Shown piece after piece: positions 1 through 64,000 of a stretch of 64,000 nucleotides of DNA. The DNA is from Escherichia phage teqhal, in the sequence record MN895435.1. One strand, 5' to 3'. The translations under genes and the position numbers were made by a program. The notes beneath the pieces are model-generated. The model did not search any database. It was not told where the DNA came from and saw only the letters and a list, made by a program, of their open reading frames with translations. Every line of letters starts with the position of its first letter. Within the stretch, counting starts at the first letter, position 1.

Positions 1-22
1 TAAGGGCTTCGGCCCTTTTTGG
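1..22 (+). terminator. GC hairpin with UUCG-type loop (GGGCTTCGGCCC) followed by T-run
   Basis: palindrome plus T tract at window start; same hairpin family recurs between genes. Confidence 0.5.
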
Positions 23-55
23 ATAATAAAATTTTAACGTAATTGAGGATAATGT

Positions 56-382
56 ATGACTATTCAAATTAAAAACGCCATCAATTCTTACGCATATGAT
101 AAAGTAGTTTCTTTGCTAGAAAAAGGCGATATTGTAACTCCTCAAATTTTGGATAAATGGGAAAAAGAGCTTCATCAGACGATGAAACAGAATGATCAGA
201 AGATTGGACGTAATACTATCCGTGAATTGTTGGTTCAATATATCTTGTCAGAATTTGATGTTAAAGCTTTTGGTGTAGAATCTAAAGCTTATCAAAAGCA
301 TGAAATTTCCGATAAAACTATTCGTCGCATGAAAAATCAACGCAAGAAAAAATTTGCAGACCTGAAAATTACTAAGGTATAA
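56..382 (+). CDS. hypothetical early protein (55.x-like)
   Basis: 108 aa ORF with GAGG RBS upstream; no recognised family. Confidence 0.5.
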   Translation: MTIQIKNAINSYAYDKVVSLLEKGDIVTPQILDKWEKELHQTMKQNDQKIGRNTIRELLVQYILSEFDVKAFGVESKAYQKHEISDKTIRRMKNQRKKKFADLKITKV

Positions 383-384
383 TT

Positions 385-600
385 ATGAACGAAGCTCTTA
401 TTAACGATTTACGTCTCGCTGGGTATGAAGTAAATACAAATGACATTGGTTTAACTCAAATTGAAGGAAACGGATTCATCCTTGAGTATGAATTTAGCCA
501 ATGGTGGTTATATGCCAATTATGGCGAATTGATTGAATATGTTGACCAATTTGATTCACTAGATGCAGCTCTTGAAGCGGCTAAGTTGATGAATGTATGA
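385..600 (+). CDS. hypothetical early protein
   Basis: 71 aa ORF tightly packed after previous gene. Confidence 0.45.
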   Translation: MNEALINDLRLAGYEVNTNDIGLTQIEGNGFILEYEFSQWWLYANYGELIEYVDQFDSLDAALEAAKLMNV

Positions 601-866
601 AATTTATTAATATTTCTATTACTATTGAAAATTATGGCATTTTCTATGTTGACCAATACATGAAAATTTCATTTTTCCCAAATAAGACTGGTGTTGGATA
701 TTGGGAAAGCCATGTTTCTGAATTAAATGAAAGTGAATATGTTAGTACACATGAAAAGTTTTTAGACTTTTTATATCATGCTGATCTAACTAGTCATTAT
801 ATAGATATTCATGAATTTAAAAAGATGATGGAGAAAGTGTTCCAAGCATACTGTTTACTTAGATAA
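597..866 (+). CDS. hypothetical early protein
   Basis: 89 aa ORF, ATGA stop/start overlap with upstream gene. Confidence 0.45.
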   Translation: MKFINISITIENYGIFYVDQYMKISFFPNKTGVGYWESHVSELNESEYVSTHEKFLDFLYHADLTSHYIDIHEFKKMMEKVFQAYCLLR

Positions 867-944
867 CTGATATCCTCTATGCTTTAAGATAGATCTTCAA
901 ATATTATGATATAATAGATCTATGAATTGAGCTAAGAGGTGAAA

Positions 945-1502
945 ATGTCAGAAACTAAGCCTAAATATAATTACGTAAACAATAAAGAGCTTTTACAAGC
1001 TATTATTGATTGGAAAACAGAATTAGCAAATAATAAAGACCCAAATAAAGTAGTTCGTCAGAATGATACTATCGGATTAGCCATTATGCTTATTGCAGAA
1101 GGCTTATCTAAACGTTTCAACTTTTCAGGATACACCCAGTCTTGGAAACAAGAAATGATTGCAGATGGTATAGAAGCTTCTATTAAGGGGCTTCACAATT
1201 TTGATGAAACGAAATATAAAAACCCGCATGCATATATAACTCAAGCTTGTTTTAATGCATTCGTCCAACGTATTAAAAAAGAACGTAAGGAAGTTGCAAA
1301 GAAATACAGTTACTTCGTTCACAATGTCTATGACAGCCGTGACGACGATATGGTTGCGTTAGTAGATGAAACTTTTATTCAAGACATCTACGATAAAATG
1401 ACGCATTACGAAGAATCAACCTATAGAACACCGGGGGCTGAAAAGAAAAGTGTTGTAGACGATTCTCCTAGTTTGGATTTTTTATATGAGGCTAACGATT
1501 AA
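945..1502 (+). CDS. 55: late-transcription sigma factor gp55
   Basis: 185 aa from ATG 945 (track ORF begins at upstream GTG 939); [23 protein letters not shown] matches remembered T4 gp55; RBS AAGAGGTGAAA. Confidence 0.9.
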
Positions 1503-1704
1503 CCTCTCCGGATTCTTGGAAGAAATACCTGAAGTTGAAGCTATTCCCTATTTACTTAAAATGTATCTCAGGGAAGTTTTAGCTCTTGACATTGATATTG
1601 ATCCAGAAAATCCGTATGATACCGCTTTTAAATCTAATGGTGTAGAATTAAATTACAGGTATCATTTAACAGATGATGATTTTTATTTTATATTAGAGAA
1701 ATAA
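1486..1704 (+). CDS. hypothetical protein (a-gt.x-like)
   Basis: 72 aa ORF overlapping 3' end of gene 55; start uncertain. Confidence 0.3.
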
Positions 1705-1705
1705 T

Positions 1706-2023
1706 ATGACTGATAAACCCGAAATTAATGATGAAGTGGAAAAGCTTATTTCTTCTATTGAAGAAAAGAACCGTCTTGAAGCAGAAAGAAAAGCAAATAA
1801 GTTATTGTCTAAAAACAAACGCGAACTGAATCGTCTTTATAAGCACGCTCAGATTGCAGCTGAAAACAATAATTTTGCTCAATACGAATATGCTATCAAG
1901 AAAAGTCGGGATATTCTAAAACAGCCATATAACGATGAACTCATCAGTATTCTTTGGAAGACTACTAGATCGCAAATTGAGGATATGATTGATGCTTACA
2001 CACGTAAAATTCAAGCGTCTTAA
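1706..2023 (+). CDS. hypothetical protein (a-gt.x-like)
   Basis: 105 aa ORF, charged coiled-coil-like. Confidence 0.5.
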   Translation: MTDKPEINDEVEKLISSIEEKNRLEAERKANKLLSKNKRELNRLYKHAQIAAENNNFAQYEYAIKKSRDILKQPYNDELISILWKTTRSQIEDMIDAYTRKIQAS

Positions 2024-2195
2024 AATTAATGCAGGATTTACTGAATCTTTGAATGGTCATCTTTGTGTGAAAATTTCTGAAAAAGAATACCATGATAGTT
2101 CAATTAAAGAAGTTAATCCTCCTATTGTAAGAGCAGACCCTAATATGAAAGTGTGGGTTGATTCTTATCAAGTCAAAAAATGGTGGCAGTTATGA
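1989..2195 (+). CDS. hypothetical protein
   Basis: 68 aa ORF overlapping previous gene. Confidence 0.35.
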   Translation: MMLTHVKFKRLKINAGFTESLNGHLCVKISEKEYHDSSIKEVNPPIVRADPNMKVWVDSYQVKKWWQL

Positions 2196-2371
2196 AAGAT
2201 GAACACCCAGACTTCTGAAATAGATTATAATAAAATTCGTTCCTCTAAAGAGGAAATGATGAGACTCTTTAAAGCGTCTCATGATAAAGCTAAAGCAGAA
2301 GGAACTATAAAATATAAGCGCATAAAATTTAAAAGTTCTAACGAGCCTCTGTATGGCGTATTATGTGGATA

Positions 2372-2385
2372 GGAGCTTCGGCTCC
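2372..2385 (+). terminator. UUCG-loop hairpin GGAGCTTCGGCTCC
   Basis: perfect palindrome in intergenic region upstream of a-gt. Confidence 0.4.
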
Positions 2386-2388
2386 TAT

Positions 2389-2415
2389 ATTGCTTTATAA
2401 ATTTTTGGTAAAATA
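2389..2415 (+). promoter_or_regulatory. possible MotA-dependent middle promoter (TGCTTTA box)
   Basis: ATTGCTTTA about 12 nt upstream of TAAAAT, upstream of a-gt. Confidence 0.35.
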
Positions 2416-2438
2416 AACCAAAACAAAGAGGATATTAA

Positions 2439-3641
2439 ATGAAAGTATGTATTTTTATGGCTCGAGGTCTTGAAGGTTGTGGTGTAACTAAATTTTCTCT
2501 TGAGCAACGTGATTGGTTTATTAAGAATGGTCATGAAGTAACTTTGGTTTATGCTAAAGATAAATCATTTACTCGTAATTGCGCGCATGATTATAAATCA
2601 TTTTCAATTCCGGTTTTATTGGCAAAAGAATATGATAAAACACTTAAGCTGGTAAATGATTGTGATATTCTAATTATCAATTCAGTTCCTGCTACTTCGG
2701 TTGAAGAAGACACTATTAATAACTATAAAAAAATTATTGATAACATTAAACCTTCTGTTCGTGTTGTAGTTTATCAACATGACCATTCTTCTCTTTCTTT
2801 GCGTCGAAATTTGGGATTAGAAGAAACTGTTCGTCGAGCTGATGTTATTTTTAGTCATTCTGATAATGGTGATTTTAATAAAGTTCTGATGAAAGAATGG
2901 TATCCAGAAACTGTTTCTCTGTTTGATGATATTGAAGAAGCACCGACCGTATACAACTTTCAGCCTCCTATGGATATTGCGAAGGTTCGATCAACATACT
3001 GGAAAGATGTTTCTGAAATTAACATGAATGTTAACCGTTGGATTGGTCGTACGACTACATGGAAAGGTTTTTATCAGATGTTTGATTTTCACGAAAAACA
3101 TCTTAAACCTGCAGGACTAAGTACTATTATGGAAGGTCTGGAACGTTCTCCAGCGTTCATTCCTATTAAAGAAAAAGGAATTCCATACGAGTATTATCGT
3201 CTTCATCAAGTAGACCAAATTAAAATTGCTCCTAATTTGCCAACGCAAATTCTTGATCGTTATGTAAATAGCGAAATGCTTGAACGCATGAGTAAATCCG
3301 GTTTTGGTTATCAGTTGAGTAAGTTGGATAAAAAATATCTACAACGTTCTTTAGAATATACTCATCTCGAGCTTGGTGCATGTGGAACAATTCCGGTATT
3401 TTGGAAATCTACTGGCGAAAATTTAAAATTCCGTGTTGATAATAATCCTTTGACCTCGCATGATAGCGGTATCATTTGGTTTGATGAAAATGATATGGAA
3501 TCAACATTCGAGCGTATTAAAGAACTGTCATCTGACCGAGCTCTTTATGACCGTGAGCGAGAAAAAGCATATGAATTTTTGTATCAGCATCAAGATTCAA
3601 GCTTCTGCTTTAAAGAACAGTTTGACATTATTACAAAATAA
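2439..3641 (+). CDS. a-gt: HMC alpha-glucosyltransferase
   Basis: 400 aa, MKVCIFMARGLEGCGVTKFSLEQRDWFIKNGHEVTLVYAKDK matches remembered T4 alpha-gt. Confidence 0.85.
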   Translation: MKVCIFMARGLEGCGVTKFSLEQRDWFIKNGHEVTLVYAKDKSFTRNCAHDYKSFSIPVLLAKEYDKTLKLVNDCDILIINSVPATSVEEDTINNYKKIIDNIKPSVRVVVYQHDHSSLSLRRNLGLEETVRRADVIFSHSDNGDFNKVLMKEWYPETVSLFDDIEEAPTVYNFQPPMDIAKVRSTYWKDVSEINMNVNRWIGRTTTWKGFYQMFDFHEKHLKPAGLSTIMEGLERSPAFIPIKEKGIPYEYYRLHQVDQIKIAPNLPTQILDRYVNSEMLERMSKSGFGYQLSKLDKKYLQRSLEYTHLELGACGTIPVFWKSTGENLKFRVDNNPLTSHDSGIIWFDENDMESTFERIKELSSDRALYDREREKAYEFLYQHQDSSFCFKEQFDIITK

Positions 3642-3660
3642 AGGGCTTCGGCCCTTTAGC
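3641..3660 (+). terminator. UUCG-loop hairpin AAGGGCTTCGGCCCTT
   Basis: palindrome directly after a-gt stop. Confidence 0.55.
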
Positions 3661-3817
3661 TTTATACGGAGTTTGATATAATGATATTTCTTGGATATGT
3701 GATACTTTTTCTTGCATTTTATCTATTCACTAGAGCATGTTGGATTGGGTTCTTTAGTACTCCAGATGGATTTATTTCAATAATTTTATTTTGCATTTCA
3801 ATGACGGTTCTTGATAT

Positions 3818-4837
3818 ATGAAAATTTTAAATTTAGGTGATTGGCATTTAGGCGTTAAAGCCGATGATGAGTGGGTTCAATCCATTCAGTTGGATGGAAT
3901 TAAACAAGCAATAGAATATTCTAAGAAAAATGGAATTACTACCTGGATTCAATACGGTGATATTTTTGATGTGCGAAAAGCAATCACACACAAAACTATG
4001 GAGTTCGCCCGTGAAATAGTTCAAATGCTTGATGATGCTGGTATTACCCTACATACTATTGTAGGAAACCATGATATGCACTTTAAAAATACTTTAACTC
4101 CAAATGCCTCTACTGAGCTTTTGGCTAAATATCCTAATGTTAAAGTATATGATAAGCCTACTACAGTAGATTTTGACGGATGTTTAATTGATTTAATTCC
4201 TTGGATGTGTGAAGAAAATACTGGTGAAATTCTTGAGCATATCAAAACTTCATCTGCTTCTTTTTGTGTTGGTCACTGGGAACTGAATGGATTTTATTTT
4301 TATAAAGGAATGAAATCTCACGGTCTTGAACCTGATTTCCTTAAGACTTATAAAGAAGTGTGGTCTGGTCACTTCCATACTATTTCTGAGGCTGCAAACG
4401 TCAGATATATTGGGACACCATGGACACTAACTGCAGGTGACGAGAATGACCCTCGTGGGTTCTGGATGTTTGATACAGAAACAGAACGAATGGAATTTAT
4501 TCCAAACAACACTACTTGGCATCGTAGAATTCATTATCCATTTAAAGGAAAAATTGACTATAAAGATTTTACAAATCTATCAGTACGTGTTATAGTAACT
4601 GAAGTAGACAAAAATCTGACGAAGTTCGAATCTGAACTAGAAAAAGTTGTGCATTCATTACGAGTTGTGTCAAAGATTGATAACTCTGTCGAGTCAGATG
4701 ACAGTGAAGAAGTTGAAGTTCAATCTCTTCAGACGTTGATGGAAGAATACATTAATGCAATTCCAGACATCACTGATTCTGACCGTGAAGCACTTATTCA
4801 ATATGCAAATCAGTTATATGTAGAGGCAACACAATGA
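3818..4837 (+). CDS. 47: recombination/repair nuclease gp47 (Mre11-like)
   Basis: 339 aa, phosphoesterase motifs GDWH and GNHD, T4 gp47 length. Confidence 0.9.
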   Translation: MKILNLGDWHLGVKADDEWVQSIQLDGIKQAIEYSKKNGITTWIQYGDIFDVRKAITHKTMEFAREIVQMLDDAGITLHTIVGNHDMHFKNTLTPNASTELLAKYPNVKVYDKPTTVDFDGCLIDLIPWMCEENTGEILEHIKTSSASFCVGHWELNGFYFYKGMKSHGLEPDFLKTYKEVWSGHFHTISEAANVRYIGTPWTLTAGDENDPRGFWMFDTETERMEFIPNNTTWHRRIHYPFKGKIDYKDFTNLSVRVIVTEVDKNLTKFESELEKVVHSLRVVSKIDNSVESDDSEEVEVQSLQTLMEEYINAIPDITDSDREALIQYANQLYVEATQ

Positions 4838-5097
4838 CTTTTGATGAATTTAAAAATGTTATGATGAGTCAGCATTTTGAATGCGAAGTAAAAGATGATA
4901 TTGGTCATAAAGAAATTATTGAATATTGGTTTGAACCGCTAGAGGTTGAAGATAATTGTATTAAAAAGGTTACAGTCTGCACTGACTGGGCTGTATCTTT
5001 TAACTTCAACATTTTAGATAATGACACACCTAAATCATTACGAGATATGGCTGTATCTTGTATTAAGGATGCATACTGTGAAGTTTTCGACATTTGA
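4834..5097 (+). CDS. hypothetical protein
   Basis: 87 aa ORF overlapping gp47 stop. Confidence 0.4.
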   Translation: MTFDEFKNVMMSQHFECEVKDDIGHKEIIEYWFEPLEVEDNCIKKVTVCTDWAVSFNFNILDNDTPKSLRDMAVSCIKDAYCEVFDI

Positions 5098-5280
5098 CAT
5101 TAATGATGAATTCATAGCAAACATTGATTATACCGAAGAAGATTCTAGATATGTTGGAATAATTTATATTACATCAAAAACAGCACAAGGCGTTGTTTGC
5201 ATGGCTGAATTTGATGAATACTTTTTAGATTATGATGATATGATAGAATGGTCTAAAAGATACATTAAAAGGAATCTTTT

Positions 5281-6969
5281 GTGAAGAATTTTAAACTAAA
5301 CCGAGTTAGGTATCAAAATATAATGTCAGTAGGTGGAAATCCTATTGACATTCAATTAGATAAGGTTCAAAAAACTCTTATTACTGGACGAAATGGCGGT
5401 GGTAAGTCTACTATGTTAGAAGCCATCACATTTGGGCTTTTTGGCAAGCCATTTCGTGATGTAAAGAAAGGCCAATTAATAAACAGCACAAATAAGAAAG
5501 AACTTTTAGTTGAACTGTGGATGGAATATGATGAGAAAAAGTACTATATCAAAAGAGGACAAAAACCGAACGTTTTTGAAATCACCGTTAACGGTACACG
5601 TCTTAATGAATCTGCCAGCAGTAAAGATTTCCAAGCAGAATTTGAACAGCTTATCGGAATGTCATATGCCAGTTTCAAGCAGATTGTTGTCCTTGGTACA
5701 GCAGGGTATACCCCTTTCATGGGTTTGTCGACCCCTGCGCGAAGAAAGCTTGTGGAAGACCTGCTTGAGGTAGGAACATTAGCTGAAATGGATAAGCTTA
5801 ATAAAGCACTAATACGTGAATTAAATTCACAAAACCAAGTGCTTGACGTTAAAAAAGATAGTATTATCCAACAAATTAAAATATATAATGATAACGTTGA
5901 ACGCCAGAAAAAATTAACGGGTGACAACCTTACTCGTCTGCAAAATATGTATGATGATTTGGCAAAAGAAGCTAGAACGCTAAAATCGGAAATAGAAGAA
6001 GCTAACGAAAGATTAGTTAATATTGTTTTAGATGAAGACCCGACTGATGCATTTAATAAAATCGGTCAAGAAGCAGTTTTAATTAAATCAAAAATTGACT
6101 CGTATAATAAAGTCATTAATATGTATCACGAAGGTGGATTATGTCCAACCTGTTTGTCACAATTGAGTTCCGGTGATAAAGTTGTTTCTAAAATTAAAGA
6201 TAAAGTTTCTGAATGTACGCATTCGTTTGAACAGCTTTCAACACATCGTGATAATTTAAAAGTTCTTGTTGATGAATACCGAGATAATATTAAAACCCAA
6301 CAATCGTTGGCAAATGATATTCGCAATAAAAAGCAATCTCTAATCACGACGGTAGATAAAGCTAAAAAAGTTAAAGCGGCTATAGAAAAAGCATCTTCTG
6401 AGTTTATTGACCATGCTGATGAAATAGCACTGCTTCAAGAAGAACTTGATAAAATTGTTAAGACAAAAACTAATTTAGTAATGGAAAAATACCACCGAGG
6501 AATTTTGACTGATATGCTCAAAGATTCTGGTATTAAAGGTGCTATTATTAAAAAGTACATTCCATTATTTAATAAGCAGATTAACCATTATCTTAAAATA
6601 ATGGAAGCGGATTATGTGTTTACATTAGATGAAGAATTTAATGAGACAATTAAATCCCGTGGTCGCGAAGATTTTAGTTATGCTTCATTCAGTCAAGGTG
6701 AAAAAGCACGAATTGATATTGCTCTTTTATTTACTTGGCGTGATATTGCTGAAAAAGTTTCAGGTGTTAAAATAAGTTGTTTATTTCTTGATGAAGTGTA
6801 TGACGGTGCATTTGATGCTGAAGGTATTAAAAATGTAGCTAAAATTTTAGATGGTTTGAAGGATACCAACTTCTTCATAATTTCGCATAAAGACCATGAC
6901 CCACAAGAATATGGTCAGCATATTCAGATGGAAAAAGTTGGTAGATTTAGTTTAGCTAAGATTAGCTAG
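5281..6969 (+). CDS. 46: recombination/repair ATPase gp46 (Rad50-like)
   Basis: 562 aa, GTG start, Walker A GRNGGGKST, long coiled coil, CPTC zinc hook. Confidence 0.9.
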   Translation: MKNFKLNRVRYQNIMSVGGNPIDIQLDKVQKTLITGRNGGGKSTMLEAITFGLFGKPFRDVKKGQLINSTNKKELLVELWMEYDEKKYYIKRGQKPNVFEITVNGTRLNESASSKDFQAEFEQLIGMSYASFKQIVVLGTAGYTPFMGLSTPARRKLVEDLLEVGTLAEMDKLNKALIRELNSQNQVLDVKKDSIIQQIKIYNDNVERQKKLTGDNLTRLQNMYDDLAKEARTLKSEIEEANERLVNIVLDEDPTDAFNKIGQEAVLIKSKIDSYNKVINMYHEGGLCPTCLSQLSSGDKVVSKIKDKVSECTHSFEQLSTHRDNLKVLVDEYRDNIKTQQSLANDIRNKKQSLITTVDKAKKVKAAIEKASSEFIDHADEIALLQEELDKIVKTKTNLVMEKYHRGILTDMLKDSGIKGAIIKKYIPLFNKQINHYLKIMEADYVFTLDEEFNETIKSRGREDFSYASFSQGEKARIDIALLFTWRDIAEKVSGVKISCLFLDEVYDGAFDAEGIKNVAKILDGLKDTNFFIISHKDHDPQEYGQHIQMEKVGRFSLAKIS

Positions 6970-7678
6970 GTTTATATTTACAGTTATCATTATGCCACCT
7001 TGATAAATTTCCGAAAGTGGTAACTTTACCACAATGGACGCAAGTACCAGTCTTTTCAGTTTTCTTGCGTCCATTTGGATTTTTCTTGCAGAAATTTCTA
7101 TGTGCTGCGATAACGCATTTCTTGCCTATCATTCCGCAGAATTCGCAGGATGTTTCTTCAAGAATGATTGCTTTAAGCCCGTTTGAGATATTATTTCTGT
7201 GTTCTTTAGACATCGGTGGTCTAACTTTAGGATTAGGGTGATTCGGGCAGTTATCAAAATGCCATCGATTCATATTCCCGCTTAATCCAGACTTACCGCA
7301 ATGAGGACAAGTTAGTCTTGCTTTATTAGCTACTGCATCAGACATTTTCTTTCGTGTCTCCTGGGAGAATTCTTTATTCTTTTCTATTTCCCAGAGTTTA
7401 CGACGAATCCAACCGAAAGTTTTATTGTTGCGTTTAGCGTATTTCGTGGAAACTGTCATCATGTTAGCAGCATAGACTAATTTTGGTTCAGAAGGATAAA
7501 TTTTTACTAAAAGTTGATGAGCTACATAGTGCTCTTCTGGTGTTAAATCTACTAAGTTTGAAGCATCATCGCTGCCATTTAAACAGCGTGGTATAATGTG
7601 ATGAGATTCAGTATAGCAATCAAGTTTTCGAGATTTAGCATTAGAGATTAACTTTTCATAAATTAGTTTATAATTCAT
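6962..7678 (-). CDS. HNH homing endonuclease with three C-terminal zinc-finger repeats
   Basis: 238 aa; HNH core ESHHIIPRCLNGSDDASNLVDLTPEEHYVAHQ; three CxxCGK(x10-12)RWHxDNC-like repeats; antisense to flanking genes. Confidence 0.75.
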   Translation of the reverse strand: MNYKLIYEKLISNAKSRKLDCYTESHHIIPRCLNGSDDASNLVDLTPEEHYVAHQLLVKIYPSEPKLVYAANMMTVSTKYAKRNNKTFGWIRRKLWEIEKNKEFSQETRKKMSDAVANKARLTCPHCGKSGLSGNMNRWHFDNCPNHPNPKVRPPMSKEHRNNISNGLKAIILEETSCEFCGMIGKKCVIAAHRNFCKKNPNGRKKTEKTGTCVHCGKVTTFGNLSRWHNDNCKYKPS

Positions 7679-7711
7679 AACATATCCTTTTGATACAGCG
7701 AGTGATAAACA

Positions 7712-7719
7712 TATTTATA
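7712..7719 (-). promoter_or_regulatory. late promoter TATAAATA (minus strand) for the HNH gene
   Basis: plus-strand TATTTATA about 33 nt upstream of the HNH ATG. Confidence 0.55.
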
Positions 7720-7729
7720 CGGAGGAACT

Positions 7730-7921
7730 GTGGCAGAATATTCAACTGGACAGCATCTATTAACTATTCCTGAAATAAAACGATATATTCTGAGAAATAA
7801 TTTTTCTAATGAAGAGCATATAGTTACTGAATCTATGCTTAGGAATGCATTTAAATCAGAATATACAAAAATAATGTCCAATAGAAATGAAGCTTGGACT
7901 GTTACTGATTATTATGACTAA
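7730..7921 (+). CDS. hypothetical protein (45.2-like)
   Basis: 63 aa ORF with GGAGG RBS, at the T4 45.2 position. Confidence 0.5.
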   Translation: MAEYSTGQHLLTIPEIKRYILRNNFSNEEHIVTESMLRNAFKSEYTKIMSNRNEAWTVTDYYD

Positions 7922-7930
7922 AGGTGTATT

Positions 7931-8320
7931 ATGACTAAAATTACTGTGAATTATACTGTTGATGTAAAAGATATTCAGCCAAAACACGTGCGTTCTGAAT
8001 CAAATCCACAAAACCAAAATAAAATTCGTCGAGCATGGGTTTTGTCTCTTTCTGATAACGCAATGGAAGTTATTCAGAACAAAATTAAATCTGCACCTGC
8101 TCGTCATGTGTATTATGAAGCTATCGATCGTGAAGTAAGTAATAAATGGATTGAACTAATGCGCAAACATACTACAGAATCCCTAAACGCCGGTGCTAAA
8201 TTTATTATGACTTCATGTGGTGAACGCCTTGAAGATGAATATTGCGGCAATGCAGATGAACGTCTGATTGTTGCTGCTCAAATTGTTGCCGAAACAATCG
8301 CAGCTGATTTTAATCGTTAA
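7931..8320 (+). CDS. rpbA: RNA polymerase-binding protein RpbA
   Basis: 129 aa, position between 46 and 45, T4 RpbA length. Confidence 0.75.
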
Positions 8321-8346
8321 TTGCTTTATTTAATTAGTTATAAAAT
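8319..8346 (+). promoter_or_regulatory. MotA-dependent middle promoter upstream of gene 45
   Basis: MotA box TTGCTTTA followed about 10 nt later by TATAAA. Confidence 0.5.
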
Positions 8347-8375
8347 TAAATCTCATTTGAATTGAAGGAAATTAC

Positions 8376-9062
8376 ATGAAACTGTCTAAAGATACTACTG
8401 CTCTGCTTAAAAATTTCGCTACTATTAACTCTGGTATTATGCTTAAATCAGGTCAATTTATTATGACTCGCGCAGTTAATGGTACAACTTATGCGGAAGC
8501 AAATATTTCTGACGTTATTGATTTTGATGTAGCAATTTACGATTTGAACGGTTTTCTCGGTATTCTGTCTCTAGTTAATGATGATGCAGAAATTTCCCAG
8601 TCAGAAGATGGAAATATTAAAATTGCTGATGCCCGCTCAACAATTTTTTGGCCAGCAGCCGATCCGAGTACAGTAGTTGCTCCTAATAAACCAATTCCAT
8701 TCCCGGTAGCATCTGTTGTTACCGAAATTAAAGCTGAAGACCTTCAACAGCTGTTGCGTGTATCTCGTGGTCTGCAAATTGATACAATTGCTATCACGGT
8801 AAAAGAAGGTAAAATCGTAATTAACGGTTTTAATAAAGTAGAAGATTCTGCTTTGACACGTGTTAAATATTCTTTGACTCTTGGTGATTATGATGGTGAA
8901 AATACATTTAATTTCATTATCAATATGGCAAATATGAAAATGCAACCAGGAAATTATAAACTTCTGCTTTGGGCAAAAGGTAAACAAGGCGCTGCTAAAT
9001 TTGAAGGTGAACATGCGAATTATGTAGTAGCTCTTGAAGCTGATTCTACCCACGATTTTTAA
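8376..9062 (+). CDS. 45: sliding clamp gp45
   Basis: 228 aa, MKLSKDTTALLKNFATINSGIMLK matches remembered T4 gp45. Confidence 0.95.
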   Translation: MKLSKDTTALLKNFATINSGIMLKSGQFIMTRAVNGTTYAEANISDVIDFDVAIYDLNGFLGILSLVNDDAEISQSEDGNIKIADARSTIFWPAADPSTVVAPNKPIPFPVASVVTEIKAEDLQQLLRVSRGLQIDTIAITVKEGKIVINGFNKVEDSALTRVKYSLTLGDYDGENTFNFIINMANMKMQPGNYKLLLWAKGKQGAAKFEGEHANYVVALEADSTHDF

Positions 9063-9064
9063 TA

Positions 9065-9085
9065 AAGGGCTTCGGCCCTTTATAA
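9065..9085 (+). terminator. UUCG-loop hairpin AAAGGGCTTCGGCCCTTT
   Basis: palindrome directly after gene 45 stop. Confidence 0.55.
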
Positions 9086-9113
9086 TTTACACTAAAACTT
9101 GAATGAGGAAATT

Positions 9114-10073
9114 ATGATTACCGTAAATGAAAAAGAACACATTCTTGAACAGAAATATCGTCCATCTACTATCGATGAATGTATTCTTCCCGCCTTTGAT
9201 AAAGAAACCTTTAAATCTATTACAAGTAAAGGTAAGATTCCACATATTATTCTTCATTCTCCTTCTCCAGGAACAGGTAAAACAACTGTAGCAAAAGCAT
9301 TGTGTCATGATGTAAATGCTGATATGATGTTTGTAAATGGATCAGACTGTAAAATTGATTTCGTTCGTGGTCCTTTAACTAATTTTGCGAGTGCAGCTTC
9401 ATTTGATGGTCGTCAAAAAGTAATCGTTATTGATGAATTTGACCGCTCAGGTTTAGCAGAATCTCAGCGACATCTTCGTTCCTTTATGGAAGCTTATAGT
9501 TCAAACTGTAGTATTATTATTACTGCTAACAATATTGATGGTATTATTAAACCACTTCAGTCACGCTGCCGAGTTATTACGTTCGGTCAACCGACCGATG
9601 AAGATAAAATTGAAATGATGAAGCAGATGATTCGTCGATTGACTGAAATCTGTAAACATGAAGGTATTGCTATAGCTGATATGAAAGTTGTAGCAGCTTT
9701 GGTTAAAAAGAATTTTCCTGATTTTCGTAAAACTATTGGCGAGCTCGATAGTTATTCATCTAAAGGTGTTTTGGATGCTGGTATTTTATCACTGGTTACT
9801 AACGATCGTGGTGCTATTGATGATGTTCTTGAGTCTCTCAAAAATAAAGATGTTAAACAACTCAGAGCTTTAGCACCAAAATATGCAGCCGATTATTCGT
9901 GGTTCGTGGGTAAACTTGCCGAAGAAATCTATTCACGTGTAACACCACAGAGTATTATTCGTATGTACGAAATTGTCGGCGAAAATAATCAGTATCATGG
10001 TATTGCAGCTAATACTGAATTGCATTTAGCTTATCTTTTCATTCAATTAGCATGCGAAATGCAGTGGAAGTGA
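9114..10073 (+). CDS. 44: clamp loader large subunit gp44 (AAA+)
   Basis: 319 aa from ATG 9114 (track ORF starts 9099); Walker A SPGTGKTT. Confidence 0.9.
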
Positions 10074-10074
10074 T

Positions 10075-10638
10075 ATGAGCTTATTTGAAGATGATATTCA
10101 ATTAAACGAGCATCAAGTTGCTTGGTATTCAAAAGATTGGACAGCTGTCCAATCTGCTGCTGATTCTTTTAAAGAAAAAGCTGAAAATGAATTTTTTGAA
10201 ATAATTGGAGCTATTAATAATAAAACTAAATGCTCAATTGCCCAAAAAGATTATTCAAAATTCATGGTTGAAAATGCATTATCACAATTTCCAGAGTGCA
10301 TGCCAGCTGTATATGCTATGAATTTAATTGGATCAGGCTTAAGTGATGAAGCTCATTTTAATTATCTAATGGCTGCAGTTCCTCGTGGTAAAAGATATGG
10401 TAAATGGGCAAAACTGGTTGAAGATTCCACCGAAGTATTGATTATTAAGTTACTTGCTAAGCGGTATCAAGTTAATACAAATGATGCAATTAACTATAAA
10501 TCAATTCTTACTAAAAATGGAAAACTTCCTTTAGTATTAAAAGAACTAAAAGGTTTAGTCACGGATGATTTTTTGAAAGAAGTGACTAAGAACGTAAAAG
10601 AACAGAAACAACTCAAAAAACTAGCATTGGAATGGTAA
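10075..10638 (+). CDS. 62: clamp loader small subunit gp62
   Basis: 187 aa, immediately after gp44, T4 gp62 length. Confidence 0.85.
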
Positions 10639-10639
10639 A

Positions 10640-11008
10640 ATGATTGAAATTACTCTTAAAAAACCTGAAGATTTTCTGAAAGTAAAAGAAACTTTGACTC
10701 GTATGGGAATTGCTAATAATAAAGATAAAGTTCTGTATCAGTCCTGTCATATTCTTCAGAAAAAAGGACTATACTATATCGTTCATTTTAAAGAAATGCT
10801 TCGTATGGATGGTCGTCAAGTTGAAATGACAGAAGAAGATGAAGTTCGTCGTGATTCGATTGCATGGCTATTAGAAGATTGGGGACTGATTGAAATCGTT
10901 CCTGGTCAAAGAACTTTTATGAAAGATTTAACTAATAACTTCCGAGTTATTTCTTTTAAACAAAAACATGAATGGAAACTCGTTCCTAAATATACGATTG
11001 GTAATTAA
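10640..11008 (+). CDS. regA: translational repressor RegA
   Basis: 122 aa, MIEITLKKPEDFLKVKETLTRMGIANNKDKVLYQSCHIL matches remembered T4 RegA. Confidence 0.85.
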   Translation: MIEITLKKPEDFLKVKETLTRMGIANNKDKVLYQSCHILQKKGLYYIVHFKEMLRMDGRQVEMTEEDEVRRDSIAWLLEDWGLIEIVPGQRTFMKDLTNNFRVISFKQKHEWKLVPKYTIGN

Positions 11009-11009
11009 T

Positions 11010-11231
11010 ATGACTGCTATAACTCCGCAAGAATACATGGCGTCTCTTAAAGAAAAATATAATCTTTCTGCAACAGAAACACTTTTCGATTTACCAGAAA
11101 ACCTTCAACTAAAATTTCAGGTAGAATTTCAAAAATTAGTTCACCCAGAACAAAAACACTTTACCGCGGTCGTTAAGTCAATTAATGCAGATGGATTGAC
11201 AATTTTCACCCGACAAATAGTACTAATTTAA
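11010..11231 (+). CDS. hypothetical protein
   Basis: 73 aa from internal ATG of track ORF 10968..11231, starting right after regA stop. Confidence 0.4.
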   Translation: MTAITPQEYMASLKEKYNLSATETLFDLPENLQLKFQVEFQKLVHPEQKHFTAVVKSINADGLTIFTRQIVLI

Positions 11232-11234
11232 GCA

Positions 11235-11255
11235 AGGGGCTTCGGCCCCTTAATT
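11235..11255 (+). terminator. UUCG-loop hairpin AAGGGGCTTCGGCCCCTT
   Basis: palindrome upstream of gene 43. Confidence 0.55.
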
Positions 11256-11309
11256 GGAGTATAATATATCAAGAGCCTAATAACTCGGGCTATAAACTAA
11301 GGAATATCT

Positions 11310-14006
11310 ATGAAAGAATTTTATATCTCTATCGAAACAGTCGGAAATAACATTGTTGAACGTTATATTGATGAAAACGGAAAGGAACGTACTCGTGAAG
11401 TAGAATATCTTCCAACTATGTTTAGGCATTGTAAGGAAGAGTCAAAGTACAAAGACATTTATGGTAAAAATTGCGCTCCTCAAAAATTTCAATCAATGAA
11501 AGATGCTCGAGATTGGATGAAGCGAATGGAAGACATCGGTCTCGAAGCTCTTGGTATGAACGATTTTAAACTCGCTTATATCAGTGATACGTATGGTTCA
11601 GAAATTGTTTATGACCGAAAATTTGTTCGTGTAGCTAACTGTGACATTGAGGTTACTGGTGATAAATTTCCTGACCCAATGAAAGCTGAATATGAAATTG
11701 ATGCTATCACTCATTATGATTCAATTGACGATCGTTTTTACGTCTTTGATTTGTTGAATTCAATGTACGGTTCAGTATCAAAATGGGATGCAAAGTTAGC
11801 TGCTAAGCTTGACTGTGAAGGTGGTGATGAAGTTCCTCAAGAAATTCTTGACCGAGTAATTTATATGCCATTTGATAATGAGCGTGATATGCTCATGGAA
11901 TATATTAATCTCTGGGAACAGAAACGACCTGCTATTTTTACCGGTTGGAATATTGAGGGATTTGACGTTCCGTATATCATGAATCGTGTTAAAATGGTTC
12001 TCGGTGAACGTAGTATGAAACGCTTCTCTCCAATCGGTCGAGTAAAATCTAAACTAATTCAAAATATGTACGGTAGCAAAGAAATTTATTCTATTGATGG
12101 CGTATCTATTCTTGATTATTTAGATTTGTACAAGAAATTCGCTTTTACTAATTTGCCGTCATTCTCTTTGGAATCAGTTGCTCAACATGAAACCAAAAAA
12201 GGTAAATTACCGTATGATGGTCCTATTAATAAACTTCGTGAGACTAATCATCAACGATACATTAGTTATAACATCATTGACGTAGAATCAGTTCAAGCAA
12301 TTGATAAAATTCGCGGGTTTATCGATCTAGTTTTAAGTATGTCTTATTACGCTAAAATGCCTTTTTCTGGTGTAATGAGTCCTATTAAAACCTGGGATGC
12401 TATTATTTTTAACTCATTGAAAGGTGAACATAAGGTTATTCCTCAACAAGGTTCGCACGTTAAACAGAGTTTTCCGGGTGCATTTGTGTTTGAACCTAAA
12501 CCAATTGCTCGTCGATATATTATGAGTTTTGACTTGACGTCTCTGTATCCGAGCATTATTCGTCAGGTTAACATTAGTCCTGAGACTATTCGTGGACAAT
12601 TTAAAGTTCATCCAATTCATGAATATATCGCAGGAACAGCTCCTAAGCCAAGTGAAGAATATTCTTGTTCTCCGAATGGATGGATGTATGATAAGCATCA
12701 AGAAGGTATCATTCCAAAGGAAATCGCTAAAGTATTTTTCCAGCGTAAAGACTGGAAAAAGAAAATGTTCGCTGAAGAAATGAATGCCGAAGCTATTAAA
12801 AAGATTATTATGAAAGGCGCAGGGTCTTGTTCAACTAAACCAGAAGTTGAACGATATGTTAAGTTCACTGATGATTTTTTAAATGAACTGTCGAATTACA
12901 CCGAATCTGTTCTCAATAGTCTGATTGAAGAATGTGAAAAAGCGGCTACACTTGCTAATACAAATCAGCTGAACCGTAAAATTCTCATTAACAGTCTTTA
13001 TGGTGCTCTTGGTAATATTCATTTCCGTTACTATGATTTGCGAAATGCTACTGCTATCACAATTTTTGGCCAAGTCGGTATTCAGTGGATTGCTCGTAAA
13101 ATTAATGAATATCTGAATAAAGTATGCGGAACTAATGGCGAAGATTTCATTGCAGCAGGTGATACTGATTCGGTATATGTTTGTGTAGATAAAGTTATTG
13201 AAAAAGTTGGTCTTGACCGATTCAAAGAGCAGAACGATTTAGTTGAATTCATGAATCAGTTCGGTAAGAAAAAGATGGAACCTATGATTGATGTTGCATA
13301 TCGTGAGTTATGTGATTATATGAATAACCGCGAGCATCTGATGCATATGGACCGTGAAGCTATTTCTTGCCCTCCACTTGGTTCAAAGGGCGTTGGTGGA
13401 TTTTGGAAAGCGAAAAAGCGTTATGCTCTGAACGTTTATGATATGGAAGATAAGCGTTTTGCTGAACCACATCTAAAAATCATGGGTATGGAAACTCAGC
13501 AGAGTTCAACGCCTAAAGCGGTCCAAGAAGCTCTCGAAGAAAGTATTCGTCGTATTCTTCAGGAAGGTGAAGAGTCTGTCCAAGAATATTACAAGAACTT
13601 CGAGAAAGAATATCGTCAACTTGACTATAAAGTTATTGCTGAAGTAAAAACTGCGAACGATATAGCGAAATATGATGATAAAGGTTGGCCAGGATTTAAA
13701 TGTCCGTTCCATATTCGTGGTGTGCTAACTTATCGTCGAGCTGTTAGCGGTTTAGGTGTAGCTCCAATTTTGGATGGAAATAAAGTAATGGTTCTTCCAT
13801 TGCGTGAAGGAAATCCATTTGGTGACAAGTGCATTGCTTGGCCGTCGGGTACAGAACTTCCAAAAGAAATTCGTTCTGACGTACTGTCTTGGATTGACTA
13901 CTCAACTTTGTTCCAAAAATCGTTTGTTAAACCGCTTGCAGGCATGTGTGAATCGGCTGGTATGGACTATGAAGAAAAAGCTTCGTTAGACTTCCTGTTT
14001 GGCTGA
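11310..14006 (+). CDS. 43: DNA polymerase gp43 (family B)
   Basis: 898 aa, same length as T4 gp43, exonuclease and polymerase motifs (DTDS), no intein or intron. Confidence 0.95.
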   Translation: MKEFYISIETVGNNIVERYIDENGKERTREVEYLPTMFRHCKEESKYKDIYGKNCAPQKFQSMKDARDWMKRMEDIGLEALGMNDFKLAYISDTYGSEIVYDRKFVRVANCDIEVTGDKFPDPMKAEYEIDAITHYDSIDDRFYVFDLLNSMYGSVSKWDAKLAAKLDCEGGDEVPQEILDRVIYMPFDNERDMLMEYINLWEQKRPAIFTGWNIEGFDVPYIMNRVKMVLGERSMKRFSPIGRVKSKLIQNMYGSKEIYSIDGVSILDYLDLYKKFAFTNLPSFSLESVAQHETKKGKLPYDGPINKLRETNHQRYISYNIIDVESVQAIDKIRGFIDLVLSMSYYAKMPFSGVMSPIKTWDAIIFNSLKGEHKVIPQQGSHVKQSFPGAFVFEPKPIARRYIMSFDLTSLYPSIIRQVNISPETIRGQFKVHPIHEYIAGTAPKPSEEYSCSPNGWMYDKHQEGIIPKEIAKVFFQRKDWKKKMFAEEMNAEAIKKIIMKGAGSCSTKPEVERYVKFTDDFLNELSNYTESVLNSLIEECEKAATLANTNQLNRKILINSLYGALGNIHFRYYDLRNATAITIFGQVGIQWIARKINEYLNKVCGTNGEDFIAAGDTDSVYVCVDKVIEKVGLDRFKEQNDLVEFMNQFGKKKMEPMIDVAYRELCDYMNNREHLMHMDREAISCPPLGSKGVGGFWKAKKRYALNVYDMEDKRFAEPHLKIMGMETQQSSTPKAVQEALEESIRRILQEGEESVQEYYKNFEKEYRQLDYKVIAEVKTANDIAKYDDKGWPGFKCPFHIRGVLTYRRAVSGLGVAPILDGNKVMVLPLREGNPFGDKCIAWPSGTELPKEIRSDVLSWIDYSTLFQKSFVKPLAGMCESAGMDYEEKASLDFLFG

Positions 14007-14015
14007 TAGAATAAA

Positions 14016-14040
14016 TCTAGGGACATCCGGGTCCCTTTTT
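14016..14040 (+). terminator. hairpin TAGGGACATCCGGGTCCCTTTTT
   Basis: stem-loop plus T-run after gene 43. Confidence 0.55.
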
Positions 14041-14123
14041 CATACAAGTAATATAAATCTATACTTATGAAAAACAGATGATTCTGGACCTTTAGAATTC
14101 CCTAAAAAAATTTTCACAAAACT

Positions 14124-14156
14124 GTTTACAAGACTGTTCTTCCATGGTACTATACA
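14124..14156 (+). promoter_or_regulatory. T4-type early promoter (GTTTACA ... TACTATA) with A/T-rich UP region
   Basis: GTTTACAAGACTGTTCTTCCATGGTACTATACA, conserved cassette. Confidence 0.55.
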
Positions 14157-14187
14157 ACTATCAACTAATACGGATTTGGAGAATAAA

Positions 14188-14424
14188 ATGAAAATTGTTA
14201 TGGGATGCTTAGCAGTTTGTTTAGTTGCATTAGCAGCAGTTCCATTTGTTAGTGTTGAAAATGATACTCAACCTGTGATTGAATCTAGCACCGTTATTCA
14301 CACTAATGGTAAAATATCAGTTAAAATTGATGATAATCTTCATGTGAATACAAATGGATCTTTAGGTGTGCAAATGGGTAATACCTGCGTAAGCACTACT
14401 GGAGTAATTACTACTTGCATTTGA
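14188..14424 (+). CDS. small secreted protein (signal peptide)
   Basis: 78 aa from ATG 14188 (track ORF begins at upstream TTG); hydrophobic N-terminus MKIVMGCLAVCLVALAAVPF. Confidence 0.5.
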   Translation: MKIVMGCLAVCLVALAAVPFVSVENDTQPVIESSTVIHTNGKISVKIDDNLHVNTNGSLGVQMGNTCVSTTGVITTCI

Positions 14425-14434
14425 GGAAATTATT

Positions 14435-14815
14435 ATGAAAATCGCTATTTTGGTTATTGCATTAGGTCTTACTGGTTGTGTAGCTCAAGGACCGGTAGTA
14501 AATCAGTCTGATGCAGGAAAAATTGTAAACTGTTCAAGCAAATTTTATAATCCTAATGTCAAGTGTTATAAAGAAGCTCCAAAGCAAACAGTAGAACAAA
14601 TGCAGGCGAATTTTGACGAAGCTATTCGTCCAGATGAATCTGCTCAAGCATATCGTAATTCAGATGTAATTACACGCGAAGAAAAAATTGAAAACTACTG
14701 CGCCGAAATTTGGGCTAATTGGGCTAATAATTACCAATGGCGTACTGGTAAAAATGCTCCGATGGAGTATGTAGTGAATTCTTATAATTCATGTGTAAAA
14801 AATTTGACTAAGTGA
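14435..14815 (+). CDS. putative lipoprotein
   Basis: 126 aa, lipobox LTGC after signal peptide MKIAILVIALGLTGC, several Cys pairs. Confidence 0.55.
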   Translation: MKIAILVIALGLTGCVAQGPVVNQSDAGKIVNCSSKFYNPNVKCYKEAPKQTVEQMQANFDEAIRPDESAQAYRNSDVITREEKIENYCAEIWANWANNYQWRTGKNAPMEYVVNSYNSCVKNLTK

Positions 14816-14822
14816 GGAAAAC

Positions 14823-15074
14823 ATGGAAACTTTAGTAGCAGGTTCAATTTTTATGGTTTTAGTTTCAGGTGTGTTGGCTATTATTATATACATGCTTCCA
14901 TGGTTTATCGCCTTGATGCGTGGGTCAAAATCTACAGTAGGAATCTTTTTCACGTCTTTACTGTTTAACTGGTCAATTATTGGTTGGTTTATTACATTTA
15001 TTTGGTCAATTGCGGGTGAAACTAAAAAGTCTGCACAACCAAATCAGGTAATTATCATCAGAGAGAAGGAATGA
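14823..15074 (+). CDS. imm: superinfection immunity protein Imm
   Basis: 83 aa two-TM membrane protein at the T4 imm position between 43 and 42. Confidence 0.75.
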   Translation: METLVAGSIFMVLVSGVLAIIIYMLPWFIALMRGSKSTVGIFFTSLLFNWSIIGWFITFIWSIAGETKKSAQPNQVIIIREKE

Positions 15075-15220
15075 AAAGCAAAATTATAACAGTGTTGCTT
15101 TTAATCTTGATGGTTATAATAAGTATATACTATAGCGTAACAGTTCCTGCTATGATTCCAACTCTTATCATAGGGTGGGGTTTATTACTGTTACAAGTTA
15201 AATATGAATGTATCAATTGA
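15071..15220 (+). CDS. small membrane peptide (49 aa)
   Basis: ATGA overlap with imm stop; MKSKIITVLLLILMVIISIYY; not in ORF track (under 60 aa). Confidence 0.35.
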   Translation: MKSKIITVLLLILMVIISIYYSVTVPAMIPTLIIGWGLLLLQVKYECIN

Positions 15221-15227
15221 GGTTTAA

Positions 15228-15968
15228 ATGATTAGTGACTCTATGGCAGTTGAAGAAATCCGTCTTCATTTGGGGCTTGCATTAAAAGAAAAAGATTTCG
15301 TAGTTGATAAAACTGGCGTTAAAACTATTGAAATTATTGGCGCATCATTTGTAGCAGATGAACCGTTTATTTTTGGCGCTCTTAATGATGAATACATTCA
15401 GCGTGAACTTGAATGGTACAAGTCTCAAAGTCTGTTTGTTAAAGATATTCCGGGTGAAACACCAAAGATTTGGCAGCAGGTAGCATCTTCTAAAGGCGAA
15501 ATTAACTCGAATTATGGTTGGGCTATTTGGTCAGAAGATAACTATGCCCAGTATGATATGTGTTTAGCTGAACTTGGTCAAAATCCTGATTCTCGGCGTG
15601 GTATCATGATTTATACTCGTCCATCCATGCAATTTGACTACAATAAAGATGGTATGTCAGATTTCATGTGTACTAATACAGTACAGTACCTGATTCGTGA
15701 TAAGAAAGTCAATGCAGTAGTAAGCATGCGCTCAAATGACGTGGTCTTCGGATTCCGTAATGATTATGCATGGCAAAAATACGTATTAGATAAATTAGTA
15801 TCTGATTTGAATGCAGGCGATTCAACTCGTCAGTATAAAGCAGGTTCTATTATATGGAATGTTGGAAGTCTTCATGTATATTCTCGTCATTTTTACTTGG
15901 TTGATCATTGGTGGAATACTGGCGAAACTCATATTGTGAAAAAAGACTATAAAGGTGAGTGGAAATGA
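15228..15968 (+). CDS. 42: dCMP hydroxymethylase gp42
   Basis: 246 aa, thymidylate-synthase-like fold, T4 gp42 length. Confidence 0.9.
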   Translation: MISDSMAVEEIRLHLGLALKEKDFVVDKTGVKTIEIIGASFVADEPFIFGALNDEYIQRELEWYKSQSLFVKDIPGETPKIWQQVASSKGEINSNYGWAIWSEDNYAQYDMCLAELGQNPDSRRGIMIYTRPSMQFDYNKDGMSDFMCTNTVQYLIRDKKVNAVVSMRSNDVVFGFRNDYAWQKYVLDKLVSDLNAGDSTRQYKAGSIIWNVGSLHVYSRHFYLVDHWWNTGETHIVKKDYKGEWK

Positions 15969-16807
15969 TTCAATTCGTAATTCCAAGTTATCAACGCGTC
16001 GGGGCAGTTTCTGCCCTTGATATGTTTCCATCTGATTATGAACCGCATATTGTAGTACGTGAACACGAAGAAAAAGCTTATTATGATGCCTATGGGTCTA
16101 GAGCTAAAATTATAACTATTCCTGATGACGTAAATGGAATTGCCGGTACTCGTAAAGCAATTACTGATATGTATGCAGGTCAACGAATCTGGATGATTGA
16201 CGATGATACTACTATTCGTATGAGTTCAATGCGAAAAAGAGATGACCGTCGTTGTGTGGATAAAGTCAATCAATTGACTCATGAACAGTTCTATGAATTG
16301 ATTCAATACGTCGAAGATGCCATGGATTGCGGGTATTATCATGGTCATGCTCGCCTACCAATTTTTAAAATTACTTCATCTTGGGGTAATTATCGTGAAA
16401 ATTCATATGGATTCACGAATACATGGTATGACCTTGGAAAACTTACGACAGAACAAATTGGGTATGGAAAAATTGATTTGTGCGAAGATATGTATGCATT
16501 TCTCAATTTAATTAATCAAGGTTATCCGCATTTGGCCCTGTTCAAATATCTAGTTGTATCTGGAAAAGCACAAGCTCCTGGCGGGTGTAGTTCAATTCGT
16601 AGTAATTCTAAACATAATAGAGCGCTTGAGCAAATCAATAGAGAGTTTCCAGAGCAAGCTCGTTGGAAAACTTCTAATATTGAAAAACGAAAATCGTTGG
16701 GTGAAGAAGACGAGCCATTAAAGGTTCTTCGCATGTGTGTTTCGCGTAAAGAAAAATCAGAAGCATTTCATAAGTTTAATGCTATTCATCCGATAGCAGT
16801 TGATTAA
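15965..16807 (+). CDS. putative glycosyltransferase (GT-A-like, DxD) at the locus occupied by beta-gt in T4
   Basis: 280 aa from ATG 15965 (ATGA overlap with gene 42); WMIDDDTTIR DxD-type motif; not alignable to remembered T4 beta-gt (351 aa). Confidence 0.6.
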   Translation: MIQFVIPSYQRVGAVSALDMFPSDYEPHIVVREHEEKAYYDAYGSRAKIITIPDDVNGIAGTRKAITDMYAGQRIWMIDDDTTIRMSSMRKRDDRRCVDKVNQLTHEQFYELIQYVEDAMDCGYYHGHARLPIFKITSSWGNYRENSYGFTNTWYDLGKLTTEQIGYGKIDLCEDMYAFLNLINQGYPHLALFKYLVVSGKAQAPGGCSSIRSNSKHNRALEQINREFPEQARWKTSNIEKRKSLGEEDEPLKVLRMCVSRKEKSEAFHKFNAIHPIAVD

Positions 16808-16884
16808 TGCCTAAATTTATTGTGTTATAATTACTCTATCTTTAACCAGTGAGGAAAATATAATGATGCCTATGGAAAAAATGA

Positions 16885-18066
16885 ATGTCTATTGCAGATT
16901 TAAAATCCCGTTTGATTAAAGCTTCCACTTCTAAAATGACTGCTGAACTGACTACATCTAAATTCTTTAATGAAAAGGATGTAATCCGTACAAAAATCCC
17001 AATGCTTAATATTGCTATTTCTGGTGCGATTGATGGCGGCATGCAGTCTGGTTTAACTATTTTTGCAGGGCCTTCTAAACACTTTAAATCAAATATGTCT
17101 TTGACTATGGTTGCGGCGTATTTGAACAAATATCCTGATGCAGTTTGTCTATTCTATGATAGCGAATTTGGTATTACTCCAGCTTATTTGCGATCCATGG
17201 GAGTTGACCCGGAACGAGTAATTCATACGCCAATCCAGTCAGTTGAACAGTTGAAAATTGATATGGTGAACCAGCTTGAAGCTATTGAGCGCGGTGAAAA
17301 GGTTATTGTATTCATCGACTCAATTGGTAATATGGCTTCTAAGAAAGAAACGGAAGATGCCTTGAATGAAAAATCTGTGGCAGATATGACTCGTGCTAAA
17401 TCACTGAAGTCATTATTCCGTATTGTTACTCCTTACTTTAGCATTAAAAATATTCCATGTGTTGCGGTTAACCATACAATTGAAACAATTGAAATGTTTA
17501 GTAAAACCGTGATGACAGGTGGTACAGGCGTAATGTATTCGGCTGATACTGTATTCATTATCGGTAAGCGCCAGATTAAAGATGGTTCTGATCTTCAGGG
17601 GTATCAATTTGTTCTAAATGTAGAAAAATCTCGTACCGTTAAAGAAAAAAGTAAATTCTTTATTGATGTTAAATTTGACGGTGGCATCGATCCTTATTCT
17701 GGATTGTTAGATATGGCTCTTGAATTAGGATTTGTGGTAAAACCTAAAAATGGCTGGTATGCTCGTGAATTTCTTGATGAAGAAACCGGCGAGATGATTC
17801 GCGAAGAAAAATCTTGGCGTGCAAAAGATACCAATTGCACTACATTCTGGGGTCCTTTATTTAAGCATCAACCATTCCGAGATGCTATTAAACGTGCTTA
17901 TCAGTTAGGTGCTATTGATAGTAATGAAATTGTTGAAGCTGAAGTTGATGAATTGATTAACTCAAAGGTTGAAAAATTTAAATCTCCAGAAAGTAAAAGT
18001 AAATCAGCAGCTGATTTAGAAACTGACCTAGATCAGTTAAGTGATATGGAAGAATTTAATGAATAA
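16885..18066 (+). CDS. uvsX: recombinase UvsX (RecA/Rad51-like)
   Basis: 393 aa, DLKSRLIKASTSK N-terminus, Walker A GPSKHFKS. Confidence 0.9.
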   Translation: MSIADLKSRLIKASTSKMTAELTTSKFFNEKDVIRTKIPMLNIAISGAIDGGMQSGLTIFAGPSKHFKSNMSLTMVAAYLNKYPDAVCLFYDSEFGITPAYLRSMGVDPERVIHTPIQSVEQLKIDMVNQLEAIERGEKVIVFIDSIGNMASKKETEDALNEKSVADMTRAKSLKSLFRIVTPYFSIKNIPCVAVNHTIETIEMFSKTVMTGGTGVMYSADTVFIIGKRQIKDGSDLQGYQFVLNVEKSRTVKEKSKFFIDVKFDGGIDPYSGLLDMALELGFVVKPKNGWYAREFLDEETGEMIREEKSWRAKDTNCTTFWGPLFKHQPFRDAIKRAYQLGAIDSNEIVEAEVDELINSKVEKFKSPESKSKSAADLETDLDQLSDMEEFNE

Positions 18067-18403
18067 AGATGATTTAGACTTAGATCTAGAAATTATCGAT
18101 GAATCCCCCTCTTCGGAGGGGGAAGAAGAAAGAAAAGAACGTCTTTTTAATGAATCTCTTAAGATAATTAAATCTGCCATGGAAAATGTTATCCAGGAGA
18201 TTGTCATTAAACTAGAAGACGGTTCTACACACATTGTGTATGTGACAAAATTAGATTGGGTTGATGGAAAAGTCGTAATGGACTTTGCTGTTCTTGACCA
18301 AGAAAGAAAAGCTGAGTTAGCTCCTCATGTAGAAAAATGTATTACAATGCAACTACAAGATGCATTTAATAAAAGGTCAAAGAAAAAATTTAAATTCTTT
18401 TAA
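18059..18403 (+). CDS. 40: head vertex assembly chaperone gp40
   Basis: 114 aa from internal ATG of track ORF 18041..18403, position between uvsX and 41. Confidence 0.55.
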   Translation: MNKDDLDLDLEIIDESPSSEGEEERKERLFNESLKIIKSAMENVIQEIVIKLEDGSTHIVYVTKLDWVDGKVVMDFAVLDQERKAELAPHVEKCITMQLQDAFNKRSKKKFKFF

Positions 18404-18412
18404 GGAGTAAGT

Positions 18413-19840
18413 GTGGTAGAAATTATTCTTTCCCATCTCATATTTGATCAAGCTTATTTTTCAAAAGTTTGGCCATATATGGATTCAGAATATTTTGAAA
18501 GTGGTCCAGCTAAAAATACATTCAAATTAATTAAATCTCATGTTAATGAGTACCATAGCGTTCCATCTATTAATGCGTTAAATGTTGCATTAGAAAATAG
18601 TTCATTTACTGAAACAGAATATTCTGGTGTAAAAACACTTATTTCGAAACTAGCCGATTCTCCAGAAGACCATAGCTGGTTAGTAAAAGAAACAGAAAAA
18701 TATGTTCAGCAAAGGGCGATGTTTAATGCTACGTCTAAAATAATTGAAATTCAAACTAATGCTGAGCTTCCTCCGGAAAAACGAAATAAGAAAATGCCAG
18801 ATGTAGGTGCTATTCCTGACATCATGCGCCAAGCATTATCAATTTCATTTGATAGTTACGTTGGTCATGATTGGATGGATGACTACGAAGCACGTTGGCT
18901 ATCTTATATGAGTAAAGCTCGTAAGGTTCCATTTAGACTCAAAATTCTAAATAAAATTACTAAAGGTGGAGCTGAAACTGGAACACTGAACGTTTTAATG
19001 GCTGGTGTTAACGTCGGTAAGTCATTAGGTCTGTGTTCATTGGCAGCAGATTATTTGCAGCTCGGACATAATGTTCTTTACATTTCCATGGAAATGGCAG
19101 AAGAAGTCTGTGCTAAGCGTATTGATGCTAATATGCTTGATGTTTCTCTTGATGACATTGATGACGGGCATATTTCTTACGCTGAGTATAAAGGAAAAAT
19201 GGAAAAATGGCGTGAGAAATCTACCCTTGGTCGTTTAATCGTTAAACAGTATCCTACTGGTGGAGCAGACGCTAACACATTCAGGTCTCTCTTGAATGAA
19301 TTGAAGCTCAAGAAGAATTTTGTTCCAACAATCATTATTGTCGACTATCTAGGTATTTGTAAATCTTGCCGCATCAGAGTTTATTCAGAAAATAGTTACA
19401 CAACTGTTAAAGCTATTGCAGAGGAATTGCGTGCTCTGGCTGTTGAAACCGAAACTGTTCTTTGGACTGCAGCACAGGTCGGTAAACAAGCTTGGGACTC
19501 TTCCGATGTTAACATGAGCGATATTGCAGAATCTGCTGGTCTTCCAGCAACAGCTGATTTTATGCTTGCGGTCATTGAAACCGAGGAGCTAGCAGCTGCT
19601 GAACAACAACTCATTAAGCAAATCAAATCACGATATGGCGATAAGAATAAGTGGAATAAGTTTTTAATGGGTGTTCAAAAGGGAAATCAGAAATGGGTAG
19701 AAATTGAACAAGATTCTACTCCAACTGAAGTGAGTGAAGTAGCAGGTTCACAACAGATACAAGCTGAGCAGAATCGCTATCAAAGAAACGAATCGACTCG
19801 AGCTCAGTTAGATGCTTTGGCAAATGAATTAAAATTTTAG
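18413..19840 (+). CDS. 41: replicative helicase gp41 (DnaB-like)
   Basis: 475 aa, GTG start, Walker A GVNVGKS, T4 gp41 length. Confidence 0.9.
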   Translation: MVEIILSHLIFDQAYFSKVWPYMDSEYFESGPAKNTFKLIKSHVNEYHSVPSINALNVALENSSFTETEYSGVKTLISKLADSPEDHSWLVKETEKYVQQRAMFNATSKIIEIQTNAELPPEKRNKKMPDVGAIPDIMRQALSISFDSYVGHDWMDDYEARWLSYMSKARKVPFRLKILNKITKGGAETGTLNVLMAGVNVGKSLGLCSLAADYLQLGHNVLYISMEMAEEVCAKRIDANMLDVSLDDIDDGHISYAEYKGKMEKWREKSTLGRLIVKQYPTGGADANTFRSLLNELKLKKNFVPTIIIVDYLGICKSCRIRVYSENSYTTVKAIAEELRALAVETETVLWTAAQVGKQAWDSSDVNMSDIAESAGLPATADFMLAVIETEELAAAEQQLIKQIKSRYGDKNKWNKFLMGVQKGNQKWVEIEQDSTPTEVSEVAGSQQIQAEQNRYQRNESTRAQLDALANELKF

Positions 19841-19843
19841 TTT

Positions 19844-19874
19844 ACAAGCTGACAAGACTATGGTATAGTAGTCT
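19844..19874 (+). promoter_or_regulatory. T4-type early promoter
   Basis: AGTTTACAAGCTGACAAGACTATGGTATAGT upstream of dmd. Confidence 0.5.
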
Positions 19875-19898
19875 TGTTGGTTAAATGAGGAGATTGTT

Positions 19899-20081
19899 AT
19901 GGAATTGGTAAAGGTAGTTTTTATGGGGTGGTTTAAGAATGAAAGCATGTTTACTAAAGAGATCACAATGATGAAAGATGACGTTCAATGGGCTACTACT
20001 CAATATGCTGAAGTTAATAAAGCACTAGTTAAAGCTTTCATTGATGACAAGAAGGTATGTGAAGTGGATTGCCGAGGATAA
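19899..20081 (+). CDS. dmd: Dmd (61.5), antitoxin against host RnlA/LsoA
   Basis: 60 aa ORF in the T4 dmd position between 41 and 61, T4 Dmd length. Confidence 0.6.
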   Translation: MELVKVVFMGWFKNESMFTKEITMMKDDVQWATTQYAEVNKALVKAFIDDKKVCEVDCRG

Positions 20082-20082
20082 T

Positions 20083-20340
20083 ATGCATATCGTTTTATTT
20101 AAACCTACTCCGTATAATGTCAGGAAAAATACTCAATTCAAAGCACTTATTGCAGATACGTGGGAATTAGTATTAGATATTCCGGCAGAAGAAAGCCCTC
20201 CATTTGGTCGAGTGGAATTTATTAAGTTTGCTGTGCGCCCTACAAAGCGACAGATTCGTCAATGCAAAAGATACTTTCGTAAAATCGCCAAGTTAGAGAA
20301 ACAGTTTGTAACATGTGATTATGCAGAAGTTTTAAAATAA
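20083..20340 (+). CDS. hypothetical protein (61.4-like)
   Basis: 85 aa from ATG just after dmd stop (track ORF 20041..20340). Confidence 0.45.
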   Translation: MHIVLFKPTPYNVRKNTQFKALIADTWELVLDIPAEESPPFGRVEFIKFAVRPTKRQIRQCKRYFRKIAKLEKQFVTCDYAEVLK

Positions 20341-20342
20341 CT

Positions 20343-20372
20343 GTTTACTTTTATTGGAAATTGAGATACTAT
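20343..20372 (+). promoter_or_regulatory. T4-type early promoter
   Basis: TGTTTACTTTTATTGGAAATTGAGATACTATATAA upstream of sp. Confidence 0.45.
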
Positions 20373-20400
20373 ATAAACATAAACTACTGAGGAGATTATC

Positions 20401-20694
20401 ATGAAAAAATTTATCTTTGCTGCAATTTTTGCTTTATCTTCTTGCGCTGCTCAGCCTGCTATGGCGGGTTATGACAAAGATTTGTGCGAATGGTCTATGA
20501 CTGCAGATCAGACTGAAGTTGAAATTCAAATTGAAGCGGATATTATGAATATCGTTGAACGTGATCGTCCTGAAATGAAAGCTGAAGTGCAAAAACAACT
20601 TAAATCTGGTGGTGTAATGCAGTATAATTATGTTCTGTATTGCGATAAAAACTTTAATAATAAAAATATCATCGCTGAAGTGGTAGGTGAATAA
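20401..20694 (+). CDS. sp: periplasmic Spackle (Sp, 61.3)-like protein
   Basis: 97 aa, signal peptide MKKFIFAAIFALSSCAAQPAMA, T4 sp position and length. Confidence 0.6.
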   Translation: MKKFIFAAIFALSSCAAQPAMAGYDKDLCEWSMTADQTEVEIQIEADIMNIVERDRPEMKAEVQKQLKSGGVMQYNYVLYCDKNFNNKNIIAEVVGE

Positions 20695-21320
20695 TGCTCT
20701 ATCAAATGCACAAGTGCAAAGATACATACAAATATAAAGGTGCCCAGTGTTATATCATTAATCGTGAAAACGCGGGTCCAGGTCATTCGCATCAATCACG
20801 GTTTGTATTCGTTAAAAACAATGAAATTATAGCAGTTGCTAATTACATGCTTGTGATTAATGACGTTAATCCGGTGCCTTTTACATATTATAATCTAATG
20901 GATTTGGCGTACGATTATAATTGGTTTAATCATGACACTTTGGCTCATATCGAAGGCGTAGGATTTGACATCTCTTATTCTAGTTACTCGTTGTGTCCTA
21001 TGAGCCGAGCTCATAGAGAGCCTGAATATTTTTCATTTCGTCGGCGTGTAGACTTTAAACGCAGCACAGAGTATGTCGGTGGAATATTTGTTAAAGATAA
21101 TCGAATTACTCGCATTATTTATCCTTTGGGCTGTGGTCAAAAAGATATTGATGTTGATTTAGACTTTACTGAAAACATCATTAATCATATTGCTTCTGTG
21201 TATTTTGATATTGATCACAAAATTGTAATATGTGGATATGAATTACCGTTTGAAGAACAGCCTAAAGTAAAAGTTTCTATTGACGATCAAATTTTTAATG
21301 CTTTTATGAATAAAGGTTAA
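20694..21320 (+). CDS. hypothetical protein (61.2-like)
   Basis: 208 aa; C-terminus SIDDQIFNAFMNKG shared with next ORF. Confidence 0.5.
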   Translation: MLYQMHKCKDTYKYKGAQCYIINRENAGPGHSHQSRFVFVKNNEIIAVANYMLVINDVNPVPFTYYNLMDLAYDYNWFNHDTLAHIEGVGFDISYSSYSLCPMSRAHREPEYFSFRRRVDFKRSTEYVGGIFVKDNRITRIIYPLGCGQKDIDVDLDFTENIINHIASVYFDIDHKIVICGYELPFEEQPKVKVSIDDQIFNAFMNKG

Positions 21321-21321
21321 T

Positions 21322-21678
21322 ATGTATAGTTCTGAATTTTCATATTTAAAAATGGAAAAAATTTCATACGATTTTATAGATGAAAAGGTTTATTACAGTT
21401 TCCATGAACCGCGTTTTAATAGTGAGGTTGGGTTTATTGTAGTAAAAGACAATTTCATTTTAAAGATATATTCGGCATTAAAGGATTTTCACTACGAAAA
21501 TATTAACCTAAAATTTGATAAAGAAAACGTTCGTAATTGTGCAGTAACAATTACAGGAAATAAAGGTACATGTGTTATGCTATCTGATGAAATTAATGAT
21601 TTGCTAAATGATGCAGAAAATATTACTGCGCCATCTATTGATGACCAAATTTTTAATGCTTTTATGAATAGAGGTTAA
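21322..21678 (+). CDS. hypothetical protein (61.1-like)
   Basis: 118 aa; C-terminus SIDDQIFNAFMNRG shared with previous ORF. Confidence 0.5.
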   Translation: MYSSEFSYLKMEKISYDFIDEKVYYSFHEPRFNSEVGFIVVKDNFILKIYSALKDFHYENINLKFDKENVRNCAVTITGNKGTCVMLSDEINDLLNDAENITAPSIDDQIFNAFMNRG

Positions 21679-21679
21679 T

Positions 21680-21844
21680 ATGAAAACATATAAAGAATTT
21701 ATTAAAGAAGATATGGTCGCTGGAGATTCAGGTGGTAATCCTGAAAATATCTCTACTGGAACAACGTCAGGTGCTGTAGTAAATAAAGGTCCTGAACAGA
21801 TTCCTAAAAAGAAGAAAGAGGAATCTAAAGAAAAAGAAGAGTAA
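21680..21844 (+). CDS. small Lys/Glu-rich protein (54 aa)
   Basis: ATG with GAGG RBS, ends 2 nt before gene 61; not in ORF track. Confidence 0.3.
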   Translation: MKTYKEFIKEDMVAGDSGGNPENISTGTTSGAVVNKGPEQIPKKKKEESKEKEE

Positions 21845-21846
21845 AA

Positions 21847-22875
21847 ATGTCATCAATACCTTGGATTGATAATGAGTTTGCATACCGTGCATTAGCTCAT
21901 TTACCTAAATTCACACAAGTAAATAATAGTTCAACTTTTAAATTGCGGTTTAGATGTCCTGTTTGTGGAGATTCAAAAACCGACCAGAATAAAGCTCGTG
22001 GATGGTATTATGGTGATAATAATGAAGGAAATATTCATTGTTATAACTGTAATTATCATGCACCAATCGGAATATATTTAAAGGAGTTTGAACCTGATTT
22101 ATATCGTGAGTATATCTTTGAAATAAGAAAAGAAAAAGGTAAAAGTCGTCCAATAGAAAAACCTAAAGAACTTCCTAAGCAACCTGAGAAGAAAATAATT
22201 AAATCTCTTCCGTCATGTGTTAGATTAGATAAACTAGTGGAAGACCATCCAATTATAAAATATGTAAAAGCTCGTTGTATTCCAAAGGATAAATGGAAAT
22301 ATCTTTGGTTTACAACCGAATGGCCTAAATTAGTTAATAGCATAGCACCGGGAACATACAAAAAGGAAATTTCTGAGCCTCGTCTTGTTATTCCAATTTA
22401 TAATGCTAATGGAAAAGCTGAGTCTTTTCAAGGACGTGCATTAAAGAAAGATGCTCCTCAAAAATATATCACCATTAAAGCTTATCCTGAGGCAACAAAA
22501 ATTTACGGTGTTGAACGAGTTAAAGATGGTGATGTATATGTTCTAGAAGGACCTATAGATTCACTTTTTATTGAAAATGGTATAGCTATTACAGGTGGTC
22601 AATTAGACCTAGAAGTTGTTCCATTTAAAGATAGACGAGTGTGGGTTTTAGATAATGAACCTCGTCACCTTGACACTATCAAACGAATGACTAAATTAGT
22701 TGATGCAGGAGAAAGGGTTATGTTTTGGGATAAATCTCCCTGGAAATCAAAAGATGTCAATGATATGATTAGAAAGGAAGGTGCAACCCCTGAACAAATT
22801 ATGGAATATATGAAAAATAATATTGCCCAGGGGTTGATGGCTAAAATGCGGCTATCTAAATATGCTAAGATTTAA
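21847..22875 (+). CDS. 61: DNA primase gp61
   Basis: 342 aa, zinc ribbon CPVCGDS...CYNC and Toprim region, T4 gp61 length. Confidence 0.9.
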   Translation: MSSIPWIDNEFAYRALAHLPKFTQVNNSSTFKLRFRCPVCGDSKTDQNKARGWYYGDNNEGNIHCYNCNYHAPIGIYLKEFEPDLYREYIFEIRKEKGKSRPIEKPKELPKQPEKKIIKSLPSCVRLDKLVEDHPIIKYVKARCIPKDKWKYLWFTTEWPKLVNSIAPGTYKKEISEPRLVIPIYNANGKAESFQGRALKKDAPQKYITIKAYPEATKIYGVERVKDGDVYVLEGPIDSLFIENGIAITGGQLDLEVVPFKDRRVWVLDNEPRHLDTIKRMTKLVDAGERVMFWDKSPWKSKDVNDMIRKEGATPEQIMEYMKNNIAQGLMAKMRLSKYAKI

Positions 22876-23072
22876 ATCAACCCAACTAAAGCAAATGCTA
22901 AATCTACAAATGTATCAAGAGTAACTACTGGAATATTAATACCATGCGCAATTGCAACAGGTGATAGAATAAAGTTCCAGAGTAAAATTCCTACCATAGC
23001 AGAAATAGTAAAAGCTATACGTTTTTTATTACCTTTTATGGCATTAACAAGTGCCATTAATTTTTGTACCAT
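22872..23072 (-). CDS. small antisense membrane protein
   Basis: 66 aa, strong SD AAGGAGGA 5 nt upstream, hydrophobic segments; convergent with gene 61. Confidence 0.4.
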   Translation of the reverse strand: MVQKLMALVNAIKGNKKRIAFTISAMVGILLWNFILSPVAIAHGINIPVVTLDTFVDLAFALVGLI

Positions 23073-23082
23073 ATGTCCTCCT

Positions 23083-23110
23083 TATTGCTTTATATATTTA
23101 TTGTATAATT
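23083..23110 (+). promoter_or_regulatory. MotA-dependent middle promoter upstream of gene 56
   Basis: MotA box ATTGCTTTA about 11 nt upstream of TATAAT. Confidence 0.5.
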
Positions 23111-23145
23111 AATCTACTAACCCATGAATTGAAAGGAAAAAAATA

Positions 23146-23664
23146 ATGGCTTACTTTAATGAATGTGCTCATTTGATCGAAGGTGTTGATAAAGCAAATC
23201 GTGCATATGCTGAGAATATTATGCACAATATTGACCCACTGCAGGTTATGCTTGATATGCAGCGGCATTTACAGATTCGTTTGGCTAATGATAAACCAGA
23301 AACAAATCGTCATCCTGATTCACTTGAAACCGCAGGAGAAGTTCTTGCTTGGTTGCGAAACCAAGACGATTATATCGCAGATGAAACTCGCGAACTATAT
23401 ACTTCTCTTGGTGGTATGAGTAATGGTGAAAAAGAAGCTTCTGCTGTATGGAAACCTTGGAAGAAACGTTATTCTGAAATGCAATCCAAGAAAATTCAAG
23501 ATTTATCTCCCGAAGATCAGCTTGAAATTAAATTTGAACTGATTGACCAATTTCACTTTTTCATGAATAAATTTATTGCTCTTGGAATGTCAGCTGAAGA
23601 AATCTTTAAACTTTATTACCTGAAAAATGCTGAAAACTTCGCTCGTCAAGACCGAGGTTATTAA
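23146..23664 (+). CDS. 56: dCTP pyrophosphatase gp56
   Basis: 172 aa, MAYFNECAHLIEGVDKA ... KLYYLKNAENFARQDRGY matches remembered T4 gp56. Confidence 0.85.
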   Translation: MAYFNECAHLIEGVDKANRAYAENIMHNIDPLQVMLDMQRHLQIRLANDKPETNRHPDSLETAGEVLAWLRNQDDYIADETRELYTSLGGMSNGEKEASAVWKPWKKRYSEMQSKKIQDLSPEDQLEIKFELIDQFHFFMNKFIALGMSAEEIFKLYYLKNAENFARQDRGY

Positions 23665-23864
23665 TGGCTCGTTTAAATAAGCGTCAGCTTAAGAAAGCCC
23701 ATAAGAAACGTATTGACCAGCTATTTAAAGATTATAACAAGGAGCTCACATATGAGCTCTTATCTAATCAGCTTCGTATGGTTGATTGGGTTATAGAAGA
23801 AGGTCCTGACGAAATTTTTGTCAGTGAAGAAGCCTTAAAATTAATTATAGAGCATTCAAAATGA
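23664..23864 (+). CDS. hypothetical basic protein
   Basis: 66 aa ORF with ATGA overlap. Confidence 0.45.
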   Translation: MARLNKRQLKKAHKKRIDQLFKDYNKELTYELLSNQLRMVDWVIEEGPDEIFVSEEALKLIIEHSK

Positions 23865-24034
23865 AAATATCCAAAGAAGAATTTATTAGACGACAAAAAG
23901 CTTTAATTAATTTACATGAGTGGTATGCTTATCAACTTAAAGTAGATAGCTCTAATATAAATGCTGTAATGGCTTTATATAAACAAATTCAAGATGAACA
24001 TGAATTCCTGGCACAAGTTTTCATTGAAGATTGA
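23861..24034 (+). CDS. hypothetical protein (57 aa)
   Basis: ATGA overlap with previous ORF; not in ORF track. Confidence 0.3.
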   Translation: MKISKEEFIRRQKALINLHEWYAYQLKVDSSNINAVMALYKQIQDEHEFLAQVFIED

Positions 24035-24042
24035 TATAAATA
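24035..24042 (+). promoter_or_regulatory. late promoter TATAAATA upstream of soc
   Basis: exact TATAAATA about 30 nt upstream of soc ATG. Confidence 0.6.
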
Positions 24043-24073
24043 CACCTGTAATTAAACAATAAAGGAGTTTATT

Positions 24074-24310
24074 ATGGGTGGTTTCGTTAACATCAAGACC
24101 TTTACTCATCCAGCAGGTGAAGGCAAAGAAGTTAAAGGTATGGAAGTTTCTGTAGCATTTGATGTATATTCAAATGAACACCGTATTGCAGATTCTCATT
24201 ATCAAATCTTTCCGTCAGAAAAAGCAGCTTTTTCTGATGTAGTTTCTGATGCAGCAACTTGGAAAACTAAGAATGCTGCAATGTTTACACCTACAGAAAT
24301 AGGTGGTTAA
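24074..24310 (+). CDS. soc: small outer capsid protein Soc
   Basis: 78 aa; GFVNIKTF ... VSVAFDVYSNEHRIADSHYQIFPSEKAAF resembles remembered T4 Soc. Confidence 0.75.
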   Translation: MGGFVNIKTFTHPAGEGKEVKGMEVSVAFDVYSNEHRIADSHYQIFPSEKAAFSDVVSDAATWKTKNAAMFTPTEIGG

Positions 24311-24317
24311 TAATTCA

Positions 24318-24343
24318 AGGACTCCCTAGGGAGTCCTTTTTCA
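24318..24343 (+). terminator. hairpin AAGGACTCCCTAGGGAGTCCTTTTT
   Basis: perfect palindrome plus T-run after soc. Confidence 0.6.
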
Positions 24344-24374
24344 TTTTACCGGTTTACTTTCCAAAATGAGTATG
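24344..24374 (+). promoter_or_regulatory. T4-type early promoter
   Basis: GGTTTACTTTCCAAAATGAGTATGGTATAATAG. Confidence 0.5.
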
Positions 24375-24407
24375 GTATAATAGAATTATCTTATAGAGGA
24401 GAGCACT

Positions 24408-24614
24408 ATGTTAAATCGTTGGATTAAACCAAATGAAGATTTAGATATTATCATTTCACGACATGTAATGAAGAAATATGAACTACAACCATGGTCTACA
24501 GAAGTTGTTGTGCATTCATTTATGATGTACGCAGATGGTTCTGTCGAATTTAATGCAGAGATTCGATATGATTATGGTGAGAAGCAAGTCGAATTCAAAA
24601 GAGGCTTTTTGTAA
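24408..24614 (+). CDS. hypothetical protein
   Basis: 68 aa ORF with GGAG RBS. Confidence 0.45.
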   Translation: MLNRWIKPNEDLDIIISRHVMKKYELQPWSTEVVVHSFMMYADGSVEFNAEIRYDYGEKQVEFKRGFL

Positions 24615-24952
24615 TGTTTATCTTTAATTGGTTTAAAAATTTCTTTACAGATTTTTTCTCTACAACTCCGGGAGAAGGTGTAGTTCCTATTTCAAATGAC
24701 TATCTTCCTTTAACTGTAGTTGAGTATGTTTATATGGGAGATGGAACAGTAGAAGCAGTTACTATGACTTATGAAGAAGCCCAGGAATATTATAAAAATC
24801 CTTGGCGTTGGTCAACACCTACATCATCTAATACGCAGAATACACAGTCTAGTTCTGATTCATATGACACTAATGTTCCTGTTCATGTATGGACGGGCGA
24901 TTCATGTGGAAGTTCTTGTGATTCTAGTTGTTCATCTACATCTTGTGATTGA
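24614..24952 (+). CDS. hypothetical protein with Cys/Ser-rich C-terminal tail
   Basis: 112 aa ending [18 protein letters not shown]. Confidence 0.45.
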
Positions 24953-24960
24953 GGAAAATT

Positions 24961-25446
24961 ATGGAAGCGATTTTGTTTGAAATGTATATTAGCAGTAATA
25001 GTATGTCGTTTGCTAAAGACGTTCCAATTACCGTAGCAGTAATGATTGATAAGGGTTATTGTGACCCAATGTATCTCGTAGAAAATTTCGTTTCAATGCC
25101 AGTTCCAGAAGATGCTGAAATAAAACTTAAAAAGATTGGTATTATTGAAACTGTACCAAATATTCCATTTAGAGCAATTGAAGCATTTACTAAATCCGAA
25201 TACATTAATGTTAGCGCAGAACAATATAATGATAAGCCTTTATCTTTTTATTCGTACGATTCACTATATAGTTGGAAAATAGATAAAGGAAATAAATTTA
25301 TAATTGTAAGTGAAGATGCGTTATCATACTTTATTTCTTCTGTGTGGAATAGTTTACATCCAAATTTGCTAAAAATTCATGAATTTGATGATGCTCCTAC
25401 TGTTGTTTTAGGTAAAACAAATGAAAGCTCTGAAGAAGATGCTTGA
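24961..25446 (+). CDS. hypothetical protein (possibly Mrh-like, tentative)
   Basis: 161 aa from ATG 24961 with GAGG RBS (track ORF begins at upstream TTG); T4 mrh position and size. Confidence 0.4.
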
Positions 25447-25624
25447 ATGGTTCAATAGACCAAACTCGATGTATATTGATGATGGTTGGGTTGAACAAGC
25501 AAATAAAGAAATGCAGAACGAATCGGAAGAATGGATGAAATCAATGATTAGTGCTGAGAAAGAAAAGAAATTAGAACGCTCAGCGCTTAAATTAATGAGA
25601 GACATCTATGGGGATAAATCGTGA
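25421..25624 (+). CDS. hypothetical protein
   Basis: 67 aa charged ORF overlapping previous gene. Confidence 0.35.
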
Positions 25625-25777
25625 ACAGAGATATGATATTAGAAGAGGCTAAAGCTAAAGCAAATGAAGCAATGGATTTGCTTCTTAAAATTGGCAGTAA
25701 AATGATGGAAGAAAATGAGAAATATATCCAGGAAAACAAAATTCCTGACGGTCCATTAGTAGGCAAGAGGAAATCGC

Positions 25778-26260
25778 ATGATTGAAGTAGCAAAACATTA
25801 TTCAATAGAATTTATGTCTAAAGAAGGTAAATCAGTAAATGCACTTGATAAAAAATGCTCATTAATTATTCCTTTAGCAGAAAATCCGGATCTTTTAATT
25901 AAAGATATAAAAGAAAGAAAATATCCAGAAAATGTTATTCTAATTATAAAGCATACTGAAGATATTTTACAGAATACTGATTCACCGTTTTCTTCTTCTG
26001 AAGCTTTAACTATTAAAGGCTATAAAAGAGCTCATGAATATGGTCTTTTTGCCCTGTTTGAAGACGATAAAGTTAAATTAGCACTTAATTTAGCAGGTCA
26101 ACCTTCTAAAAGTAAAACATTCATTATTGAAGATATTAAAGATATAAATGCATTTGTTAAGATGGTCTGGGCTCATTTTGATGTTGGACTACGCTGGAGA
26201 ATGTCTGAAGAAGAAAGAAAGATTATTGAAGCTAATCGTTATTTTGGTTTTTATCGCTAG
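25778..26260 (+). CDS. hypothetical protein
   Basis: 160 aa ORF. Confidence 0.45.
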
Positions 26261-26268
26261 GAATTAAT

Positions 26269-26451
26269 ATGGATTTATTTGAGATGTTAGAAGATAATCA
26301 TTCTACGAATATCCAGAATGATTCTAGTGATTATAAGAAAGAGTACCGTATAGTATTACAGAATTATGGAATTGAAGCCCCAGATGCTCTTCTAGAAGAA
26401 CTAGCTTCATACCATCTTGACCCTCCGCCTTGGGCTCCCTGGGCAAAATAA
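26269..26451 (+). CDS. hypothetical acidic protein
   Basis: 60 aa ORF. Confidence 0.35.
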   Translation: MDLFEMLEDNHSTNIQNDSSDYKKEYRIVLQNYGIEAPDALLEELASYHLDPPPWAPWAK

Positions 26452-26463
26452 TTCAAAAAGTTG

Positions 26464-26493
26464 TTTACTTTCCTTTCTAACGATGATATGATA
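26464..26493 (+). promoter_or_regulatory. T4-type early promoter
   Basis: GTTTACTTTCCTTTCTAACGATGATATGATAG. Confidence 0.4.
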
Positions 26494-26518
26494 GCTTCTG
26501 AAGTATATGGAGGCTATC

Positions 26519-27142
26519 ATGATTATTAATCTCGCAGATGTTGAACAGTTATCTATAAAAGCTGAAAGTGTCGATTTTCAATATGATATGTACAAAAAGG
26601 TCTGTGAAAAATTTACTGACTTTGAACAGTCAGTTCTTTGGCAGTGTATGGAAGCCAAAAAGAATGAAGCTCTTCATCGGCAGTTGAATAAAATCGTTAA
26701 AAAGCATTTAACTAAATCGCCTTATCAGCTATATCGTGGTATATCAAAATCGACAAAAGAACTCATTAAAGATTTACAAGTTGGAGAAGTGTTTTCAACG
26801 AACAGAGTAGATTCATTTACTACTAGTTTGCACACAGCATGTGGTTTTTCTTATGTTGAGTATTTCACTGAAATAATATTTCGCTTAAAAACTGATAAAG
26901 CTTTTAATTATTCTGACCATATCAGCGATATTATACTTTCTTCTCCTAATACTGAATTTAAGTATACATATGAAGATACTGATGGATTAGATTCAGAACG
27001 TACTGATAACTTAATGATGATTGTACGTGAACAAGAATGGATGATTCCAATTGGAAAGTATAAAATAACTTCTATTTCAAAAGAAAAATTACACGATTCA
27101 TTTGGAACATTTAAAGTGTATGATATTGAGGTAGTTGAATGA
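26519..27142 (+). CDS. modB: ADP-ribosyltransferase ModB
   Basis: 207 aa from ATG 26519 with GGAGG RBS; R (LYRG), S-T-S (FSTNRVDSFTTS), E-x-E (REQEWMIP) motifs. Confidence 0.6.
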   Translation: MIINLADVEQLSIKAESVDFQYDMYKKVCEKFTDFEQSVLWQCMEAKKNEALHRQLNKIVKKHLTKSPYQLYRGISKSTKELIKDLQVGEVFSTNRVDSFTTSLHTACGFSYVEYFTEIIFRLKTDKAFNYSDHISDIILSSPNTEFKYTYEDTDGLDSERTDNLMMIVREQEWMIPIGKYKITSISKEKLHDSFGTFKVYDIEVVE

Positions 27143-27741
27143 AATATTCAGCAATGCAATTAAAAGATTTTAAAATCAAATCAATGGATGCATCTGTGCG
27201 TGCTTCTATTCGTGAAGAATTACTTTCCGAAGGATTTAATTTATCTGAAATTGAACTTTTAATTCATTGTATTACTAATAAACCAGACGATCATTCTTGG
27301 TTAAATGAAATAGTCAAATCTCGTTTGGTTCCAAACGATAAACCTCTTTGGAGAGGTGTTCCAGTTGAGACTAAACAGGTGTTAAATCAAGGAATTGATA
27401 TTATTACATTTGATAAAGTAGTATCAGCTTCATATGATAAAAATATAGCTCTACATTTTGCTTCTGGATTAGAATACAACACACAAGTTATTTTTGAATT
27501 CAAAGCTCCTATGGTGTTTAATTTCCAGGAGTATGCTATAAAAGCTTTACGTTGTAAAGAATATAGTCCGAGTTTTAAGTTTCCGGATAGCCATCGCTAT
27601 CGTAATATGGAATTAGTTTCAGATGAACAAGAAGTAATGATACCAGCTGGAAGTGTATTTAGAATTGCGGATAGATACGAGTATAAAAAGTATTCAACAT
27701 ACACTATCTATACTCTTGATTTTGAAGGATTTAATCTATAA
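27139..27741 (+). CDS. modA: ADP-ribosyltransferase ModA
   Basis: 200 aa; R (LWRG), S-x-S (VVSASYD), E-x-E (DEQEVMIP) motifs; paralogue of upstream gene. Confidence 0.6.
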   Translation: MKYSAMQLKDFKIKSMDASVRASIREELLSEGFNLSEIELLIHCITNKPDDHSWLNEIVKSRLVPNDKPLWRGVPVETKQVLNQGIDIITFDKVVSASYDKNIALHFASGLEYNTQVIFEFKAPMVFNFQEYAIKALRCKEYSPSFKFPDSHRYRNMELVSDEQEVMIPAGSVFRIADRYEYKKYSTYTIYTLDFEGFNL

Positions 27742-27805
27742 TGGAAGGACTTAGATTCATTATACCATGAAAGTTTTAAAGCATTTTTCATAAAGTTGTT
27801 TACAA

Positions 27806-27836
27806 GCTGAAGTAAAAATGTTATAGTATAAGTAGT
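27806..27836 (+). promoter_or_regulatory. T4-type early promoter
   Basis: TGTTTACAAGCTGAAGTAAAAATGTTATAGTATAAG. Confidence 0.5.
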
Positions 27837-27857
27837 TAACCCGTCCGTGAGAAAAAT

Positions 27858-28604
27858 ATGAAACTGTCTAAAAATCAAATTCGTAAAATTACACGTCGTC
27901 TAGAGCACACTCAGGCATCTGCTAAAAGACGTTCTAAAGATTTTAACTTAGACTTCAATTACATTAAGAACATTTTAGATCAGAAAGTTTGCGCTTACTC
28001 AGGAGAACCTTTTGATAATCGTATTGAAGGAGAGAAATTATCATTAGAACGTTTTGATAATAACGTTGGATACATTAAAGGGAATGTTATTGCAGTAAAG
28101 AAAAAGTACAATACATTTCGTTCTGATTATACTTTAGAAGAGTTGATTGAAAAGCGTGATTTATTTGCTTTGCGAATTGGTCGTTCATCTGCGAAAAAAG
28201 TTCATAAACTAAATTTAGATGAAAAGAAATGGGCTAAAATCAAAAAGACTTATAATCAAATTAAAGCTATACAGAAAAAACGTGAAAACCGAATTGAACA
28301 CATTTCTCAGCTTTCTAAATCAAAACAAACTTCTGACGTTAAGCTAACGATTATAGCACTTAAAGCTCGTATTGATGGTTCTCGTATAGCAGAAGGCGCT
28401 GAAGTTGTTAAATTGAACGTTCTTCTTAAAGGCTCGGATTGGAAAACTGTGAAAAAGTTGTCAGAAGCAGAAATGCAATATGATATGTGTGATAAAATTA
28501 TTCAAGGTGTAGAGCGGTATCAAAACTTGTCTTTTATTGATAAACTTAAACTGAAAAGAGGATATCCGCTAAATTGTTCAATTTTTAAACTTATCCGAGG
28601 ATAA
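27858..28604 (+). CDS. Srd-like protein (tentative)
   Basis: 248 aa basic protein in the T4 srd position between modA and dda.1. Confidence 0.45.
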   Translation: MKLSKNQIRKITRRLEHTQASAKRRSKDFNLDFNYIKNILDQKVCAYSGEPFDNRIEGEKLSLERFDNNVGYIKGNVIAVKKKYNTFRSDYTLEELIEKRDLFALRIGRSSAKKVHKLNLDEKKWAKIKKTYNQIKAIQKKRENRIEHISQLSKSKQTSDVKLTIIALKARIDGSRIAEGAEVVKLNVLLKGSDWKTVKKLSEAEMQYDMCDKIIQGVERYQNLSFIDKLKLKRGYPLNCSIFKLIRG

Positions 28605-28605
28605 T

Positions 28606-28917
28606 ATGGTTTATGTATATGCGATAGTTTACCGAGACAAAGACGGATTTACGGCGCCAGTTCCGCTTGATGAACATCGTCCTGCTGTATTTTTTGAATG
28701 GAATATTGCTGACAAAGTATTTACCACTCTTAAAGAGCAGTATCAACTAGCTTTAGGCAAGGGAATTCCAAGATTAGTTGAGACTCCACGTAAATTTTGG
28801 TTTAATAAAATAGAAGTTAAACATGTTAAGCCTGATGTAGACACACAAAGATTATATCAGCGAATTTTAGATACTGGGCGTATTGTTAGTATACCAATTG
28901 CAGGGAATTTACGATGA
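28606..28917 (+). CDS. hypothetical protein (dda.1-like)
   Basis: 103 aa ORF immediately upstream of dda. Confidence 0.45.
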   Translation: MVYVYAIVYRDKDGFTAPVPLDEHRPAVFFEWNIADKVFTTLKEQYQLALGKGIPRLVETPRKFWFNKIEVKHVKPDVDTQRLYQRILDTGRIVSIPIAGNLR

Positions 28918-30233
28918 CATTTGATGATTTGACCGAAGGCCAGAAAAATGCCTTTAACATTGTTATGAAGGCTATTAAAGAAAAGAAACATCATGTAACT
29001 ATTAATGGACCTGCTGGTACTGGTAAGACTACTCTTACCAAATTCATCATTGAAGCTTTAATATCTACGGGTGAAACTGGTATTATTTTAGCAGCTCCTA
29101 CTCATGCAGCTAAAAAGATTCTTTCAAAACTATCAGGGAAAGAAGCGAGTACTATTCACAGCATTCTTAAAATTAACCCAGTAACATATGAAGAAAACGT
29201 TCTTTTTGAACAAAAAGAAGTACCAGATTTAGCTAAATGCAGGGTATTAATCTGCGACGAAGTGTCAATGTATGATAGAAAGCTCTTCAAAATTTTGCTT
29301 TCAACTATTCCACCTTGGTGTACTATAATTGGAATAGGTGATAATAAGCAAATTAGACCTGTTGATCCAGGAGAAAATACTGCTTATATCAGTCCATTCT
29401 TTACACACAAAGATTTTTATCAGTGTGAACTTACTGAAGTTAAACGCAGTAATGCTCCTATTATTGATGTAGCTACTGATGTTCGCAACGGTAAGTGGAT
29501 TTATGATAAAGTTGTTGACGGTCATGGAGTACGTGGATTTACTGGTGATACCGCTTTACGCGATTTTATGGTAAATTATTTTTCAATCGTCAAATCACTA
29601 GATGATTTGTTTGAAAATCGCGTAATGGCATTTACGAATAAATCCGTTGACAAGTTAAATAGCATTATTCGTAAAAAGATTTTTGAAACTGATAAAGATT
29701 TTATTGTTGGTGAAATTATTGTAATGCAGGAACCATTAATTAAAACATATAAAATTGATGGAAAGCCTGTATCAGAAATTATTTTTAATAATGGACAATT
29801 AGTTCGTATTATAGAAGCAGAGTATACATCGACGTTTGTTAAAGCTCGTGGTGTTCCTGGAGAATACTTAATTCGTCATTGGGATTTAACAGTAGAAACT
29901 TACGGCGATGATGAATATTATCGTGAAAAGATTAAAATAATTTCATCTGATGAAGAGCTATATAAGTTTAACCTATTTTTAGGTAAAACGGCAGAAACTT
30001 ATAAAAATTGGAACAAAGGCGGAAAAGCTCCGTGGAGTGATTTTTGGGATGCTAAATCACAGTTTAGTAAAGTGAAAGCACTTCCTGCATCAACATTCCA
30101 TAAAGCGCAGGGTATGTCTGTAGACCGTGCTTTCATTTATACGCCTTGTATTCATTATGCAGATGCTGAATTAGCTCAGCAGCTTCTTTATGTTGGTGTC
30201 ACTCGTGGTCGTTATGATGTGTTTTATGTGTGA
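28914..30233 (+). CDS. dda: DNA helicase Dda (SF1B)
   Basis: 439 aa, Walker A GPAGTGKTT, T4 Dda length. Confidence 0.9.
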   Translation: MTFDDLTEGQKNAFNIVMKAIKEKKHHVTINGPAGTGKTTLTKFIIEALISTGETGIILAAPTHAAKKILSKLSGKEASTIHSILKINPVTYEENVLFEQKEVPDLAKCRVLICDEVSMYDRKLFKILLSTIPPWCTIIGIGDNKQIRPVDPGENTAYISPFFTHKDFYQCELTEVKRSNAPIIDVATDVRNGKWIYDKVVDGHGVRGFTGDTALRDFMVNYFSIVKSLDDLFENRVMAFTNKSVDKLNSIIRKKIFETDKDFIVGEIIVMQEPLIKTYKIDGKPVSEIIFNNGQLVRIIEAEYTSTFVKARGVPGEYLIRHWDLTVETYGDDEYYREKIKIISSDEELYKFNLFLGKTAETYKNWNKGGKAPWSDFWDAKSQFSKVKALPASTFHKAQGMSVDRAFIYTPCIHYADAELAQQLLYVGVTRGRYDVFYV

Positions 30234-30239
30234 GGATAT

Positions 30240-30500
30240 ATGATTAACATCAATTCAAAATATTTAAATCGTCTAATAGATGGTATAAGGAAGCATACTA
30301 ATAAGCAAGATAATCTTAATGTTATGGTAACAGGAGCTGAGCTCCTTCATAAGCTTTATCTTATAAGTGATACTATATTAGCAATTAAACGAATTGAAAA
30401 ACAATCATATCACAGTAATACAGATACGGTAATTACACTAGATGAAAGTGTCTGTAAATTACTAATTAAATTTGAGGAAGCTATTCGTGGAAATAACTAA
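30240..30500 (+). CDS. hypothetical protein (dexA.2-like)
   Basis: 86 aa ORF. Confidence 0.45.
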   Translation: MININSKYLNRLIDGIRKHTNKQDNLNVMVTGAELLHKLYLISDTILAIKRIEKQSYHSNTDTVITLDESVCKLLIKFEEAIRGNN

Positions 30501-30732
30501 AGATCAGTTTTATCTTCTTCAGGATAAAGTTAGCGAAATTTATGAAATTGCTCATGGTAAAAATCGTGAAACTGTAAAAATTGAATCTAGTAAGTTGATG
30601 CTTCAATTAGAAGAAATTGAACGAGATTTAATTGCGTTAGAATTCTTTTGCGGTGAAGTGAAAACTGTTACAATTAATGATTATGTTTTAGGCGAAATTA
30701 GCTATCTTTATGAGGCGATTATTAATGATTGA
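30487..30732 (+). CDS. hypothetical protein, tandem paralogue A
   Basis: 81 aa from GTG with GAGGAAG RBS (track ORF 30472..30732); shares the LEEI motif with the next ORF. Confidence 0.4.
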   Translation: MEITKDQFYLLQDKVSEIYEIAHGKNRETVKIESSKLMLQLEEIERDLIALEFFCGEVKTVTINDYVLGEISYLYEAIIND

Positions 30733-30967
30733 ATTAAGTTGGTACCAATTTAAATCTCTTATGACAAATGTTAAAGCTGTCATTGAAGAAAATCAGGGTC
30801 CTGAAAATATTACTATTCGCGAAAAAGCTTTAAAGATAGTATACAGTCTTGAAGAAATACAAAAAGACATTGAATCTATGGCAAAATTTATTGATGAGCC
30901 TATCAATAAAGTTTATATTCAAGACTATACTGTAGGTCAAATTCGTGATTTAGCGAGGAAAATTTAA
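30725..30967 (+). CDS. hypothetical protein, tandem paralogue B
   Basis: 80 aa from ATG 30725 (track ORF 30710..30967); similar spacing of conserved residues to previous ORF. Confidence 0.4.
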   Translation: MIELSWYQFKSLMTNVKAVIEENQGPENITIREKALKIVYSLEEIQKDIESMAKFIDEPINKVYIQDYTVGQIRDLARKI

Positions 30968-31650
30968 TGTTTGATTTTATTATAGATTTTGAAACAATGG
31001 GAAGCGGTGAAAAAGCAGCTGTTATTGATTTGGCTGTAATTGCTTTTGACCCTAACCCAGAAGTAGTTGAAACATTTGATGAATTAGTTTCACGTGGCAT
31101 TAAAATCAAATTTGATTTAAAAAGCCAAAAAGGACATCGTCTTTTTACTAAAAGCACTATCGAATGGTGGAAGAATCAATCCCCTGAAGCTCGAAAAAAT
31201 ATTGCACCATCAGATGAAGATGTAAGCACTATCGATGGTATTGTAAAATTTAATGATTACATCAATGCGCATAATATCGATCCTTGGAAATCTCAAGGCT
31301 GGTGCCGTGGAATGTCGTTTGATTTTCCAATTTTAGTCGATCTCATTCGTGATATTCAACGCCTTAATGGTGTATCTGAGAATGAGCTTGACACATTTAA
31401 GTTAGAACCGTGTAAATTCTGGAATCAGCGTGATATTCGTACCAGAATTGAAGCACTTCTACTTGTTCGTGATATGACCACATGTCCTCTTCCAAAGGGA
31501 ACTTTAGATGGATTCGTTGCACATGATTCTATTCATGACTGTGCGAAAGACATCCTGATGATGAAGTATGCTTTGCGATACGCTATGGGTCTTGAAGATG
31601 CTCCGTCAGAGGAAGAGTGCGATCCTCTGTCTCTTCCAACAAAACGATAA
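30967..31650 (+). CDS. dexA: exonuclease A DexA (DEDD family)
   Basis: 227 aa, FDFIIDFETMG exonuclease motif, T4 DexA length. Confidence 0.85.
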   Translation: MFDFIIDFETMGSGEKAAVIDLAVIAFDPNPEVVETFDELVSRGIKIKFDLKSQKGHRLFTKSTIEWWKNQSPEARKNIAPSDEDVSTIDGIVKFNDYINAHNIDPWKSQGWCRGMSFDFPILVDLIRDIQRLNGVSENELDTFKLEPCKFWNQRDIRTRIEALLLVRDMTTCPLPKGTLDGFVAHDSIHDCAKDILMMKYALRYAMGLEDAPSEEECDPLSLPTKR

Positions 31651-31656
31651 AAAGTT

Positions 31657-31687
31657 GTTTACTTCCTCGGTTAGTTGTGGTATTATA
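31657..31687 (+). promoter_or_regulatory. T4-type early promoter
   Basis: TGTTTACTTCCTCGGTTAGTTGTGGTATTATAA. Confidence 0.5.
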
Positions 31688-31713
31688 ACACTATAGCTAC
31701 TGAGGATAATAAA

Positions 31714-32226
31714 ATGAAAATTTATCGTGTTGAATCATCGTTTAGCGCATTAAATGATGATAGTGGTATAATGAAAATTAGGCAAGAGTTATGTGTTCAA
31801 TCAACTCCTTATCGTGGATTTGATTCTATGAAAACTCGAACTTGGCTAAAATTTTGCGGTATTAATTCATCATCATTTCATCATCATAGCAATGATTATG
31901 AAAGTCATGAAAGTATTCCTATTCCACACGATGATAAGTTATTAGTTGAAAATGCTAATGATGCTATTAAAACTAAATGGAATAAAGATTATTCACGAAT
32001 TGAAAATTATATTCCATTGTGGTTTATTGCATTATATCATTTTGCTTTCGCTAGTGAATATGATATAATGAGATGGTTTACTCGAGAAGAGCGTGAAGAC
32101 TTAAAAGATCGTGGAATGTACATTGCGATTTATGAAGTGCCAGATGATCAAGTTATCATTGGTGGGCATCAAGTAATGTTTCGCAAATCGCATGCCGAAT
32201 TAAAAGGCTTTATTACCTTAGATTAA
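31714..32226 (+). CDS. hypothetical protein (MotB-like by position, tentative)
   Basis: 170 aa from ATG 31714 with GAGGA RBS (track ORF 31675..32226). Confidence 0.4.
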   Translation: MKIYRVESSFSALNDDSGIMKIRQELCVQSTPYRGFDSMKTRTWLKFCGINSSSFHHHSNDYESHESIPIPHDDKLLVENANDAIKTKWNKDYSRIENYIPLWFIALYHFAFASEYDIMRWFTREEREDLKDRGMYIAIYEVPDDQVIIGGHQVMFRKSHAELKGFITLD

Positions 32227-32235
32227 AGGAAAATT

Positions 32236-32736
32236 ATGATTAAAATTAATACTACGTATCAAATGAAAAAACCATCTGAAATTGATTTCCAGACAATGTC
32301 GAATACGACTGATAGCAAGTTTTGGGAACTTCTTGGTACAACTGGCGGATATCCTTTTACTGTTATTAGTGTTAATAGCGGAATTCTCATTGGTACAGTG
32401 TACATGGAAATTAGAAACTATTATGGAAGGGTATCATCATTCATCATCTATGAAGAAGATTTCAATTTATTGACAGAAATTGAAAAAGAAGAACAAGAAA
32501 AATCCCATATTGATATGGATTTAGTTTCTATGTATGTAACACCAGTTGAAAAAATTGAAGACCCGACTGATTTGTTGTGTAAGGCAGTTTATATTCGTCG
32601 TCCATTCGCGAATCCGATTGGCGGTTGGGTAACTGATCAGTGGATTGAAGATGGTGTTGAACTTCTGAACGTAGTTCATGCTGGAGAGTACTCTGTAGTT
32701 CCTCGCAGCGCAGTGATTAATGTTCGTGTAAGCTAG
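32236..32736 (+). CDS. hypothetical protein, paralogue pair member 1
   Basis: 166 aa; C-terminal WVTDQWIEDGVELLNVVHAGEYSVVP resembles next ORF. Confidence 0.5.
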   Translation: MIKINTTYQMKKPSEIDFQTMSNTTDSKFWELLGTTGGYPFTVISVNSGILIGTVYMEIRNYYGRVSSFIIYEEDFNLLTEIEKEEQEKSHIDMDLVSMYVTPVEKIEDPTDLLCKAVYIRRPFANPIGGWVTDQWIEDGVELLNVVHAGEYSVVPRSAVINVRVS

Positions 32737-32765
32737 TTTACAAACTCTTGGGACCAGAGTATAAT
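32736..32765 (+). promoter_or_regulatory. T4-type early promoter
   Basis: AGTTTACAAACTCTTGGGACCAGAGTATAATGG. Confidence 0.5.
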
Positions 32766-32809
32766 GGTCCTGCGGAGTATAAAATCTTTTTAACAAGTGA
32801 GAGATAATT

Positions 32810-33301
32810 ATGAATATTAATATCGGTGAAATTGCTCGTGTATCTGATAAATCCCGTTCTAAGGCAGCAGGAAAATTGGTTGAAGTTGTAAGCATTCAGC
32901 TTAAACATGGCGTTAAAGATGAAGATTCTGAAGTAAAAGTGCGTATCATTCCTAAAGATGGAATGTCTAAACCTCAGTTTGGTTATGTTCGATGGAAATT
33001 TCTTGAGCCTGCGTTTTTGAAAGCTGTTCCCGCTAAAGGAATTGAAACGATTGATACTTCGCATGTAGGTGTAGACTTTAAGTGGAAACTCGGTCAAGCT
33101 ATCAAGTTCGTTGCTCCTTATGAGTTTGAATTTACTGAAGGTGAGGAAGGTGTTGTTAACCGTACTCGCGCTATGTGTGCATACATTACCGATCAATGGG
33201 TAGAAGACGGTGTTAAGTTGTACAACACGGTATTTTTAGGAACATACAAAGTCATTCCTGAAAGCTGGATTAAACACTATAGCAAAGCTCGTTATGCATA
33301 A
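32810..33301 (+). CDS. hypothetical protein, paralogue pair member 2
   Basis: 163 aa; C-terminal YITDQWVEDGVKLYNTVFLGTYKVIP resembles previous ORF. Confidence 0.5.
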   Translation: MNINIGEIARVSDKSRSKAAGKLVEVVSIQLKHGVKDEDSEVKVRIIPKDGMSKPQFGYVRWKFLEPAFLKAVPAKGIETIDTSHVGVDFKWKLGQAIKFVAPYEFEFTEGEEGVVNRTRAMCAYITDQWVEDGVKLYNTVFLGTYKVIPESWIKHYSKARYA

Positions 33302-33334
33302 AGTTTAAAATTTTTTCATAAAACTATATACATC

Positions 33335-33360
33335 AGTAGTTGATTATGGTACTATATCAA
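33335..33360 (+). promoter_or_regulatory. T4-type early promoter with conserved leader
   Basis: A/T-rich UP region, TTGATTATGGTACTATATC, then conserved CAACTACTGATAC leader. Confidence 0.4.
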
Positions 33361-33398
33361 TATCAACTACTGATACAGAAAACAACTTGGAGAATAAA

Positions 33399-33668
33399 AT
33401 GGAAAACTTAATTATCATCGAGCAATCTTTCAACGATTATGGTATGGCTTATGGTTATCGTGCGATAATGGAAGATTCTCGTGGATGTGTTATCGATATT
33501 GCTGAATGTAAAGATTTACTGCAGCTTTTGAAGATTGTTCGCAAAAATTGGGATTGTGAAAACATTAAAGCTCGTGTTGTAACGGAAGAAGAAACTGTTT
33601 TTCATGATGTAAAATTTGCCAAAGATGCTGCTACTCTTCTGAAACGCATCGCTCCACTGTTCAATTAA
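33399..33668 (+). CDS. hypothetical protein
   Basis: 89 aa from ATG 33399 (track ORF begins at upstream TTG). Confidence 0.45.
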   Translation: MENLIIIEQSFNDYGMAYGYRAIMEDSRGCVIDIAECKDLLQLLKIVRKNWDCENIKARVVTEEETVFHDVKFAKDAATLLKRIAPLFN

Positions 33669-33681
33669 TGAGGAAATTGTA

Positions 33682-33897
33682 ATGAAACGTAAAATTGTTC
33701 AGAATTGCACTAATGACGAATTTGAAGATGTATTATTCGATCCAGATTTGGTAGTAGTTCAAAAGGAACACACCATCAAGTTTACTCACTTGACTTCGGT
33801 TTATGTGTATGAAAAGGTTGGTGATAAACAACCGATTTATGGTGTATTCCGTGAAATCACTGAAGACGGTACAACTTACTGGAAGGAAATTTATTAA
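33682..33897 (+). CDS. hypothetical protein
   Basis: 71 aa ORF. Confidence 0.45.
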
Positions 33898-34316
33898 TGG
33901 CTATTAAATTTGAAGTTAATAAATGGTATCAATTTAAAAATAAACAAGCTCAAGAAGCTTTTATTAAAGACCATACTGAAAACGGAATTTATGCACGACG
34001 TTTAGGTATGGAACCTTTTAAAGTTATAGATATTGACTATCTTGGTCGTCCTACTAAAATTATGTCATCTACTGGAAGATTGGCATTATCCTCCGGTAAA
34101 GATATTTTGGATGAAGATTTTATTTGGCTTTCTACTAGCGAAGCTGAATTCTTTGATGAAGTGGAAAATCCATACCAGGCAGCTGAAGAGCAAGAGCAGG
34201 AAGAGAAAGAGCAAATAGAAGATTTCACAGAATTCCCAATCATGAAAGTTACTATTGAAAATAATGAACAGGCATGGTCCTTGTATCAGATGTTGAAAGC
34301 TCACTTTAAGGAATAA
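33897..34316 (+). CDS. hypothetical acidic protein
   Basis: 139 aa with Glu/Gln-rich segment. Confidence 0.45.
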
Positions 34317-34318
34317 TT

Positions 34319-34495
34319 ATGCCAATGTATGATTATAAATGCCAATCCGAAGATTGCGGGCATGAATATGAAAAAATTAAAAAGATTTCTGAACGAGAAA
34401 ATGATGTTTGCCCTAAATGTCATCGTTTGTCTACTCGTCGGCCTTCTGCTCCTAAGCATGTGAATGGTGGTTTTTACGACTTACTTAAAGGGTAA
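34319..34495 (+). CDS. small zinc-ribbon protein (CxxC ... CxxC, FmdB-like)
   Basis: 58 aa MPMYDYKCQSEDCGHEYEKIKKISERENDVCPKCHR; absent from ORF track (under 60 aa). Confidence 0.5.
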   Translation: MPMYDYKCQSEDCGHEYEKIKKISERENDVCPKCHRLSTRRPSAPKHVNGGFYDLLKG

Positions 34496-34497
34496 TT

Positions 34498-34869
34498 ATG
34501 TTTAAAATCGGTAAGAAATATTGCATTCGTGAAGGTGAAGAACAGAAATATCTACTTTCTGCTAGTAATAGGAATAGTTCTATTAATGCTGTAATATCTA
34601 CAAGCGAATTTATCGTTGAAGATATGAAAGGTAATAATGTCACAATGATTAGTACAGCATCTGGAAATGATGGAAAAATTCTTCACAGTTTTCAGAGTAA
34701 TGTTCTAATTTATGATGAAGAATTTGACCTATTCGAAGAAGTTACAGAAGATTTTGATTTTGAATGCACTATCACTATGAAATCTGGCGATCCTCTTTCT
34801 TTTACAGTTAAAGATGAAAGAAGCCGCTTGAGAGTTATTAGTCTTCTTCAAGCCATTAAATTTAAGTGA
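34498..34869 (+). CDS. hypothetical protein
   Basis: 123 aa ORF. Confidence 0.45.
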   Translation: MFKIGKKYCIREGEEQKYLLSASNRNSSINAVISTSEFIVEDMKGNNVTMISTASGNDGKILHSFQSNVLIYDEEFDLFEEVTEDFDFECTITMKSGDPLSFTVKDERSRLRVISLLQAIKFK

Positions 34870-35135
34870 AAATTATGAAATATATTAATCGTTCTATCGC
34901 AGCATTAGTATTAGCAGTGTCTTTAGTAGGATGTACTGATGCTGATAATGCAACTAAAGTTTTGTCTTCAAGTGGTTTTACTAATATTGAAATCACTGGA
35001 TATAACTGGTTCGGTTGCTCTGAAAATGATTTCCAACATACTGGATTTCGTGCTATTGGACCTACCGGGCAGAAAGTAGAAGGAACAGTATGTTCTGGGC
35101 TGTTCTTTAAGGATTCAACTATTCGTTTTAAATAA
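34866..35135 (+). CDS. putative lipoprotein
   Basis: 89 aa, signal peptide and lipobox LVGC. Confidence 0.5.
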   Translation: MKIMKYINRSIAALVLAVSLVGCTDADNATKVLSSSGFTNIEITGYNWFGCSENDFQHTGFRAIGPTGQKVEGTVCSGLFFKDSTIRFK

Positions 35136-35158
35136 AAGGCCTTCGGGCCTTTAGCTTT
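35136..35158 (+). terminator. UUCG-loop hairpin AAAGGCCTTCGGGCCTTT
   Basis: palindrome immediately after lipoprotein gene. Confidence 0.55.
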
Positions 35159-35204
35159 ATGATTACCGGAGTATAATATTCCCGAAACCAAACGAGGATA
35201 AGTG

Positions 35205-37022
35205 ATGATTAAGAATGAAATTAAAATTCTGAGCGATATTGAACATATCAAAAAGCGTAGTGGCATGTACATTGGCTCTTCTGCTAATGAAATGCATGAG
35301 CGCTTTCTGTTTGGTAAATGGGAAAGTGTTCAGTATGTACCTGGTCTTGTTAAGCTTATTGATGAAATTATCGATAACTCAGTCGATGAAGGTATTCGTA
35401 CTAAGTTTAAATTCGCGAATAAAATTAATGTTACCATTAAAAATAATCAGGTAACAGTTGAAGATAACGGTCGCGGTATTCCACAAGCGATGGTTAAAAC
35501 ACCTACCGGTGAAGAAATTCCTGGTCCAGTTGCTGCTTGGACTATTCCAAAAGCGGGTGGTAACTTCGGTGATGATAAAGAACGCGTCACTGGCGGTATG
35601 AATGGTGTTGGTTCTAGTTTAACTAACATTTTTTCTGTGATGTTTGTCGGAGAAACTGGCGACGGTCAAAATAATATTGTAGTTCGTTGTTCAAACGGCA
35701 TGGAAAATAAATCATGGGAAGATATTCCTGGAAAATGGAAAGGAACCCGTGTTACTTTCATTCCTGATTTTATGTCATTTGAAACTAATGAGCTGTCCCA
35801 AGTTTATCTTGACATTACACTAGATCGTCTCCAGACACTTGCTGTTGTTTATCCTGATATTCAATTTACCTTTAATGGTAAAAAGGTTCAGGGCAATTTT
35901 AAGAAATATGCACGCCAATATGATGAGCATGCTATTGTTCAAGAACAAGAAAATTGTTCTATTGCGGTTGGTCGTTCACCGGATGGTTTTCGTCAATTAA
36001 CTTATGTGAATAACATCCACACTAAGAATGGTGGCCATCACATTGACTGTGTTATGGATGATATTTGTGAAGACCTTATTCCACAAATCAAACGTAAGTT
36101 CAAAATTGATGTAACTAAAGCACGTGTCAAAGAATGTTTGACTATCGTTATGTTTGTTCGTGATATGAAAAACATGCGATTTGATTCTCAAACTAAAGAG
36201 CGTTTGACTTCTCCATTTGGCGAAATTCGTAGTCATATTCAGCTTGATGCTAAAAAGATTTCACGCGCTATTTTAAACAATGAAGCGATTTTGATGCCAA
36301 TTATTGAAGCTGCGTTGGCTCGTAAATTGGCGGCAGAAAAAGCAGCAGAAACTAAAGCAGCTAAAAAGGCTTCTAAAGCTAAGGTTCATAAACATATCAA
36401 AGCGAATCTTTGTGGTAAAGATGCTGATACTACTCTTTTCTTGACTGAGGGTGATTCGGCTATCGGATATCTTATTGATGTTCGTGATAAAGAACTTCAT
36501 GGTGGTTATCCATTGCGTGGTAAAGTTCTCAACAGTTGGGGTATGTCATATGCTGATATGCTTAAAAACAAAGAACTGTTTGATATTTGCGCAATCACTG
36601 GATTAGTTCTCGGTGAAAAAGCTGAAAACTTGAATTATCATAATATTGCTATTATGACTGATGCTGACCATGATGGTCTAGGAAGCATTTATCCTTCTCT
36701 GCTCGGGTTTTTTAGTAATTGGCCAGAATTGTTTGAGCAAGGACGAATTCGCTTTGTCAAAACTCCTGTAATCATCGCTCAGGTCGGTAAAAAACAAGAA
36801 TGGTTTTATACAGTCGCTGAATATGAGAGTGCTAAAGATGCTCTACCTAAACATAGCATCCGTTATATTAAGGGACTTGGCTCTTTGGAAAAATCTGAAT
36901 ATCGTGAGATGATTCAAAATCCGGTATATGATGTTGTTAAACTTCCTGAGAACTGGAAAGAGCTTTTTGAAATGCTCATGGGAGATAATGCTGACCTTCG
37001 TAAAGAATGGATGAGCCAGTAG
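35205..37022 (+). CDS. 39: topoisomerase II large (ATPase, GyrB-like) subunit gp39, unsplit
   Basis: 605 aa single ORF from ATG 35205; T4 has 39 (516 aa) plus 60 (160 aa) with a translational bypass. Confidence 0.9.
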   Translation: MIKNEIKILSDIEHIKKRSGMYIGSSANEMHERFLFGKWESVQYVPGLVKLIDEIIDNSVDEGIRTKFKFANKINVTIKNNQVTVEDNGRGIPQAMVKTPTGEEIPGPVAAWTIPKAGGNFGDDKERVTGGMNGVGSSLTNIFSVMFVGETGDGQNNIVVRCSNGMENKSWEDIPGKWKGTRVTFIPDFMSFETNELSQVYLDITLDRLQTLAVVYPDIQFTFNGKKVQGNFKKYARQYDEHAIVQEQENCSIAVGRSPDGFRQLTYVNNIHTKNGGHHIDCVMDDICEDLIPQIKRKFKIDVTKARVKECLTIVMFVRDMKNMRFDSQTKERLTSPFGEIRSHIQLDAKKISRAILNNEAILMPIIEAALARKLAAEKAAETKAAKKASKAKVHKHIKANLCGKDADTTLFLTEGDSAIGYLIDVRDKELHGGYPLRGKVLNSWGMSYADMLKNKELFDICAITGLVLGEKAENLNYHNIAIMTDADHDGLGSIYPSLLGFFSNWPELFEQGRIRFVKTPVIIAQVGKKQEWFYTVAEYESAKDALPKHSIRYIKGLGSLEKSEYREMIQNPVYDVVKLPENWKELFEMLMGDNADLRKEWMSQ

Positions 37023-37052
37023 TTTACTTTACCACAAGGATGTGGTATAATT
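37022..37052 (+). promoter_or_regulatory. T4-type early promoter
   Basis: GTTTACTTTACCACAAGGATGTGGTATAATTA. Confidence 0.5.
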
Positions 37053-37076
37053 AATTGGGCAAATGAGGATATTGGA

Positions 37077-37280
37077 ATGAAATCATATAAAGTAAATTTA
37101 GAACTTTTTGATAAAGCAGTTCATCGAGAATATAGAATCATTCAACGCTTTTTCGATATGGGAGAAGCCGAAGAATTTAAAAACCGCTTTAAGGATATTA
37201 GAGATAAAATTCAATCCGACACCGCAACTAAAGATGAACTACTAGAAGTTGCTGAAGTTATTAAACGTAATATGAATTAA
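37077..37280 (+). CDS. hypothetical protein (rIIA.1-like)
   Basis: 67 aa ORF immediately upstream of rIIA. Confidence 0.5.
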
Positions 37281-37290
37281 TGAGGAAATT

Positions 37291-39468
37291 ATGATTATCA
37301 CCACTGAAAAAGAAACAATTCTTGGTAATGGTTCTAAATCAAAAGCATTTAGCATCGCAGCAAATCCTAAAGTATTTAAAATTCTATCATCTGATTTGTA
37401 TACAAACAAGATTCGCGCAGTAGTCCGTGAATTGATTACTAACATGATTGATGCTCATGCACTTAATGGAAATCCTGAAAAATTTATCATTCAAGTTCCA
37501 GGACGATTAGATCCACGATTTGTTTGTCGAGATTTTGGTCCGGGTATGAGTGATTTTGATATTCAGGGTGATGATAATTCTCCTGGTTTGTATAATTCAT
37601 ACTTCAGTTCATCTAAGGCTGAATCTAACGATTTCATTGGCGGATTTGGGTTAGGTTCTAAATCTCCGTTTAGTTATACTGATACATTTAGTATTACTTC
37701 TTATCATAAAGGTGAAATTCGTGGTTATGTAGCTTACATGGATGGCGATGGTCCACAAATTAAACCTACATTCGTAAAAGAAATGGGTCCAGATGATAAA
37801 ACTGGTATTGAAATCGTAGTTCCAGTTGAAGAAAAAGACTTTAGAAACTTTGCTTATGAAGTTTCTTATATCATGCGACCATTCAAAGATTTGGCTATCA
37901 TTAATGGTCTTGACCGCGAAATTGATTATTTTCCGGATTTTGATGATTATTATGGCGTAAATCCAGAAAGATACTGGCCTGATCGCGGTGGATTATATGC
38001 TATCTATGGCGGTATTGTTTATCCTATCGATGGTGTTATTAGAGACCGTAACTGGCTAAGCATTCGCAATGAAGTGAATTACATTAAGTTTCCAATGGGT
38101 TCACTTGATATTGCTCCATCTCGCGAGGCTCTTTCACTGGATGATCGCACTCGTAAAAATATTATTGAACGAGTTAAAGAACTCAGTGAGAAAGCATTTA
38201 ATGAAGATGTAAAACGATTTAAAGAATCTACATCTCCTCGTCATACATATCGTGAATTGATGAAGATGGGGTATTCTGCTCGAGATTATATGATTAGTAA
38301 TTCAGTCAAATTCACGACTAAAAATCTGTCATATAAGAAAATGCAGAGCATGTTTGAACCTGACAGTAAGTTATGTAATGCAGGCGTGGTGTATGAAGTA
38401 AATCTTGACCCTCGACTGAAGCGTATTAAGCAAAGTCATGAAACTTCAGCCGTTGCATCAAGTTATCGTCTGTTTGGTATTAATACGACAAAAATTAATA
38501 TTGTTATTGATAATATTAAAAATCGTGTTAATATTGTCCGTGGATTAGCACGTGCATTAGATGATAGTGAATTTAATAACACCTTAAATATTCATCACAA
38601 TGAGCGTCTTCTGTTTATTAATCCGGAAGTAGAATCACAGATTGATTTGCTTCCTGACATTATGGCGATGTTTGAAAGTGATGAAGTTAACATTCATTAT
38701 TTGTCAGAAATTGAAGCTTTAGTTAAAAGCTATATTCCAAAGGTAGTTAAAAGTAAAGCTCCTCGTCCTAAAGCTGCTACAGCATTTAAATTTGAAATTA
38801 AAGATGGGCGATGGGAAAAAGAGGAACTATTTACACTTACGTCAGAAGCAGATGAAATTACTGGTTATGTAGCGTATATGCATCGTTCTGATATTTTCTC
38901 TATGGATGGTACTACATCGCTTTGTCATCCATCTATGAATATTTTGATTCGTATGGCTAATCTTATTGGCATTAATGAATTTTATGTTATTCGTCCGCTT
39001 TTGCAGAAAAAGGTAAAAGAGCTTGGTCAGTGCCAATGTATTTTTGAAGCTTTACGTGATTTATATGTAGATGCTTTTGATGATGTAGATTATGATAAGT
39101 ATGTAGGTTATTCAAGTTCAGCTCAACGATATATTGATAAAATTATCAAGCATCCTGAACTAGATTTTATGATGAAGTACTTCAGTACAGATGAAGTTTC
39201 TGAAGAATATACACGACTTGGTAATATGGTTAGTTCATTACGCGGTGTATATTTCAACGGTGGAAAAGATACCATCGGTCATGATATCTGGACAGTAACT
39301 AATCTCTTTGATGAATTATCACGTAATGCTTCAAAAAATAGTGATAAAATGGTTGCTGAGTTTACCAAGAAATTCCGTATTGTTTCCGACTTCATCGGTT
39401 ATCGCAACTCTTTAAGTGATGATGAAGTTTCCCAAATCGCTAAAACTATGAAGGCCCTTGCGGCCTAA
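37291..39468 (+). CDS. rIIA: rIIA protein
   Basis: 725 aa, same length as T4 rIIA; N-terminal ATPase-like [10 protein letters not shown] motif. Confidence 0.9.
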
Positions 39469-39479
39469 TAAGGAAAATT

Positions 39480-40418
39480 ATGTACAATATTAAATGCCTG
39501 ACCAAAAACGAACAATCTGAAATTGTTAAATTGTATTCAAGTGGTAATTACACCCAACAGGAATTGGCTGATTGGCAAGGTGTATCGGTTGACACAATCC
39601 GTCGTGTTTTGAAAAATGCTGAAGAAGCTAAACGCTCTAAAGTTACTATTAGCGGTGATATTACAGTTAAAGTTAATAGCGATGCAGTTATTGCTCCAGT
39701 TGCTAAATCTGACATTATTTGGAATGCATCTAAAAAATTCATTTCAATTACTGTTGACGGTGTAACTTATAACGCAACTCCTAATACTCATTCAAACTTC
39801 CAGGAAATTCTTAATCTGCTTGTAGCGGATAAGCTGGAAGAAGCTGCACAAAAAATTAATGTTCGCCGTGCTGTTGAAAAATATATTTCCGGCGATGTTC
39901 GAATTGAAGGTGGAAGCTTGTTCTATCAAAATATCGAATTGCGGTCTGGTTTGGTTGATCGTATTCTTGACTCGATGGAAAAAGGCGAAAACTTTGAATT
40001 TTATTTTCCGTTCTTGGAAAATCTGCTGGAAAACCCAAGCCAAAAAGCGGTATCTCGACTCTTTGATTTCTTGGTAGCAAACGATATTGAAATTACAGAA
40101 GATGGTTACTTCTATGCTTGGAAAGTAGTTCGCAGCAATTACTTTGACTGTCACTCAAACACCTTTGATAACAGTCCGGGTAAAGTAGTTAAAATGCCGC
40201 GTACTCGTGTGAATGACGATGATACACAAACTTGTTCTCGTGGTCTGCATGTGTGTTCTAAATCTTATATTCGTCACTTCGGTGGTTCAACCAGCCGAGT
40301 TGTAAAAGTTAAAGTACATCCACGCGATGTAGTATCAATTCCGATTGATTACAACGATGCTAAAATGCGTACCTGCCAATACGAAGTAGTTGAAGACGTT
40401 ACTGAACAATTTAAATAA
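39480..40418 (+). CDS. rIIB: rIIB protein
   Basis: 312 aa, same length and position as T4 rIIB. Confidence 0.9.
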   Translation: MYNIKCLTKNEQSEIVKLYSSGNYTQQELADWQGVSVDTIRRVLKNAEEAKRSKVTISGDITVKVNSDAVIAPVAKSDIIWNASKKFISITVDGVTYNATPNTHSNFQEILNLLVADKLEEAAQKINVRRAVEKYISGDVRIEGGSLFYQNIELRSGLVDRILDSMEKGENFEFYFPFLENLLENPSQKAVSRLFDFLVANDIEITEDGYFYAWKVVRSNYFDCHSNTFDNSPGKVVKMPRTRVNDDDTQTCSRGLHVCSKSYIRHFGGSTSRVVKVKVHPRDVVSIPIDYNDAKMRTCQYEVVEDVTEQFK

Positions 40419-40436
40419 GGGCTTCGGCCCTTAACT
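40416..40436 (+). terminator. UUCG-loop hairpin TAAGGGCTTCGGCCCTTA
   Basis: palindrome overlapping rIIB stop. Confidence 0.5.
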
Positions 40437-40446
40437 AAGGAAAATT

Positions 40447-40641
40447 ATGTTAGGTTATCAAGCACGAGTAAAAGAAGAATACGATCAATTAATGCTCAAA
40501 ATTAATGCACTGAGTAAATTTTTAGAAAGCACAAAGTTTCTAACGGTTAGTGCAGTTGAGCAAGAACTGCTACTTTCACAGTTCATCTCAATGAAATCTT
40601 ATGCTGAATGTTTAGAGAAAAGAATTGCACAATTCAAATAA
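40447..40641 (+). CDS. hypothetical coiled-coil protein
   Basis: 64 aa ORF bracketed by two near-identical hairpins. Confidence 0.45.
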   Translation: MLGYQARVKEEYDQLMLKINALSKFLESTKFLTVSAVEQELLLSQFISMKSYAECLEKRIAQFK

Positions 40642-40643
40642 AT

Positions 40644-40666
40644 AAGGGCTTCGGCCCTTTTGTTTT
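40644..40666 (+). terminator. UUCG-loop hairpin AAGGGCTTCGGCCCTTTTGTTTT
   Basis: palindrome plus T-rich tail. Confidence 0.6.
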
Positions 40667-40723
40667 AAGGGAAACTATGATTTTGTATGAATATCAGTGA
40701 TTCCGACGTAAAAGGAAAGTTTA

Positions 40724-41281
40724 ATGCAGAAAACGAATCCGGGTTTACAGAGACTATTTCAGATTCCGACATTTACCCTATCGAACAGTGACTTGACTAG
40801 TGAAATGAAGGTCAAAATTGCTGATACAGCAAGATACTCTTTAAAACAAAATCCAAATCAGGATAAGGCAGAAGTTATCGAAAGATGCCGTATCGCTGTG
40901 TACGCAGAGTTTTTTGTGGCAGATTGGCTAAGCGGATATGTCAATAAAGGCCAAGAAGATGTCGATGATCCGTACACATATGCATGGGATGTTTTAGCAC
41001 ATCCAAAATACTGTGGGCTCCGTGTAGAAGTTAAGACACATCAAACTGACTCGCGTTGGATTTCGGTAACAACGGGATGCAGCGGAGAGTATCCATATGG
41101 TTCTGGAATAAATCTAGGGCCCATTCTAAATCATCAAGTCGCGGACTGTATAATTATATTCAACACTAAAGAAATTCATCCAGGTGTCATCCAGTACACT
41201 CCGAAGTTCATTGGTGATAGAGAAGACCTTCGTAAGGTTGTAAGAAAAAGCAACTACAACGGCTGGTATCTTTCCATTTAA
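40724..41281 (+). CDS. denB: endonuclease IV DenB
   Basis: 185 aa, T4 denB length and position next to rIIB. Confidence 0.8.
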   Translation: MQKTNPGLQRLFQIPTFTLSNSDLTSEMKVKIADTARYSLKQNPNQDKAEVIERCRIAVYAEFFVADWLSGYVNKGQEDVDDPYTYAWDVLAHPKYCGLRVEVKTHQTDSRWISVTTGCSGEYPYGSGINLGPILNHQVADCIIIFNTKEIHPGVIQYTPKFIGDREDLRKVVRKSNYNGWYLSI

Positions 41282-41297
41282 AAATTTTCACAAAACG

Positions 41298-41330
41298 GTT
41301 TACATACCACAAGGACCGTGGTATTATACA
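41298..41330 (+). promoter_or_regulatory. T4-type early promoter with conserved leader
   Basis: GTTTACATACCACAAGGACCGTGGTATTATAC then CAACTATCAACTACTGATAC. Confidence 0.55.
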
Positions 41331-41364
41331 ACTATCAACTACTGATACGGATTTGGAGAATAAA

Positions 41365-41628
41365 ATGAAATTTAAATTTTATTACGCTAAACATAAAATA
41401 ACTGATGAGTTTGTGTCAGTTGAATATTCTAGCGATGATGAAGGTATGATTTATACTCGCTTGGGACTATCGCATTGGGAGTCTGATACGCCTTATTTTT
41501 CAACTCCCGAAGAAATTACACGCTTAGTTAATGGTCATATGAATGACCACTGGAATGTAATTCTTTCAGATAGTCTTAAAGCAGCTATTAATAGTAATGA
41601 AATGAAAATCGCTGAGATTGAGCTATGA
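41365..41628 (+). CDS. hypothetical protein
   Basis: 87 aa from ATG 41365 (track ORF begins at upstream TTG). Confidence 0.45.
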   Translation: MKFKFYYAKHKITDEFVSVEYSSDDEGMIYTRLGLSHWESDTPYFSTPEEITRLVNGHMNDHWNVILSDSLKAAINSNEMKIAEIEL

Positions 41629-41814
41629 GTTCACTATGGTGGTGTTTTGTTTGGTTAATTAGTATTCCAGTAATTTGTTTAACATTTACTTTTGTAATGA
41701 GGTTATTATGAAAATTTTGAATTCTGTACTTATTGCTTGTGCGTGGTGGGTTGCACAGGTTTCAGCGGTAGTAGTTGGTATTCACATTTATTACGAATAT
41801 TTTTAAAAAAGTTG

Positions 41815-41846
41815 TTTACAGGACTGTTCTTCCGTGGTACTATTAC
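41815..41846 (+). promoter_or_regulatory. T4-type early promoter
   Basis: GTTTACAGGACTGTTCTTCCGTGGTACTATTA. Confidence 0.5.
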
Positions 41847-41871
41847 CCTATCAACTACGGAGGAACAGAAA

Positions 41872-41985
41872 ATGAAAAAGATTGTTAAAGCTATATGGAA
41901 TGTAGTTATAATACTAATAGTTTTGAGTATATTCCCAATCGTTTTAATGATTGATATGTTAAACGCTTATTTTGGATTTATGTGA
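41872..41985 (+). CDS. small membrane peptide (37 aa)
   Basis: MKKIVKAIWNVVIILIVLSIF after GGAGG RBS; within track ORF 41737..41985. Confidence 0.3.
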   Translation: MKKIVKAIWNVVIILIVLSIFPIVLMIDMLNAYFGFM

Positions 41986-41992
41986 GGAAAAT

Positions 41993-42190
41993 ATGAAGCG
42001 TAAACGCAGTGCTTTTACATTTATTGAATGGTTTTTCGATAATATTTTTCCGGCTTTATTCATTTTCATGCTTATTTTTGCCTTGGGTTCAGTTGTAGTT
42101 GGAATCTATTTGATGACAGTAGTCGGAATTGATATTCATCAAAATGGTTTAAAATCTGTGGTTGAAACAATTTGGAATGGTGTAAAATAA
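41993..42190 (+). CDS. small membrane protein (65 aa)
   Basis: ATG after GAGGAAAAT RBS; hydrophobic segment FPALFIFMLIFALGSVVVGIYL. Confidence 0.4.
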   Translation: MKRKRSAFTFIEWFFDNIFPALFIFMLIFALGSVVVGIYLMTVVGIDIHQNGLKSVVETIWNGVK

Positions 42191-42305
42191 TGAATTTACT
42201 AAACATTTGGTTTTATATTCTTATGTTTTACATTGGTGCAAATTTTCCATATTGGATGGGATGGTCAACAACTGCATTCGGATTTTATACTCCTTGAGGT
42301 GAATT

Positions 42306-42521
42306 ATGAAAATTTTTAAAGATGTAAAAGTTGGTGAAATTTTTTGTTTAGATAATGGTGATCAGTTAATTCGCATTTCACCTCTTAAGAGCACTAGCGA
42401 AAAAATGACAGTTAATGCTACTTTAGCAAACAATAGTAATGAACGTTTCTGTATTGAAAATGATACTGAAACTTATACCGTAGAAGAGTTTTGGGAATTG
42501 AGCGTCGACTGCGACGATTAA
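42306..42521 (+). CDS. hypothetical protein
   Basis: 71 aa ORF. Confidence 0.45.
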   Translation: MKIFKDVKVGEIFCLDNGDQLIRISPLKSTSEKMTVNATLANNSNERFCIENDTETYTVEEFWELSVDCDD

Positions 42522-42581
42522 TTTAATGGCCGCGTGTATTCATGCGGCCTTGGAGTAGAAAATAATTTAGAGGAAATTAAT

Positions 42582-43040
42582 ATGAAATATATGACTGTTA
42601 CTGATCTAAATGATGCAGGCGCTACTGTTATTGGTACAATCAAGGGTGGTGAATGGTTTTTAGGAACTCCGCATAAAGATATTTTATCTAAACCTGGATT
42701 TTACTTTTTAGTAAGTAAATTAGATGGTCGTCCATTTAGTAATCCATGTGTGTCTGCACGATTTTATGTAGGTAATCAGCGTTCTAAGCAAGGATTCAGT
42801 GCAGTTCTAAGTCATATTCGTCAACGTCGGTCTCAGCTTGCACGTACTATTGCAAATAACAATATGGTATACACAGTATTTTATCTGCCTGCTTCTAAGA
42901 TGAAACCTCTGACGACAGGATTTGGTAAAGGTCAGTTAGCTTTGGCGTTTACCCGTAATCATCATTCCGAGTATCAAACACTTGAAGAAATGAACCGTAT
43001 GTTGGCTGATAACTTTAAATTCGTTTTGCAGGCATATTAA
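42582..43040 (+). CDS. ndd: nucleoid disruption protein Ndd
   Basis: 152 aa from ATG 42582 with GAGG RBS (track ORF 42534..43040); [28 protein letters not shown] matches remembered T4 Ndd. Confidence 0.85.
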
Positions 43041-43120
43041 TGAGTAATTTCCACAACGAACACGTGATGCAGTTCTATCGTAATAATCTTAAAACTAAAG
43101 GCGTCTTCGGACGCCAGTGA
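43040..43120 (+). CDS. stp: Stp peptide (26 aa), modulator of host restriction/anticodon-nuclease system
   Basis: [26 protein letters not shown] matches remembered T4 Stp; ATG overlaps ndd stop; absent from ORF track. Confidence 0.7.
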
Positions 43121-43127
43121 GGAAAAT

Positions 43128-43286
43128 ATGAATATTGCAAAATTATTAGGAGTTATTTCATTTATTTGTTGGATAGTAGCATGTGTTTTAACTATCTGTA
43201 TCGATGCTAGCAGTGTGTTTTCGCAAGCTTTAGCTCAGGGTATGTGTGCATATTTAACATTTGTGTTGTTATCTACTAATGATTAA
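43128..43286 (+). CDS. ac: small membrane protein, Ac-like (acridine sensitivity)
   Basis: 52 aa hydrophobic peptide MNIAKLLGVISFICWIVACVLTICID at the T4 ac position; absent from ORF track. Confidence 0.5.
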   Translation: MNIAKLLGVISFICWIVACVLTICIDASSVFSQALAQGMCAYLTFVLLSTND

Positions 43287-43423
43287 GAAAATCTTGGGCT
43301 ATTCATTAGCCCTTGCTACTTTATTAGTAGCACTATATTATGGAGTAATGTTCGGATTGATTCAAGTCGTGCTTTTCATTTCTGATGTTATTATGGCACT
43401 ACATTCACTAGTATGGTAAATTT

Positions 43424-44752
43424 ATGCAACTGAATAATCGCGATTTAAAAAGTATCATTGATAATGAAGCATTGGCTTATGCTATGTACACGGTTGAAAA
43501 TCGTGCTATTCCAAATATGATTGATGGATTTAAGCCAGTTCAACGATTTGTTATTGCTCGAGCTCTTGATTTGGCACGAGGAAATAAAGATAAGTTTCAC
43601 AAACTTGCTTCTATTGCAGGTGGTGTAGCGGACCTTGGATATCACCATGGTGAAAACTCTGCACAAGATGCAGGGGCTTTGATGGCTAATACTTGGAATA
43701 ATAACTTTCCTTTGTTAGATGGTCAAGGAAACTTCGGTTCTCGTACTGTCCAAAAGGCAGCAGCTAGTCGTTATATTTTTGCTCGTGTAAGTAAAAATTT
43801 CTATAACGTATATAAAGATACTGAATATGCTCCAGTACATCAAGATAAAGAACACATTCCGCCTGCTTTCTATTTGCCTATTATTCCTACTGTTCTTCTT
43901 AATGGTGTTTCCGGTATTGCAACTGGTTATGCAACTTACATTCTTCCTCATAGTGTTTCTTCTGTCAAGAAAGCTGTACTGCAAGCTCTTCAAGGAAAGA
44001 AAGTAACTAAACCGAAGGTAGAATTCCCAGAATTTCGTGGTGAAGTCGTTGAGATTGATGGGCAATATGAAATTCGTGGAACATACAAGTTTACTTCACG
44101 AACTCAAATGCATATCACTGAGATTCCGTATAAGTATGATCGTGAAACTTATGTGAGTAAAATCTTAGACCCACTTGAAGATAAAGGCTTCATTACGTGG
44201 GATGATGCTTGTGGTGAGCATGGCTTTGGCTTTAAAGTTAAATTCCGTAAAGAATATTCTTTGAGCGATAATGAAGAAGAACGCCATGCAAAAATTATGA
44301 AAGACTTCGGGTTGATTGAGCGTCGTTCCCAAAATATTACCGTTATTAATGAGAAAGGAAAGCTACAAGTTTACGATAACGTAGTTGATTTAATCAAAGA
44401 CTTCGTTGAAGTTCGTAAAACTTATGTCCAAAAACGAATTGATAACAAAATCAAAGAAACTGAATCAGCATTTCGTTTAGCCTTTGCCAAGGCGCATTTC
44501 ATTAAGAAAGTAATTTCAGGTGAAATTGTTGTACAGGGTAAAACTCGTAAAGAACTGACCGAAGAACTTTCTAAAATTGAGATGTATTCTTCTTATGTTG
44601 ATAAACTAGTTGGAATGAATATTTTTCATATGACTTCTGATGAAGCAAAGAAACTTGCTGAAGAAGCTAAAGCTAAAAAAGAAGAAAACGAATATTGGAA
44701 AACTACTGATGTAGTTACAGAATACACTAAAGATTTAGAGGAAATCAAATGA
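43424..44752 (+). CDS. 52: topoisomerase II medium subunit gp52 (GyrA-like)
   Basis: 442 aa, same length as T4 gp52. Confidence 0.9.
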   Translation: MQLNNRDLKSIIDNEALAYAMYTVENRAIPNMIDGFKPVQRFVIARALDLARGNKDKFHKLASIAGGVADLGYHHGENSAQDAGALMANTWNNNFPLLDGQGNFGSRTVQKAAASRYIFARVSKNFYNVYKDTEYAPVHQDKEHIPPAFYLPIIPTVLLNGVSGIATGYATYILPHSVSSVKKAVLQALQGKKVTKPKVEFPEFRGEVVEIDGQYEIRGTYKFTSRTQMHITEIPYKYDRETYVSKILDPLEDKGFITWDDACGEHGFGFKVKFRKEYSLSDNEEERHAKIMKDFGLIERRSQNITVINEKGKLQVYDNVVDLIKDFVEVRKTYVQKRIDNKIKETESAFRLAFAKAHFIKKVISGEIVVQGKTRKELTEELSKIEMYSSYVDKLVGMNIFHMTSDEAKKLAEEAKAKKEENEYWKTTDVVTEYTKDLEEIK

Positions 44753-44898
44753 GTCCATTCATTGGTATTACAAGCGCTGCATTAGTATCTGGCGGCATTT
44801 TACTAGCGGGGGTAGGTGTTGTTCCAGCCGTAGCAGGAGGTCTTCTTGCGTTCGGCATTCAACGTGTTATCATGACAGTTATCACAGTCATGCAGTAA
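44749..44898 (+). CDS. small Gly/Ala/Val-rich membrane peptide (49 aa)
   Basis: ATGA overlap with gene 52 stop; absent from ORF track. Confidence 0.4.
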   Translation: MSPFIGITSAALVSGGILLAGVGVVPAVAGGLLAFGIQRVIMTVITVMQ

Positions 44899-44902
44899 TT
44901 TT

Positions 44903-44929
44903 AGGGAGAGCCGAGGCTCTCCCTTTTTT
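44903..44929 (+). terminator. hairpin AGGGAGAGCCGAGGCTCTCCCTTTTTT
   Basis: perfect palindrome plus T-run. Confidence 0.65.
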
Positions 44930-44954
44930 ATTTCAAAAATTTTTTCATAAAACG

Positions 44955-44986
44955 GTTTACAACCAAAGCATACTGTGGTACTATAC
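44955..44986 (+). promoter_or_regulatory. T4-type early promoter with UP region and conserved leader
   Basis: GTTTACAACCAAAGCATACTGTGGTACTATAC upstream of motA. Confidence 0.55.
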
Positions 44987-45025
44987 AACTATCAACTACT
45001 GATACAGAATTACGGAGATTAGAAA

Positions 45026-45661
45026 ATGTCTAAAGTAACTTACATCATCAAAGCTTCTAACGATGTTCTGAATGAAAAAACTGCTGCGATTTTAATTACT
45101 ATTGCTAAGAAAGATTTCATTACAGCTGCAGAAGTTCGTGAGGTGCATCCAGATTTAGGTAACGCAGTAGTTAATAGTAATATTGGGGTATTGATTAAAA
45201 AAGGCCTGGTGGAGAAATCTGGTGATGGATTAATCATTACTGGTGAAGCTCAGGATATTATTTCAAATGCAGCAACTTTATATGCACAGGAAAATGCTCC
45301 GGAACTACTGAAAAAACGAGCAACTCGTAAAGCTCGCGAGATTACTTCCGATATGGAAGAAGATAAAGACCTCATGTTAAAACTTTTAGATGAAAATGGA
45401 TTTGTTCTTAAAAAGGTTGAAACTTATCGTAGTAATTATCTTGCCATTTTAGAAAAACGCACTCACGGAATTCGTAATTTTGAAATTAACAACAATGGAA
45501 ACATGCGAATTTTTGGATACAAAATGATGGAACATCATATTCAGAAATTTACTGACATCGGAATGTCATGTAAAATCGCTAAAAACGGTAATGTGTATCT
45601 TGACATTAAACGCTCGGTAGAAAACATTGAAGCAGTAATCACTGTAGCATCTGAACTGTGA
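45026..45661 (+). CDS. motA: middle-transcription activator MotA
   Basis: 211 aa, same length as T4 MotA, preceded by an early promoter. Confidence 0.9.
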   Translation: MSKVTYIIKASNDVLNEKTAAILITIAKKDFITAAEVREVHPDLGNAVVNSNIGVLIKKGLVEKSGDGLIITGEAQDIISNAATLYAQENAPELLKKRATRKAREITSDMEEDKDLMLKLLDENGFVLKKVETYRSNYLAILEKRTHGIRNFEINNNGNMRIFGYKMMEHHIQKFTDIGMSCKIAKNGNVYLDIKRSVENIEAVITVASEL

Positions 45662-45671
45662 GGAATAAATA

Positions 45672-46001
45672 ATGAACAAGTTAGAAATTGTTAATGAACT
45701 TCGTCGTTGTGCAGAACCTACCCAAGAGGGTTGGGACATCTGGTATCATGGAGCTTATCTTGGAACTATCGTAAAGATTAAGACTGGTAAATACATGATT
45801 ATTCGTGAAAGTAAAGATGCTCCAGTAGGTATTCGTAATAATTTTATGGCAGCGATAAGTTCATTTACGGATGCAGCTTACGAAATTTACCTTGCTGATT
45901 ATAAAGAATTCCAGGAATCTCAACCAGTTATTCGTTCAATTGGTGTTAACAAAGCTCAACAGAAAACTTTGTGGCAACGTATTAAAGGATGGTTTAAATG
46001 A
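45672..46001 (+). CDS. hypothetical protein
   Basis: 109 aa ORF. Confidence 0.45.
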
Positions 46002-46459
46002 ACCCGTTTGTTAATCGTTTAAAAATGCTGAATGTTCCTTTATCTCGCGAGACTCCAGAAAGTCTTGTTCAAAAATTTAAAGCACACGGTTATAAATGCA
46101 CAGAAGAAGATATTCTGAAAGAAGTTCCTGAAATCTGTTGGCAGACTGCATATTGGGATGAAAACCAAAAGTATCAACGACGAATTGTATGTGCTGCTAA
46201 TCGGTTTAAATTAAAAGATGGACGAACTCTTATTATTCCAGGTGCTCGTCATTATTCTAAAGATATGGCAGAAGTTTTAGATGTAGTTAAACCCCAATTA
46301 GTTACTCAACAAGTTTGTGATGATGACCAAGGGTTTATTGACCAATATAGTAATTATTGGACACGTGAAGAAGCAATGATTATTGCAACTTACGCTGGAC
46401 AAGTACGTATTGAACGTGGTGGTAGTGAAAAAGAACTTTACTCTGAGGACCTTTACTAA
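45998..46459 (+). CDS. hypothetical protein
   Basis: 153 aa ORF with ATGA overlap. Confidence 0.45.
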
Positions 46460-46755
46460 TGAATATTAAAAAGTTTCAAATTGATGGAATTATGAATCAA
46501 ATCCAGGCACTAGAATATGCCAATAAAATGATGTCAACTAATTGGGGAATTTATACCAATGAGCCGGGATTTAAGTTCTGTGATATGGAATTCACCAAAA
46601 AGCTCGTAGGAAAAGATTATGTATGTCCATTTAGTTCTATAATAAATGACATGCTAAAACCTGCTTTACGCGATCTTTATATTGCGATGAACGAAGAAAT
46701 GATAAAAGAATTAAAACGTCAACTGAAGGTGATTCAATTTGGCCAGGGAAATTAA
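46459..46755 (+). CDS. hypothetical protein
   Basis: 98 aa ORF. Confidence 0.45.
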   Translation: MNIKKFQIDGIMNQIQALEYANKMMSTNWGIYTNEPGFKFCDMEFTKKLVGKDYVCPFSSIINDMLKPALRDLYIAMNEEMIKELKRQLKVIQFGQGN

Positions 46756-46957
46756 TTCAAAATCTGATTATTTTAATTCTCTCAATGATAAAGATAAAAA
46801 TCTAATACGGCATTTTATTGTTGAGATGGGATATACGGATACACACGATTTAAGAGAACATATATTTGAATGTGGTGTAGCTAAAAAGTTTTCATTCACA
46901 TGCAAATGTTTGAGAGAGGTAATTCAGCACTATGAACAATTTAGTCGCAAAACATAA
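46739..46957 (+). CDS. hypothetical protein
   Basis: 72 aa ORF. Confidence 0.4.
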   Translation: MAREINSKSDYFNSLNDKDKNLIRHFIVEMGYTDTHDLREHIFECGVAKKFSFTCKCLREVIQHYEQFSRKT

Positions 46958-47040
46958 TTTTAATAAAGCTTCTGTTCATAAGGATAAGAAGAAAGCGTTT
47001 AAAGAATCTAATCGCAAACAGAAACATAAGGGGAAGGTCT

Positions 47041-47319
47041 ATGATTATTGATTCTCAATCCGTGGTTCAATACACAATCAAAATTGATATTCTAGAAAAG
47101 CTATATAAGTTTCTACCAAACCTATACCATTCAATTGTTAATGAATTAGTTGAAGAACTACATCTTGAGAATAATGATTTCTTGATTGGAACTTATAAAG
47201 ACCTCTCAAAAGCAGGATATTTCTACGTAATTCCAGCTCCAGGAAAAAGTATTGATGATGTATTAAAAACTATAATGATTTACGTCCATGATTATGAAAT
47301 TGAAGATTATTTCGAATGA
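47041..47319 (+). CDS. arn: Arn-like anti-restriction protein (McrBC inhibitor)
   Basis: 92 aa acidic protein in the T4 arn position beside asiA, T4 Arn length. Confidence 0.6.
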   Translation: MIIDSQSVVQYTIKIDILEKLYKFLPNLYHSIVNELVEELHLENNDFLIGTYKDLSKAGYFYVIPAPGKSIDDVLKTIMIYVHDYEIEDYFE

Positions 47320-47468
47320 GTCATAATCTTGAAAAAGTAATCGAGCATAATGTAGCTCAGGAACGTAAGTCGTTCAAGGAATTCGTAGAAAAAATTTTTG
47401 AAGAAAATAACACAGACCAGTTTACAAATCAAGCGTCTGATGATATTATAACAAAGTCAACTAATTGA
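47316..47468 (+). CDS. hypothetical protein (50 aa)
   Basis: ATGA overlap with arn; contains the asiA promoter; absent from ORF track. Confidence 0.25.
   Translation: MSHNLEKVIEHNVAQERKSFKEFVEKIFEENNTDQFTNQASDDIITKSTN
47420..47451 (+). promoter_or_regulatory. T4-type early promoter for asiA
   Basis: GTTTACAAATCAAGCGTCTGATGATATTATAA. Confidence 0.5.
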
Positions 47469-47480
47469 GTGGTATAGTTA

Positions 47481-47753
47481 ATGAATAAAAACATTGATAC
47501 AGTTCGTGAAATTATTACTGTTGCGTCTATTTTGATTAAATTTTCCAGAGAAGATATTGTTGAGAATCGTGCTAATTTTATTGCATTTCTGAATGAGATT
47601 GGAGTAACGCATGAAGGTAGAAAATTAAATCAGAATTCATTCCGTAAAATTGTTTCTGAATTAACTCAAGAAGATAAGAAAACCCTCATCGACGAATTCA
47701 ACGAGGGTTTTGAGGGTGTATATCGATATCTAGAGATGTATACGAACAAATAA
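47481..47753 (+). CDS. asiA: anti-sigma-70 factor AsiA
   Basis: 90 aa, MNKNIDTVREIITVASILIKFSREDIVENRANFIAFLNEIG matches remembered T4 AsiA. Confidence 0.9.
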   Translation: MNKNIDTVREIITVASILIKFSREDIVENRANFIAFLNEIGVTHEGRKLNQNSFRKIVSELTQEDKKTLIDEFNEGFEGVYRYLEMYTNK

Positions 47754-48410
47754 TTATTTAGCCCTTCCTAATATTCTGGCCGCCTGAGCGCATATTGATT
47801 CAAGGCGGTCATTACTTATATGATCATTTCTATACCAGTACATGGTTATCGTTCCAGCATAGATATTATCCAAATTAAAATATGGACAACTGTACATGTA
47901 GTTTATTTCGGGAGTAGGCTTTTTAGTTGGTAAAAAAGCAAATTTTGAGTCAGAATAATAATGACGTCCATTTAAATGAACTATATATTCATCCATAGTT
48001 TTATCAACAGGATATCCTCCAAGTGATTTTTCAGTTATTGTTGAAGGTAATCTTCCTTCGTATGCTATAATATCAACAAAATAGTTTAAGTTTTTAGGGC
48101 GGAAAGAATACACCGCACTAAAGTCTGCCTCAGATGATATATGAACTATCTGGAGTTGTTCCAGGGCGACAGATTCAAAGCGTGCATTTCTTTCCTTTTC
48201 AATAATTTCACTGTATGTTTCATACTTTGATTGCTTATAGTACTCAAAGAAACTATCTCCCCTATACCAAACAATCGCCATCATAAATAAAAGAATTACG
48301 ACAGCTACCCGGGAAGCAAGAACCTTCCCAGTAGCGTTATCTTTGAACAAGCGATCTAGAACACCAAATAGAATATCAGAGGGCGAAAATGATATTCTAG
48401 GTGCTGCCAT
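47754..48410 (-). CDS. t: holin T
   Basis: 218 aa, one N-terminal TM segment and large periplasmic domain, T4 holin length. Confidence 0.9.
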   Translation of the reverse strand: MAAPRISFSPSDILFGVLDRLFKDNATGKVLASRVAVVILLFMMAIVWYRGDSFFEYYKQSKYETYSEIIEKERNARFESVALEQLQIVHISSEADFSAVYSFRPKNLNYFVDIIAYEGRLPSTITEKSLGGYPVDKTMDEYIVHLNGRHYYSDSKFAFLPTKKPTPEINYMYSCPYFNLDNIYAGTITMYWYRNDHISNDRLESICAQAARILGRAK

Positions 48411-48442
48411 AGACCCTCCTTTTAAGGATATTTATTCAAAAA

Positions 48443-49228
48443 TTATACTCTTGAACCATATATTGTACCAACCTTAGTCCAAGTTGGAGCATTACCAGTA
48501 ACAGCTTTACCGGCCGCGCCGCCGTTATATTCTGATCCTTGCCCACGAATATTACATTTACCACCTGCGGCACCAGCATCACCGCCATTCCCGCCATTAT
48601 AGATACCATTGACAGACCCTTTACCAGGTGCAGAAATAGTACCAGCAGTAGCGCCCTGTTCCATATTAGCAGACCCGCCAGCAGCACCAAATGGACGACC
48701 GCCGCCACCGCCAAAAGTCAATTTCATTTGTGAAAAAGGAGAATAATATCCGCCTCCACCGCCGCCACCGCCTCCTGCGATAACACCATTGTTGTTAATA
48801 CGCAATCTAGTTCCAATTCCATTATTTATTGCAGTTCCTCCTGCTCCACCGGCAGAGTTATTTCCGCCATTCCCGCCACGGCCCCAAACATGCACTCCTG
48901 AATTGATATTAAGTGTCACGTATGCATTAGTTAATGAGCTAGGAAAATCTAAGCATGGAACACCAGTAGATTGAGAAACAATATTTCCTGTAATAGTAAT
49001 AACAACAGGAGTACTGCCTTGGGCTTTTATCCAGTTTATTAATGTATCTTTATTATAAGAATTACTAGCACCAATGCTATAATATACTTCTTTAGATTGT
49101 CCGGCCATTGAGCTCATCCAACCGGGAACTGAAACACGGACTGCTCTCATTGCAGCATCCATCCAACGTTGTCCAGTTTCATTCACGGCAGATTCACCAA
49201 TCCAGCCAGGAACACCTACAATTGCCAT
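48443..49228 (-). CDS. 38: long tail fibre adhesin gp38 (T2 type, glycine-rich)
   Basis: 261 aa with repeated poly-Gly tracts (GGGGGGGGGYY, FGGGGGRPFGAAGG) between variable segments. Confidence 0.8.
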   Translation of the reverse strand: MAIVGVPGWIGESAVNETGQRWMDAAMRAVRVSVPGWMSSMAGQSKEVYYSIGASNSYNKDTLINWIKAQGSTPVVITITGNIVSQSTGVPCLDFPSSLTNAYVTLNINSGVHVWGRGGNGGNNSAGGAGGTAINNGIGTRLRINNNGVIAGGGGGGGGGYYSPFSQMKLTFGGGGGRPFGAAGGSANMEQGATAGTISAPGKGSVNGIYNGGNGGDAGAAGGKCNIRGQGSEYNGGAAGKAVTGNAPTWTKVGTIYGSRV

Positions 49229-49239
49229 TAAAAATCCTT

Positions 49240-49257
49240 AGAGGGCCGAAGCCCTCT
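49240..49257. other. palindromic hairpin AGAGGGCCGAAGCCCTCT between genes 37 and 38
   Basis: perfect inverted repeat in the 30 nt intergenic gap. Confidence 0.5.
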
Positions 49258-49258
49258 T

Positions 49259-52200
49259 TTACATAAGTTTAGATTCAAGTTCTTTTACACGAGAAGAAAG
49301 CGTTTTCACAGCTTCAACCAGAAGAGCAATCTGGGCTTGAGAAGAAACAGTGAGTATTTTATTACCCTTGCTGTCTTCTGTTTCACGGACGGCTTCTGGT
49401 AAAACGTCTTGTAACGTTTGAGCTACAATACCCGCTTCAGTTTCAATTGCCTCTCCACCGATGTATTCAGCTTTATCATAAATGACACCATTGAGTTTTT
49501 CAACTTTATCAAGTGCATTTTCGATAGGTTTGAAATTAGATTTTAAGCGAATATCAGAACGAATATAAACGTTTGGAGCATTTATATTTTTATATGAGTA
49601 CAAATCACCGTTTTGGAAACGGAATACTTGTACGCTGTTCGCATATATGTCTAATAATCCATCGCCATTTTGCTTAATACCAGTATCGCTATCACCAAAT
49701 GCTATACTATTTCCACCAAGTGCGTTATTGATATTAATACCAAATGAATTCATTTGGTTAACACCAGCTACAGTAGCATTATTTACTACAAAGCGGTTAG
49801 CTCCACCTGGAGCTTTTTCAAAGTAAGCAATATAGTTAGTTTCATCGGCAATTTCAATACGGTTACCACGAGAAGCATCGCCAGCATGAAATATTCTCAT
49901 ATTTCTTGGGTTAGCACCAGACTTATCAAAGTTAATAGAACCATTATCTTTGACATTTATGCTATTATAGAATAAAGCAGCACTGCGAACAGCTATGCCG
50001 TTATTCATTAATACTTCACCGGTTGTTAAGTTAATTGCGAAAGGACGCTTACTATTCCAATCACCGTTAACAGTTGCTTCGCCATCGGTGGCATTTTTAT
50101 CTGTAAACAGAATATAAAAACTACTGCCATCATTTCGTAGCATTGTAGCAACAGAACCAGTTTTATCGCTGTTGCTTCTAATACGAATACCAGTTTGGTT
50201 ATTAATAGCTATTTCAGAATCGGCTTCATAACGCTTAACTTTGCCGCGATCAACCAAGTTATTAAGAACATTAGCAACTTGCCCATCAACTGCTGTATCT
50301 GGAAGAGCATCCACAGGTGATTGGGTAGATGAGTTAATACCAATAACGCTAACAGTAGCATTTTCGGTACATGACCATTCACAAGTTAATTGATTGCAAT
50401 ATGTTCCGGCATAAACATAAATGTCATATGTATCTCCAGAGACGTTATTAACTGCAATATTTTTAAATGCAGCTGCAATTGTTCTTGTGTATAATACAGC
50501 ATTTAAGTCAGCAGGTCTTTCATTACTAGTACGTAAAACAATTTCAGCAATATTGCATTGTGTGAATAATCCACTATTAAATCCAGAACCACCGGCTATT
50601 TTAAAGAAGACCGTAGAAGTGGATTGTGGCATTGTTACTGTTGCAAACTTATACCATCCAGCAGTTGCTCCATAAGTAATAAATCCAGAATTAACTTTAC
50701 GATTTAGCGTGGTGTTTAAGTTAGCAAAGTTTCCTGAACCGCTAGTAATATTACCATCAGTTCCTAGTTGGGCATTTCCGACTTTAAGAGGTTTACTGAT
50801 TGACACGAAATTATCGCTTATAACAAGACCGTGTCCATAAGATTGACTATAAAGCGATAAATCACTTCCAGCGCCACCAAGACCAACATACCACGATCTA
50901 GTTCCAGCTTTAGAACCCTGCAAATAATTAGCAGAAGAAGATGAAGGAGAATCTAGAGTAAGCGCTGCATTACGTTCATTAATAGTTACTGGACATATCA
51001 TTTTAATAGTTTTAAGACTATTACTTACTTGTAATAATCCTGTACCAGATCCAGAATCTCCTAAATGAACATCATGCGACATTTTAACTGTGCCGGTGTT
51101 CAGTTCTATTATCAATGGTCTAAGATTACTTATACCGCCAGATTCTCCAGCATCTTTAGGAGTCGGGATAATATAAAGATTTCTTTCTGAGCGACGGAAA
51201 ATAGCACCATATTCGGCATTCCAAATTCTTAATGCATCAGCAGTTCCGCCGATTTTAACTTGTCCAGTAATAGAAGAACCACCTTGGACAAACAAACCAT
51301 TAGACATGGTAACATTACCGACTAAAGTGCTTAATCCATTAACTTTAAAACTTCCGTCAGTAATAATACTTCCTCTAGCATTAACAGCTCCAGCAAACTG
51401 GGTTACAACAGGACCAGTAGTTTCTGAGCCGCTTGGGGCTACACGCTGGGAATAAAAATAATAACCTTGTCCGTCAGCTACTTCAAAAACTGTTTCACGA
51501 TTACGATCGCCAGATGCGTTAAATGAATTACCCCACGCTTTAACAGTTACATAGCTTTTATTCTGACCAGCACGAGTACCGCCTTCCCACAAAATTTGCT
51601 TAGTGCCATCAATTGTAGTAGTTGGAGCGAATGTTAGCCCAGCAGTAGAATTATTAGCTGCTAAATATATGCCGTTATATATTGAAAGCTGCTTAACAGA
51701 TGTAATACCGCCATCAGCATAAAACATTACATTATTAGAGCCAGTTACCAATTTCAAAATACCTGGGTTAACTTCCATGCCTTCTTGAGTATTAATATTA
51801 GTTTTTCCTTTACCACGGAAATAGTGGTTCATTTTACCGCCAGAGTTATATCCAATGTGGGTTTGACCATCTCCAGCAGAGTTTTCATCAGCCTGTGTTT
51901 GAACCGATAAAAAAGCAGCGTTCGTTCCAGGCATAATCCATGTTCCGCCTTGGTCTTCTGAACGTCCAAATAATGCTTTACGAGTACTACGGAAACTGTC
52001 AGGAGTAATAGACGCGATAGAAAGACCATTAGCAACTAAATCATATACACCAGATCTTTTATATGATACACCAGTTGCGGCATCTCCAATGACTATATAG
52101 CATTCACCCATTGCTCCAGTGGAGCCGTAATTATTAATGTTTTCATCTGTTGTAATTGTACCAATTGCGAGTGAGCGTCGCAACACTAAAGACCCATCAT

Positions 52201-53041
52201 TGCGAAGGCCCATTTGTTTATTAACGGCTGTATTACCGGTCCACCAAGACAGTTCATCACTTTTTCCGGTTTGTGCAGAAGCTAATTCATGATAAATCGT
52301 ACCACCAGATTTTGCACGGAATTTACGAAGGTAATTAATTCCGTTTGTTTCACCAGTTCCAGGATAAACATATTGAACTAATGACTGCGAATCGTATTGT
52401 CCAAACGCTTTCGTATCAAATGAAATATTTTTAGTTACAACAGATGGACCAATCAAAGAACCTGTTCTTGTTTCAATATTACTCTGAGCGACTAAATACC
52501 CACCAGATACTAATAAATTACCAGAATCAACTTGAAAATTACCTGAGCGCGCAAATGTCCAATATTTAGATTGACCAGTTTCATCAATATAATGAATCTT
52601 CAACGAACCTTCAGAAACTAAAGTACCTAATGAAAAAGTTCCATCTTTAAAGCGCTGTTTAATTATAGGATTATATTCAGATGTGGAAGTAGCTGAGCTT
52701 AAATCTACAAAAATTGGAGCCTTTGCAGTGTGTTGACCGGACCAAGCCCCACTTCCAGTAGTACGATAATTAAACTCAATATATCCACCACTTGCTATAA
52801 TCTGCGGGCCAATTAAATTAAATTTTCCAGTCTGTGTATAATCACCAGTTTGAGTGATATTACCACTGATATTACCGCCAGCGGTAATGCTTAAGTCAAT
52901 GATATTTCCTGAATCGTCTTTAGTAAAAATTGTTCTATCTTTTAAGTTTATAGCCAATTCACCTTCGGCTAATACTGAAGCAGCAGGACGTTGACCTGCA
53001 GTTTTGCTTCTTTTAAATTGTATTTGTTTTAAAGTAGCCAT
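49259..53041 (-). CDS. 37: long tail fibre distal subunit gp37
   Basis: 1260 aa; Gly/Ser/Thr/Asn-rich fibre sequence; C-terminus SDIRLKSNFKPIENALDKVEKLNGVIYD resembles an intramolecular chaperone (S74-like) module. Confidence 0.85.
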   Translation of the reverse strand: MATLKQIQFKRSKTAGQRPAASVLAEGELAINLKDRTIFTKDDSGNIIDLSITAGGNISGNITQTGDYTQTGKFNLIGPQIIASGGYIEFNYRTTGSGAWSGQHTAKAPIFVDLSSATSTSEYNPIIKQRFKDGTFSLGTLVSEGSLKIHYIDETGQSKYWTFARSGNFQVDSGNLLVSGGYLVAQSNIETRTGSLIGPSVVTKNISFDTKAFGQYDSQSLVQYVYPGTGETNGINYLRKFRAKSGGTIYHELASAQTGKSDELSWWTGNTAVNKQMGLRNDGSLVLRRSLAIGTITTDENINNYGSTGAMGECYIVIGDAATGVSYKRSGVYDLVANGLSIASITPDSFRSTRKALFGRSEDQGGTWIMPGTNAAFLSVQTQADENSAGDGQTHIGYNSGGKMNHYFRGKGKTNINTQEGMEVNPGILKLVTGSNNVMFYADGGITSVKQLSIYNGIYLAANNSTAGLTFAPTTTIDGTKQILWEGGTRAGQNKSYVTVKAWGNSFNASGDRNRETVFEVADGQGYYFYSQRVAPSGSETTGPVVTQFAGAVNARGSIITDGSFKVNGLSTLVGNVTMSNGLFVQGGSSITGQVKIGGTADALRIWNAEYGAIFRRSERNLYIIPTPKDAGESGGISNLRPLIIELNTGTVKMSHDVHLGDSGSGTGLLQVSNSLKTIKMICPVTINERNAALTLDSPSSSSANYLQGSKAGTRSWYVGLGGAGSDLSLYSQSYGHGLVISDNFVSISKPLKVGNAQLGTDGNITSGSGNFANLNTTLNRKVNSGFITYGATAGWYKFATVTMPQSTSTVFFKIAGGSGFNSGLFTQCNIAEIVLRTSNERPADLNAVLYTRTIAAAFKNIAVNNVSGDTYDIYVYAGTYCNQLTCEWSCTENATVSVIGINSSTQSPVDALPDTAVDGQVANVLNNLVDRGKVKRYEADSEIAINNQTGIRIRSNSDKTGSVATMLRNDGSSFYILFTDKNATDGEATVNGDWNSKRPFAINLTTGEVLMNNGIAVRSAALFYNSINVKDNGSINFDKSGANPRNMRIFHAGDASRGNRIEIADETNYIAYFEKAPGGANRFVVNNATVAGVNQMNSFGININNALGGNSIAFGDSDTGIKQNGDGLLDIYANSVQVFRFQNGDLYSYKNINAPNVYIRSDIRLKSNFKPIENALDKVEKLNGVIYDKAEYIGGEAIETEAGIVAQTLQDVLPEAVRETEDSKGNKILTVSSQAQIALLVEAVKTLSSRVKELESKLM

Positions 53042-53049
53042 AAGTCCTC

Positions 53050-53715
53050 TTAATAATAGCCGAAATCTTGAACAGAATCCTTAATTACGATTTGATCAAA
53101 TCGCGGAACGTGAGAAGGTTGAGACGCAGGATTCTGTGAGAAAAAGTTTGGCGCGGTTAAATTACCTATCATAGTGTCGCCAGAACGCAACACTCTAGAG
53201 TTCGCATTTGCTGTAACAGTATTTATTGCTCCATCAACATAGTCCTTTCTAGTAAGGTCATTCGCTGCTATAGGAGCAGCTGCATCACTTCTTACTTGAC
53301 CTGCCGCAGACACAACACCTTTTGTGCTAATATCACCATTACGTGCATTAATTACAACAGTTCGGGCTGCTGAACCCTGCGATGATTTAAAACCAATACC
53401 ATTCCACGAAACAATATCAATATTTGCTACAGCAAAAGTAGCATTATCACCGTTACCTGGATAAATACCGCATGGGTTTGTGTTGTTTACAGCATACGGG
53501 ACTTGGACGCCGCCGTTAAATGTTACCTTTGATGCATAAGTACCACCATTAGCTTTAGAAACGAAATCGTTATCTGCAGCTTGTGGTTTGTTATATTCTG
53601 AATATATTTTAAATGATTTATAGAGTACATCGTCACCGGCCGGATTCAATGGAAAATTTCCTTGATGCCAAATGACAGAGCCTCCAGCTGTTGAACCTAC
53701 TTTTAAATCAGCCAT
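53050..53715 (-). CDS. 36: long tail fibre subunit gp36
   Basis: 221 aa, same length and position as T4 gp36. Confidence 0.8.
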   Translation of the reverse strand: MADLKVGSTAGGSVIWHQGNFPLNPAGDDVLYKSFKIYSEYNKPQAADNDFVSKANGGTYASKVTFNGGVQVPYAVNNTNPCGIYPGNGDNATFAVANIDIVSWNGIGFKSSQGSAARTVVINARNGDISTKGVVSAAGQVRSDAAAPIAANDLTRKDYVDGAINTVTANANSRVLRSGDTMIGNLTAPNFFSQNPASQPSHVPRFDQIVIKDSVQDFGYY

Positions 53716-53738
53716 TGTATGCCCCTTTATTTTAATAG

Positions 53739-53746
53739 TATTTATA
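53739..53746 (-). promoter_or_regulatory. late promoter TATAAATA (minus strand) upstream of gene 36
   Basis: plus-strand TATTTATA about 24 nt upstream of gp36 start. Confidence 0.55.
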
Positions 53747-53777
53747 AAGAAAAAGGGAACCCGAAGGCTCCCTCAAT

Positions 53778-54893
53778 TTATACTTCTCTAAATTCTTGCC
53801 CAAACACTTTACCAGTTTTAGACGATGCTTGTGTAGGAAGTACCATTATATCCGGAGGTGAAGCAGATTCACAGATATAATTAACACGAATGCCGTTGAC
53901 GCCAAATTCAGCGGGTTTTGAAATTCCGCCATTTCTTGATACTTCAGAAAAGCTTAAATTTCGCATACCGCCTTGTCCCGCTTGAGCAGTTCTTTGTGCA
54001 TATATCGTAAATCCAACTGCATTTTCTGGAACAACTACATAATCTTCCTTTAATTCCCAAGACCCAGCTTGTCCAGTAAACTCAGCTTGTGTCGAGGAAA
54101 TATATCCGTTAGATGCATTATAAAAACGGATAGATATATTTGTTGTTCCAAGAGCAAGTAAATCGGCATCAGCATATAACTGGGCTTTAAGATAAAGAAC
54201 GTCACCAGGAATTAAATTATAATCAGAGAGTTTACTTATAGCAGCTGAAGTTGGTAGACGCGCAATTTCGTTATTAGTTCCACCAACCGCTGACATGAAT
54301 TGCTCAACACTTTCATACGTTCTTCTTGGAAACCCGGTAGCTCCGACATCTTCTAAACTGTCAAATACAACATCTAAAATAGTTTGATAATCATCTGTGC
54401 TTTTTCTATTACTTAATTTAACATGCTCTAATGCGATAGCTCTTTTAGAAGAAGTGTAAAAAGCAGCATATGATACATCAAATCTCGACAATATAGAGTC
54501 AGATGGAAAAGCAGACGTTCCGGCGGTTCTTAACCAAGATACTACTTCAGGAGGAAAATTAACCTTTCCGTTAGTTAATATAGCAACAATTCGATTATTC
54601 GTCAAAGAATTCATGAAATTAACAAAAGCAGCTGATGTAGTATCATTTGAAGTCGAAAAAGCATATGACTTACTATCAACTAATGCTCCTGTAGAAGGGT
54701 CAAAAACTCTTAAATGAAGGCCTGCGCTAAATGTTTGACTTCCGACAGGATTATCCTGAAATTTAACGTATGGTCCTGCTGTAGAAAGCGGGCAAGAACC
54801 CGCTATGCTTATTTTATATCTTACTGAATTGCTTTCCGATAAAAATGGCGTTTGGACATATCCTTGTCCAAACTCTGCCATAAATTTTTCCAT
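53778..54893 (-). CDS. 35: long tail fibre hinge protein gp35
   Basis: 371 aa, MEKFMAEFGQGYVQTPFLSES matches remembered T4 gp35. Confidence 0.85.
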   Translation of the reverse strand: MEKFMAEFGQGYVQTPFLSESNSVRYKISIAGSCPLSTAGPYVKFQDNPVGSQTFSAGLHLRVFDPSTGALVDSKSYAFSTSNDTTSAAFVNFMNSLTNNRIVAILTNGKVNFPPEVVSWLRTAGTSAFPSDSILSRFDVSYAAFYTSSKRAIALEHVKLSNRKSTDDYQTILDVVFDSLEDVGATGFPRRTYESVEQFMSAVGGTNNEIARLPTSAAISKLSDYNLIPGDVLYLKAQLYADADLLALGTTNISIRFYNASNGYISSTQAEFTGQAGSWELKEDYVVVPENAVGFTIYAQRTAQAGQGGMRNLSFSEVSRNGGISKPAEFGVNGIRVNYICESASPPDIMVLPTQASSKTGKVFGQEFREV

Positions 54894-54901
54894 AATACCT
54901 C

Positions 54902-57900
54902 TTATTCAACCCATTCAAATTTAACAGTTTTATTCACTGGGTCAGGAATAATGCGAACATTACCAATTCGTAAGAAATCACGAATAGTAAGATTCCCCAT
55001 TGTAGCATTATCAGATGGTAAAGCACCGATATCAGACGGCTGAGGAGGGTTACCTCCGTCAAATACCTGAACAAAACTTGACCAAGAGTTTTTGGTTTTC
55101 TGCCATGTACGTGTCCAGCGAGTGGTACGCGCTTCTGGTGTCGTTGGATAAGTAATCCAATCTTGGTAAAGCGAATCAAGTGTGTTACCAAACTGTGTCA
55201 GTGTACCAGGAGATTTAACTTCTTCGCCACGTTCTAAGTATGGAAGTCCAGTCACTTCATTAGTTTTTTCAACCATTTTAAAATAACCTGGGAACTGGTT
55301 ATAAGTGGCTGAATCGTTAATATCGATTGACCAGAATCCTACCGTATCAGATGTTGGCGCACGGGTATATAAATCAGATGTTTTAGTACCCTGAGAACGA
55401 ATTCTCGAGTTAACAGTTAAACCGCCTGAATTTATAGTAGCACCTTTGGCAATGATTAAGCTTTCACCAATTGTGACTTGACCGGATTGATTATTAATTG
55501 ATAATGGACGTAATCCATTAAATCCACCGGTCTGATCACCAGATGCAGTAAGCATAAAATATGTGCTGCCGCCATCATTCCTGATAAAGAATCCATAATC
55601 ACCGTTTATTGCTCTGAAAGCATTTGCAGACTTGCTAATGAATTCACCATTGGCTGTAACTGAACTACCAAATGTTGCTACGCCATTCGCATTCAATGAA
55701 CCGGAAGCGTTAACATTTATTGGCATCACAGTACCATTAATGCTAAACGTAATATTACCAGCTTTATTACGTTGAGAATAAAAGTGATTAGATGTTTCAT
55801 CACCAACTTCAAATACAGTAGAACGCGTTGTATCTGATCCGCCACTAAACTGATTTCCCCAAACTCTGATAGTCATCGTCTGTGCTGGGTTAGTTCCAGT
55901 TTGAGGTCCTTTCTCAAAAATCAGACGAGTTGCTGTTCCAGTATTAGAAATAGTTAATGTACTATTTGCCGAAACTGAACCACCAAACGTAGCAGTACTA
56001 GATGATACAAGAGGGGCACTCAGATTCGTTTGTTGGGTTAAGGTTAGTGAACCATTAACCGTCTGTGCAATATCCCTACGAATGAACTGAGATGAATCTA
56101 GACCATCCAATAAATTACTATCTGCAGCTTTTGCTTTTAACGGTAAATAATTTGCTAATACACGGTTTAATTCATATGGTGATATTGCATAGCTATTTTT
56201 CTCATACAGTTCTAAATCTTGGGTAGAACCGACTGTATCATTACCAACGAACGTAATTGAACCAGATGAAGTTTTAACAAAACCTCTTACCGCAGTAGTA
56301 GCTGCCCAGGTAGGTTCACTCTGCACAATCCATTTTAAATTTTTTGGAGATACAGCAGTATTTGCTGATGCTCCAGTCACAGTTTCAGACTGAGTTGCAA
56401 CTTTAATAACACCTTCCTGTGATTCGGTAGATTTAGTACTTAAAAGCTTTTTAGGAGTTATTAAAACATTATCTAATGTTCCTGTAGCAGCTTCAACTTG
56501 TGTAGCTACACGAAGTGTACCACGTTGCGTCTCATTTGCTTCAAGAATATTAAGGGTATAATGGTCCCAGAGAGTTCCTGATTCAACTAATCCAGATAGA
56601 GCAACAACAGAAGTACGATCAGTACTATTAAATCTGGTTTTAATTTTTAATGGTGTAGAGATACGAGTATCGTCGACGCCTGCGTCGAATTCAACTTGTG
56701 TAGCAATTTCAGCTATACCACTTAAACTTTCAGTTGCTCTACGGTCATTTAAAGTTTTAGGAGTGACTGCACGAGTATAATCAGTTCCTGTATTAACTTC
56801 ACTTTGCGTAGCAATTTCAATTAAACCAATTCTTCCATCAGTTGATGTCTTTTTATGTAACGTTTCTGGCGTTACAACAGCATTTGCCCATCCTTCTTGA
56901 CTCTGTCCAGCAATTACTTCACTTTCAACTGCTAAAATTACTGCACCTTGTTGCGTTGGAGTAGCTTTATACTGATCCAAAGCTTTAGGTGAAACAACTA
57001 AATTATTAGTGTTTTTATTATAAACGTTTGTACCATTTAATTCACGACTAGAAGCTGGAGTAGCGCCTGCGGTAGATACAAAAGTTACAATACCAGATAA
57101 TGATTCAGAACCTTGACGAGCTTGAAGCTTTTTAGGAGTGATGATTGTAGTATCATCGGTTCCTGCATTAGTTTCTTGCTGCGTAGCAATTTCAGCAACA
57201 CCTCTGCGAGTTTCTGTAGCAGTTCTTTCATTCAGCTTTTTAGGAGTAATGATAAGGTCATCTGCAAAAGAGAATGTGGTGTTCTGATTCACTTGAGCAG
57301 TAGTTGCTATTCTTGCAATACCTCTGCGAGTTTCTGTAGCAGTACGGTTAGCTAATGTTTCTGGAGTAATTGCTAATTCTTTTTGTGGAGAATTTTCTAA
57401 ATCGACATTAGCTTGAGCTTGTGTAGCTAAAGCAATTACGCCTAATCTTGCTCTAGTAGAATCATTCAAAGAGTCTACTCTTTCTACGGTTGGAACGTTT
57501 TGTTGTACAACCCAGTATTTTCCATCAGAATCTTCTATATAAGCAAGTTGTAAAACTGGAACATAATTAGTTTCACCGTTAAAAACTAATTCTTGAACAG
57601 TTACCCATTCAGCTTCAGGCGGATATTCTGAACGTTTTGGGAATTGCAGCAATTGAACTGAAGAAGCAATTTTATCTTCACCGGCAGCTTTGATTTTAAC
57701 TGTTTGTCCTTTTCTCATGTAATTCATGGAAATTTTAACAGTATCACCAACAGAAATATTAGTTGGAAGCTGAAGCTCAATTGTTTGAGTTGTTCCGTTA
57801 TTCGCACCAAATACCATAACTTCTTCGTTTGGACGAATATTAGAATTAGTCGTTATAATGCGTAAACGTGCTTTACTATCCCCGTCAAACAATCTCCACA

Positions 57901-58771
57901 ATTTCTCATTATCATCAAACATCAAGAAACCGTCAATCGATGTACGGCCTTCAATGGAATGAGTTCCAACTTCTTGTACTGAAGTCGTTTCATCGTATGT
58001 AGTAACAATTGTATGATAAAGTGGATTCAGTTTATCTAAATCAACGAAATTAATAATATCGCCATGATTAGCAAATCTTGGAAGTTTAACATTAATTGGT
58101 GCAGCAGAAGTAAATCTACGTACGATAAAATCATTTGATTGCGCTTGATAAGTATTCGCTGGTGTTACAACTACAGCTTCTCTACTATAATCAGCAACAT
58201 ACATTTGCCACAGACGATTACTAAAAATTAAAACTAGCTGTGACTTTGGATGAGTCATTAGTACTGAACGTACTTGTTGACCTCTGAAGTTTACAATACT
58301 TTGCACCGGAGCTACAATTAAAACTTGGTTAACTCCAGGTTTTCCTCCAATATCTTGGAGAACGATAGTATCACCATCAATTGGGGTAGATGGTAAAGTA
58401 AATGTAATATCATTACCAGCTGCGGTGTTAACCGAAATAGCTTCACCAGATTTTAATTGATATGAACCAGATGAAACCGTAATCCAGTTAGCATCGGTAC
58501 GTAATGCTCTCCAGCGTCCGCTATTAAAAGCTCCTGCCGGTTTTGGAATATCATTTATAGCAGCCCAAAAGCGGTTATCATAAATGATTACAAAATCTTT
58601 TAAATATCCACGAGTTGGATCGTATTGTTGAACTGTGTTTTCTTGAATTAAGTAATCAACGTTAACACCGTCAGTTCCTACGGTACGATCAGCTAAAGCT
58701 ACGTTGATTATTTTATCACCACCTGCGTCCAGACCGTCTTCTGCTCTGAACTTTCTTTTAATCTCGGCCAT
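54902..58771 (-). CDS. 34: long tail fibre proximal subunit gp34
   Basis: 1289 aa, same length as T4 gp34, internal ATETRRG-type repeats. Confidence 0.9.
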   Translation of the reverse strand: MAEIKRKFRAEDGLDAGGDKIINVALADRTVGTDGVNVDYLIQENTVQQYDPTRGYLKDFVIIYDNRFWAAINDIPKPAGAFNSGRWRALRTDANWITVSSGSYQLKSGEAISVNTAAGNDITFTLPSTPIDGDTIVLQDIGGKPGVNQVLIVAPVQSIVNFRGQQVRSVLMTHPKSQLVLIFSNRLWQMYVADYSREAVVVTPANTYQAQSNDFIVRRFTSAAPINVKLPRFANHGDIINFVDLDKLNPLYHTIVTTYDETTSVQEVGTHSIEGRTSIDGFLMFDDNEKLWRLFDGDSKARLRIITTNSNIRPNEEVMVFGANNGTTQTIELQLPTNISVGDTVKISMNYMRKGQTVKIKAAGEDKIASSVQLLQFPKRSEYPPEAEWVTVQELVFNGETNYVPVLQLAYIEDSDGKYWVVQQNVPTVERVDSLNDSTRARLGVIALATQAQANVDLENSPQKELAITPETLANRTATETRRGIARIATTAQVNQNTTFSFADDLIITPKKLNERTATETRRGVAEIATQQETNAGTDDTTIITPKKLQARQGSESLSGIVTFVSTAGATPASSRELNGTNVYNKNTNNLVVSPKALDQYKATPTQQGAVILAVESEVIAGQSQEGWANAVVTPETLHKKTSTDGRIGLIEIATQSEVNTGTDYTRAVTPKTLNDRRATESLSGIAEIATQVEFDAGVDDTRISTPLKIKTRFNSTDRTSVVALSGLVESGTLWDHYTLNILEANETQRGTLRVATQVEAATGTLDNVLITPKKLLSTKSTESQEGVIKVATQSETVTGASANTAVSPKNLKWIVQSEPTWAATTAVRGFVKTSSGSITFVGNDTVGSTQDLELYEKNSYAISPYELNRVLANYLPLKAKAADSNLLDGLDSSQFIRRDIAQTVNGSLTLTQQTNLSAPLVSSSTATFGGSVSANSTLTISNTGTATRLIFEKGPQTGTNPAQTMTIRVWGNQFSGGSDTTRSTVFEVGDETSNHFYSQRNKAGNITFSINGTVMPINVNASGSLNANGVATFGSSVTANGEFISKSANAFRAINGDYGFFIRNDGGSTYFMLTASGDQTGGFNGLRPLSINNQSGQVTIGESLIIAKGATINSGGLTVNSRIRSQGTKTSDLYTRAPTSDTVGFWSIDINDSATYNQFPGYFKMVEKTNEVTGLPYLERGEEVKSPGTLTQFGNTLDSLYQDWITYPTTPEARTTRWTRTWQKTKNSWSSFVQVFDGGNPPQPSDIGALPSDNATMGNLTIRDFLRIGNVRIIPDPVNKTVKFEWVE

Positions 58772-58805
58772 TCTCCCGGGCTCCTATTGTGTTTTCAATA
58801 ATAAG

Positions 58806-58813
58806 TATTTATA
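58806..58813 (-). promoter_or_regulatory. late promoter TATAAATA (minus strand) upstream of gene 34
   Basis: plus-strand TATTTATA about 35 nt upstream of gp34 start. Confidence 0.55.
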
Positions 58814-58816
58814 CTT

Positions 58817-58847
58817 GTTTACTTTAAGATTTGGATGGTATATAATA
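58817..58847 (+). promoter_or_regulatory. T4-type early promoter for rnh (divergent from the gene 34 late promoter)
   Basis: GTTTACTTTAAGATTTGGATGGTATATAATAG. Confidence 0.5.
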
Positions 58848-58875
58848 GAAATCTCACTAATTGAACGAGGTTCAT

Positions 58876-59793
58876 ATGGATTTAGAAATGATGCTGGATG
58901 AAGATTACAAAGAAGGAATTTGCTTTATTGACTTTAGTCAAATTGCGCTTTCAACTGCTTTAGTAAACTTCCCAGATAAAGAAAAAATTAATTTATCAAT
59001 GGTTCGTCATTTGATATTGAACTCAATTAAGTTTAATGTCAAAAAAGCAAAAACGCTTGGATACACTAAAATTGTACTGTGTATTGATAACGCGAAATCT
59101 GGATACTGGCGTCGTGATTTCGCTTATTATTATAAGAAAAACCGTGGAAAAGCACGAGAAGAATCGACTTGGGACTGGGAAGGTTATTTTGAATCCAGTC
59201 ATAAAGTTATAGATGAATTGAAAGCTTATATGCCATACATTGTTATGGATATTGATAAGTATGAAGCAGATGACCACATTGCTGTTCTTGTTAAAAAGTT
59301 CTCTTTAGAAGGACACAAGATTTTAATCATTTCATCGGATGGTGACTTTACACAGCTTCATAAATACCCAAATGTTAAGCAATGGTCACCGATGCATAAG
59401 AAATGGGTTAAAATTAAAAGCGGTTCTGCTGAAATTGACTGTATGACTAAAATCCTTAAAGGCGACAAAAAGGACAACGTTGCTTCAGTTAAAGTACGAT
59501 CTGACTTTTGGTTTACCAGAGTTGAAGGTGAACGAACTCCTTCAATGAAAACTTCAATCGTTGAAGCTATTGCTAATGACCGTGAGCAAGCTAAGGTGCT
59601 TCTTACAGAATCTGAATATAATCGTTATAAAGAAAATTTAGTTCTAATTGATTTTGATTATATTCCTGATAATATTGCTTCAAACATTGTGAATTACTAT
59701 AATTCATATAAATTACCACCGCGTGGCAAAATTTATTCATATTTTGTAAAAGCGGGTCTTTCTAAATTAACTAATAGCATTAATGAATTTTGA
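58876..59793 (+). CDS. rnh: RNase H (5'-3' exonuclease, FEN-like)
   Basis: 305 aa from ATG 58876 (track ORF 58861..59793); MDLEMMLDEDYKEGICFIDFSQIAL matches remembered T4 RNase H. Confidence 0.9.
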   Translation: MDLEMMLDEDYKEGICFIDFSQIALSTALVNFPDKEKINLSMVRHLILNSIKFNVKKAKTLGYTKIVLCIDNAKSGYWRRDFAYYYKKNRGKAREESTWDWEGYFESSHKVIDELKAYMPYIVMDIDKYEADDHIAVLVKKFSLEGHKILIISSDGDFTQLHKYPNVKQWSPMHKKWVKIKSGSAEIDCMTKILKGDKKDNVASVKVRSDFWFTRVEGERTPSMKTSIVEAIANDREQAKVLLTESEYNRYKENLVLIDFDYIPDNIASNIVNYYNSYKLPPRGKIYSYFVKAGLSKLTNSINEF

Positions 59794-59801
59794 GGTGAAT
59801 A

Positions 59802-60071
59802 ATGGCTAAAAAAGAAATGGTTGAATTTGATGAAGCTATCCATGGCGAAGACTTGGCTAAATTTATTAAAGAAGCATCTGATCATAAACTGAAAATTTCC
59901 GGTTATAATGAATTGATTAAAGATATTCGAATTCGTGCCAAAGATGAACTTGGTGTTGATGGCAAGATGTTTAATCGTCTTTTGGCTCTATATCATAAAG
60001 ATAACCGTGATGTGTTTGAAGCTGAAACCGAAGAGGTAGTTGAACTTTATGACACAGTTTTCTCTAAATGA
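59802..60071 (+). CDS. dsbA: double-stranded DNA binding protein DsbA
   Basis: 89 aa, T4 DsbA length, position between rnh and 33. Confidence 0.7.
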   Translation: MAKKEMVEFDEAIHGEDLAKFIKEASDHKLKISGYNELIKDIRIRAKDELGVDGKMFNRLLALYHKDNRDVFEAETEEVVELYDTVFSK

Positions 60072-60387
60072 TATTCGCCCGGTCGATGAGACCGGTCTTT
60101 CAGAAAAAGAACTTTCAATCAAGAAAGAAAAGGATGAAATAGCAAAGCTTCTTGATCGTCAAGAAAATGGATTTATTATTGAAAAAATGGTAGAAGAGTT
60201 TGGAATGAGTTATCTTGAAGCTACGACAGCATTCTTAGAAGAAAACTCTATTCCTGAAACTCAATTTGCTAAATTTATTCCTTCGGGTATAATTGAAAAA
60301 ATTCAGTCAGAAGCTATTGACGAAAATCTTTTACGTCCTTCTGTTGTTCGTTGTGAAAAAACTAATACATTAGATTTTCTGCTATGA
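60049..60387 (+). CDS. 33: late transcription co-activator gp33
   Basis: 112 aa from ATG 60049 (track ORF 60040..60387), position upstream of 59. Confidence 0.75.
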   Translation: MTQFSLNDIRPVDETGLSEKELSIKKEKDEIAKLLDRQENGFIIEKMVEEFGMSYLEATTAFLEENSIPETQFAKFIPSGIIEKIQSEAIDENLLRPSVVRCEKTNTLDFLL

Positions 60388-61037
60388 TTAAACTCCGCAT
60401 GCCTGCTGGTGGTGAAAGATACATTGATGGTAAATCAGTTTATAAATTATACTTAATGATAAAACAACATATGAATGGAAAGTATGATGTTATTAAGTAT
60501 AATTGGTGCATGCGGGTGTCTGATGCCGCTTATCAAAAACGAAGAGATAAGTATTTTTTCCAAAAGCTATCAGAAAAGTATAAATTAAAAGAATTGACTT
60601 TAATTTTTATTAGCAATCTTGTAGCTAACCAAGATGCTTGGATTGGTGATATCTCTGACGCTGATGCATTAGTATTTTATCGTGAATATATCGGTCGCTT
60701 AAAGCAAGTTAAATTTAAATTTGAAGAAGATATTAGGAATATCTATTATTTTAGTAAAAAAGTTGAAGTTTCTGCTTTTAAAGAAATCTTTGAGTATAAT
60801 CCAAAAGTTCAATCAAGTTATATTTTTAAACTACTTCAATCGAATATAATTTCGTTTGAGACGTTTATCTTGCTTGATTCATTTTTAAATATAATTGATA
60901 AACATGATGAACAGACTGATAATTTAGTCTGGAATAATTATTCTATAAAGTTAAAGGCTTATAGAAAAATTTTAAATATTGATTCACAGAAAGCTAAAAG
61001 TGTTTTTATTGAAACTGTGAAATCTTGCAAATATTAA
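60384..61037 (+). CDS. 59: helicase loader gp59
   Basis: 217 aa, same length and position as T4 gp59. Confidence 0.85.
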   Translation: MIKLRMPAGGERYIDGKSVYKLYLMIKQHMNGKYDVIKYNWCMRVSDAAYQKRRDKYFFQKLSEKYKLKELTLIFISNLVANQDAWIGDISDADALVFYREYIGRLKQVKFKFEEDIRNIYYFSKKVEVSAFKEIFEYNPKVQSSYIFKLLQSNIISFETFILLDSFLNIIDKHDEQTDNLVWNNYSIKLKAYRKILNIDSQKAKSVFIETVKSCKY

Positions 61038-61063
61038 TTGCTTATTATAAATAGATTATAATT
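61037..61063 (+). promoter_or_regulatory. promoter cluster upstream of gene 32 (MotA-box-like plus late TATAAATA at 61046..61053)
   Basis: TTGCTTATTATAAATAGATTATAAT. Confidence 0.45.
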
Positions 61064-61069
61064 ATCTCA

Positions 61070-61136
61070 CTGACCAGCTATGAGGTCATACATCGTCATA
61101 GCACCAACTGTTAATTAAATTAAAAAGGAAATAAAA
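61070..61136 (+). promoter_or_regulatory. gene 32 autoregulatory translational operator (pseudoknot region plus A/U-rich unstructured leader)
   Basis: CTGACCAGCTATGAGGTCATACATCGTCATAGCAC followed by TTAATTAAATTAAAAAGGAAATAAAAATG, as in the T4 gene 32 leader. Confidence 0.6.
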
Positions 61137-62045
61137 ATGTTTAAACGTAAATCTACTGCTGAACTCGCTGCACAAATGGCTAAACTGGCTGGAAATAAAG
61201 GTGGTTTTTCTTCTGAAGATAAAGGCGAGTGGAAACTGAAACTCGATAATGCGGGTAACGGTCAAGCAGTAATTCGTTTTCTTCCGTCTAAAAATGATGA
61301 ACAAGCACCATTCGCAATTCTTGTAAATCACGGTTTCAAGAAAAATGGTAAATGGTATATTGAAAACTGTTCATCTACCCACGGTGATTACGATTCTTGC
61401 CCAGTATGTCAGTACATCAGTAAAAATGATTTGTACAACACTGACAATAAAGAGTACAGTCTTGTTAAACGTAAAACTTCTTATTGGGCTAATATTCTTG
61501 TTGTAAAAGACCCAGCTGCTCCAGAAAATGAAGGTAAAGTATTTAAATATCGTTTCGGTAAGAAAATCTGGGATAAAATCAACGCGATGATTGCGGTTGA
61601 TGTTGAAATGGGTGAAACTCCGGTTGATGTAACTTGTCCGTGGGAAGGTGCTAACTTTGTACTGAAAGTTAAACAGGTTTCTGGATTTAGTAATTACGAT
61701 GAATCTAAATTCCTGAATCAATCTGCGATTCCAAACATTGACGATGAATCTTTCCAGAAAGAACTGTTCGAACAAATGGTTGACCTTTCTGAAATGACTT
61801 CTAAAGATAAATTCAAATCGTTTGAAGAACTGAGCACTAAATTCGGTCAAGTTATGGGAACTGCTGTGATGGGCGGTGCTGCTGCAACTGCTGCTAAGAA
61901 AGCTGATAAAGTTGCTGATGATTTGGATGCATTCAATGTTGATGACTTCAATACAAAAACTGAAGATGATTTTATGAGCTCAAGCTCTGGCAGTTCATCT
62001 AGTGCTGATGACACGGACCTGGATGACCTTTTGAATGACCTTTAA
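61137..62045 (+). CDS. 32: single-stranded DNA binding protein gp32
   Basis: 302 aa; [37 protein letters not shown] and acidic C-terminal tail match remembered T4 gp32. Confidence 0.95.
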
Positions 62046-62067
62046 TAGATTATATTACTAATTAATT

Positions 62068-62093
62068 GGGGACCTCTAGGGTCCCTTTTTTTA
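62068..62093 (+). terminator. hairpin GGGGACCTCTAGGGTCCCTTTTTTT
   Basis: stem-loop plus T-run after gene 32. Confidence 0.65.
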
Positions 62094-62117
62094 TTTCAAA
62101 AATTTTTTCACAAAATG

Positions 62118-62150
62118 GTTTACATCCTTGTCCTTCCATGGTACTATACA
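62118..62150 (+). promoter_or_regulatory. T4-type early promoter with UP region
   Basis: GTTTACATCCTTGTCCTTCCATGGTACTATACA. Confidence 0.55.
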
Positions 62151-62190
62151 ACTATCGGCAATACTGCTGATGATTAAAGAGGAAAATAAT

Positions 62191-62421
62191 ATGGCTAAAG
62201 TTGATATTGACATCGTTGATTTTGAATATATCGAAGAAATTATTCGTAATCGTTATCCTGAACTTAGTATCACAAGTATTCACGATGATCCCAATTATTG
62301 CAATTTTTCTATTGTCATTGAAGGTCCTCTTGAAGACCTCACCCGCTTTATGGCTAATGAATATTGTGATGGCATGGATTCTGAAGACGCAGAATTTTAC
62401 ATGGGACTGATTGAACAATAA
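62191..62421 (+). CDS. hypothetical acidic protein (frd.3-like)
   Basis: 76 aa from ATG 62191 with AAGAGGAAAA RBS (track ORF 62128..62421). Confidence 0.45.
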
Positions 62422-62427
62422 TTATCA

Positions 62428-62445
62428 AGGGGCTATCAAGCCCCT
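62428..62445 (+). terminator. hairpin GGGGCTATCAAGCCCC
   Basis: short inverted repeat after the ORF. Confidence 0.35.
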
Positions 62446-62465
62446 ATTAAAATGAGGAAACCGTA

Positions 62466-62846
62466 ATGTATACCGGTAAAAAGTATGAACTTGTTCCAAG
62501 ACTTATTGATACATTTATTAATTATAGCCCACGTTCTAATTCATCAATCGTTAAAGCTATTCGAGATAATGGCGGATGGTTTGAAGTTAAAGAAGTTTCC
62601 GTCGCTAATGGATATAAAGCAGTAAAACACATTGAATGCGCAAATGGAAAGCATTTTTACCTCAAAGATAGACTTTTAGAAATTTGCGAAGATGAATTTC
62701 ATTGTTTTCGTGAGTATAAAGAACCGACTTCTGAAGAAGATGAAGTCAAAGACAAGGTTTCTGGCGTAACAAAAATTCACTGCATTGTAGATGAAAACAA
62801 TGTAGATGAAATCATTGAACTTTTGCGAAAAACTTTTAAGGCCTAA
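62466..62846 (+). CDS. hypothetical protein
   Basis: 126 aa ORF. Confidence 0.45.
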   Translation: MYTGKKYELVPRLIDTFINYSPRSNSSIVKAIRDNGGWFEVKEVSVANGYKAVKHIECANGKHFYLKDRLLEICEDEFHCFREYKEPTSEEDEVKDKVSGVTKIHCIVDENNVDEIIELLRKTFKA

Positions 62847-62847
62847 T

Positions 62848-63069
62848 ATGACTAAAGATGATTTCCTGGATGCGGTAGAAAAAGCTAGTGAGAAATTTGA
62901 AGTGATGGGTGTACGGGTCCATAAAGACAGAAATTACGGGCTCGATATTCAAACGTATTCGTTATGGCTTGTGGGTGAACACAGTCTTGTAACCAGTTTA
63001 GTTATGGTGTCGATACCTATCCTCTATTGGTCAAGTTCAGAAGTATGGAAAAGGCTACTAAAGAAATGA
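62848..63069 (+). CDS. hypothetical protein (possible frame ambiguity at 3' end)
   Basis: 73 aa from ATG 62848 (track ORF 62806..63069); a second frame is open over the last 100 nt. Confidence 0.35.
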   Translation: MTKDDFLDAVEKASEKFEVMGVRVHKDRNYGLDIQTYSLWLVGEHSLVTSLVMVSIPILYWSSSEVWKRLLKK

Positions 63070-63109
63070 TTAAGCTTGGTAAGTGGCTCGATAAAATTCA
63101 AAAATAATT

Positions 63110-63142
63110 GTTTACAACGGGCTATGGTAATGATACTATAGC
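63110..63142 (+). promoter_or_regulatory. T4-type early promoter
   Basis: TGTTTACAACGGGCTATGGTAATGATACTATAG. Confidence 0.5.
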
Positions 63143-63164
63143 CTTATCAACTAAGGAGAATAAA

Positions 63165-63407
63165 ATGAGATTACAACGTCAGAGCATCAAAGATTCGGAA
63201 GTTAGAGGTAAATGGTATTTTAATATCATCGGTAAAGATTCTGAACTTGTTGAAAAAGCTGAACACCTTTTACGTGGCATGGGATGGGAAGATGAATGTG
63301 ATGGGTGTCCGCTTTATGAAGACGGTGAAAGCGCAGGATTTTGGATTTACCATTCTGACGTCGAGCAGTTTAAAGCCGATTGGAAAATTGTGAAAAAGTC
63401 TGTTTAA
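63165..63407 (+). CDS. hypothetical protein
   Basis: 80 aa from ATG 63165 with AAGGAG RBS (track ORF 63108..63407). Confidence 0.45.
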   Translation: MRLQRQSIKDSEVRGKWYFNIIGKDSELVEKAEHLLRGMGWEDECDGCPLYEDGESAGFWIYHSDVEQFKADWKIVKKSV

Positions 63408-63417
63408 GGAAAATAAT

Positions 63418-64000
<583 letters not shown>

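Follow-up and report, generated by a model that had tools for sequence, protein, structure and literature searches.

In Escherichia phage teqhal (record MN895435.1), the gene for the anti-DarT factor AdfA and a gene for a 118-aa protein stand in tandem between spackle and 61.1, and the 49-nt sequence that ends the first recurs almost unchanged at the end of the second. We propose, with a probability of roughly 0.7, that these are tandem AdfA-family genes, each closed by a multi-purpose 49-nt module that permits gene exchange. Under this proposal, the two family members would be adfA itself and a one-domain, 118-aa relative, and the module would do three jobs: it would specify the helix SIDDQIFNAFMN(K/R)G, kept by selection at the C-terminus; it would supply, in Tequatrovirus, the MotA box of the middle promoter P61 (codons AAT GCT TTT) and the -10 element (the TAA-T-AT junction); and its AGA GGT codons would provide a Shine-Dalgarno sequence, with the stop abutting the start of the next gene. 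Because such a module closes one gene and opens the next, a crossover between copies would remove or add exactly one gene (358 nt), while leaving the reading frames, the translational coupling and one intact P61 before 61.1 and 61. Crossovers of this kind would account for the adfA-only (as in T4), 118-only (as in T2) and adfA-plus-118 alleles (as in the DNA analysed here) that now circulate.

AdfA, the T2/T4 polymorphism, P61 and microhomology recombination were all previously known, and the current picture of T4 biology is unchanged. What is modestly new is the recognition of the 118-aa gene as a probable short AdfA-family member carried by some 300 phages, one of which is T2, supposedly adfA-negative, together with the putative triple use of the 49-nt module, which would illustrate how gene cassettes can be exchanged in frame.

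Gene map and the 49-nt repeat

The window, by which we mean the whole stretch of 64,000 nucleotides that was analysed, matches 539 phage records at 80-99% identity between positions 19800 and 22000; nearly all of these are Tequatrovirus (T4-like), the genus to which the window is assigned on this comparison. Read along the + strand, the genes are 41 helicase, dmd, 61.4, sp, a 208-aa ORF, a 118-aa ORF, 61.1 and 61 primase. The ORF list and the annotation of near-identical phages place dmd (61.5), which encodes an antitoxin against RnlA and stands at the start of the 'anti-TA island', at 19899..20081 (PMC9391042), and 61.4 (20083..20340) belongs to the tifA family of ToxN inhibitors (DUF7279; Pfam PF23945, E 2e-20; PMC9391042). 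The spackle gene sp (20401..20694; Pfam PF25676, E 1.6e-44) has a stop codon that overlaps the start of the 208-aa ORF (TAATG). This ORF (20694..21320) matches Pfam PF23813 over its full length with 449 bits (E 2.3e-135), and is by this match AdfA, the T4 gp61.2 or anti-DarT factor A (LeRoux et al. 2022, as cited in PMC11257639 and PMC9391042), so named among the members of a probable 'anti-TA island' that comprises dmd, tifA and adfA (PMC9391042). The 118-aa ORF (21322..21678) is of the RB32ORF033c type, and is followed by 61.1 (54 aa, 21680..21844, from the ORF list; phrog_1823) and by gene 61 for DNA primase, which is served by P61 (21847..22875); all of these genes lie on the + strand. Both the 208-aa and the 118-aa ORF are under purifying selection (dN/dS 0.09-0.33).

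The first copy of the repeat (21276..21324, + strand) consists of the last 14 codons of adfA (SIDDQIFNAFMNKG), the stop codon TAA, a single T and the ATG that opens the 118-aa ORF, and the second (21634..21682, + strand) of the last 14 codons of the 118-aa ORF (SIDDQIFNAFMNRG), TAA, T and the ATG of 61.1. The repeated sequence, TTAATGCTTTTATGAATAGAGGTTAATATG, is identical at 46 of 49 positions (94%), with a start-to-start spacing of 358 nt. Two of the three mismatches are synonymous (GAC GAT in one copy, GAT GAC in the other) and the third, AAA vs AGA, replaces Lys by Arg. A sequence-only reading of this DNA had reported a near-exact repeat at two consecutive gene ends and had drawn the two ORFs with the boundaries given above, and the present analysis confirms both. 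In the alignment, the likeness of the two junctions breaks off abruptly at both edges of the 49 nt. A search of the surrounding 2.9 kb found 22 nt at 73% as the next-longest direct repeat, which argues that the 49-nt repeat is not due to chance, and the tail motif occurs nowhere else in any frame of the whole 64-kb window.

Given the amino acids and the strong codon bias, the DNA identity of the degenerate codons is only mildly above expectation: 10 of the 12 agree between the copies, as against 6.5 expected for identical amino acids under the codon usage of the window (P = 0.03). All tail codons are the preferred ones of the genome, and about 30 of the 49 nt, at the 3' side, are taken up by promoter, ribosome-site and stop/start signals. 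The near-identity of the copies probably comes from peptide selection, codon bias and promoter and ribosome-site constraints acting together, with a possible contribution from occasional gene conversion. A search of Rfam returned no RNA family in the region, and RNA folds at the two junctions were no more stable than those of shuffled sequences (z = +2.1 and -1.3).

The 118-aa protein, AdfA and the shared tail

AdfA blocks the ADP-ribosyltransferase DarT1 by interacting with it, which is made possible by His at residue 164 in the numbering of RB69 (PMC11257639). A check of the numbering places His165 of the window AdfA at the position equivalent to the DarT1-neutralising R164H of RB69 AdfA.

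The 118-aa ORF matches positions 113-211 of the AdfA profile with 31.9 bits (Pfam gathering threshold 27 bits), a score that hinges on the tail, since the protein with its last 14 residues cut has no Pfam match; a public protein collection lists PF23813 for relatives of the 118-aa protein. Comparisons made without the tail reach past it into the body. BLASTP of the 118-aa body against AdfA gives E 0.015, and hhalign gives E 0.002 with close sequences and E 1.5e-4 after the addition of two distant, short relatives, P0022 (119 aa) and P0023 (125 aa), over 39 collinear columns (V36-A74 against V128-A167 of AdfA). These 39 columns sit at the right distance from the tail and take in the motif VGxIxVKDNxI. 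When 1.84 billion representative proteins were searched exhaustively by HMM, the 118-aa protein found its own family, P0022, P0023 and AdfA, the last with residues 24-118 matched to 114-210 (E 3e-4); a low-complexity repeat protein, P0024 (E 5e-4), was taken as spurious. The hhalign probabilities are low (13-52%), and with the blank tail-less Pfam search and the BLASTP value they make the support for homology of the bodies thin.

AlphaFold models of the 118-aa protein and AdfA are of low confidence (pLDDT 60 and 68), and have in common only a beta-rich body with a C-terminal helix over the tail. A fold search against viral structures with the 118-aa model, a poor one at that pLDDT, returned its own relatives and noise only, and a search for a solved structure of any AdfA relative found none.

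Because both proteins match the Pfam AdfA family and their tail-less bodies align collinearly, they are probably distant, partial paralogues, and the product of the 118-aa ORF is most likely a single domain, paralogous to the C-terminal half of AdfA but diverged from it. It resembles AdfA in the half of the profile that it matches, in its slot after sp and in its tail, but differs in the lack of the N-terminal half, in the weak similarity of its body and in the column of His164, which holds an invariant Cys (Cys73) in the 118-aa family and His or Arg in AdfA. The sequence-only reading had called the two proteins unrelated, a description that the common Pfam family and the tail-less hhalign alignment speak against. 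Full-length paralogy, which it had named as the outcome that would count against it, is approached by these results, but the homology is weak and extends only to the C-terminal half of AdfA.

The tail, with the consensus (S/A)(I/V)DDQIFNAFM(N/K)(R/K)(G/D), is nearly invariant in AdfA of Tequatrovirus and of RB69 (Mosigvirus), in the 118-aa family and the 119/117-aa proteins of Gaprivervirus, in P0023, which comes from a metagenomic T4-like contig, and in a family of 145-aa proteins (phrog_8539 type). With the tail removed, these last match neither AdfA nor the 118-aa family significantly (E at least 0.07), and we treat them as a tail-sharing family only, not as homologues. The slot directly downstream of spackle is the same in the window, T4, T2, Sf21, RB69, VR25 and L038. 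Both T2 and L038 have a 118-aa-type gene, tail included, without any adfA, and VR25/VR20, which belong to a different genus and have another gene pair, possess the tail as well.

The peptide stays constant in relatives whose dS is saturated. For example, the synonymous choices in the tail include ATA, GCA and CGA in RB69 and GCC and CGA in VR25; of 13 degenerate codons, 7 are not the same in the L038 tail as in window copy 2, and the L038 junction is another one, TAAagaggctaATG; and RB69 and VR25 keep the peptide while lacking TGCTT. This conservation where synonymous sites have diverged argues that the tail is a selected peptide rather than an insertion scar, and its presence in phages without adfA and in other genera, again with diverged synonymous sites, that it is native to each family. 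The tail is therefore likely to be functional, in agreement with the earlier suggestion of a functional tag, and its invariance makes it a precise target for mutagenesis and pull-downs.

A bolder extension of these ideas, which we regard as speculative and on balance rather improbable, is that the 14-aa helix is a portable partner-binding module, whose target might for instance be a toxin or a common factor from host or phage, and which recurs in at least three divergent families encoded after spackle (AdfA, the 118-125-aa proteins and the 145-aa proteins). The 118-aa protein would then be a second anti-toxin factor and T2 not truly AdfA-less; the tail codons would have been co-opted as P61 in Tequatrovirus, and the 49-nt module would let anti-defence genes swap without disconnecting primase expression. 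If the 118-aa gene does encode an AdfA-like inhibitor, 'adfA-negative' phages such as T2 hold an overlooked family member, and about 300 sequenced phages encode a counter-defence candidate.

A middle promoter within the repeat

The MotA box of T4 middle promoters has the consensus (a/t)(a/t)(a/t)TGCTTtA and lies 12 +/- 1 bp from a -10 element TAtaaT (PMC2988021). Both copies of the repeat contain TAATGCTTTT, which agrees with the box consensus at 9 of 10 positions, then exactly 12 nt and then TAATAT, which fits the -10 pattern TAnnnT at 12 +/- 1 bp from the box. The P61-like middle-promoter motif predicted in copy 1 by pattern search with the published consensus (21299..21323, + strand; PMC2988021) has its MotA box core TGCTTTT at 21299-21305 and its TAATAT, after the 12-nt spacer, at 21318-21323; the motif of copy 2 (21657..21681, + strand) has the core TGCTTTT at 21657-21663 and, across a spacer of the same length, the TAATAT at 21676-21681. 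For a looser pattern, TGCTTYN-N11-13-TANNNT, the window has 26 occurrences, as against 7.9 expected.

Table 1 of the review by Hinton (2010) lists an identified middle promoter 'P61' with a start site at 19122 in T4 (PMC2988021). In that genome the ATG of 61.1 occupies 19130-19128 on the complement strand and TAATAT spans 19134-19129, so that the P61 start lies 7 nt downstream of a TAATAT shared with the stop codon of 61.2 and the start codon of 61.1, a distance that fits a -12 to -7 element. Copy 2 of the window is base-for-base the same as the T4 sequence around P61, and is by this comparison the orthologue of T4 P61, whereas copy 1 is a candidate promoter of the same sequence type. The mapped MotA-dependent start holds for copy 2 only, through orthology with T4, and is predicted near 21688, inside codon 3 of 61.1. 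The window differs from T4 in having the second, near-identical candidate copy before the 118-aa ORF.

Taken together, the mapped start and the identity to T4 indicate that the tail codons for Asn-Ala-Phe (AAT GCT TTT) double as the MotA box of P61. Its -10 element is built from the stop TAA, the T and the AT of the following ATG, and the last codons, AGA GGT, yield a GAGG Shine-Dalgarno sequence for the following gene. With a peptide under selection, a middle promoter that has been mapped and a junction for translational coupling all packed into 49 nt, the module would be a compact case of multi-layer constraint. The box is missing from the tails of RB69 (TGCATT) and Gaprivervirus (TGCCTT), which indicates that promoter use is confined to some lineages. 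In the accessible literature, no mention was found of P61 sitting within conserved C-terminal codons of adfA. The promoter, as well as the ribosome-binding and start signals of the following gene, lies inside the repeat and had been overlooked by the sequence-only reading.

Alleles in related phages and the origin of the repeat

Related phages carry three arrangements of this locus. In T4, adfA is followed directly by 61.1, with a single copy of the repeat and no 118-aa ORF, as had been predicted for some relatives, and the gap in its alignment to the window is exactly 358 nt, or one repeat period. In T2, no gene other than the 118-aa ORF separates sp from 61.1; the phage has been described as naturally without an adfA homolog (PMC11257639). 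The window has adfA and the 118-aa ORF in tandem. Selick et al. in 1993 are said to have found that T2 has another ORF replacing ORF 61.2 of T4. The locus and the two alternative ORFs are the same here, as confirmed in the T2 and T4 records, but the window carries both.

Within the phage collection, the body of the 118-aa ORF is present in 298 records, a contiguous adfA-to-118 junction in 157 and a contiguous sp-to-118 junction of the T2 type in 144. A T4 junction query was covered to at least 80% in 270 records and the whole 2.2-kb query in 309, coverage counts that put T4-type genomes at roughly 110-155. Each of the three arrangements is thus present in roughly 110-160 sequenced phages. They are interspersed on all four neighbour-joining trees, made from adfA, the 118-aa gene and both flanks, which could reflect repeated new events or old alleles moved by ordinary flanking recombination.

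The junctions were compared in 23 Tequatrovirus loci, including 8 genomes with both genes and 10 of the T4 type. The copy before 61.1 ends AATAGAGGTTAATATGaaaac in 23 of 23 loci, whichever gene precedes it, and that before the 118-aa ORF ends ...AATAAAGGTTA(A/G)TATGtat in 7 of the 8 genomes; all 10 T4-type junctions combine the left flank of copy 1 with the right end of copy 2. Shfl2-like genomes have a 34-nt perfect core common to both copies, and a crossover anywhere in the core of Shfl2 gives exactly the junction of CM8, its nearest neighbour in adfA. Such junctions are what unequal homologous recombination between the repeat copies would leave behind, and this is the probable source of the indel, in either direction, by deletion from a genome with both genes or by insertion into a T4-type genome. 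The left junction of the T2 type (sp TAA, TTAGAGGTTAGT, ATG) is uniform and retains the last ~13 nt of the repeat, which suggests a single old and imprecise deletion of adfA; the junction is not an exact microhomology product. An apparent adfA-118-fragment-118 expansion in Yersinia phage phiD1 was discarded, as the stretch is full of N bases and is probably a misassembly at the repeat.

Part of this is what would be expected had an unrelated cassette been inserted beside adfA through short junction repeats, as the sequence-only reading had suggested, with the shared 14-aa tail as a by-product: the likeness stops sharply on either side of the 49 nt, the indel between T4 and the window is one repeat period, and the tail-less similarity is weak. 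The polymorphism is real, but an origin of the tail by insertion is not supported, as it is native to the 118-aa family in the adfA-less T2 and L038 and is found in another genus (VR25/VR20) with diverged synonymous sites, so that it is ancestral to the family; the Pfam and hhalign alignments also run collinearly past it. A cassette origin therefore appears quite unlikely. Still less credible is the idea that conservation at the nucleotide level is purely regulatory, for promoter and ribosome-binding site, with the peptide incidental. The P61 box, -10 element, Shine-Dalgarno sequence, stop and start do fill much of the repeat, and the copy beside 61.1 is almost invariant in the 23 loci while copy 1 has 5 haplotypes in 8 loci. 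The cross-genus comparison largely refutes this idea, because the peptide does not vary even where the regulatory sequence is missing, in RB69 (GCA, TAAAATG), Gaprivervirus (GCC) and L038 (with its different junction), and because the first 7 codons, which lie upstream of the MotA box core, are equally conserved.

Concerted evolution, in which the likeness of the tails would be maintained chiefly by gene conversion from one tandem copy to the other within each genome, deserves more weight, and yet we consider it the less probable origin of the near-identity. It draws on the agreement of degenerate codons within the window noted above, which falls to 6 of 13 when the comparison is made with the L038 tail; on the codons GCC and CGA in both Gaprivervirus tails, where Tequatrovirus tails have GCT in both copies and AGA or AAA; on the 145-aa tail of VR20, which shares the variants CAG and TTC with its neighbour, as that of VR25 does not; and on the Asp-Asp codons, whose GAC and GAT form a mosaic among copies. 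The codon sample is small, however, and its P value marginal, every tail codon is a preferred one, and GCT is needed for the MotA box, so that selection can account for the agreement at that codon. Moreover, the two tails of VR25 are at least as far apart as those of different genera (7 of 49 positions unlike), and 7 of the 8 genomes with both genes retain the Lys/Arg contrast between the copies.

Tandem AdfA-family genes with a shared 3' module would also bear a resemblance to the PeSL regulatory cassette (PMC2839356), in which a short repeated regulatory sequence flanks an optional gene of a variable region and the boundaries of presence and absence lie inside the repeat; the T4, T2 and window alleles are likewise optional ORFs bounded by repeats among close relatives. 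The window repeat differs in that it is not intergenic, being a coding 3' end, a middle promoter and a translational-coupling junction. Of the other marks of a PeSL, a promoter scan for a sigma-70-like early promoter finds no -35/-10 site at either copy, and a scan of 19800-22900 for a stem-loop terminator finds no terminator-like site. The description that suits the repeat best is that of a conserved module at the 3' end of AdfA-family genes, with P61 inside it.

Short direct repeats also alter gene content in the same island of T4, where amplification and deletion occur by recombination at microhomologies of 6-10 bp (Srikant, Guegler and Laub 2022, PMC9391042). In that case the changes arose in laboratory evolution, whereas the 49-nt repeat described here, with its 34-nt perfect core in genomes such as Shfl2, is associated with a natural polymorphism.

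Mosaic and internal structure of AdfA

The adfA gene, which encodes the anti-DarT factor, has a mosaic 5' end comprising its first ~160 nt (window 20694-20860), and two N-terminal variants of its protein are in circulation, one beginning MLYQMHKCKDTYKYKG and the other MIYYMHKNPPFKYGKFPD. Many of the phage matches start only at query nt 161, which points to a recombination breakpoint within the gene. Across the full reading frame (20694-21320), the N-terminal half of AdfA also bears a weak similarity to its C-terminal half (hhalign E 4.6e-4) that includes the motifs FVFVKNNEI and IFVKDNRI. By sequence comparison, AdfA may have arisen when a ~100-aa domain was duplicated internally, and the adjoining 118-aa ORF may be the single-domain form.

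Tandem genes with a common tail in other phages

Tandem genes that share a C-terminal tail recur in another genus, Gaprivervirus, with a different first gene: in VR25 and VR20 (loci L007, L010 and L011, about 2060-2860), the ORF after sp encodes 145 aa and the next one 117/119 aa, and the two products carry the same tail at their C-termini (SVDDQIFNAFMKRD and AIDDQIFNAFMKRG). A longer array is annotated in Yersinia phage phiD1 (HE956711, locus L006, 1010-2546), where adfA is listed with two 118-aa ORFs after it and a 33-aa fragment between them. This stretch holds many N bases, so the 49-nt repeat that encodes the tail has probably led to a misassembly here, rather than the genes having truly expanded.

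Variation in the surrounding locus

Gene content between 61.4/tifA and sp is likewise variable among relatives, since this interval carries an extra 84-aa ORF in Shfl2 (L024, 1690-1944) and in an IMG/VR contig (L008, 1885-2139), and imm.1 plus imm in RB69 (L005, 1292-1970). Gene 61.1 is annotated as 189 nt, overlapping gene 61, in T6 (MH550421, L030, 2923-3111) versus 165 nt elsewhere, which may reflect a frameshift or an annotation difference. On the minus strand, a 66-aa ORF (window 22872-23072) whose 3' end overlaps that of gene 61 by 4 nt is conserved in relatives, where it is annotated as dam.1 or, in Sf21, as a 'predicted membrane protein'. The 41-61 region of phage HP3 (NC_041919, L037) is typical of Tequatrovirus, despite a taxonomy line that reads Rosemountvirus.

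Middle-promoter pattern in the window

Both strands of the whole window together give 26 matches to the MotA-box/-10 pattern TGCTTYN-N11-13-TANNNT, versus 7.9 expected, and 17 of the 26 lie on the plus strand. This excess suggests that well over a dozen predicted middle promoters lie within the 64 kb.

Follow-up and report, generated by a model that had tools for sequence, protein, structure and literature searches.

We asked whether the short hydrophobic reading frame on the reverse strand between genes 61 and 56 of Escherichia phage teqhal is a gene at all and, if it is, when its product would be made and what that product might do. The analysis covered a 64,000-nucleotide stretch of sequence record MN895435.1 (the window), in which a first-pass annotation had singled out this frame as an antisense gene for a small membrane protein. 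A hydrophobic frame of 66 amino acids is indeed present on the reverse strand between the two genes, and its position is given in Table 1 together with the elements that surround it. The flanking genes were named from the annotation of a phage with 99.6% identity and from that of T4.

Table 1. Coordinates of the ORF and of neighbouring features in the window
Feature	Position	Strand	Basis or remark
Gene 61 (DNA primase)	21847..22875	(+)	Convergent with the ORF; 4-bp overlap of the coding sequences
CDS of the 66-aa predicted membrane microprotein	22872..23072	(-)	ORF listing, PHROG 2024 match, dN/dS, homologues, AF2 model
Terminator-like hairpin and T-run, gene 61 transcript	23038..23067	(+)	Scan; within ORF codons 6-12 on the other strand
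Shine-Dalgarno sequence AAGGAGGA	23076..23083	(-)	Sequence; in the reverse complement followed by CAT, then ATG
Putative MotA-dependent middle promoter of gene 56	23083..23109	(+)	Sequence: MotA box, spacer, -10
T4 late-promoter-like box AATAAATA	23095..23102	(-)	22 nt before the ATG; A(-13) variant of TATAAATA
Gene 56 (dCTPase/dUTPase)	23146..23664	(+)	Downstream neighbour on (+); upstream of the ORF on the ORF's own strand

The ORF runs from an ATG to a TAA and encodes the protein MVQKLMALVNAIKGNKKRIAFTISAMVGILLWNFILSPVAIAHGINIPVVTLDTFVDLAFALVGLI. Its Shine-Dalgarno sequence had been placed 5 nt from the start codon; the measured distance is 3 nt from the octamer, or 4 nt from GGAGG. The core of this element, GGAGG or GGAG, is found at the same place in 13 of the 13 lineages compared. 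At the other end, convergence with gene 61 stands as first described, but the two stop codons do not merely abut. The TAA of the ORF (complement of 22872..22874) overlaps the TAA of gene 61 (22873..22875), and this overlap is retained in most lineages.

Several spurious antisense ORFs of 60-100 aa appear in the ORF listing of the window and, because ORFs of this size arise by chance in DNA of 35% GC, the length of the ORF is not significant on its own. That it is genuinely coding is supported by purifying selection at the protein level. Within the ORF frame, dN/dS was 0.09-0.19 (Nei-Gojobori, two independent tiers), and variable columns were distributed over the three codon positions as 10/2/15 and 7/0/12, leaving second positions almost invariant. 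Additionally, distant homologues with 20-55% identity keep the frame open and conserve its length and motifs in eight genera. These homologues have no alignable DNA beyond the gene, yet they hold W-N-[FYL]..P.A...G..LP in common.

Could the frame nevertheless have opened by chance where gene 61 has its 3' UTR and terminator, and be conserved for RNA or DNA reasons? Antisense frames of 60-100 codons often arise by chance in DNA as AT-rich as that of the window, the ORF is omitted from the T4 and JS98 reference annotations, and the terminator-like hairpin of gene 61 is located within the ORF. This hairpin (23038..23057) has a fold dG of -8.9 kcal/mol (z -1.96), and phage fPS-90 has an annotated terminator at the corresponding site. 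However, the hairpin was not found in the lineages scanned outside the Tequatrovirus type (the F2 type, Dhaka- and Jiaodavirus), and we rejected it as the cause of ORF conservation. The low dN/dS with almost invariant second codon positions, the open homologues of 20-55% identity and the conserved Shine-Dalgarno sequence and promoter box (below) also count against a chance frame, which we regard as extremely improbable. Since purifying selection in frame coincides with homologues at the same position in eight genera and with a conserved promoter box, the ORF is more than a product of chance and, as judged from sequence, is a real, selectively conserved gene.

The gene belongs to a family that has already been catalogued. 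The ORF protein matched the PHROG 2024 HMM along its whole length (E 1.4e-31, 109 bits, residues 2-66 on profile positions 1-65 of 65), and the PhAPEC2 orthologue is explicitly cross-referenced to RB69ORF029w. PHROG 2024 / RB69ORF029w (NP_861719) corresponds to the ORF in family and locus, with a full-length match and no difference. Proteins 100% identical to that of the ORF are annotated in many phages and there are 696 matching records in all, with 'hypothetical protein' the name in most of the listed matches that carry annotation. Thus, the ORF is a known hypothetical gene and not new to databases. A full-text literature search, which included work on T4 ribosome profiling, transcription start site mapping and late promoters, found no paper that mentions it.

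A word-indexed protein search returned relatives only down to about 38% identity, and an exhaustive HMM search widened the family. The latter yielded only 13 cluster representatives, all of them unnamed and without a domain. Eleven of the 13 were fetched and are 57-70 aa long; ten of those were scanned, and all ten match PHROG 2024. For one distant representative, P0050, no counterpart was found in the phage collection, and a profile search of the six-frame translation revealed no paralogue of the ORF protein in the window. The range of the family is limited to Tevenvirinae of Enterobacterales.

Homologues are convergent with the 3' end of the primase gene in Tequatro-, Mosig-, Gapriver-, Dhaka-, Kanagawa-, Jiaoda-, Moon- and Gelderlandvirus. 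The position next to primase is therefore fixed across eight Tevenvirinae genera while the other flank varies, the far-side neighbour being gene 56 in the window, dam in T4, a homing endonuclease in fPS-90 and MazG-like genes in Moon and Kanagawavirus. The first-pass annotation had made its case depend in part on the ORF being present in close relatives, and syntenic homologues were found across the Tevenvirinae. It had also known of no antisense gene at this site in T4; in fact T4 carries an orthologue at 17738..17938 of NC_000866, between gene 61 and dam, with 64 of 66 amino acids identical (97%). The T4 ORF is set apart from gene 56 by a dam cassette of about 900 bp. The orthologue is simply unannotated in the RefSeq record of T4 (NC_000866), as it is in that of JS98 (NC_010105). 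Because the ORF was left out of the T4 record, transcriptome, proteome and gene-by-gene knockdown studies that use the T4 RefSeq annotation miss it.

To judge when the gene would be expressed, we considered the DNA upstream of its start codon. In 11 of the 13 lineages compared, the start codon is preceded at a distance of 12-22 nt by a late box, NATAAATA; Moon and Melville retain no more than TATTAAATA, 15 nt from the ATG. In T4 the box reads GATAAATA (17709..17716 of NC_000866), and transcription from it would start near 17723. Upstream of the Shine-Dalgarno sequence the DNA of T4 differs from that of the window (dam cassette versus gene 56 promoter), and the box stands at 21-22 nt in both. 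The two strands of the 64-kb window together contain only 15 copies of ATAAATA, and the probability of meeting it by chance in an 11-nt slot is about 1.3e-3. As a caution on the promoter assignment, the window box AATAAATA and the T4 box GATAAATA are both variants. A(-13) is the commonest natural variant of the late box, occurring at 9 of 50 T4 sites (PMC2988020), and T(-13) is poorly conserved in relatives of T4 (PMC1524935).

The strand of the ORF is also informative. Early and middle transcripts of T4 are all of one polarity, and late transcripts use either strand (PMC2988020). The ORF lies on the strand opposite to genes 61 and 56, which is the strand used by late transcription only. It thus shows two marks of a T4 late gene, a fitting strand polarity and a TATAAATA-type box about one helical turn ahead of the predicted transcript start, with no -35 element. 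Late expression had been raised as a possibility before, and the conserved box and strong Shine-Dalgarno sequence favour it; the product is probably made late in infection. Transcription would then occur only late, by RNA polymerase modified by gp55, gp33 and gp45, from about 23089 leftwards, and a start near 23089 would give a 5' UTR of about 17 nt. Between the ORF stop and 21600 the minus strand showed no intrinsic terminator, and the transcript would therefore be expected to run antisense into gene 61.

On the plus strand, directly upstream of the ORF, is the putative promoter of gene 56 that had been noted beside it. It matches the consensus closely: an 11-nt spacer separates a MotA box, TATTGCTTTA (23083..23092), from TATAAT (23104..23109). 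We take it to be a MotA middle promoter on the basis of the consensus and spacing of T4 middle promoters. The late box of the ORF sits inside the spacer of this promoter, so that the two promoters overlap in a back-to-back arrangement. In T4 the gene 56 middle promoter is near oriA; a published review of the replication origins gave no link between the ORF and oriA. At the other end of the locus, the part of the gene 61 transcript that precedes and includes the hairpin (23038..23057) would, from the sequence, be fully complementary to the ORF mRNA. Antisense regulation, which the first-pass annotation had also raised, may occur here.

This arrangement allows another reading, in which the late antisense transcript is the main product, silencing primase mRNA or forming an R-loop near oriA late in infection, and the peptide is secondary. 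The terminator-free minus strand, the stop-codon overlap kept in most lineages and the overlap of the late box with the oriA-proximal gene 56 promoter would all suit such a role. A role of the antisense RNA alone, however, needs no protein selection, no motifs and no Shine-Dalgarno sequence, and the locus has all three: the amino-acid sequence is under purifying selection, protein motifs are kept where the DNA has diverged, and a strong Shine-Dalgarno sequence is conserved at the correct spacing. We consider an RNA with a merely secondary peptide very unlikely, with the proviso that peptide and antisense roles are not exclusive.

We next turn to the protein. The AF2 model (pLDDT 79) has helices at residues 2-12, 16-42 and 52-63, and the best 19-residue Kyte-Doolittle window, at residues 19-41, scores 2.0. 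In 19 of 19 family members the N-terminal segment contains 2-8 lysines and arginines and the C-terminal segment 0-2. The last 25 residues of the ORF protein have no K or R and two Asp and are otherwise hydrophobic. One clear transmembrane helix and a positive-inside charge bias thus bear out the earlier description of a membrane protein, and the product is predicted to be a single-pass inner-membrane protein of 57-73 aa, conserved across enterobacterial Tevenvirinae, with an N-in/C-out topology. The basic N-terminus (K4, K13, K16, K17, R18) would lie in the cytoplasm, residues ~19-42 would cross the membrane, and the last ~24 residues (HG..P...D....D plus a hydrophobic helix) would form a short acidic-hydrophobic C-terminal helix on the periplasmic face. 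Alternatively, the hydrophobic C-terminus might re-enter the membrane as a second segment. Conservation in the family is highest at the near-invariant W32-N33 and the invariant P38, which fall within the transmembrane helix.

The same N-terminal 42 residues could be read as a cleavable Sec signal, which would leave a mature 24-residue acidic-hydrophobic periplasmic peptide (HGINIPVVTLDTFVDLAFALVGLI). Signal peptidase I sites follow a basic n-region, a short h-region of 7-15 aa and an A-x-A c-region. The ORF protein has a basic n-region and a hydrophobic core, and P38 and A40-I41-A42 before H43 resemble a signal peptidase I site; small residues occupy the corresponding columns in most family members. 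However, the core of about 24 residues has the length of a signal anchor and not of a cleaved signal. Additionally, W32, N33 and P38 all lie inside the segment, and their conservation would be unexpected in a disposable signal. A cleaved peptide is therefore improbable in our judgement. Two further candidates were rejected. A signal-anchor-release (SAR) domain does not fit a helix this hydrophobic (Kyte-Doolittle 2.0), in which small residues make up only about a third, and a dual-start motif (M1/M6) as in lambda S does not fit an M6 that is not conserved outside the Tequatrovirus type.

Searches for function covered the ORF protein and its relatives. Scans of the ORF protein and distant relatives against Pfam, NCBIfam and PADLOC gave nothing above threshold; in PADLOC the ORF protein had no match and one relative gave only noise (E > 0.01). 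A profile search of PDB sequences likewise returned noise only (YejA, E 0.29; NqrE, E 1.9). Foldseek with the AF2 model retrieved only family members from BFVD and nothing from the PDB. Across Pfam, NCBIfam, PADLOC, PDB and Foldseek, then, no similarity to lysis, exclusion or defence proteins was found.

One specific function deserves separate attention. The ORF protein could be a lysis effector of the holin or pinholin kind, a small protein made late that forms oligomers in the inner membrane and makes it permeable. The ORF protein is small, has a single transmembrane helix with a polar Asn and has a predicted late promoter. The automatic UniProt name of the OE5505 orthologue is 'Holin', and two distant members match the C-terminal part of Pfam GTA_holin_3TM with E 0.08-0.1 and 13.6-13.9 bits, below the cut-off of 24.8. 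Against this, no member matches any holin model at threshold, there is no NCBIfam match, and only a single transmembrane segment is firm. Typical holins have a charged cytoplasmic C-terminal tail. When the ORF protein is compared with the features of holins, small size and at least one transmembrane helix are present and a charged hydrophilic C-terminal domain is absent, its C-terminus being hydrophobic and acidic with no K or R. The neighbours are replication and nucleotide genes, and lysis in T4 is already accounted for by holin T, which acts with endolysin E and spanins. We think it unlikely that the ORF protein is a holin.

Taken as a whole, we consider it likely, though well short of certain, that the locus is a conserved late gene for a single-pass inner-membrane protein. 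Conservation of W32-N33 (near-invariant) and of P38 (invariant) within the helix tentatively suggests helix-helix packing in the bilayer, either by self-association or by binding of another membrane protein. That a microprotein of this kind would tune a late envelope event is proposed with low confidence. The first guess for that event, equally tentative, is lysis, either its timing or its inhibition (holin T / RI), followed by late envelope protection or counter-defence. The functional guess draws only on size, topology, timing and the polar residue in the helix. We know of no laboratory phenotype that maps to the ORF interval in T4, which suggests that under standard conditions the phage can do without it.

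T4 serves as reference for its whole virus subfamily, and this gene deserves a T4 name and a knockout in view of the purifying selection on it, its constant position in eight genera and its conserved late box. An effect on lysis timing, on lysis inhibition or on survival in defended hosts would make it a new component of a textbook system; with no phenotype, it would simply join the other conserved hypothetical microproteins. The overlap of late and middle promoters also provides a compact natural setting in which to study how promoters compete at the middle-to-late switch. A broader proposal, which we consider unlikely as a whole, joins these points. An overlooked late gene in T4 and relatives would encode a bitopic microprotein that is the missing accessory of a late envelope process (for example a modulator of holin T triggering or of lysis inhibition, or a late-acting membrane counter-defence). 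Its late promoter, interlocked with the oriA-proximal middle promoter of gene 56, would fire antisense into the primase gene, coupling production of the protein to the shut-off of the neighbouring early and middle genes at the middle-to-late switch.

Several known systems resemble this one in part. The class III holin T of T4 and the small one- or two-helix holins T7 gp17.5 and phage 21 pinholin S68 are, as the ORF product would be, small late inner-membrane proteins that act via interactions of transmembrane helices, and at 66 aa the ORF protein is close to small holins in size. Unlike holins, it has no holin HMM match at threshold, no charged C-terminal tail and no adjoining lysis genes. Also comparable are RI (an antiholin), Imm, Sp and Ac, small T4 proteins that act on the envelope. 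Like the ORF protein they are short and T-even-restricted and have an N-terminal membrane segment, with a similarly narrow distribution. No similarity of sequence or fold to them was detected, and their genes mostly occupy the early/middle strand, in contrast to the ORF with its late box and late-only strand. Finally, the locus recalls type I toxin-antitoxin or 'excludon'-like arrangements in pairing a small hydrophobic peptide with an mRNA that would be fully complementary to an abundant opposite-strand transcript, here the 3' UTR of gene 61 as far as the hairpin. It differs from type I toxin-antitoxin systems in that no dedicated small antisense RNA is evident at the ORF; the complementary RNA would be an early/middle mRNA, and the two RNAs would thus be separated in time.

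The ORF lies in a Tequatrovirus genome, within the segment that carries genes 41-61-56-soc; this region shares 99.6% identity with Escherichia phage 303Ecol101PP and with related phages. The TAA codons of gene 61 and the ORF overlap, with 4 bp common to both coding sequences, and the 73 nt (+ strand) from the ORF start to gene 56 contain a predicted near-consensus MotA-type middle promoter. The first-pass annotation had described an antisense membrane-protein gene here; its description is correct save for small spacing details in the Shine-Dalgarno (SD) distance and stop overlap, and its overall reading is sound. Elsewhere in the segment, the gp61.2 homologue (208 aa, 20694..21320 (+)) and a neighbouring 118-aa ORF (21322..21678 (+)) end in an identical C-terminal peptide, SIDDQIFNAFMN[KR]G, and look like tandem partial paralogues; the 118-aa ORF is annotated in phage 303Ecol101PP, whereas the T4 annotation shows nothing equivalent in the same interval. 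A perfect TATAAATA box at 24035..24042 (+), 31 nt 5' of a soc-like ORF (24074..24310), corresponds to the expected soc late promoter and is on the early-gene strand.

Features of the gene 61-gene 56 interval (window positions)
Feature	Position	Strand	Basis
Gene 61 (primase)	21847..22875	+	ORF listing, relatives' annotation
ORF, ATG to TAA, 66 codons	22872..23072	-	ORF listing
Terminator-like hairpin and T-run (gene 61 transcript)	23038..23067	+	scan
Shine-Dalgarno AAGGAGGA	reverse complement of 23076..23083	-	sequence; 3 nt 5' of ATG
MotA-type middle promoter, predicted	TATTGCTTTA 23083..23092, 11-nt spacer, TATAAT 23104..23109	+	sequence
Late-promoter-like box AATAAATA	23095..23102	-	sequence; 22 nt before ORF ATG
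Gene 56 (dCTPase)	23146..23664	+	ORF listing, relatives' annotation

In DNA of 35% GC the length of the ORF alone is not significant, and the window has several other antisense ORFs, 60-100 codons long, that are spurious. By tblastn, 696 phage records match the ORF protein in three identity tiers (>90%, ~50-56% and ~38%), and more distant members came from searching 1.8 billion representatives exhaustively with a profile. Eleven of these were fetched (57-70 aa), and all 10 scanned match PHROG 2024, the phage protein family labelled 'unknown function' to which the window protein also belongs. Variable columns fall 10/2/15 at codon positions 1/2/3 in the Tequatrovirus tier (10 distinct sequences) and 7/0/12 in the F2/PhAPEC2-type tier (~55% identity), while pairwise Nei-Gojobori dN/dS in the ORF frame is 0.09-0.19; judged by these alignments, the ORF is under purifying selection. 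Identity to the window protein drops to 20-30% across the family, with a core motif still kept: basic residues, then a hydrophobic helix (W32-N33-[FYL], P38, A40, G44), L-P48 and an acidic residue at 53. The codon-position, dN/dS and conserved-motif pattern agrees with a translated protein and not with an RNA or DNA element. This comparative evidence is decisive for a real gene, as had been claimed, with purifying selection, fixed synteny and homologues all bearing the claim out.

In every genome examined the homologue and the primase gene converge at their 3' ends, and in most cases their stop codons overlap. This position was found in Tequatrovirus (T4, fPS-90, Pu-Krd-SF3, OES_C-3, Ec_MI-02, F2), Mosigvirus (PhAPEC2, whose note cross-references the RB69 orthologue, RB69ORF029w), Gaprivervirus (TH57, VR20), Dhakavirus (JS98), Kanagawavirus (Q7622, KLB31), Jiaodavirus (JD18), Moonvirus (Moon) and Gelderlandvirus (Melville). 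The far-side neighbour differs: it is gene 56 in the window, whereas T4 has dam there, fPS-90 a homing endonuclease, and Moon and Kanagawavirus MazG-like genes. Because dam, homing endonuclease or MazG-like genes occupy it in relatives, the slot between the ORF and gene 56 is an insertion hot spot. VR20 carries two tandem family members (1252..1449 and 1516..1656 of its locus), one full-length and T4-type, the other JS98-type, N-terminally truncated and abutting the primase gene; TH57, a related phage, has a single member. The VR20 arrangement suggests that recombination has exchanged one subtype for another.

The T4 RefSeq record (NC_000866) gives the order gene 61, dam, gene 56, with a 310-bp unannotated interval between gene 61 and dam. 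That interval contains the ORF (17738..17938 of the record; 64 of 66 residues identical), so the first-pass annotation, which knew of no antisense gene at this position in T4, was right about the T4 annotation, but the T4 genome does carry the gene. The ORF is likewise unannotated in JS98 (NC_010105; locus positions 1474..1674), although the majority of newer records list it. T4 and the window are homologous from gene 61 across the ORF and SD as far as 23083, and again from 23104; at the interruption (window 23084..23103; T4 locus 3847..4626), T4 has ~900 bp of dam cassette, which separates the ORF SD from the -10 element of gene 56. The window phage lacks dam throughout its 64 kb. The ORF corresponds to PHROG 2024 / RB69ORF029w and most related phages annotate it as hypothetical, so it is not new to databases; full-text searches found no paper on it. 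What this analysis adds is its unannotated presence in T4 and JS98, purifying selection, a conserved late-promoter box and fixed primase synteny.

The case for late expression has three parts: the strand, a late box and conservation of that box. T4 early and middle transcripts are all of one polarity, the other being used by late transcripts only (PMC2988020), and the ORF is oriented against genes 61 and 56. T4 late promoters consist of the 8-bp TATAAATA box at -13 to -6, without a -35 element; of 50 listed sites, 32 match it perfectly and nine carry A at -13 (PMC2988020), and T at -13 is poorly conserved among T4 relatives (PMC1524935). Of 13 lineages compared, 11 carry NATAAATA at 12-22 nt 5' of the start codon. 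The box reads TATAAATA in Q7622, AATAAATA in the window, F2, PhAPEC2 and JS98, GATAAATA in T4 and in two further Tequatrovirus variants, CATAAATA in TH57, VR20, KLB31 and JD18, and TATTAAATA, at 15 nt, in Moon and Melville. The ATAAATA heptamer occurs only 15 times in the 64-kb window (both strands), and its chance of falling in an 11-nt slot is ~1.3e-3 per independent lineage. In both T4 and the window the box stands at 21-22 nt, despite different DNA beyond the SD. Together these features would place a gp55-dependent start near 23089, with a leader of ~17 nt; the suggestion of late expression thus finds sequence-level support in strand and conserved box.

In the window the gene 56 middle promoter, on the opposite strand, has the late box within its spacer, so that the two predicted promoters are back to back and overlapping. 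With no intrinsic terminator predicted between the ORF stop and 21600 on the minus strand, a late ORF transcript would run on antisense through gene 61. The plus-strand hairpin is modest only (dG -8.9 kcal/mol, z-score -1.96), and fPS-90 has an annotated terminator at the equivalent site. Given its position, the gene 61 mRNA 3' UTR would be complementary to almost the whole ORF and, since the hairpin is encoded inside ORF codons 6-12, this stretch is under dual constraint. Among the loci scanned, the hairpin is present in Tequatrovirus-type sequences only and missing from F2-type, Dhaka- and Jiaodavirus loci; it was therefore rejected as the cause of frame conservation.

Hydropathy averaged over 19 residues peaks at 2.0 (residues 19-41). 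Five K/R lie in the N-terminal segment, versus no K/R and two Asp in the C-terminal 25 residues, an asymmetry common to all 19 family members examined. The AlphaFold2 model (15-sequence alignment; pLDDT 79) places helices at residues 2-12, 16-42 and 52-63. We read the product as a probable single-pass inner-membrane protein with a cytoplasmic N-terminus, whose short C-terminal helix, acidic and hydrophobic, would be on the periplasmic side of the membrane; hydropathy, charge asymmetry and the predicted helix agree with the membrane assignment of the first-pass annotation. Signal peptidase might instead cleave the product, as an A-x-A motif follows P38, although the hydrophobic core is longer than usual for a cleaved signal. 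For the single-pass protein, the position of the family's most conserved residues, W32, N33 and P38, all within the membrane helix, points to action through helix-helix contacts.

Searches of Pfam, NCBIfam, PADLOC and PDB sequences gave no match to the ORF protein, and its AlphaFold2 model has no structural neighbours beyond its own family. One orthologue is labelled 'Holin' in UniProt. This label is unsupported, because no holin model scores above threshold, the protein lacks the charged C-terminal tail that holins typically have, and T4 lysis is accounted for by T, E and spanins. Our best guess, with low confidence, is that the ORF protein acts late to modulate an envelope process, for example the timing of lysis. 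Dissimilar in sequence to RI, Imm and Ac, the ORF protein resembles these small T-even envelope proteins in size and restricted range.

Follow-up and report, generated by a model that had tools for sequence, protein, structure and literature searches.

The DNA downstream of dda in Escherichia phage teqhal raises the question of whether its small adjacent genes descend from one another by duplication, or owe their resemblance to some other process. We analysed a stretch of 64,000 nucleotides (record MN895435.1), hereafter the window, from a Tequatrovirus that resembles AR1 and wV7 in type and shares 98.6% identity with KMB22, with a G+C content of 29-39% across the studied region. The initial annotation had proposed two tandem paralogue pairs, 30487..30732 with 30725..30967 and 32236..32736 with 32810..33301, and all four ORFs are present with exactly these boundaries. 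All-against-all BLASTP of the 143 window ORFs returned just four paralogue pairs, motB.1/motB among them; this search used ATG starts, which left out the pair that includes dexA.2, a gene with a GTG start.

Both similarities are genuine, and the genes concerned are relatives through local gene or domain duplication. As a whole, the best explanation, to which we assign a probability of about 60%, is that genes or domains were duplicated and lost locally in a plastic early/middle part of a T4-type genome that is itself dispensable, which gave rise to two mutually unrelated paralogue sets in the interval.

The C-terminal domain of MotB.1 and MotB

The pair formed by motB.1 and motB was examined together with the following features, including two genes further downstream:

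32236..32736, + strand: motB.1, 166 aa, counterpart of the T4 gene and 82% identical to T4
32236..32490, + strand: motB.1 N-terminal domain (residues 1-85), a predicted GoF-like small beta-barrel
32482..32547, + strand: motB.1 linker insert, 22 residues (EKEEQEKSHIDMDLVSMYVTPV), missing from the common 144-aa forms
32560..32733, + strand: motB.1 C-terminal domain (residues 109-166), which MotB has in common
32737..32765, + strand: candidate promoter TTTACA-17-TATAAT in the motB.1-motB spacer, a consensus match only
32810..33301, + strand: motB, 163 aa, pI 9.0, DNA-binding early protein, 88% identical to T4 MotB
33086..33298, + strand: shared C-terminal module of motB (about residues 93-163)
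33897..34316, + strand: goF, 139 aa, N-domain paralogous to those of MotB.1 and ORF 34498
34498..34869, + strand: AR1_005 (ORF 34498), 123 aa, a further GoF paralogue, missing from T4

MotB.1 and MotB align by BLASTP over residues 130-158 and 124-152, respectively, with 16/29 identities (55%) and an E-value of 1e-9, and their Smith-Waterman score (z = 14) is reached by 0/2000 shuffles. This confirms the common C-terminal module that had been read from the two ORFs. The PHROG 1671 profile (MotB) matches residues 79-162 of MotB.1 (E 1.6e-15), in which D134, Q135 and W136 are invariant among 16 diverse homologues. PF17613 matches MotB across the entire profile (positions 1-162 of 162; 321.6 bits, cut-off 25), and MotB.1 with 33.4 bits (cut-off 25) only between residues 121-160 and profile positions 114-153; MotB.1 gives no full-length match to this profile, and it is the C-terminal module that is shared, not the whole architecture.

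In the AlphaFold2 (AF2) model of MotB.1, the C-terminal domain contains five strands within residues 117-162, which suggests a five-stranded SH3-like barrel of the Tudor/KOW type. The best PDB matches of the two-domain model (Foldseek) are tandem Tudor and KOW proteins, with TM-scores of 0.28-0.39 that are low because the matches span two flexibly linked domains. The C-terminal domain had earlier been called an OB-fold on the basis of HHpred (PMC7827196). T4 MotB binds DNA tightly and non-specifically and co-purifies with H-NS/StpA (PMC6070864, PMC7827196), so that the host interaction suggested in the initial annotation is documented for MotB, but for MotB only. The N-terminal and middle part of MotB has a pI of 9.5, and its C-terminal domain a pI of 6.8, while that of MotB.1 has a pI of 4.75. 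Judging indirectly, from these sequence-derived values, DNA binding more likely sits in the basic N-terminal/middle part of MotB rather than in the barrel, whose acidic-to-neutral character would better suit a role, common to both proteins, in partner binding or oligomerisation.

The N-terminal domain of MotB.1 is related to other proteins. The GoF family profile (phrog_622) matches GoF (E 1.2e-39), ORF 34498 (E 8.4e-29) and residues 1-103 of MotB.1 (E 2.2e-4), and the MotB.1 profile (phrog_2333) matches ORF 34498 (E 4e-4). By hhalign, ORF 34498 reaches a probability of 98.9% against GoF and 61% against MotB.1; the direct comparison of MotB.1 with GoF is weak (3%), and a jackhmmer search seeded with ORF 34498 recruits residues 1-85 of MotB.1. 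[quoted passage not shown] 2025, PMC12152347). With strands at residues 7-10, 41-48, 54-60, 66-72 and 79-82 (pLDDT 77-87, AF2), the MotB.1 N-domain as modelled fits the bent five-stranded antiparallel beta-sheet of this family. Our PHROG 622 and jackhmmer searches recover the same small-barrel kinship as that study, to which teqhal adds a member, ORF 34498..34869, that has no match in T4. Of these proteins, the GoF(D25Y) mutant alone has been shown to bind RNA or to affect its stability, and MotB.1 was inactive in the reporter assay (PMC12152347).

The sequence comparisons indicate that motB.1 and motB are paralogous at the level of domains, by duplication with domain replacement or by domain shuffling. 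One C-terminal barrel would be fused to differing N-terminal modules, of GoF type in MotB.1 and basic and KOW-like in MotB. The duplication put forward in the initial annotation therefore holds for the C-terminal beta-barrel, but not for the N-termini, which differ. We give slightly less than even odds to transfer or shuffling of the barrel between unrelated genes, instead of duplication of a whole gene: the C-terminal domain alone is shared, at least three N-terminal arrangements precede it (one GoF-like domain, two such domains, or a KOW-like region, of which P0088 of a Klebsiella phage is an example), and the GoF-type N-domain stands alone in goF and ORF 34498. However, motB.1 and motB are neighbours on the same strand in many genomes, and shuffling and whole-gene duplication lead to an identical end state, inseparable by sequence data.

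The shared module, the adjacency and the idea that one gene is a duplicate of the other were all described for MotB and MotB.1 by Patterson-West et al. 2021 (PMC7827196), so that the motB.1/motB and MotB.1/GoF relationships are already in print, from 2021 and 2025. Our analysis differs from the 2021 study in that the full-length 166-aa MotB.1 was modelled, which points to an SH3-like barrel instead of an OB-fold, and in that teqhal MotB.1 carries the 22-residue linker insert. The linker has pLDDT < 50 at residues 96-107 and is in part predicted to be disordered, and the D-x-D-[ILV]-x-[SC]-x-Y motif of the insert occurs again at the N-terminus of 180-aa MotB.1-like proteins. The candidate promoter in the motB.1-motB spacer agrees with the consensus at 11/12 positions, and is the top consensus match in 28400-35300.

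The T4 reference motB.1 (119 aa) contains an additional G; 13 other T4-type records lack this base and encode 143 aa. The reference ORF appears to be truncated by this single base. Published MotB.1 models and expression constructs, the latter synthesised, derive from the T4 reference, and Kim et al. 2025 used the 119-aa form; the published negative results for MotB.1 may concern a protein without half its conserved C-terminal domain.

Overlapping genes between dda and dexA

The other set occupies the slot between dda, so annotated in both AR1 and T4, and dexA, which served as the anchor for collecting 65 related loci:

28914..30233, + strand: dda helicase gene, upstream slot boundary, 98.6% identical to T4 Dda
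30240..30500, + strand: ORF X (AR1_017), 86 aa, pI 8.8, on profile and structure evidence a highly divergent tandem paralogue, the third of the set
30487..30732, + strand: dexA.2, 81 aa, pI 4.4, GTG start, 96% identical to T4 DexA.2
30725..30967, + strand: dexA.1, 80 aa, pI 5.1, 95% identical to T4 DexA.1
30967..31650, + strand: dexA exonuclease A gene, downstream slot boundary, 99.6% identical to T4 DexA

The slot genes are chained into dexA through overlapping stop and start codons with embedded GAGG ribosome sites. ORF X starts with ATG, preceded by GAGGA, and overlaps dexA.2 by 14 nt; the GTG start and GAGGAA Shine-Dalgarno sequence of dexA.2 are the same in T4. The dexA.2/dexA.1 overlap is 8 nt (ATGATTGA), and that of dexA.1 and dexA is 1 nt (TAATG), with an embedded GAGGA at the junction. 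The genes dda.1 through dexA.1 have one transcription start, upstream of dda.1 (bioRxiv 10.1101/2024.04.04.588121). Mass spectrometry has detected the DexA.2 protein during T4 infection and places a cGAS modification at its Lys5 (PMC10097602), a site that fits the DexA.2 N-terminus M-E-I-T-K.

DexA.2 and DexA.1 align end to end by BLASTP, with 24/79 identities (30%), one gap and E 4e-9, and their Smith-Waterman score is 93, where shuffled sequences average 27.7 and do not exceed 53 (z = 13, 0/2000 shuffles). The residue pattern first noticed in these ORFs (QF..L, LEEI..D, DY..G.I) corresponds to invariant columns of the pairwise alignment. All 104 retrieved DexA.1/DexA.2 homologues (104/104) carry the PF26837.1 label, including proteins 88-96% identical to the window DexA.1; membership of the window proteins in PF26837 is thus indirect, through the precomputed labels of their homologues. 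Positions 1-80 of PHROG 1700 cover dexA.2 and positions 80-159 cover dexA.1. With these two assignments, the databases already treat dexA.1 and dexA.2 as one family. ORF X, in contrast, lies outside it.

ORF X has no pairwise BLASTP match to dexA.2 or dexA.1, and its shuffle z is 1-2. Compared with the family profile by hhalign, it aligns over residues 1-82 to positions 1-80 (Prob 93.7%, E 1.9e-7, score 38.3), where the maximum score of 60 column shuffles was 16.9 and the next best among 98 small window ORFs scores 22.4. Ahead of inclusion, jackhmmer gave ORF X an E-value of 1e-5. The profile phrog_5263 matches ORF X, dexA.2 and dexA.1, and ORF X homologues are placed in a separate PHROG (4967). 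An 86-aa protein of phage Sf25 (BFVD), which has ORF X at 88% identity, superimposes on the DexA.1 model with a TM-score of 0.82, and the precomputed labels of four ORF X homologues include neither PF26837 nor another Pfam family. Profile- and structure-level results therefore support ORF X as a distant relative, not as a member of PF26837 as defined. The case for tandem duplication is stronger than had been claimed, since the slot holds three copies, not two.

Copy number, selection and possible role of the DexA.1 family

A jackhmmer search of 2076 ORFs from 67 dexA loci matched only ORFs ending at or just upstream of dexA, and all 59 family ORFs (59/59, in 43 loci) lie between dda and dexA on the same strand. 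T4-like genera carry between 0 and 3 copies. The number is zero in Mosigvirus phiE142/Shf125875, where 18 nt separate dda from dexA (154 similar records), one in Dhakavirus QL01 and some 30 further loci, two in T4, PM2, TG1 and Cronus, and three in the teqhal window, AR1 and ime09, the last with DexA.2 and DexA.1 fused in frame. The dda-dexA.2 spacer of T4 consists of the last 24 nt (3' end) of ORF X, which shows that the third copy was lost by deletion in the T4 lineage.

The family tree contains two deep types and lineage-specific duplicates. These data fit a birth-and-death array of ~80-codon genes, each encoding one domain. Entry of some copies, ORF X especially, by homologous recombination with T4-like phages, which would make the array a mosaic, seems rather unlikely. 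ORF X has a long branch that is not sister to dexA.1/dexA.2, so that its duplication in situ is not proven; Yersinia phage TG1 holds one copy from each deep type; and the downstream region is itself mosaic, with motB.2 65% and motB.1 82% identical to T4, compared with 99.6% for dexA. However, the clade that contains dexA.2 also contains dexA.1 and the single-copy Dhakavirus type, the 308 phage records with ORF X (all >= 88% identical) include no close relative outside Tequatrovirus, and an earlier duplication somewhere in the slot is needed by either route.

The dN/dS ratios are 0.21 for ORF X, 0.15 for dexA.2 and 0.11 for dexA.1, compared with 0.015-0.023 for dda and dexA. Purifying selection on all three copies indicates that all three encode functional proteins. 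The suggestion of rapid evolution was right in that the non-synonymous rate is 5-14x that of dda/dexA, but the purifying selection is clear (dN/dS 0.11-0.21).

The AlphaFold2 model of DexA.1 (pLDDT 95.1, pTM 0.81) comprises b1 2-5, a1 6-22, a2 26-56, b2 62-65 and a3 67-79, a confidently predicted single beta-alpha-alpha-beta-alpha unit of ~80 residues. In the BFVD it matches the DexA.2-like BECP11 protein (TM 0.85) and the slot proteins of CC31, CF1 and Cronus (TM 0.80-0.85), and the fold is seen in many Straboviridae proteins of this database, often two per phage. A fold search of the PDB gave no match (best E 1.4), a PDB sequence search returned coiled-coil noise only, and NCBIfam and PADLOC gave no match. 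We infer that these proteins may be small non-enzymatic binding modules, with a conserved core that carries a fast-changing surface. They would most likely target host proteins, or optionally modulate phage nucleic-acid enzymes, and would not be obligate subunits of DexA or Dda.

That they are instead dedicated accessory subunits or regulators of DexA (or Dda), coupled for a fixed proportion, is unlikely. The location would suit such a role: no member was detected outside the dda-dexA interval, the last copy ends a few bases from the dexA start with translational coupling through the TAATG overlap and its embedded GAGGA, and the genes are co-transcribed with dda. Yet a large Mosigvirus clade (the 154 records above) keeps dda and dexA intact with zero copies, the number of copies ranges from 0 to 3, identity between genera is 25-45% for the family compared with 60-70% for DexA, and dN/dS is ~10x that of DexA. 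The DexA.1 type might also be a structurally new small fold whose paralogues form a heteromer that binds a nuclease, an immune sensor or a similar target in the host. DexA.2 and DexA.1 would assemble, as hinted by the in-frame fusion in ime09, with ORF X as an additional or substitute partner; the range from 0 to 3 copies would be the trace of an arms race, and CBASS cGAS on DexA.2 Lys5 would reflect physical proximity to a defence system, not mere abundance. Taken whole, this proposal is improbable. Chance similarity from an A+T-rich composition, which raises the share of K, I, N and E in short ORFs, as the low G+C (29-39%) and small gene sizes could suggest, has a negligible probability, being refuted by BLASTP of both pairs, by composition-preserving shuffles (z = 13-14, 0/2000 for either pair) and by independent profile libraries that link the same pairs.

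Relation to known systems and meaning for T4-like phages

In T4-like genomes, modA and modB are adjacent, co-oriented, diverged early-gene duplicates of the "plastic periphery". They lie in the window at 26507..27142 and 27139..27741 (27% identity, E 3e-14), and the genes studied here resemble them as adjacent, co-oriented, diverged duplicates in a dispensable early region. The chemistry of ModA and ModB, both ADP-ribosyltransferases, is known, whereas in the DexA.1 family no catalytic motif can be recognised and no relative has a solved structure. We found no description of DexA.1/DexA.2 paralogy, of the copy-number series or of a function in the searchable literature.

Overall, the interval shows mostly the usual plasticity of phage genomes, with a few new details: as specialists expect, the dexA-39 region evolves via duplication, loss and domain reshuffling. 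The by-product of most immediate practical use is the apparent truncation of the T4 motB.1 reference. The DexA.1 family, a compact, confidently modelled domain that is expressed in T4 infection and has no solved relative, is an accessible test case, in which natural variants with 0, 1, 2 and 3 copies and a natural fusion allow comparison, and it offers a convenient entry point to the unassigned early genes of T4-like phages.

Gene order and pairwise similarities

Over the 3062 bases that contain both sets of genes (30240-33301), identity is 98.6% to Escherichia phage vB-Eco-KMB22 and 98% to wV7 and AR1; 583 phage records, nearly all from Tequatrovirus, match this interval. The window is the reverse complement of the T4 map, and the gene order was assigned from the ORF list together with the AR1 and T4 annotations.

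Gene order from srd to gene 39 (window positions)
27858..28604, srd
28606..28917, dda.1
28914..30233, dda
30240..30500, ORF X (AR1_017; absent from T4)
30487..30732, dexA.2
30725..30967, dexA.1
30967..31650, dexA
31714..32226, motB.2
32236..32736, motB.1
32810..33301, motB
33387..33668, AR1_010
33682..33897, cef
33897..34316, goF
34319..34495, 39.2
34498..34869, AR1_005
34866..35135, 39.1
from 35202, gene 39

The initial annotation proposed two tandem paralogue pairs in this region, which prove to be dexA.2/dexA.1 and motB.1/motB, and both similarities are borne out. DexA.2 and DexA.1 align over their full length with 24 of 79 residues identical and one gap (BLASTP E 4e-9), and in MotB.1 and MotB a block of 29 residues is similar, with 55% identity (E 1e-9). 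None of 2000 composition-preserving shuffles reached the score of either pair (z = 13 and 14, respectively), so the A+T-rich composition does not explain the similarities. The motifs originally quoted correspond to invariant alignment columns. The interpretation as duplication is right for the dexA.2/dexA.1 set, whose copies align end to end and are confined to the dda-dexA interval; for motB.1/motB it applies to the C-terminal domain, which is paralogous, but not to the N-terminal parts, which differ according to the profiles.

All-against-all hhalign of 14 interval genes gave no paralogy beyond the three sets reported here, with inflated scores for motB.1/motB and dexA.2/dexA.1, the jackhmmer alignments within each pair sharing sequences. 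Other paralogue pairs detected in the window by all-against-all BLASTP are 26507..27142 and 27139..27741 (modA/modB-like, 27% identity, E 3e-14), 20694..21320 and 21322..21678 (34% identity), and the large minus-strand ORFs 49259..53041 and 54902..58771 (31% over 179 aa). The 81-aa DexA.2 is misnamed in public records, as a "dextranase" in RefSeq and as an "exonuclease" in many others, and has no enzyme domain; in AR1 only a 44-aa internal ATG fragment is annotated, because the GTG start was missed.

A three-member array between dda and dexA

The first set is a three-member array rather than a pair, with the membership of ORF X supported by profile-level and structural evidence. ORF X gives no BLASTP alignment with the other members, its pairwise shuffle z is 1-2, and it is detectable by profiles only. 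The 77-position phrog_5263 matches ORF X (1.4e-5), dexA.2 (1.7e-7) and dexA.1 (4.8e-3), and a profile of the family derived from 65 dexA loci of IMG/VR scored ORF X at E 1e-5 prior to its inclusion. When the ORF X alignment was compared by hhalign with a family alignment free of ORF X, the two aligned end to end (1-82 against 1-80) with a probability of 93.7%, E 1.9e-7 and a score of 38.3, against a maximum of 16.9 in 60 column-shuffled controls and 22.4 for the highest-scoring non-member when 98 small window ORFs were compared. In addition, the AlphaFold2 model of DexA.1 superimposes with a TM of 0.82 on the BFVD model of an 86-residue protein of Shigella phage Sf25, which is probably the Sf25 ORF X, as the ORF X of this phage and that of the window are 88% identical.

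For 67 loci, 2076 plus-strand ORFs were searched with jackhmmer; at convergence the family had 59 members, spread over 43 loci and all located in the dda-dexA slot. The initial annotation called for a copy-number comparison among T-even genomes, and the number of copies varies from 0 to 3.

Copies of the family in the dda-dexA slot
0 copies: Mosigvirus phiE142/Shf125875, 18 nt from the end of dda to dexA; 154 similar records
1 copy: Dhakavirus QL01 and about 30 other loci
2 copies: T4, Pectobacterium phage PM2, Yersinia phage TG1, Erwinia phage Cronus
3 copies: this window, AR1, ime09

ORF X was found in 308 phage records, each at least 88% identical. The 18-nt spacer of the phiE142-type Mosigvirus locus (L028, 4482-4501) contains no small ORF, and the DexA.1 family is entirely absent from that large clade. 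A neighbour-joining tree of the slot proteins has two deep types, one of each being present in TG1, and contains lineage-specific duplicates in PM2, Cronus and Tequatrovirus; dexA.2 is the sister of dexA.1 plus the Dhakavirus type. The dexA.2-like N-terminus of the Dhakavirus protein (TKDQFY) prompted the idea that this single gene is a dexA.2/dexA.1 recombinant, which was dropped since the residues shared with dexA.2 occur at scattered positions, consistent with retained ancestral states.

T4 lacks ORF X, but its dda-dexA.2 spacer is formed by the last 24 bases of ORF X, ATTAAATTTGAGGAAGCTATTC together with the GTG start region (window 30464..30487, corresponding to 5890-5915 of T4 NC_000866), and includes the GAGGAA ribosome site of dexA.2. 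Because in ORF X these 24 bases code for part of the homologous C-terminal helix, derivation of the two-copy state of T4 by deletion of ORF X is more parsimonious than a gain of the gene in the present lineage. A GAGG...ATT junction motif considered as a duplication scar recurs before each gene, and is indistinguishable from an ordinary Shine-Dalgarno requirement. In ime09 (NC_019503; L068, 2961-3440, minus strand) dexA.2 and dexA.1 are fused into one 159-residue ORF through a difference of one base within their 8-nt overlap, which could be natural or a sequencing error; such a fusion accounts for the 160-position phrog_1700, of which positions 1-80 are filled by dexA.2 and 80-159 by dexA.1. 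Overall, we assign a probability of about 0.9 to this evolutionary description of the array.

Selection, expression and fold of the array proteins

The dN/dS values, calculated by the Nei-Gojobori method from eight Tequatrovirus sequences, are 0.21 for ORF X, 0.15 for dexA.2 and 0.11 for dexA.1, compared with 0.023 for dda and 0.015 for dexA. This indicates that purifying selection keeps all three copies, under a constraint roughly ten-fold weaker than that on the flanking enzymes. When genera are compared, the slot proteins are at most 45% identical or undetectable by BLASTP, against 60-70% identity for Dda and DexA.

A single transcription start upstream of dda.1 serves dda.1, dda, dexA.2 and dexA.1 (bioRxiv 10.1101/2024.04.04.588121), and no sigma-70-like site comparable to the best one of the region (see below) is found between dda and dexA. 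Every gene start is preceded by GAGG within the final codons of the preceding gene, and stops and starts overlap by 14 nt (ORF X/dexA.2), 8 nt (dexA.2/dexA.1) and 1 nt (dexA.1/dexA), an arrangement that indicates coupled translation. The DexA.2 protein was found in T4-infected cells with a cGAS conjugate on Lys5 (PMC10097602), in agreement with the GTG start, which yields M-E-I-T-K.

The DexA.1 model (pLDDT 95.1, pTM 0.81) consists of a strand (2-5), two helices (6-22 and 26-56), a second strand (62-65) and a final helix (67-79). Foldseek against the PDB retrieved no solved relative (best E 1.4, only helical-hairpin noise), sequence-profile matches to PDB entries (coiled-coil, cGAS) had E 0.007 or worse and were judged spurious, and nothing meaningful was obtained from NCBIfam, PADLOC or a Pfam copy without PF26837. 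The BFVD proteins with this fold, often two per phage, are all uncharacterised and come from T4-like phages of Enterobacteria, Erwinia, Yersinia, Acinetobacter and Aeromonas. At the sequence level the family appears tiny: a DexA.1/DexA.2 profile, not broad enough to find other genera in a database of this size, recovered 9 proteins from 1.84 billion representatives, all close T4-type relatives.

The conserved columns of the family alignment are mainly hydrophobic, glycine and proline, and would correspond to core or turn positions, with variation at the rest. We infer that these proteins are a non-enzymatic binding module. An obligate subunit of DexA or Dda is unlikely, because the whole Mosigvirus clade keeps dda and dexA without the family; the proteins may be optional modulators or host-directed. 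The host interaction of the original interpretation is thus a conjecture: we regard host-directed binding as a tentative possibility, and a role linked to DexA or Dda as somewhat less likely.

Domain paralogy of MotB.1 and MotB, and the T4 reference motB.1

The relationship between motB.1 and motB is one of domain-level paralogy. Pfam PF17613 (motB) matches full-length MotB with 321.6 bits, and only residues 121-160 of MotB.1, with 33.4 bits, while phrog_622, the GoF PHROG, matches MotB.1 residues 1-103 and the ORF at 34498..34869; domain-wise jackhmmer confirms this domain map. In an alignment of diverse MotB.1-like proteins the C-terminal block is strongly conserved, with D134, Q135 and W136 invariant, and is preceded by one or two GoF-like domains or by a KOW-like N-terminus. 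The ORF at 34498..34869 (AR1_005) is an extra GoF paralogue absent from T4 (phrog_622 E 8.4e-29; hhalign against GoF 98.9%), and forms a sequence-level bridge between GoF and the MotB.1 N-domain.

In the AlphaFold2 model, the 166 residues of MotB.1 form two barrels, one N-terminal (1-85) and the other C-terminal and five-stranded (117-162), with a disordered linker (96-107) between them. The PDB structures closest to this model are the 53BP1 tandem Tudor domains and KOW-domain proteins such as Spt5, NusG and eS4, with E-values from 6.5e-4; TM is low, as the comparison takes in both mobile domains together. In the model, the C-terminal domain appears to be SH3-like and not an OB-fold. The pI of this domain is acidic in MotB.1 (4.75) and neutral in MotB (6.8), and that of the remainder of MotB is basic (9.5), a split which favours the N-terminal and middle part of MotB as its candidate DNA-binding region.

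MotB.1 residues 83-104 (32482..32547) form a 22-residue linker insert, missing from the common 144-aa forms and extending into the residues predicted to be disordered. Its motif, D-x-D-[ILV]-x-[SC]-x-Y-x-x-P, also occurs at the N-terminus of the 180-aa MotB.1-like proteins and in the RB68-type linker, and could serve as a short linear motif for binding. The best sigma-70-like consensus in 28400-35300, TTTACA-17-TATAAT (11 of 12 positions), lies at 32737..32765 in the motB.1-motB spacer, and may provide motB with its own early promoter.

In the T4 reference NC_000866, motB.1 has 119 codons (3792-4151, minus strand; corresponding to window 32236..32736) and ends within the conserved TDQWIEDGV motif, as one additional G (ATT-G-GAA) causes a frameshift; the next frame codes for the rest of the domain. 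Of the records that match a 131-base query over this site, only AF158101.6 and NC_000866.4 do so at 100%, and 13 other T4-type records align with it over 130 bases (99.2%, a one-base gap): T4T, KJ477684-6, MT984581, OZ209023, OZ209057, MZ375356, OL964735, OL964745, OZ035787, RB55 and RB59. These 13 encode a 143-aa MotB.1 with the full C-terminal domain, annotated as such in MT984581 and T4T. Kim et al. 2025 (PMC12152347) give the mass of MotB.1 as 13.8 kDa, used gene synthesis for most constructs, and cite NC_000866.4 coordinates for their amber-mutant plasmids. The published mass is that of the 119-aa form, and the pBAD33-motB.1 expression construct presumably also follows the reference ORF; with constructs derived from the reference, the 2025 MotB.1 model and the negative reporter result may concern a truncated protein.

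The relationship within the motB set is already published: a common C-terminal domain of MotB and MotB.1 was reported, and duplication suggested, by Patterson-West et al. [quoted passage not shown] 2025. The dexA set is already grouped in Pfam (PF26837) and in PHROGs, and our literature search found no paper discussing it. Newly described here are a divergent third copy, a series of copy numbers from 0 to 3 with a deletion scar in T4, estimates of selection, and a model of the fold. These findings add detail and one new member to families of known kinds.

Follow-up and report, generated by a model that had tools for sequence, protein, structure and literature searches.

In phage T4 the large subunit of DNA topoisomerase II is divided between gene 39 and gene 60, the ribosome hops over 50 nt within gene 60, and a mobile endonuclease is associated with the split, an outline taken from a preliminary description of the DNA studied here that agrees with the T4 record and with our alignments. 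Knowledge of the two-subunit topoisomerase of the T2/T6 type, and of its relation to the T4 split, dates back to the 1980s-90s. The gene 39 locus of Escherichia phage teqhal, where the large subunit is encoded by a single ORF, raises the question of whether such a gene preserves the arrangement that existed before the split or returned to it after losing an inserted element. The window considered throughout is the whole stretch of 64,000 nt analysed from this phage (MN895435.1), which megablast assigns to Tequatrovirus, its closest match at this locus being Escherichia phage FriedrichZschokke (99.2% over 2.3 kb).

Gene 39 of teqhal (35205..37022, plus strand) encodes an unsplit topoisomerase II large subunit, with ATPase, transducer and TOPRIM parts, in 605 aa followed by a stop. 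One uninterrupted ORF of that size had been claimed here, and the reading frame bears this out: it contains no internal stop, codon 606 being the only in-frame stop, and a run of 605 open codons would arise by chance with a probability of about 2e-21 given the composition of the window (35% G+C, stop probability 0.076 per codon). The ORF listing places the frame at 35202..37022 (plus strand), which corresponds to 606 aa if translation is read from the GTG at 35202, and an ATG one codon later, at 35205, yields 605 aa. We prefer the ATG because the Shine-Dalgarno spacing and the annotations of T4, T2 and T6 agree on it: a GAGGA read in the sequence at 35194..35198 (plus strand) lies 6 nt before the ATG but only 3 nt before the GTG, and the N-terminus that starts at 35205, MIKNEIK, is the one annotated for gp39 in all three phages. 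The GTG was accordingly rejected as the start of gene 39.

In the intergenic sequence upstream of gene 39, a GGCC-TTCG-GGCC hairpin can be read at 35138..35149 (plus strand), and this UUCG hairpin closes gene 39.1. It is followed on the same strand by GCTTTA (35154..35159), which resembles a MotA box, and, 12 nt downstream, by TATAAT (35172..35177). Based on the general features of T4 middle promoters, these two motifs probably form a putative MotA-dependent middle promoter, and MotA itself is encoded within the window (motA, 45026..45661). A scan of 34400..37400 for sigma-70 promoters and terminators did not list this putative middle promoter, returned fewer promoter-like sites than shuffled sequence did and gave nothing informative inside gene 39.

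The identity of the protein is clear from its domains. Three Pfam models scored above their curated cut-offs, namely HATPase_c (38.3 bits against 26.4), indicating the GHKL ATPase domain, DNA_gyraseB (PF00204, the transducer; 51.1 bits against 27) and TOPRIM_C (30.7 bits against 29), and the ORF matched PHROG 543, "DNA topoisomerase II large subunit", with E=2e-295. The ATPase part carries an N-box (EIIDNSVDE, aa 54-62), a G1 motif (DNGRGIP, aa 87-93) and a G2 motif (GGMNGVGSS, aa 130-138), and the QTK loop of the transducer is found at aa 329-331. In the TOPRIM part, the catalytic glutamate motif EGDSA (aa 415-419; 36447..36461, plus strand) and the acidic motif DADHDG (aa 486-491; 36660..36677, plus strand) belong to the same ORF, so that the complete domain, catalytic glutamate and DxD cluster alike, lies on a single chain. 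We are close to certain that a Tequatrovirus gene 39 in its common uninserted state occupies 35205..37022 and encodes the whole GyrB-like subunit, and no observation contradicts this.

Alignment with the two T4 proteins shows how the single ORF covers both of them, as had been proposed. Residues 1-473 of teqhal gp39 align with residues 1-473 of T4 gp39 at 98.5% identity, and residues 472-605 align with residues 27-160 of T4 gp60 at 95.5% identity. In the DNA, blastn finds homology to T4 over 34873..36622 and again from 36687 onwards, which gives breakpoints at 36622/36623 and 36686/36687. Between them teqhal has 64 nt (36623..36686, plus strand; codons 473/474 to 494), corresponding to the uninserted MobA homing-site region, whereas T4 has 1117 nt (record positions 3910..2794). 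In T4 this stretch encodes 43-44 aa that are added to the C-terminus of gp39, and it also holds mobA, as a pseudogene, and 60.1; all of these are missing in teqhal. The 30-aa N-terminal tail, or head, of T4 gp60 is also not present in teqhal, and where T4 gp60 has a diverged 16-aa HomR copy of NYANVAIMTDADHDG, teqhal has the parental version. As a consequence of the split, EGDSA is found on gp39 and the DxD motif on gp60 in T4, whereas both stand on one chain in teqhal. Nevertheless, gp39 plus gp60 of T4 make up the same enzyme as gp39 of teqhal, encoded at the same genomic position between 39.1 and rIIA.1.

The codons at DADHDG settle the matter of translational bypassing, which had been said to be missing here. 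T4 reads GAT CAC GAT GGA, followed by a UAG stop and a 50-nt gap that ends at a second GGA, after which TTA GGT TCT ATT is translated. At the same place teqhal reads GAC CAT GAT GGT CTA GGA AGC ATT: the codon of Gly491 is GGT instead of the GGA take-off codon, and the codon alignment revealed neither a stop nor a 50-nt gap at the take-off equivalent, GGT being directly followed by CTA. Translation of gp39 starts at ATG 35205 and proceeds by ordinary triplet decoding.

These differences match what has been published on the MobA element. In a mapping that covered many phages, its insertion was placed at nt 1399-1419 of the Topo2L gene (aa 466-473) and its 3' end, for the T4 clade (clade 1), 9 nt beyond D490/G491, with 64 nt of the parental gene deleted and an element of 1097-1106 nt; in T4 the metal site is split between gp39 and gp60 as a result (bioRxiv 10.1101/2022.08.31.505936). 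The breakpoints between teqhal and T4 coincide with these boundaries, including the 64-nt deletion. Similarly, the topoisomerase gene has been described as split by an inserted mobA "as compared to related phage" (PMC2988022). Insertion of a MobA homing-endonuclease cassette of about 1.1 kb into gene 39 accounts for both the 39/60 split and the 50-nt bypass of T4.

The unsplit protein of teqhal is nearly the same as that of T2 and T6. T2 gp39 (AYD82600.1 / BBF63163.1) also has 605 aa and differs by a single residue, F70L; its gene is 96.0% identical to that of teqhal on the DNA level, with 72 differences that are mostly synonymous, and nothing differs functionally between the two. The 64-nt MobA target region of T2 is identical to 36623..36686 of teqhal, and the neighbours are shared as well (39.1 upstream; rIIA.1 and rIIA downstream). 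In a search of the PDB, T6 gp39 (YP_010067157.1) matched over the full length with 603 of 605 residues identical, the two substitutions being D173T and Q526H (T6 numbering equivalents); the T6 matches comprised 8ylu and five more entries, including 8yo1 and 8yo5, among them cryo-EM and crystal structures. An artificial fusion of T4 gp39 and gp60, also in the PDB, aligns to teqhal gp39 in two stretches.

A separate peculiarity of the T4 protein appeared in these alignments. The T4 reference (NC_000866) has a cluster of differences at aa 326-328 and 355 of gp39; just before the QTK loop it has MRLIRQTK, against MRFDSQTK in the window, in T2 and in T6. The cluster has the appearance of a compensated frameshift, or else of an old error in the sequencing of T4.

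The medium subunit with which gp39 would assemble is also encoded in the window. Gene 52 (43424..44752, plus strand; 442 aa) specifies the DNA-cleavage, GyrA-like partner of gp39 and matches the gp52 chains of T4 and T6 (8yo3_A, 8ylu_A) over their full length with E of about 5e-297. Carrying GHKL ATPase, transducer and entire TOPRIM domain on one polypeptide, gp39 would combine with gp52 (winged-helix, tower and coiled-coil) in an A2B2 type IIA topoisomerase, a composition expected by homology, since 99.7-99.8% of the protein is shared with T2 and T6. The phage topoisomerase relaxes DNA without supercoiling it, unlike its cellular relatives. Judging from the 99.7% identity to T6 gp39, the teqhal enzyme would perform such relaxation at the expense of ATP during phage replication. 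The activity of the phage enzyme, including that of T6 gp39, was measured by relaxation assays (PMC11461880). In T6, gp39 forms a two-subunit enzyme with gp52; T2 and T6 are both described as having this architecture, T4 being the exceptional case with three subunits, and both kinds of structure have been solved (PMC11461880).

We then come to the ancestral state, for which three sources of evidence agree. In cellular GyrB and ParE, and in the N-terminal half of eukaryotic Topo II, the GHKL ATPase, transducer and TOPRIM domains follow in the same order on one chain as in teqhal gp39, and although distant in sequence (E 1e-36 to 1e-60), these proteins align to it in one stretch across the T4 split point. 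Among related phages, the exact 64-nt parental segment was retrieved from 411 phage records (with at least 99% identity in 169) and the 1117-nt element of T4 from 43; the unsplit gene therefore represents about 90%, the uninserted form being some 10 times commoner and the T4 arrangement the exception. Database annotations even name the fused form "gp60plus39". Finally, published analyses call the genes of the T2 type "parental" and take the MobA/bypass cassette for a mobile element that was inserted recently (bioRxiv 10.1101/2022.08.31.505936; PMC2988022; PMC11461880). Because the cellular homologues are unbroken at the split point, the uninserted form dominates the related phages and the literature agrees, the proposal that unsplit gene 39 is the ancestral state is supported.

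That the arrangement is ancestral does not by itself tell how teqhal came to have it. T-even phages recombine freely, and the cassette might have been present at some time and then lost by recombination or gene conversion with a co-infecting uninserted phage, which would make the unsplit state of teqhal a secondary one. The window is indeed a mosaic, about 99% identical to FriedrichZschokke in gene 39 and about 96-97% identical to others over 24 kb, and the element has been considered as maybe mildly deleterious and progressively lost (bioRxiv 10.1101/2022.08.31.505936). We queried the whole window with the intact MobA of RB55, the C-terminal and N-terminal tails (CTE and NTE), the 50-nt cassette and the DNA of the full 1.1-kb element. 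Neither tblastn with the intact MobA nor blastn with the whole element found anything at the gene 39 locus; the two tails gave no significant tblastn match (best E 0.3, at unrelated positions), and the 50-nt cassette produced only chance-level matches of 9-14 nt in the window, away from the locus. One candidate was discarded in this search: the cassette hairpin GCCTTCGGGC has a 10-nt match at 35139..35148, which is no more than the UUCG-tetraloop hairpin upstream of gene 39, with an E of 1.9 that corresponds to chance level.

Loss of the cassette is thus opposed by the lack of any CTE, NTE, mobA or bypass remnant at the gene 39 locus, and also by the 64-nt segment, which is the parental one, identical to that of T2, and not the diverged HomR version. 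Moreover, the losses published so far keep the split and the tails and do not restore the gene (bioRxiv 10.1101/2022.08.31.505936), and the uninserted state is the commoner by the factor given above. On this evidence we consider such a history very improbable for teqhal, even though a gene restored by cassette loss would look identical to an ancestral one, a pair of histories that sequence alone does not tell apart. No feature of the sequence points to a clean reversion of this kind, which, if true, would document that the element can be lost completely. Another path to a single ORF is the secondary fusion of genes that were once split, as known in other phage clades such as the Campylobacter phage "clade 8", whose ORFs keep the tails in frame (bioRxiv 10.1101/2022.08.31.505936). 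In a fusion of that type, CTE and NTE would persist inside TOPRIM as about 70 additional residues, but teqhal gp39 has 605 aa and no tail sequences, and it is collinear with T2, T6 and the cellular homologues, with no insertion. We give this explanation no weight and reject it. The simplest reading is that the teqhal lineage was never inserted, since the tails are absent and the parental segment is found in place of the diverged HomR copy.

The only tblastn match of RB55 MobA in the window fell at 7331..7678 (minus strand), in a paralogue with 39% identity. This match belongs to a 238-aa ORF (6962..7678, minus strand) that shares 8 nt with the end of gene 46 (5281..6969), including its stop, and encodes an HNH homing endonuclease of the free-standing kind (PHROG 655, E=1e-68), whose N-terminal 109-119 aa are those that share 39% identity with RB55 MobA. 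By its sequence, the predicted product is a Mob-family paralogue and not MobA. Of 503 related phage records, about 59 contain the full region of this ORF; in RB32 and RB33, which are among them, it is annotated as "putative site-specific intron-like DNA endonuclease". Most of the other records lack it.

The neighbourhood of gene 39 in teqhal (goF, 39.2, 39.1, 39, rIIA.1, rIIA, rIIB, denB, ndd, 52, motA) follows the order of T4 and T2 minus the insertion. Directly downstream of gene 39 is rIIA.1 (37077..37280; Pfam T4_RIIA1, E=1.4e-33), followed by rIIA (37291..39468) and rIIB (39480..40418), all on the plus strand. In the window rIIA is a single intact ORF of 725 aa, whereas in FriedrichZschokke and RB55 it is annotated as two CDSs of about 104 aa and about 576-628 aa (L002 5292..7469; L005 3211..4106), which may reflect either a frameshift or insertion, or an artefact of sequencing or annotation. 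Upstream, between 39.2 and 39.1, there is a 123-aa ORF (34498..34869, plus strand; PHROG 622) that has no T4 counterpart, the DNA homology to T4 skipping 34501..34872; T2 has a related ORF at this position, annotated as similar to RB69ORF005c/RB32ORF005c. The 39.1 homologue itself (34866..35135, plus strand) matched PHROG 902 and had no Pfam match. It begins with a signal-peptide-like stretch that ends in LVGC, resembling a lipobox, which suggests a small lipoprotein. The 39.1 of T4 is annotated as a shorter protein of 65 aa, although the DNA homology reaches further upstream. Farther along the window, at about 47750..58800, the GC skew changes sign and large ORFs (1260 aa, 1289 aa, 371 aa and others) occupy the minus strand, consistent with a block of late tail-fibre genes (34-38) transcribed opposite to the early region that contains gene 39.

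What is known of MobA homing bears on the role that the locus may play in mixed infections. According to Bonocora et al. 2011, as reported in a later study, MobA nicks the T2 gene in the vicinity of the 64-nt region and the cassette is copied into T2 when phages infect together (bioRxiv 10.1101/2022.08.31.505936). The bypass insert is described, in that study and through it by Bonocora et al. 2011, as shielding the donor genome from its own MobA (bioRxiv 10.1101/2022.08.31.505936). Without the cassette and with an intact 64-nt target, teqhal would act as a recipient in MobA homing, not as a donor. Since its segment is identical to that of T2, it should be a competent homing target, and sensitivity to MobA can be predicted.

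The absence of the split and of the hop in teqhal is real, but it is already well known and corresponds to the usual published state of Tequatrovirus. The genome had been put forward as a useful comparator for the origin of the T4 insertion, which is the one weak point of the proposal: T2, T6, RB14 and hundreds of further genomes can already be used in this way and such a comparison is in print, so that teqhal adds nothing new. With teqhal, one more is added to the approximately 400 uninserted Tequatrovirus genomes that have been sequenced, and its main value lies in the correct annotation of gene 39. The phage could also be used as a naive recipient in homing experiments, a purpose that T2 could serve equally.
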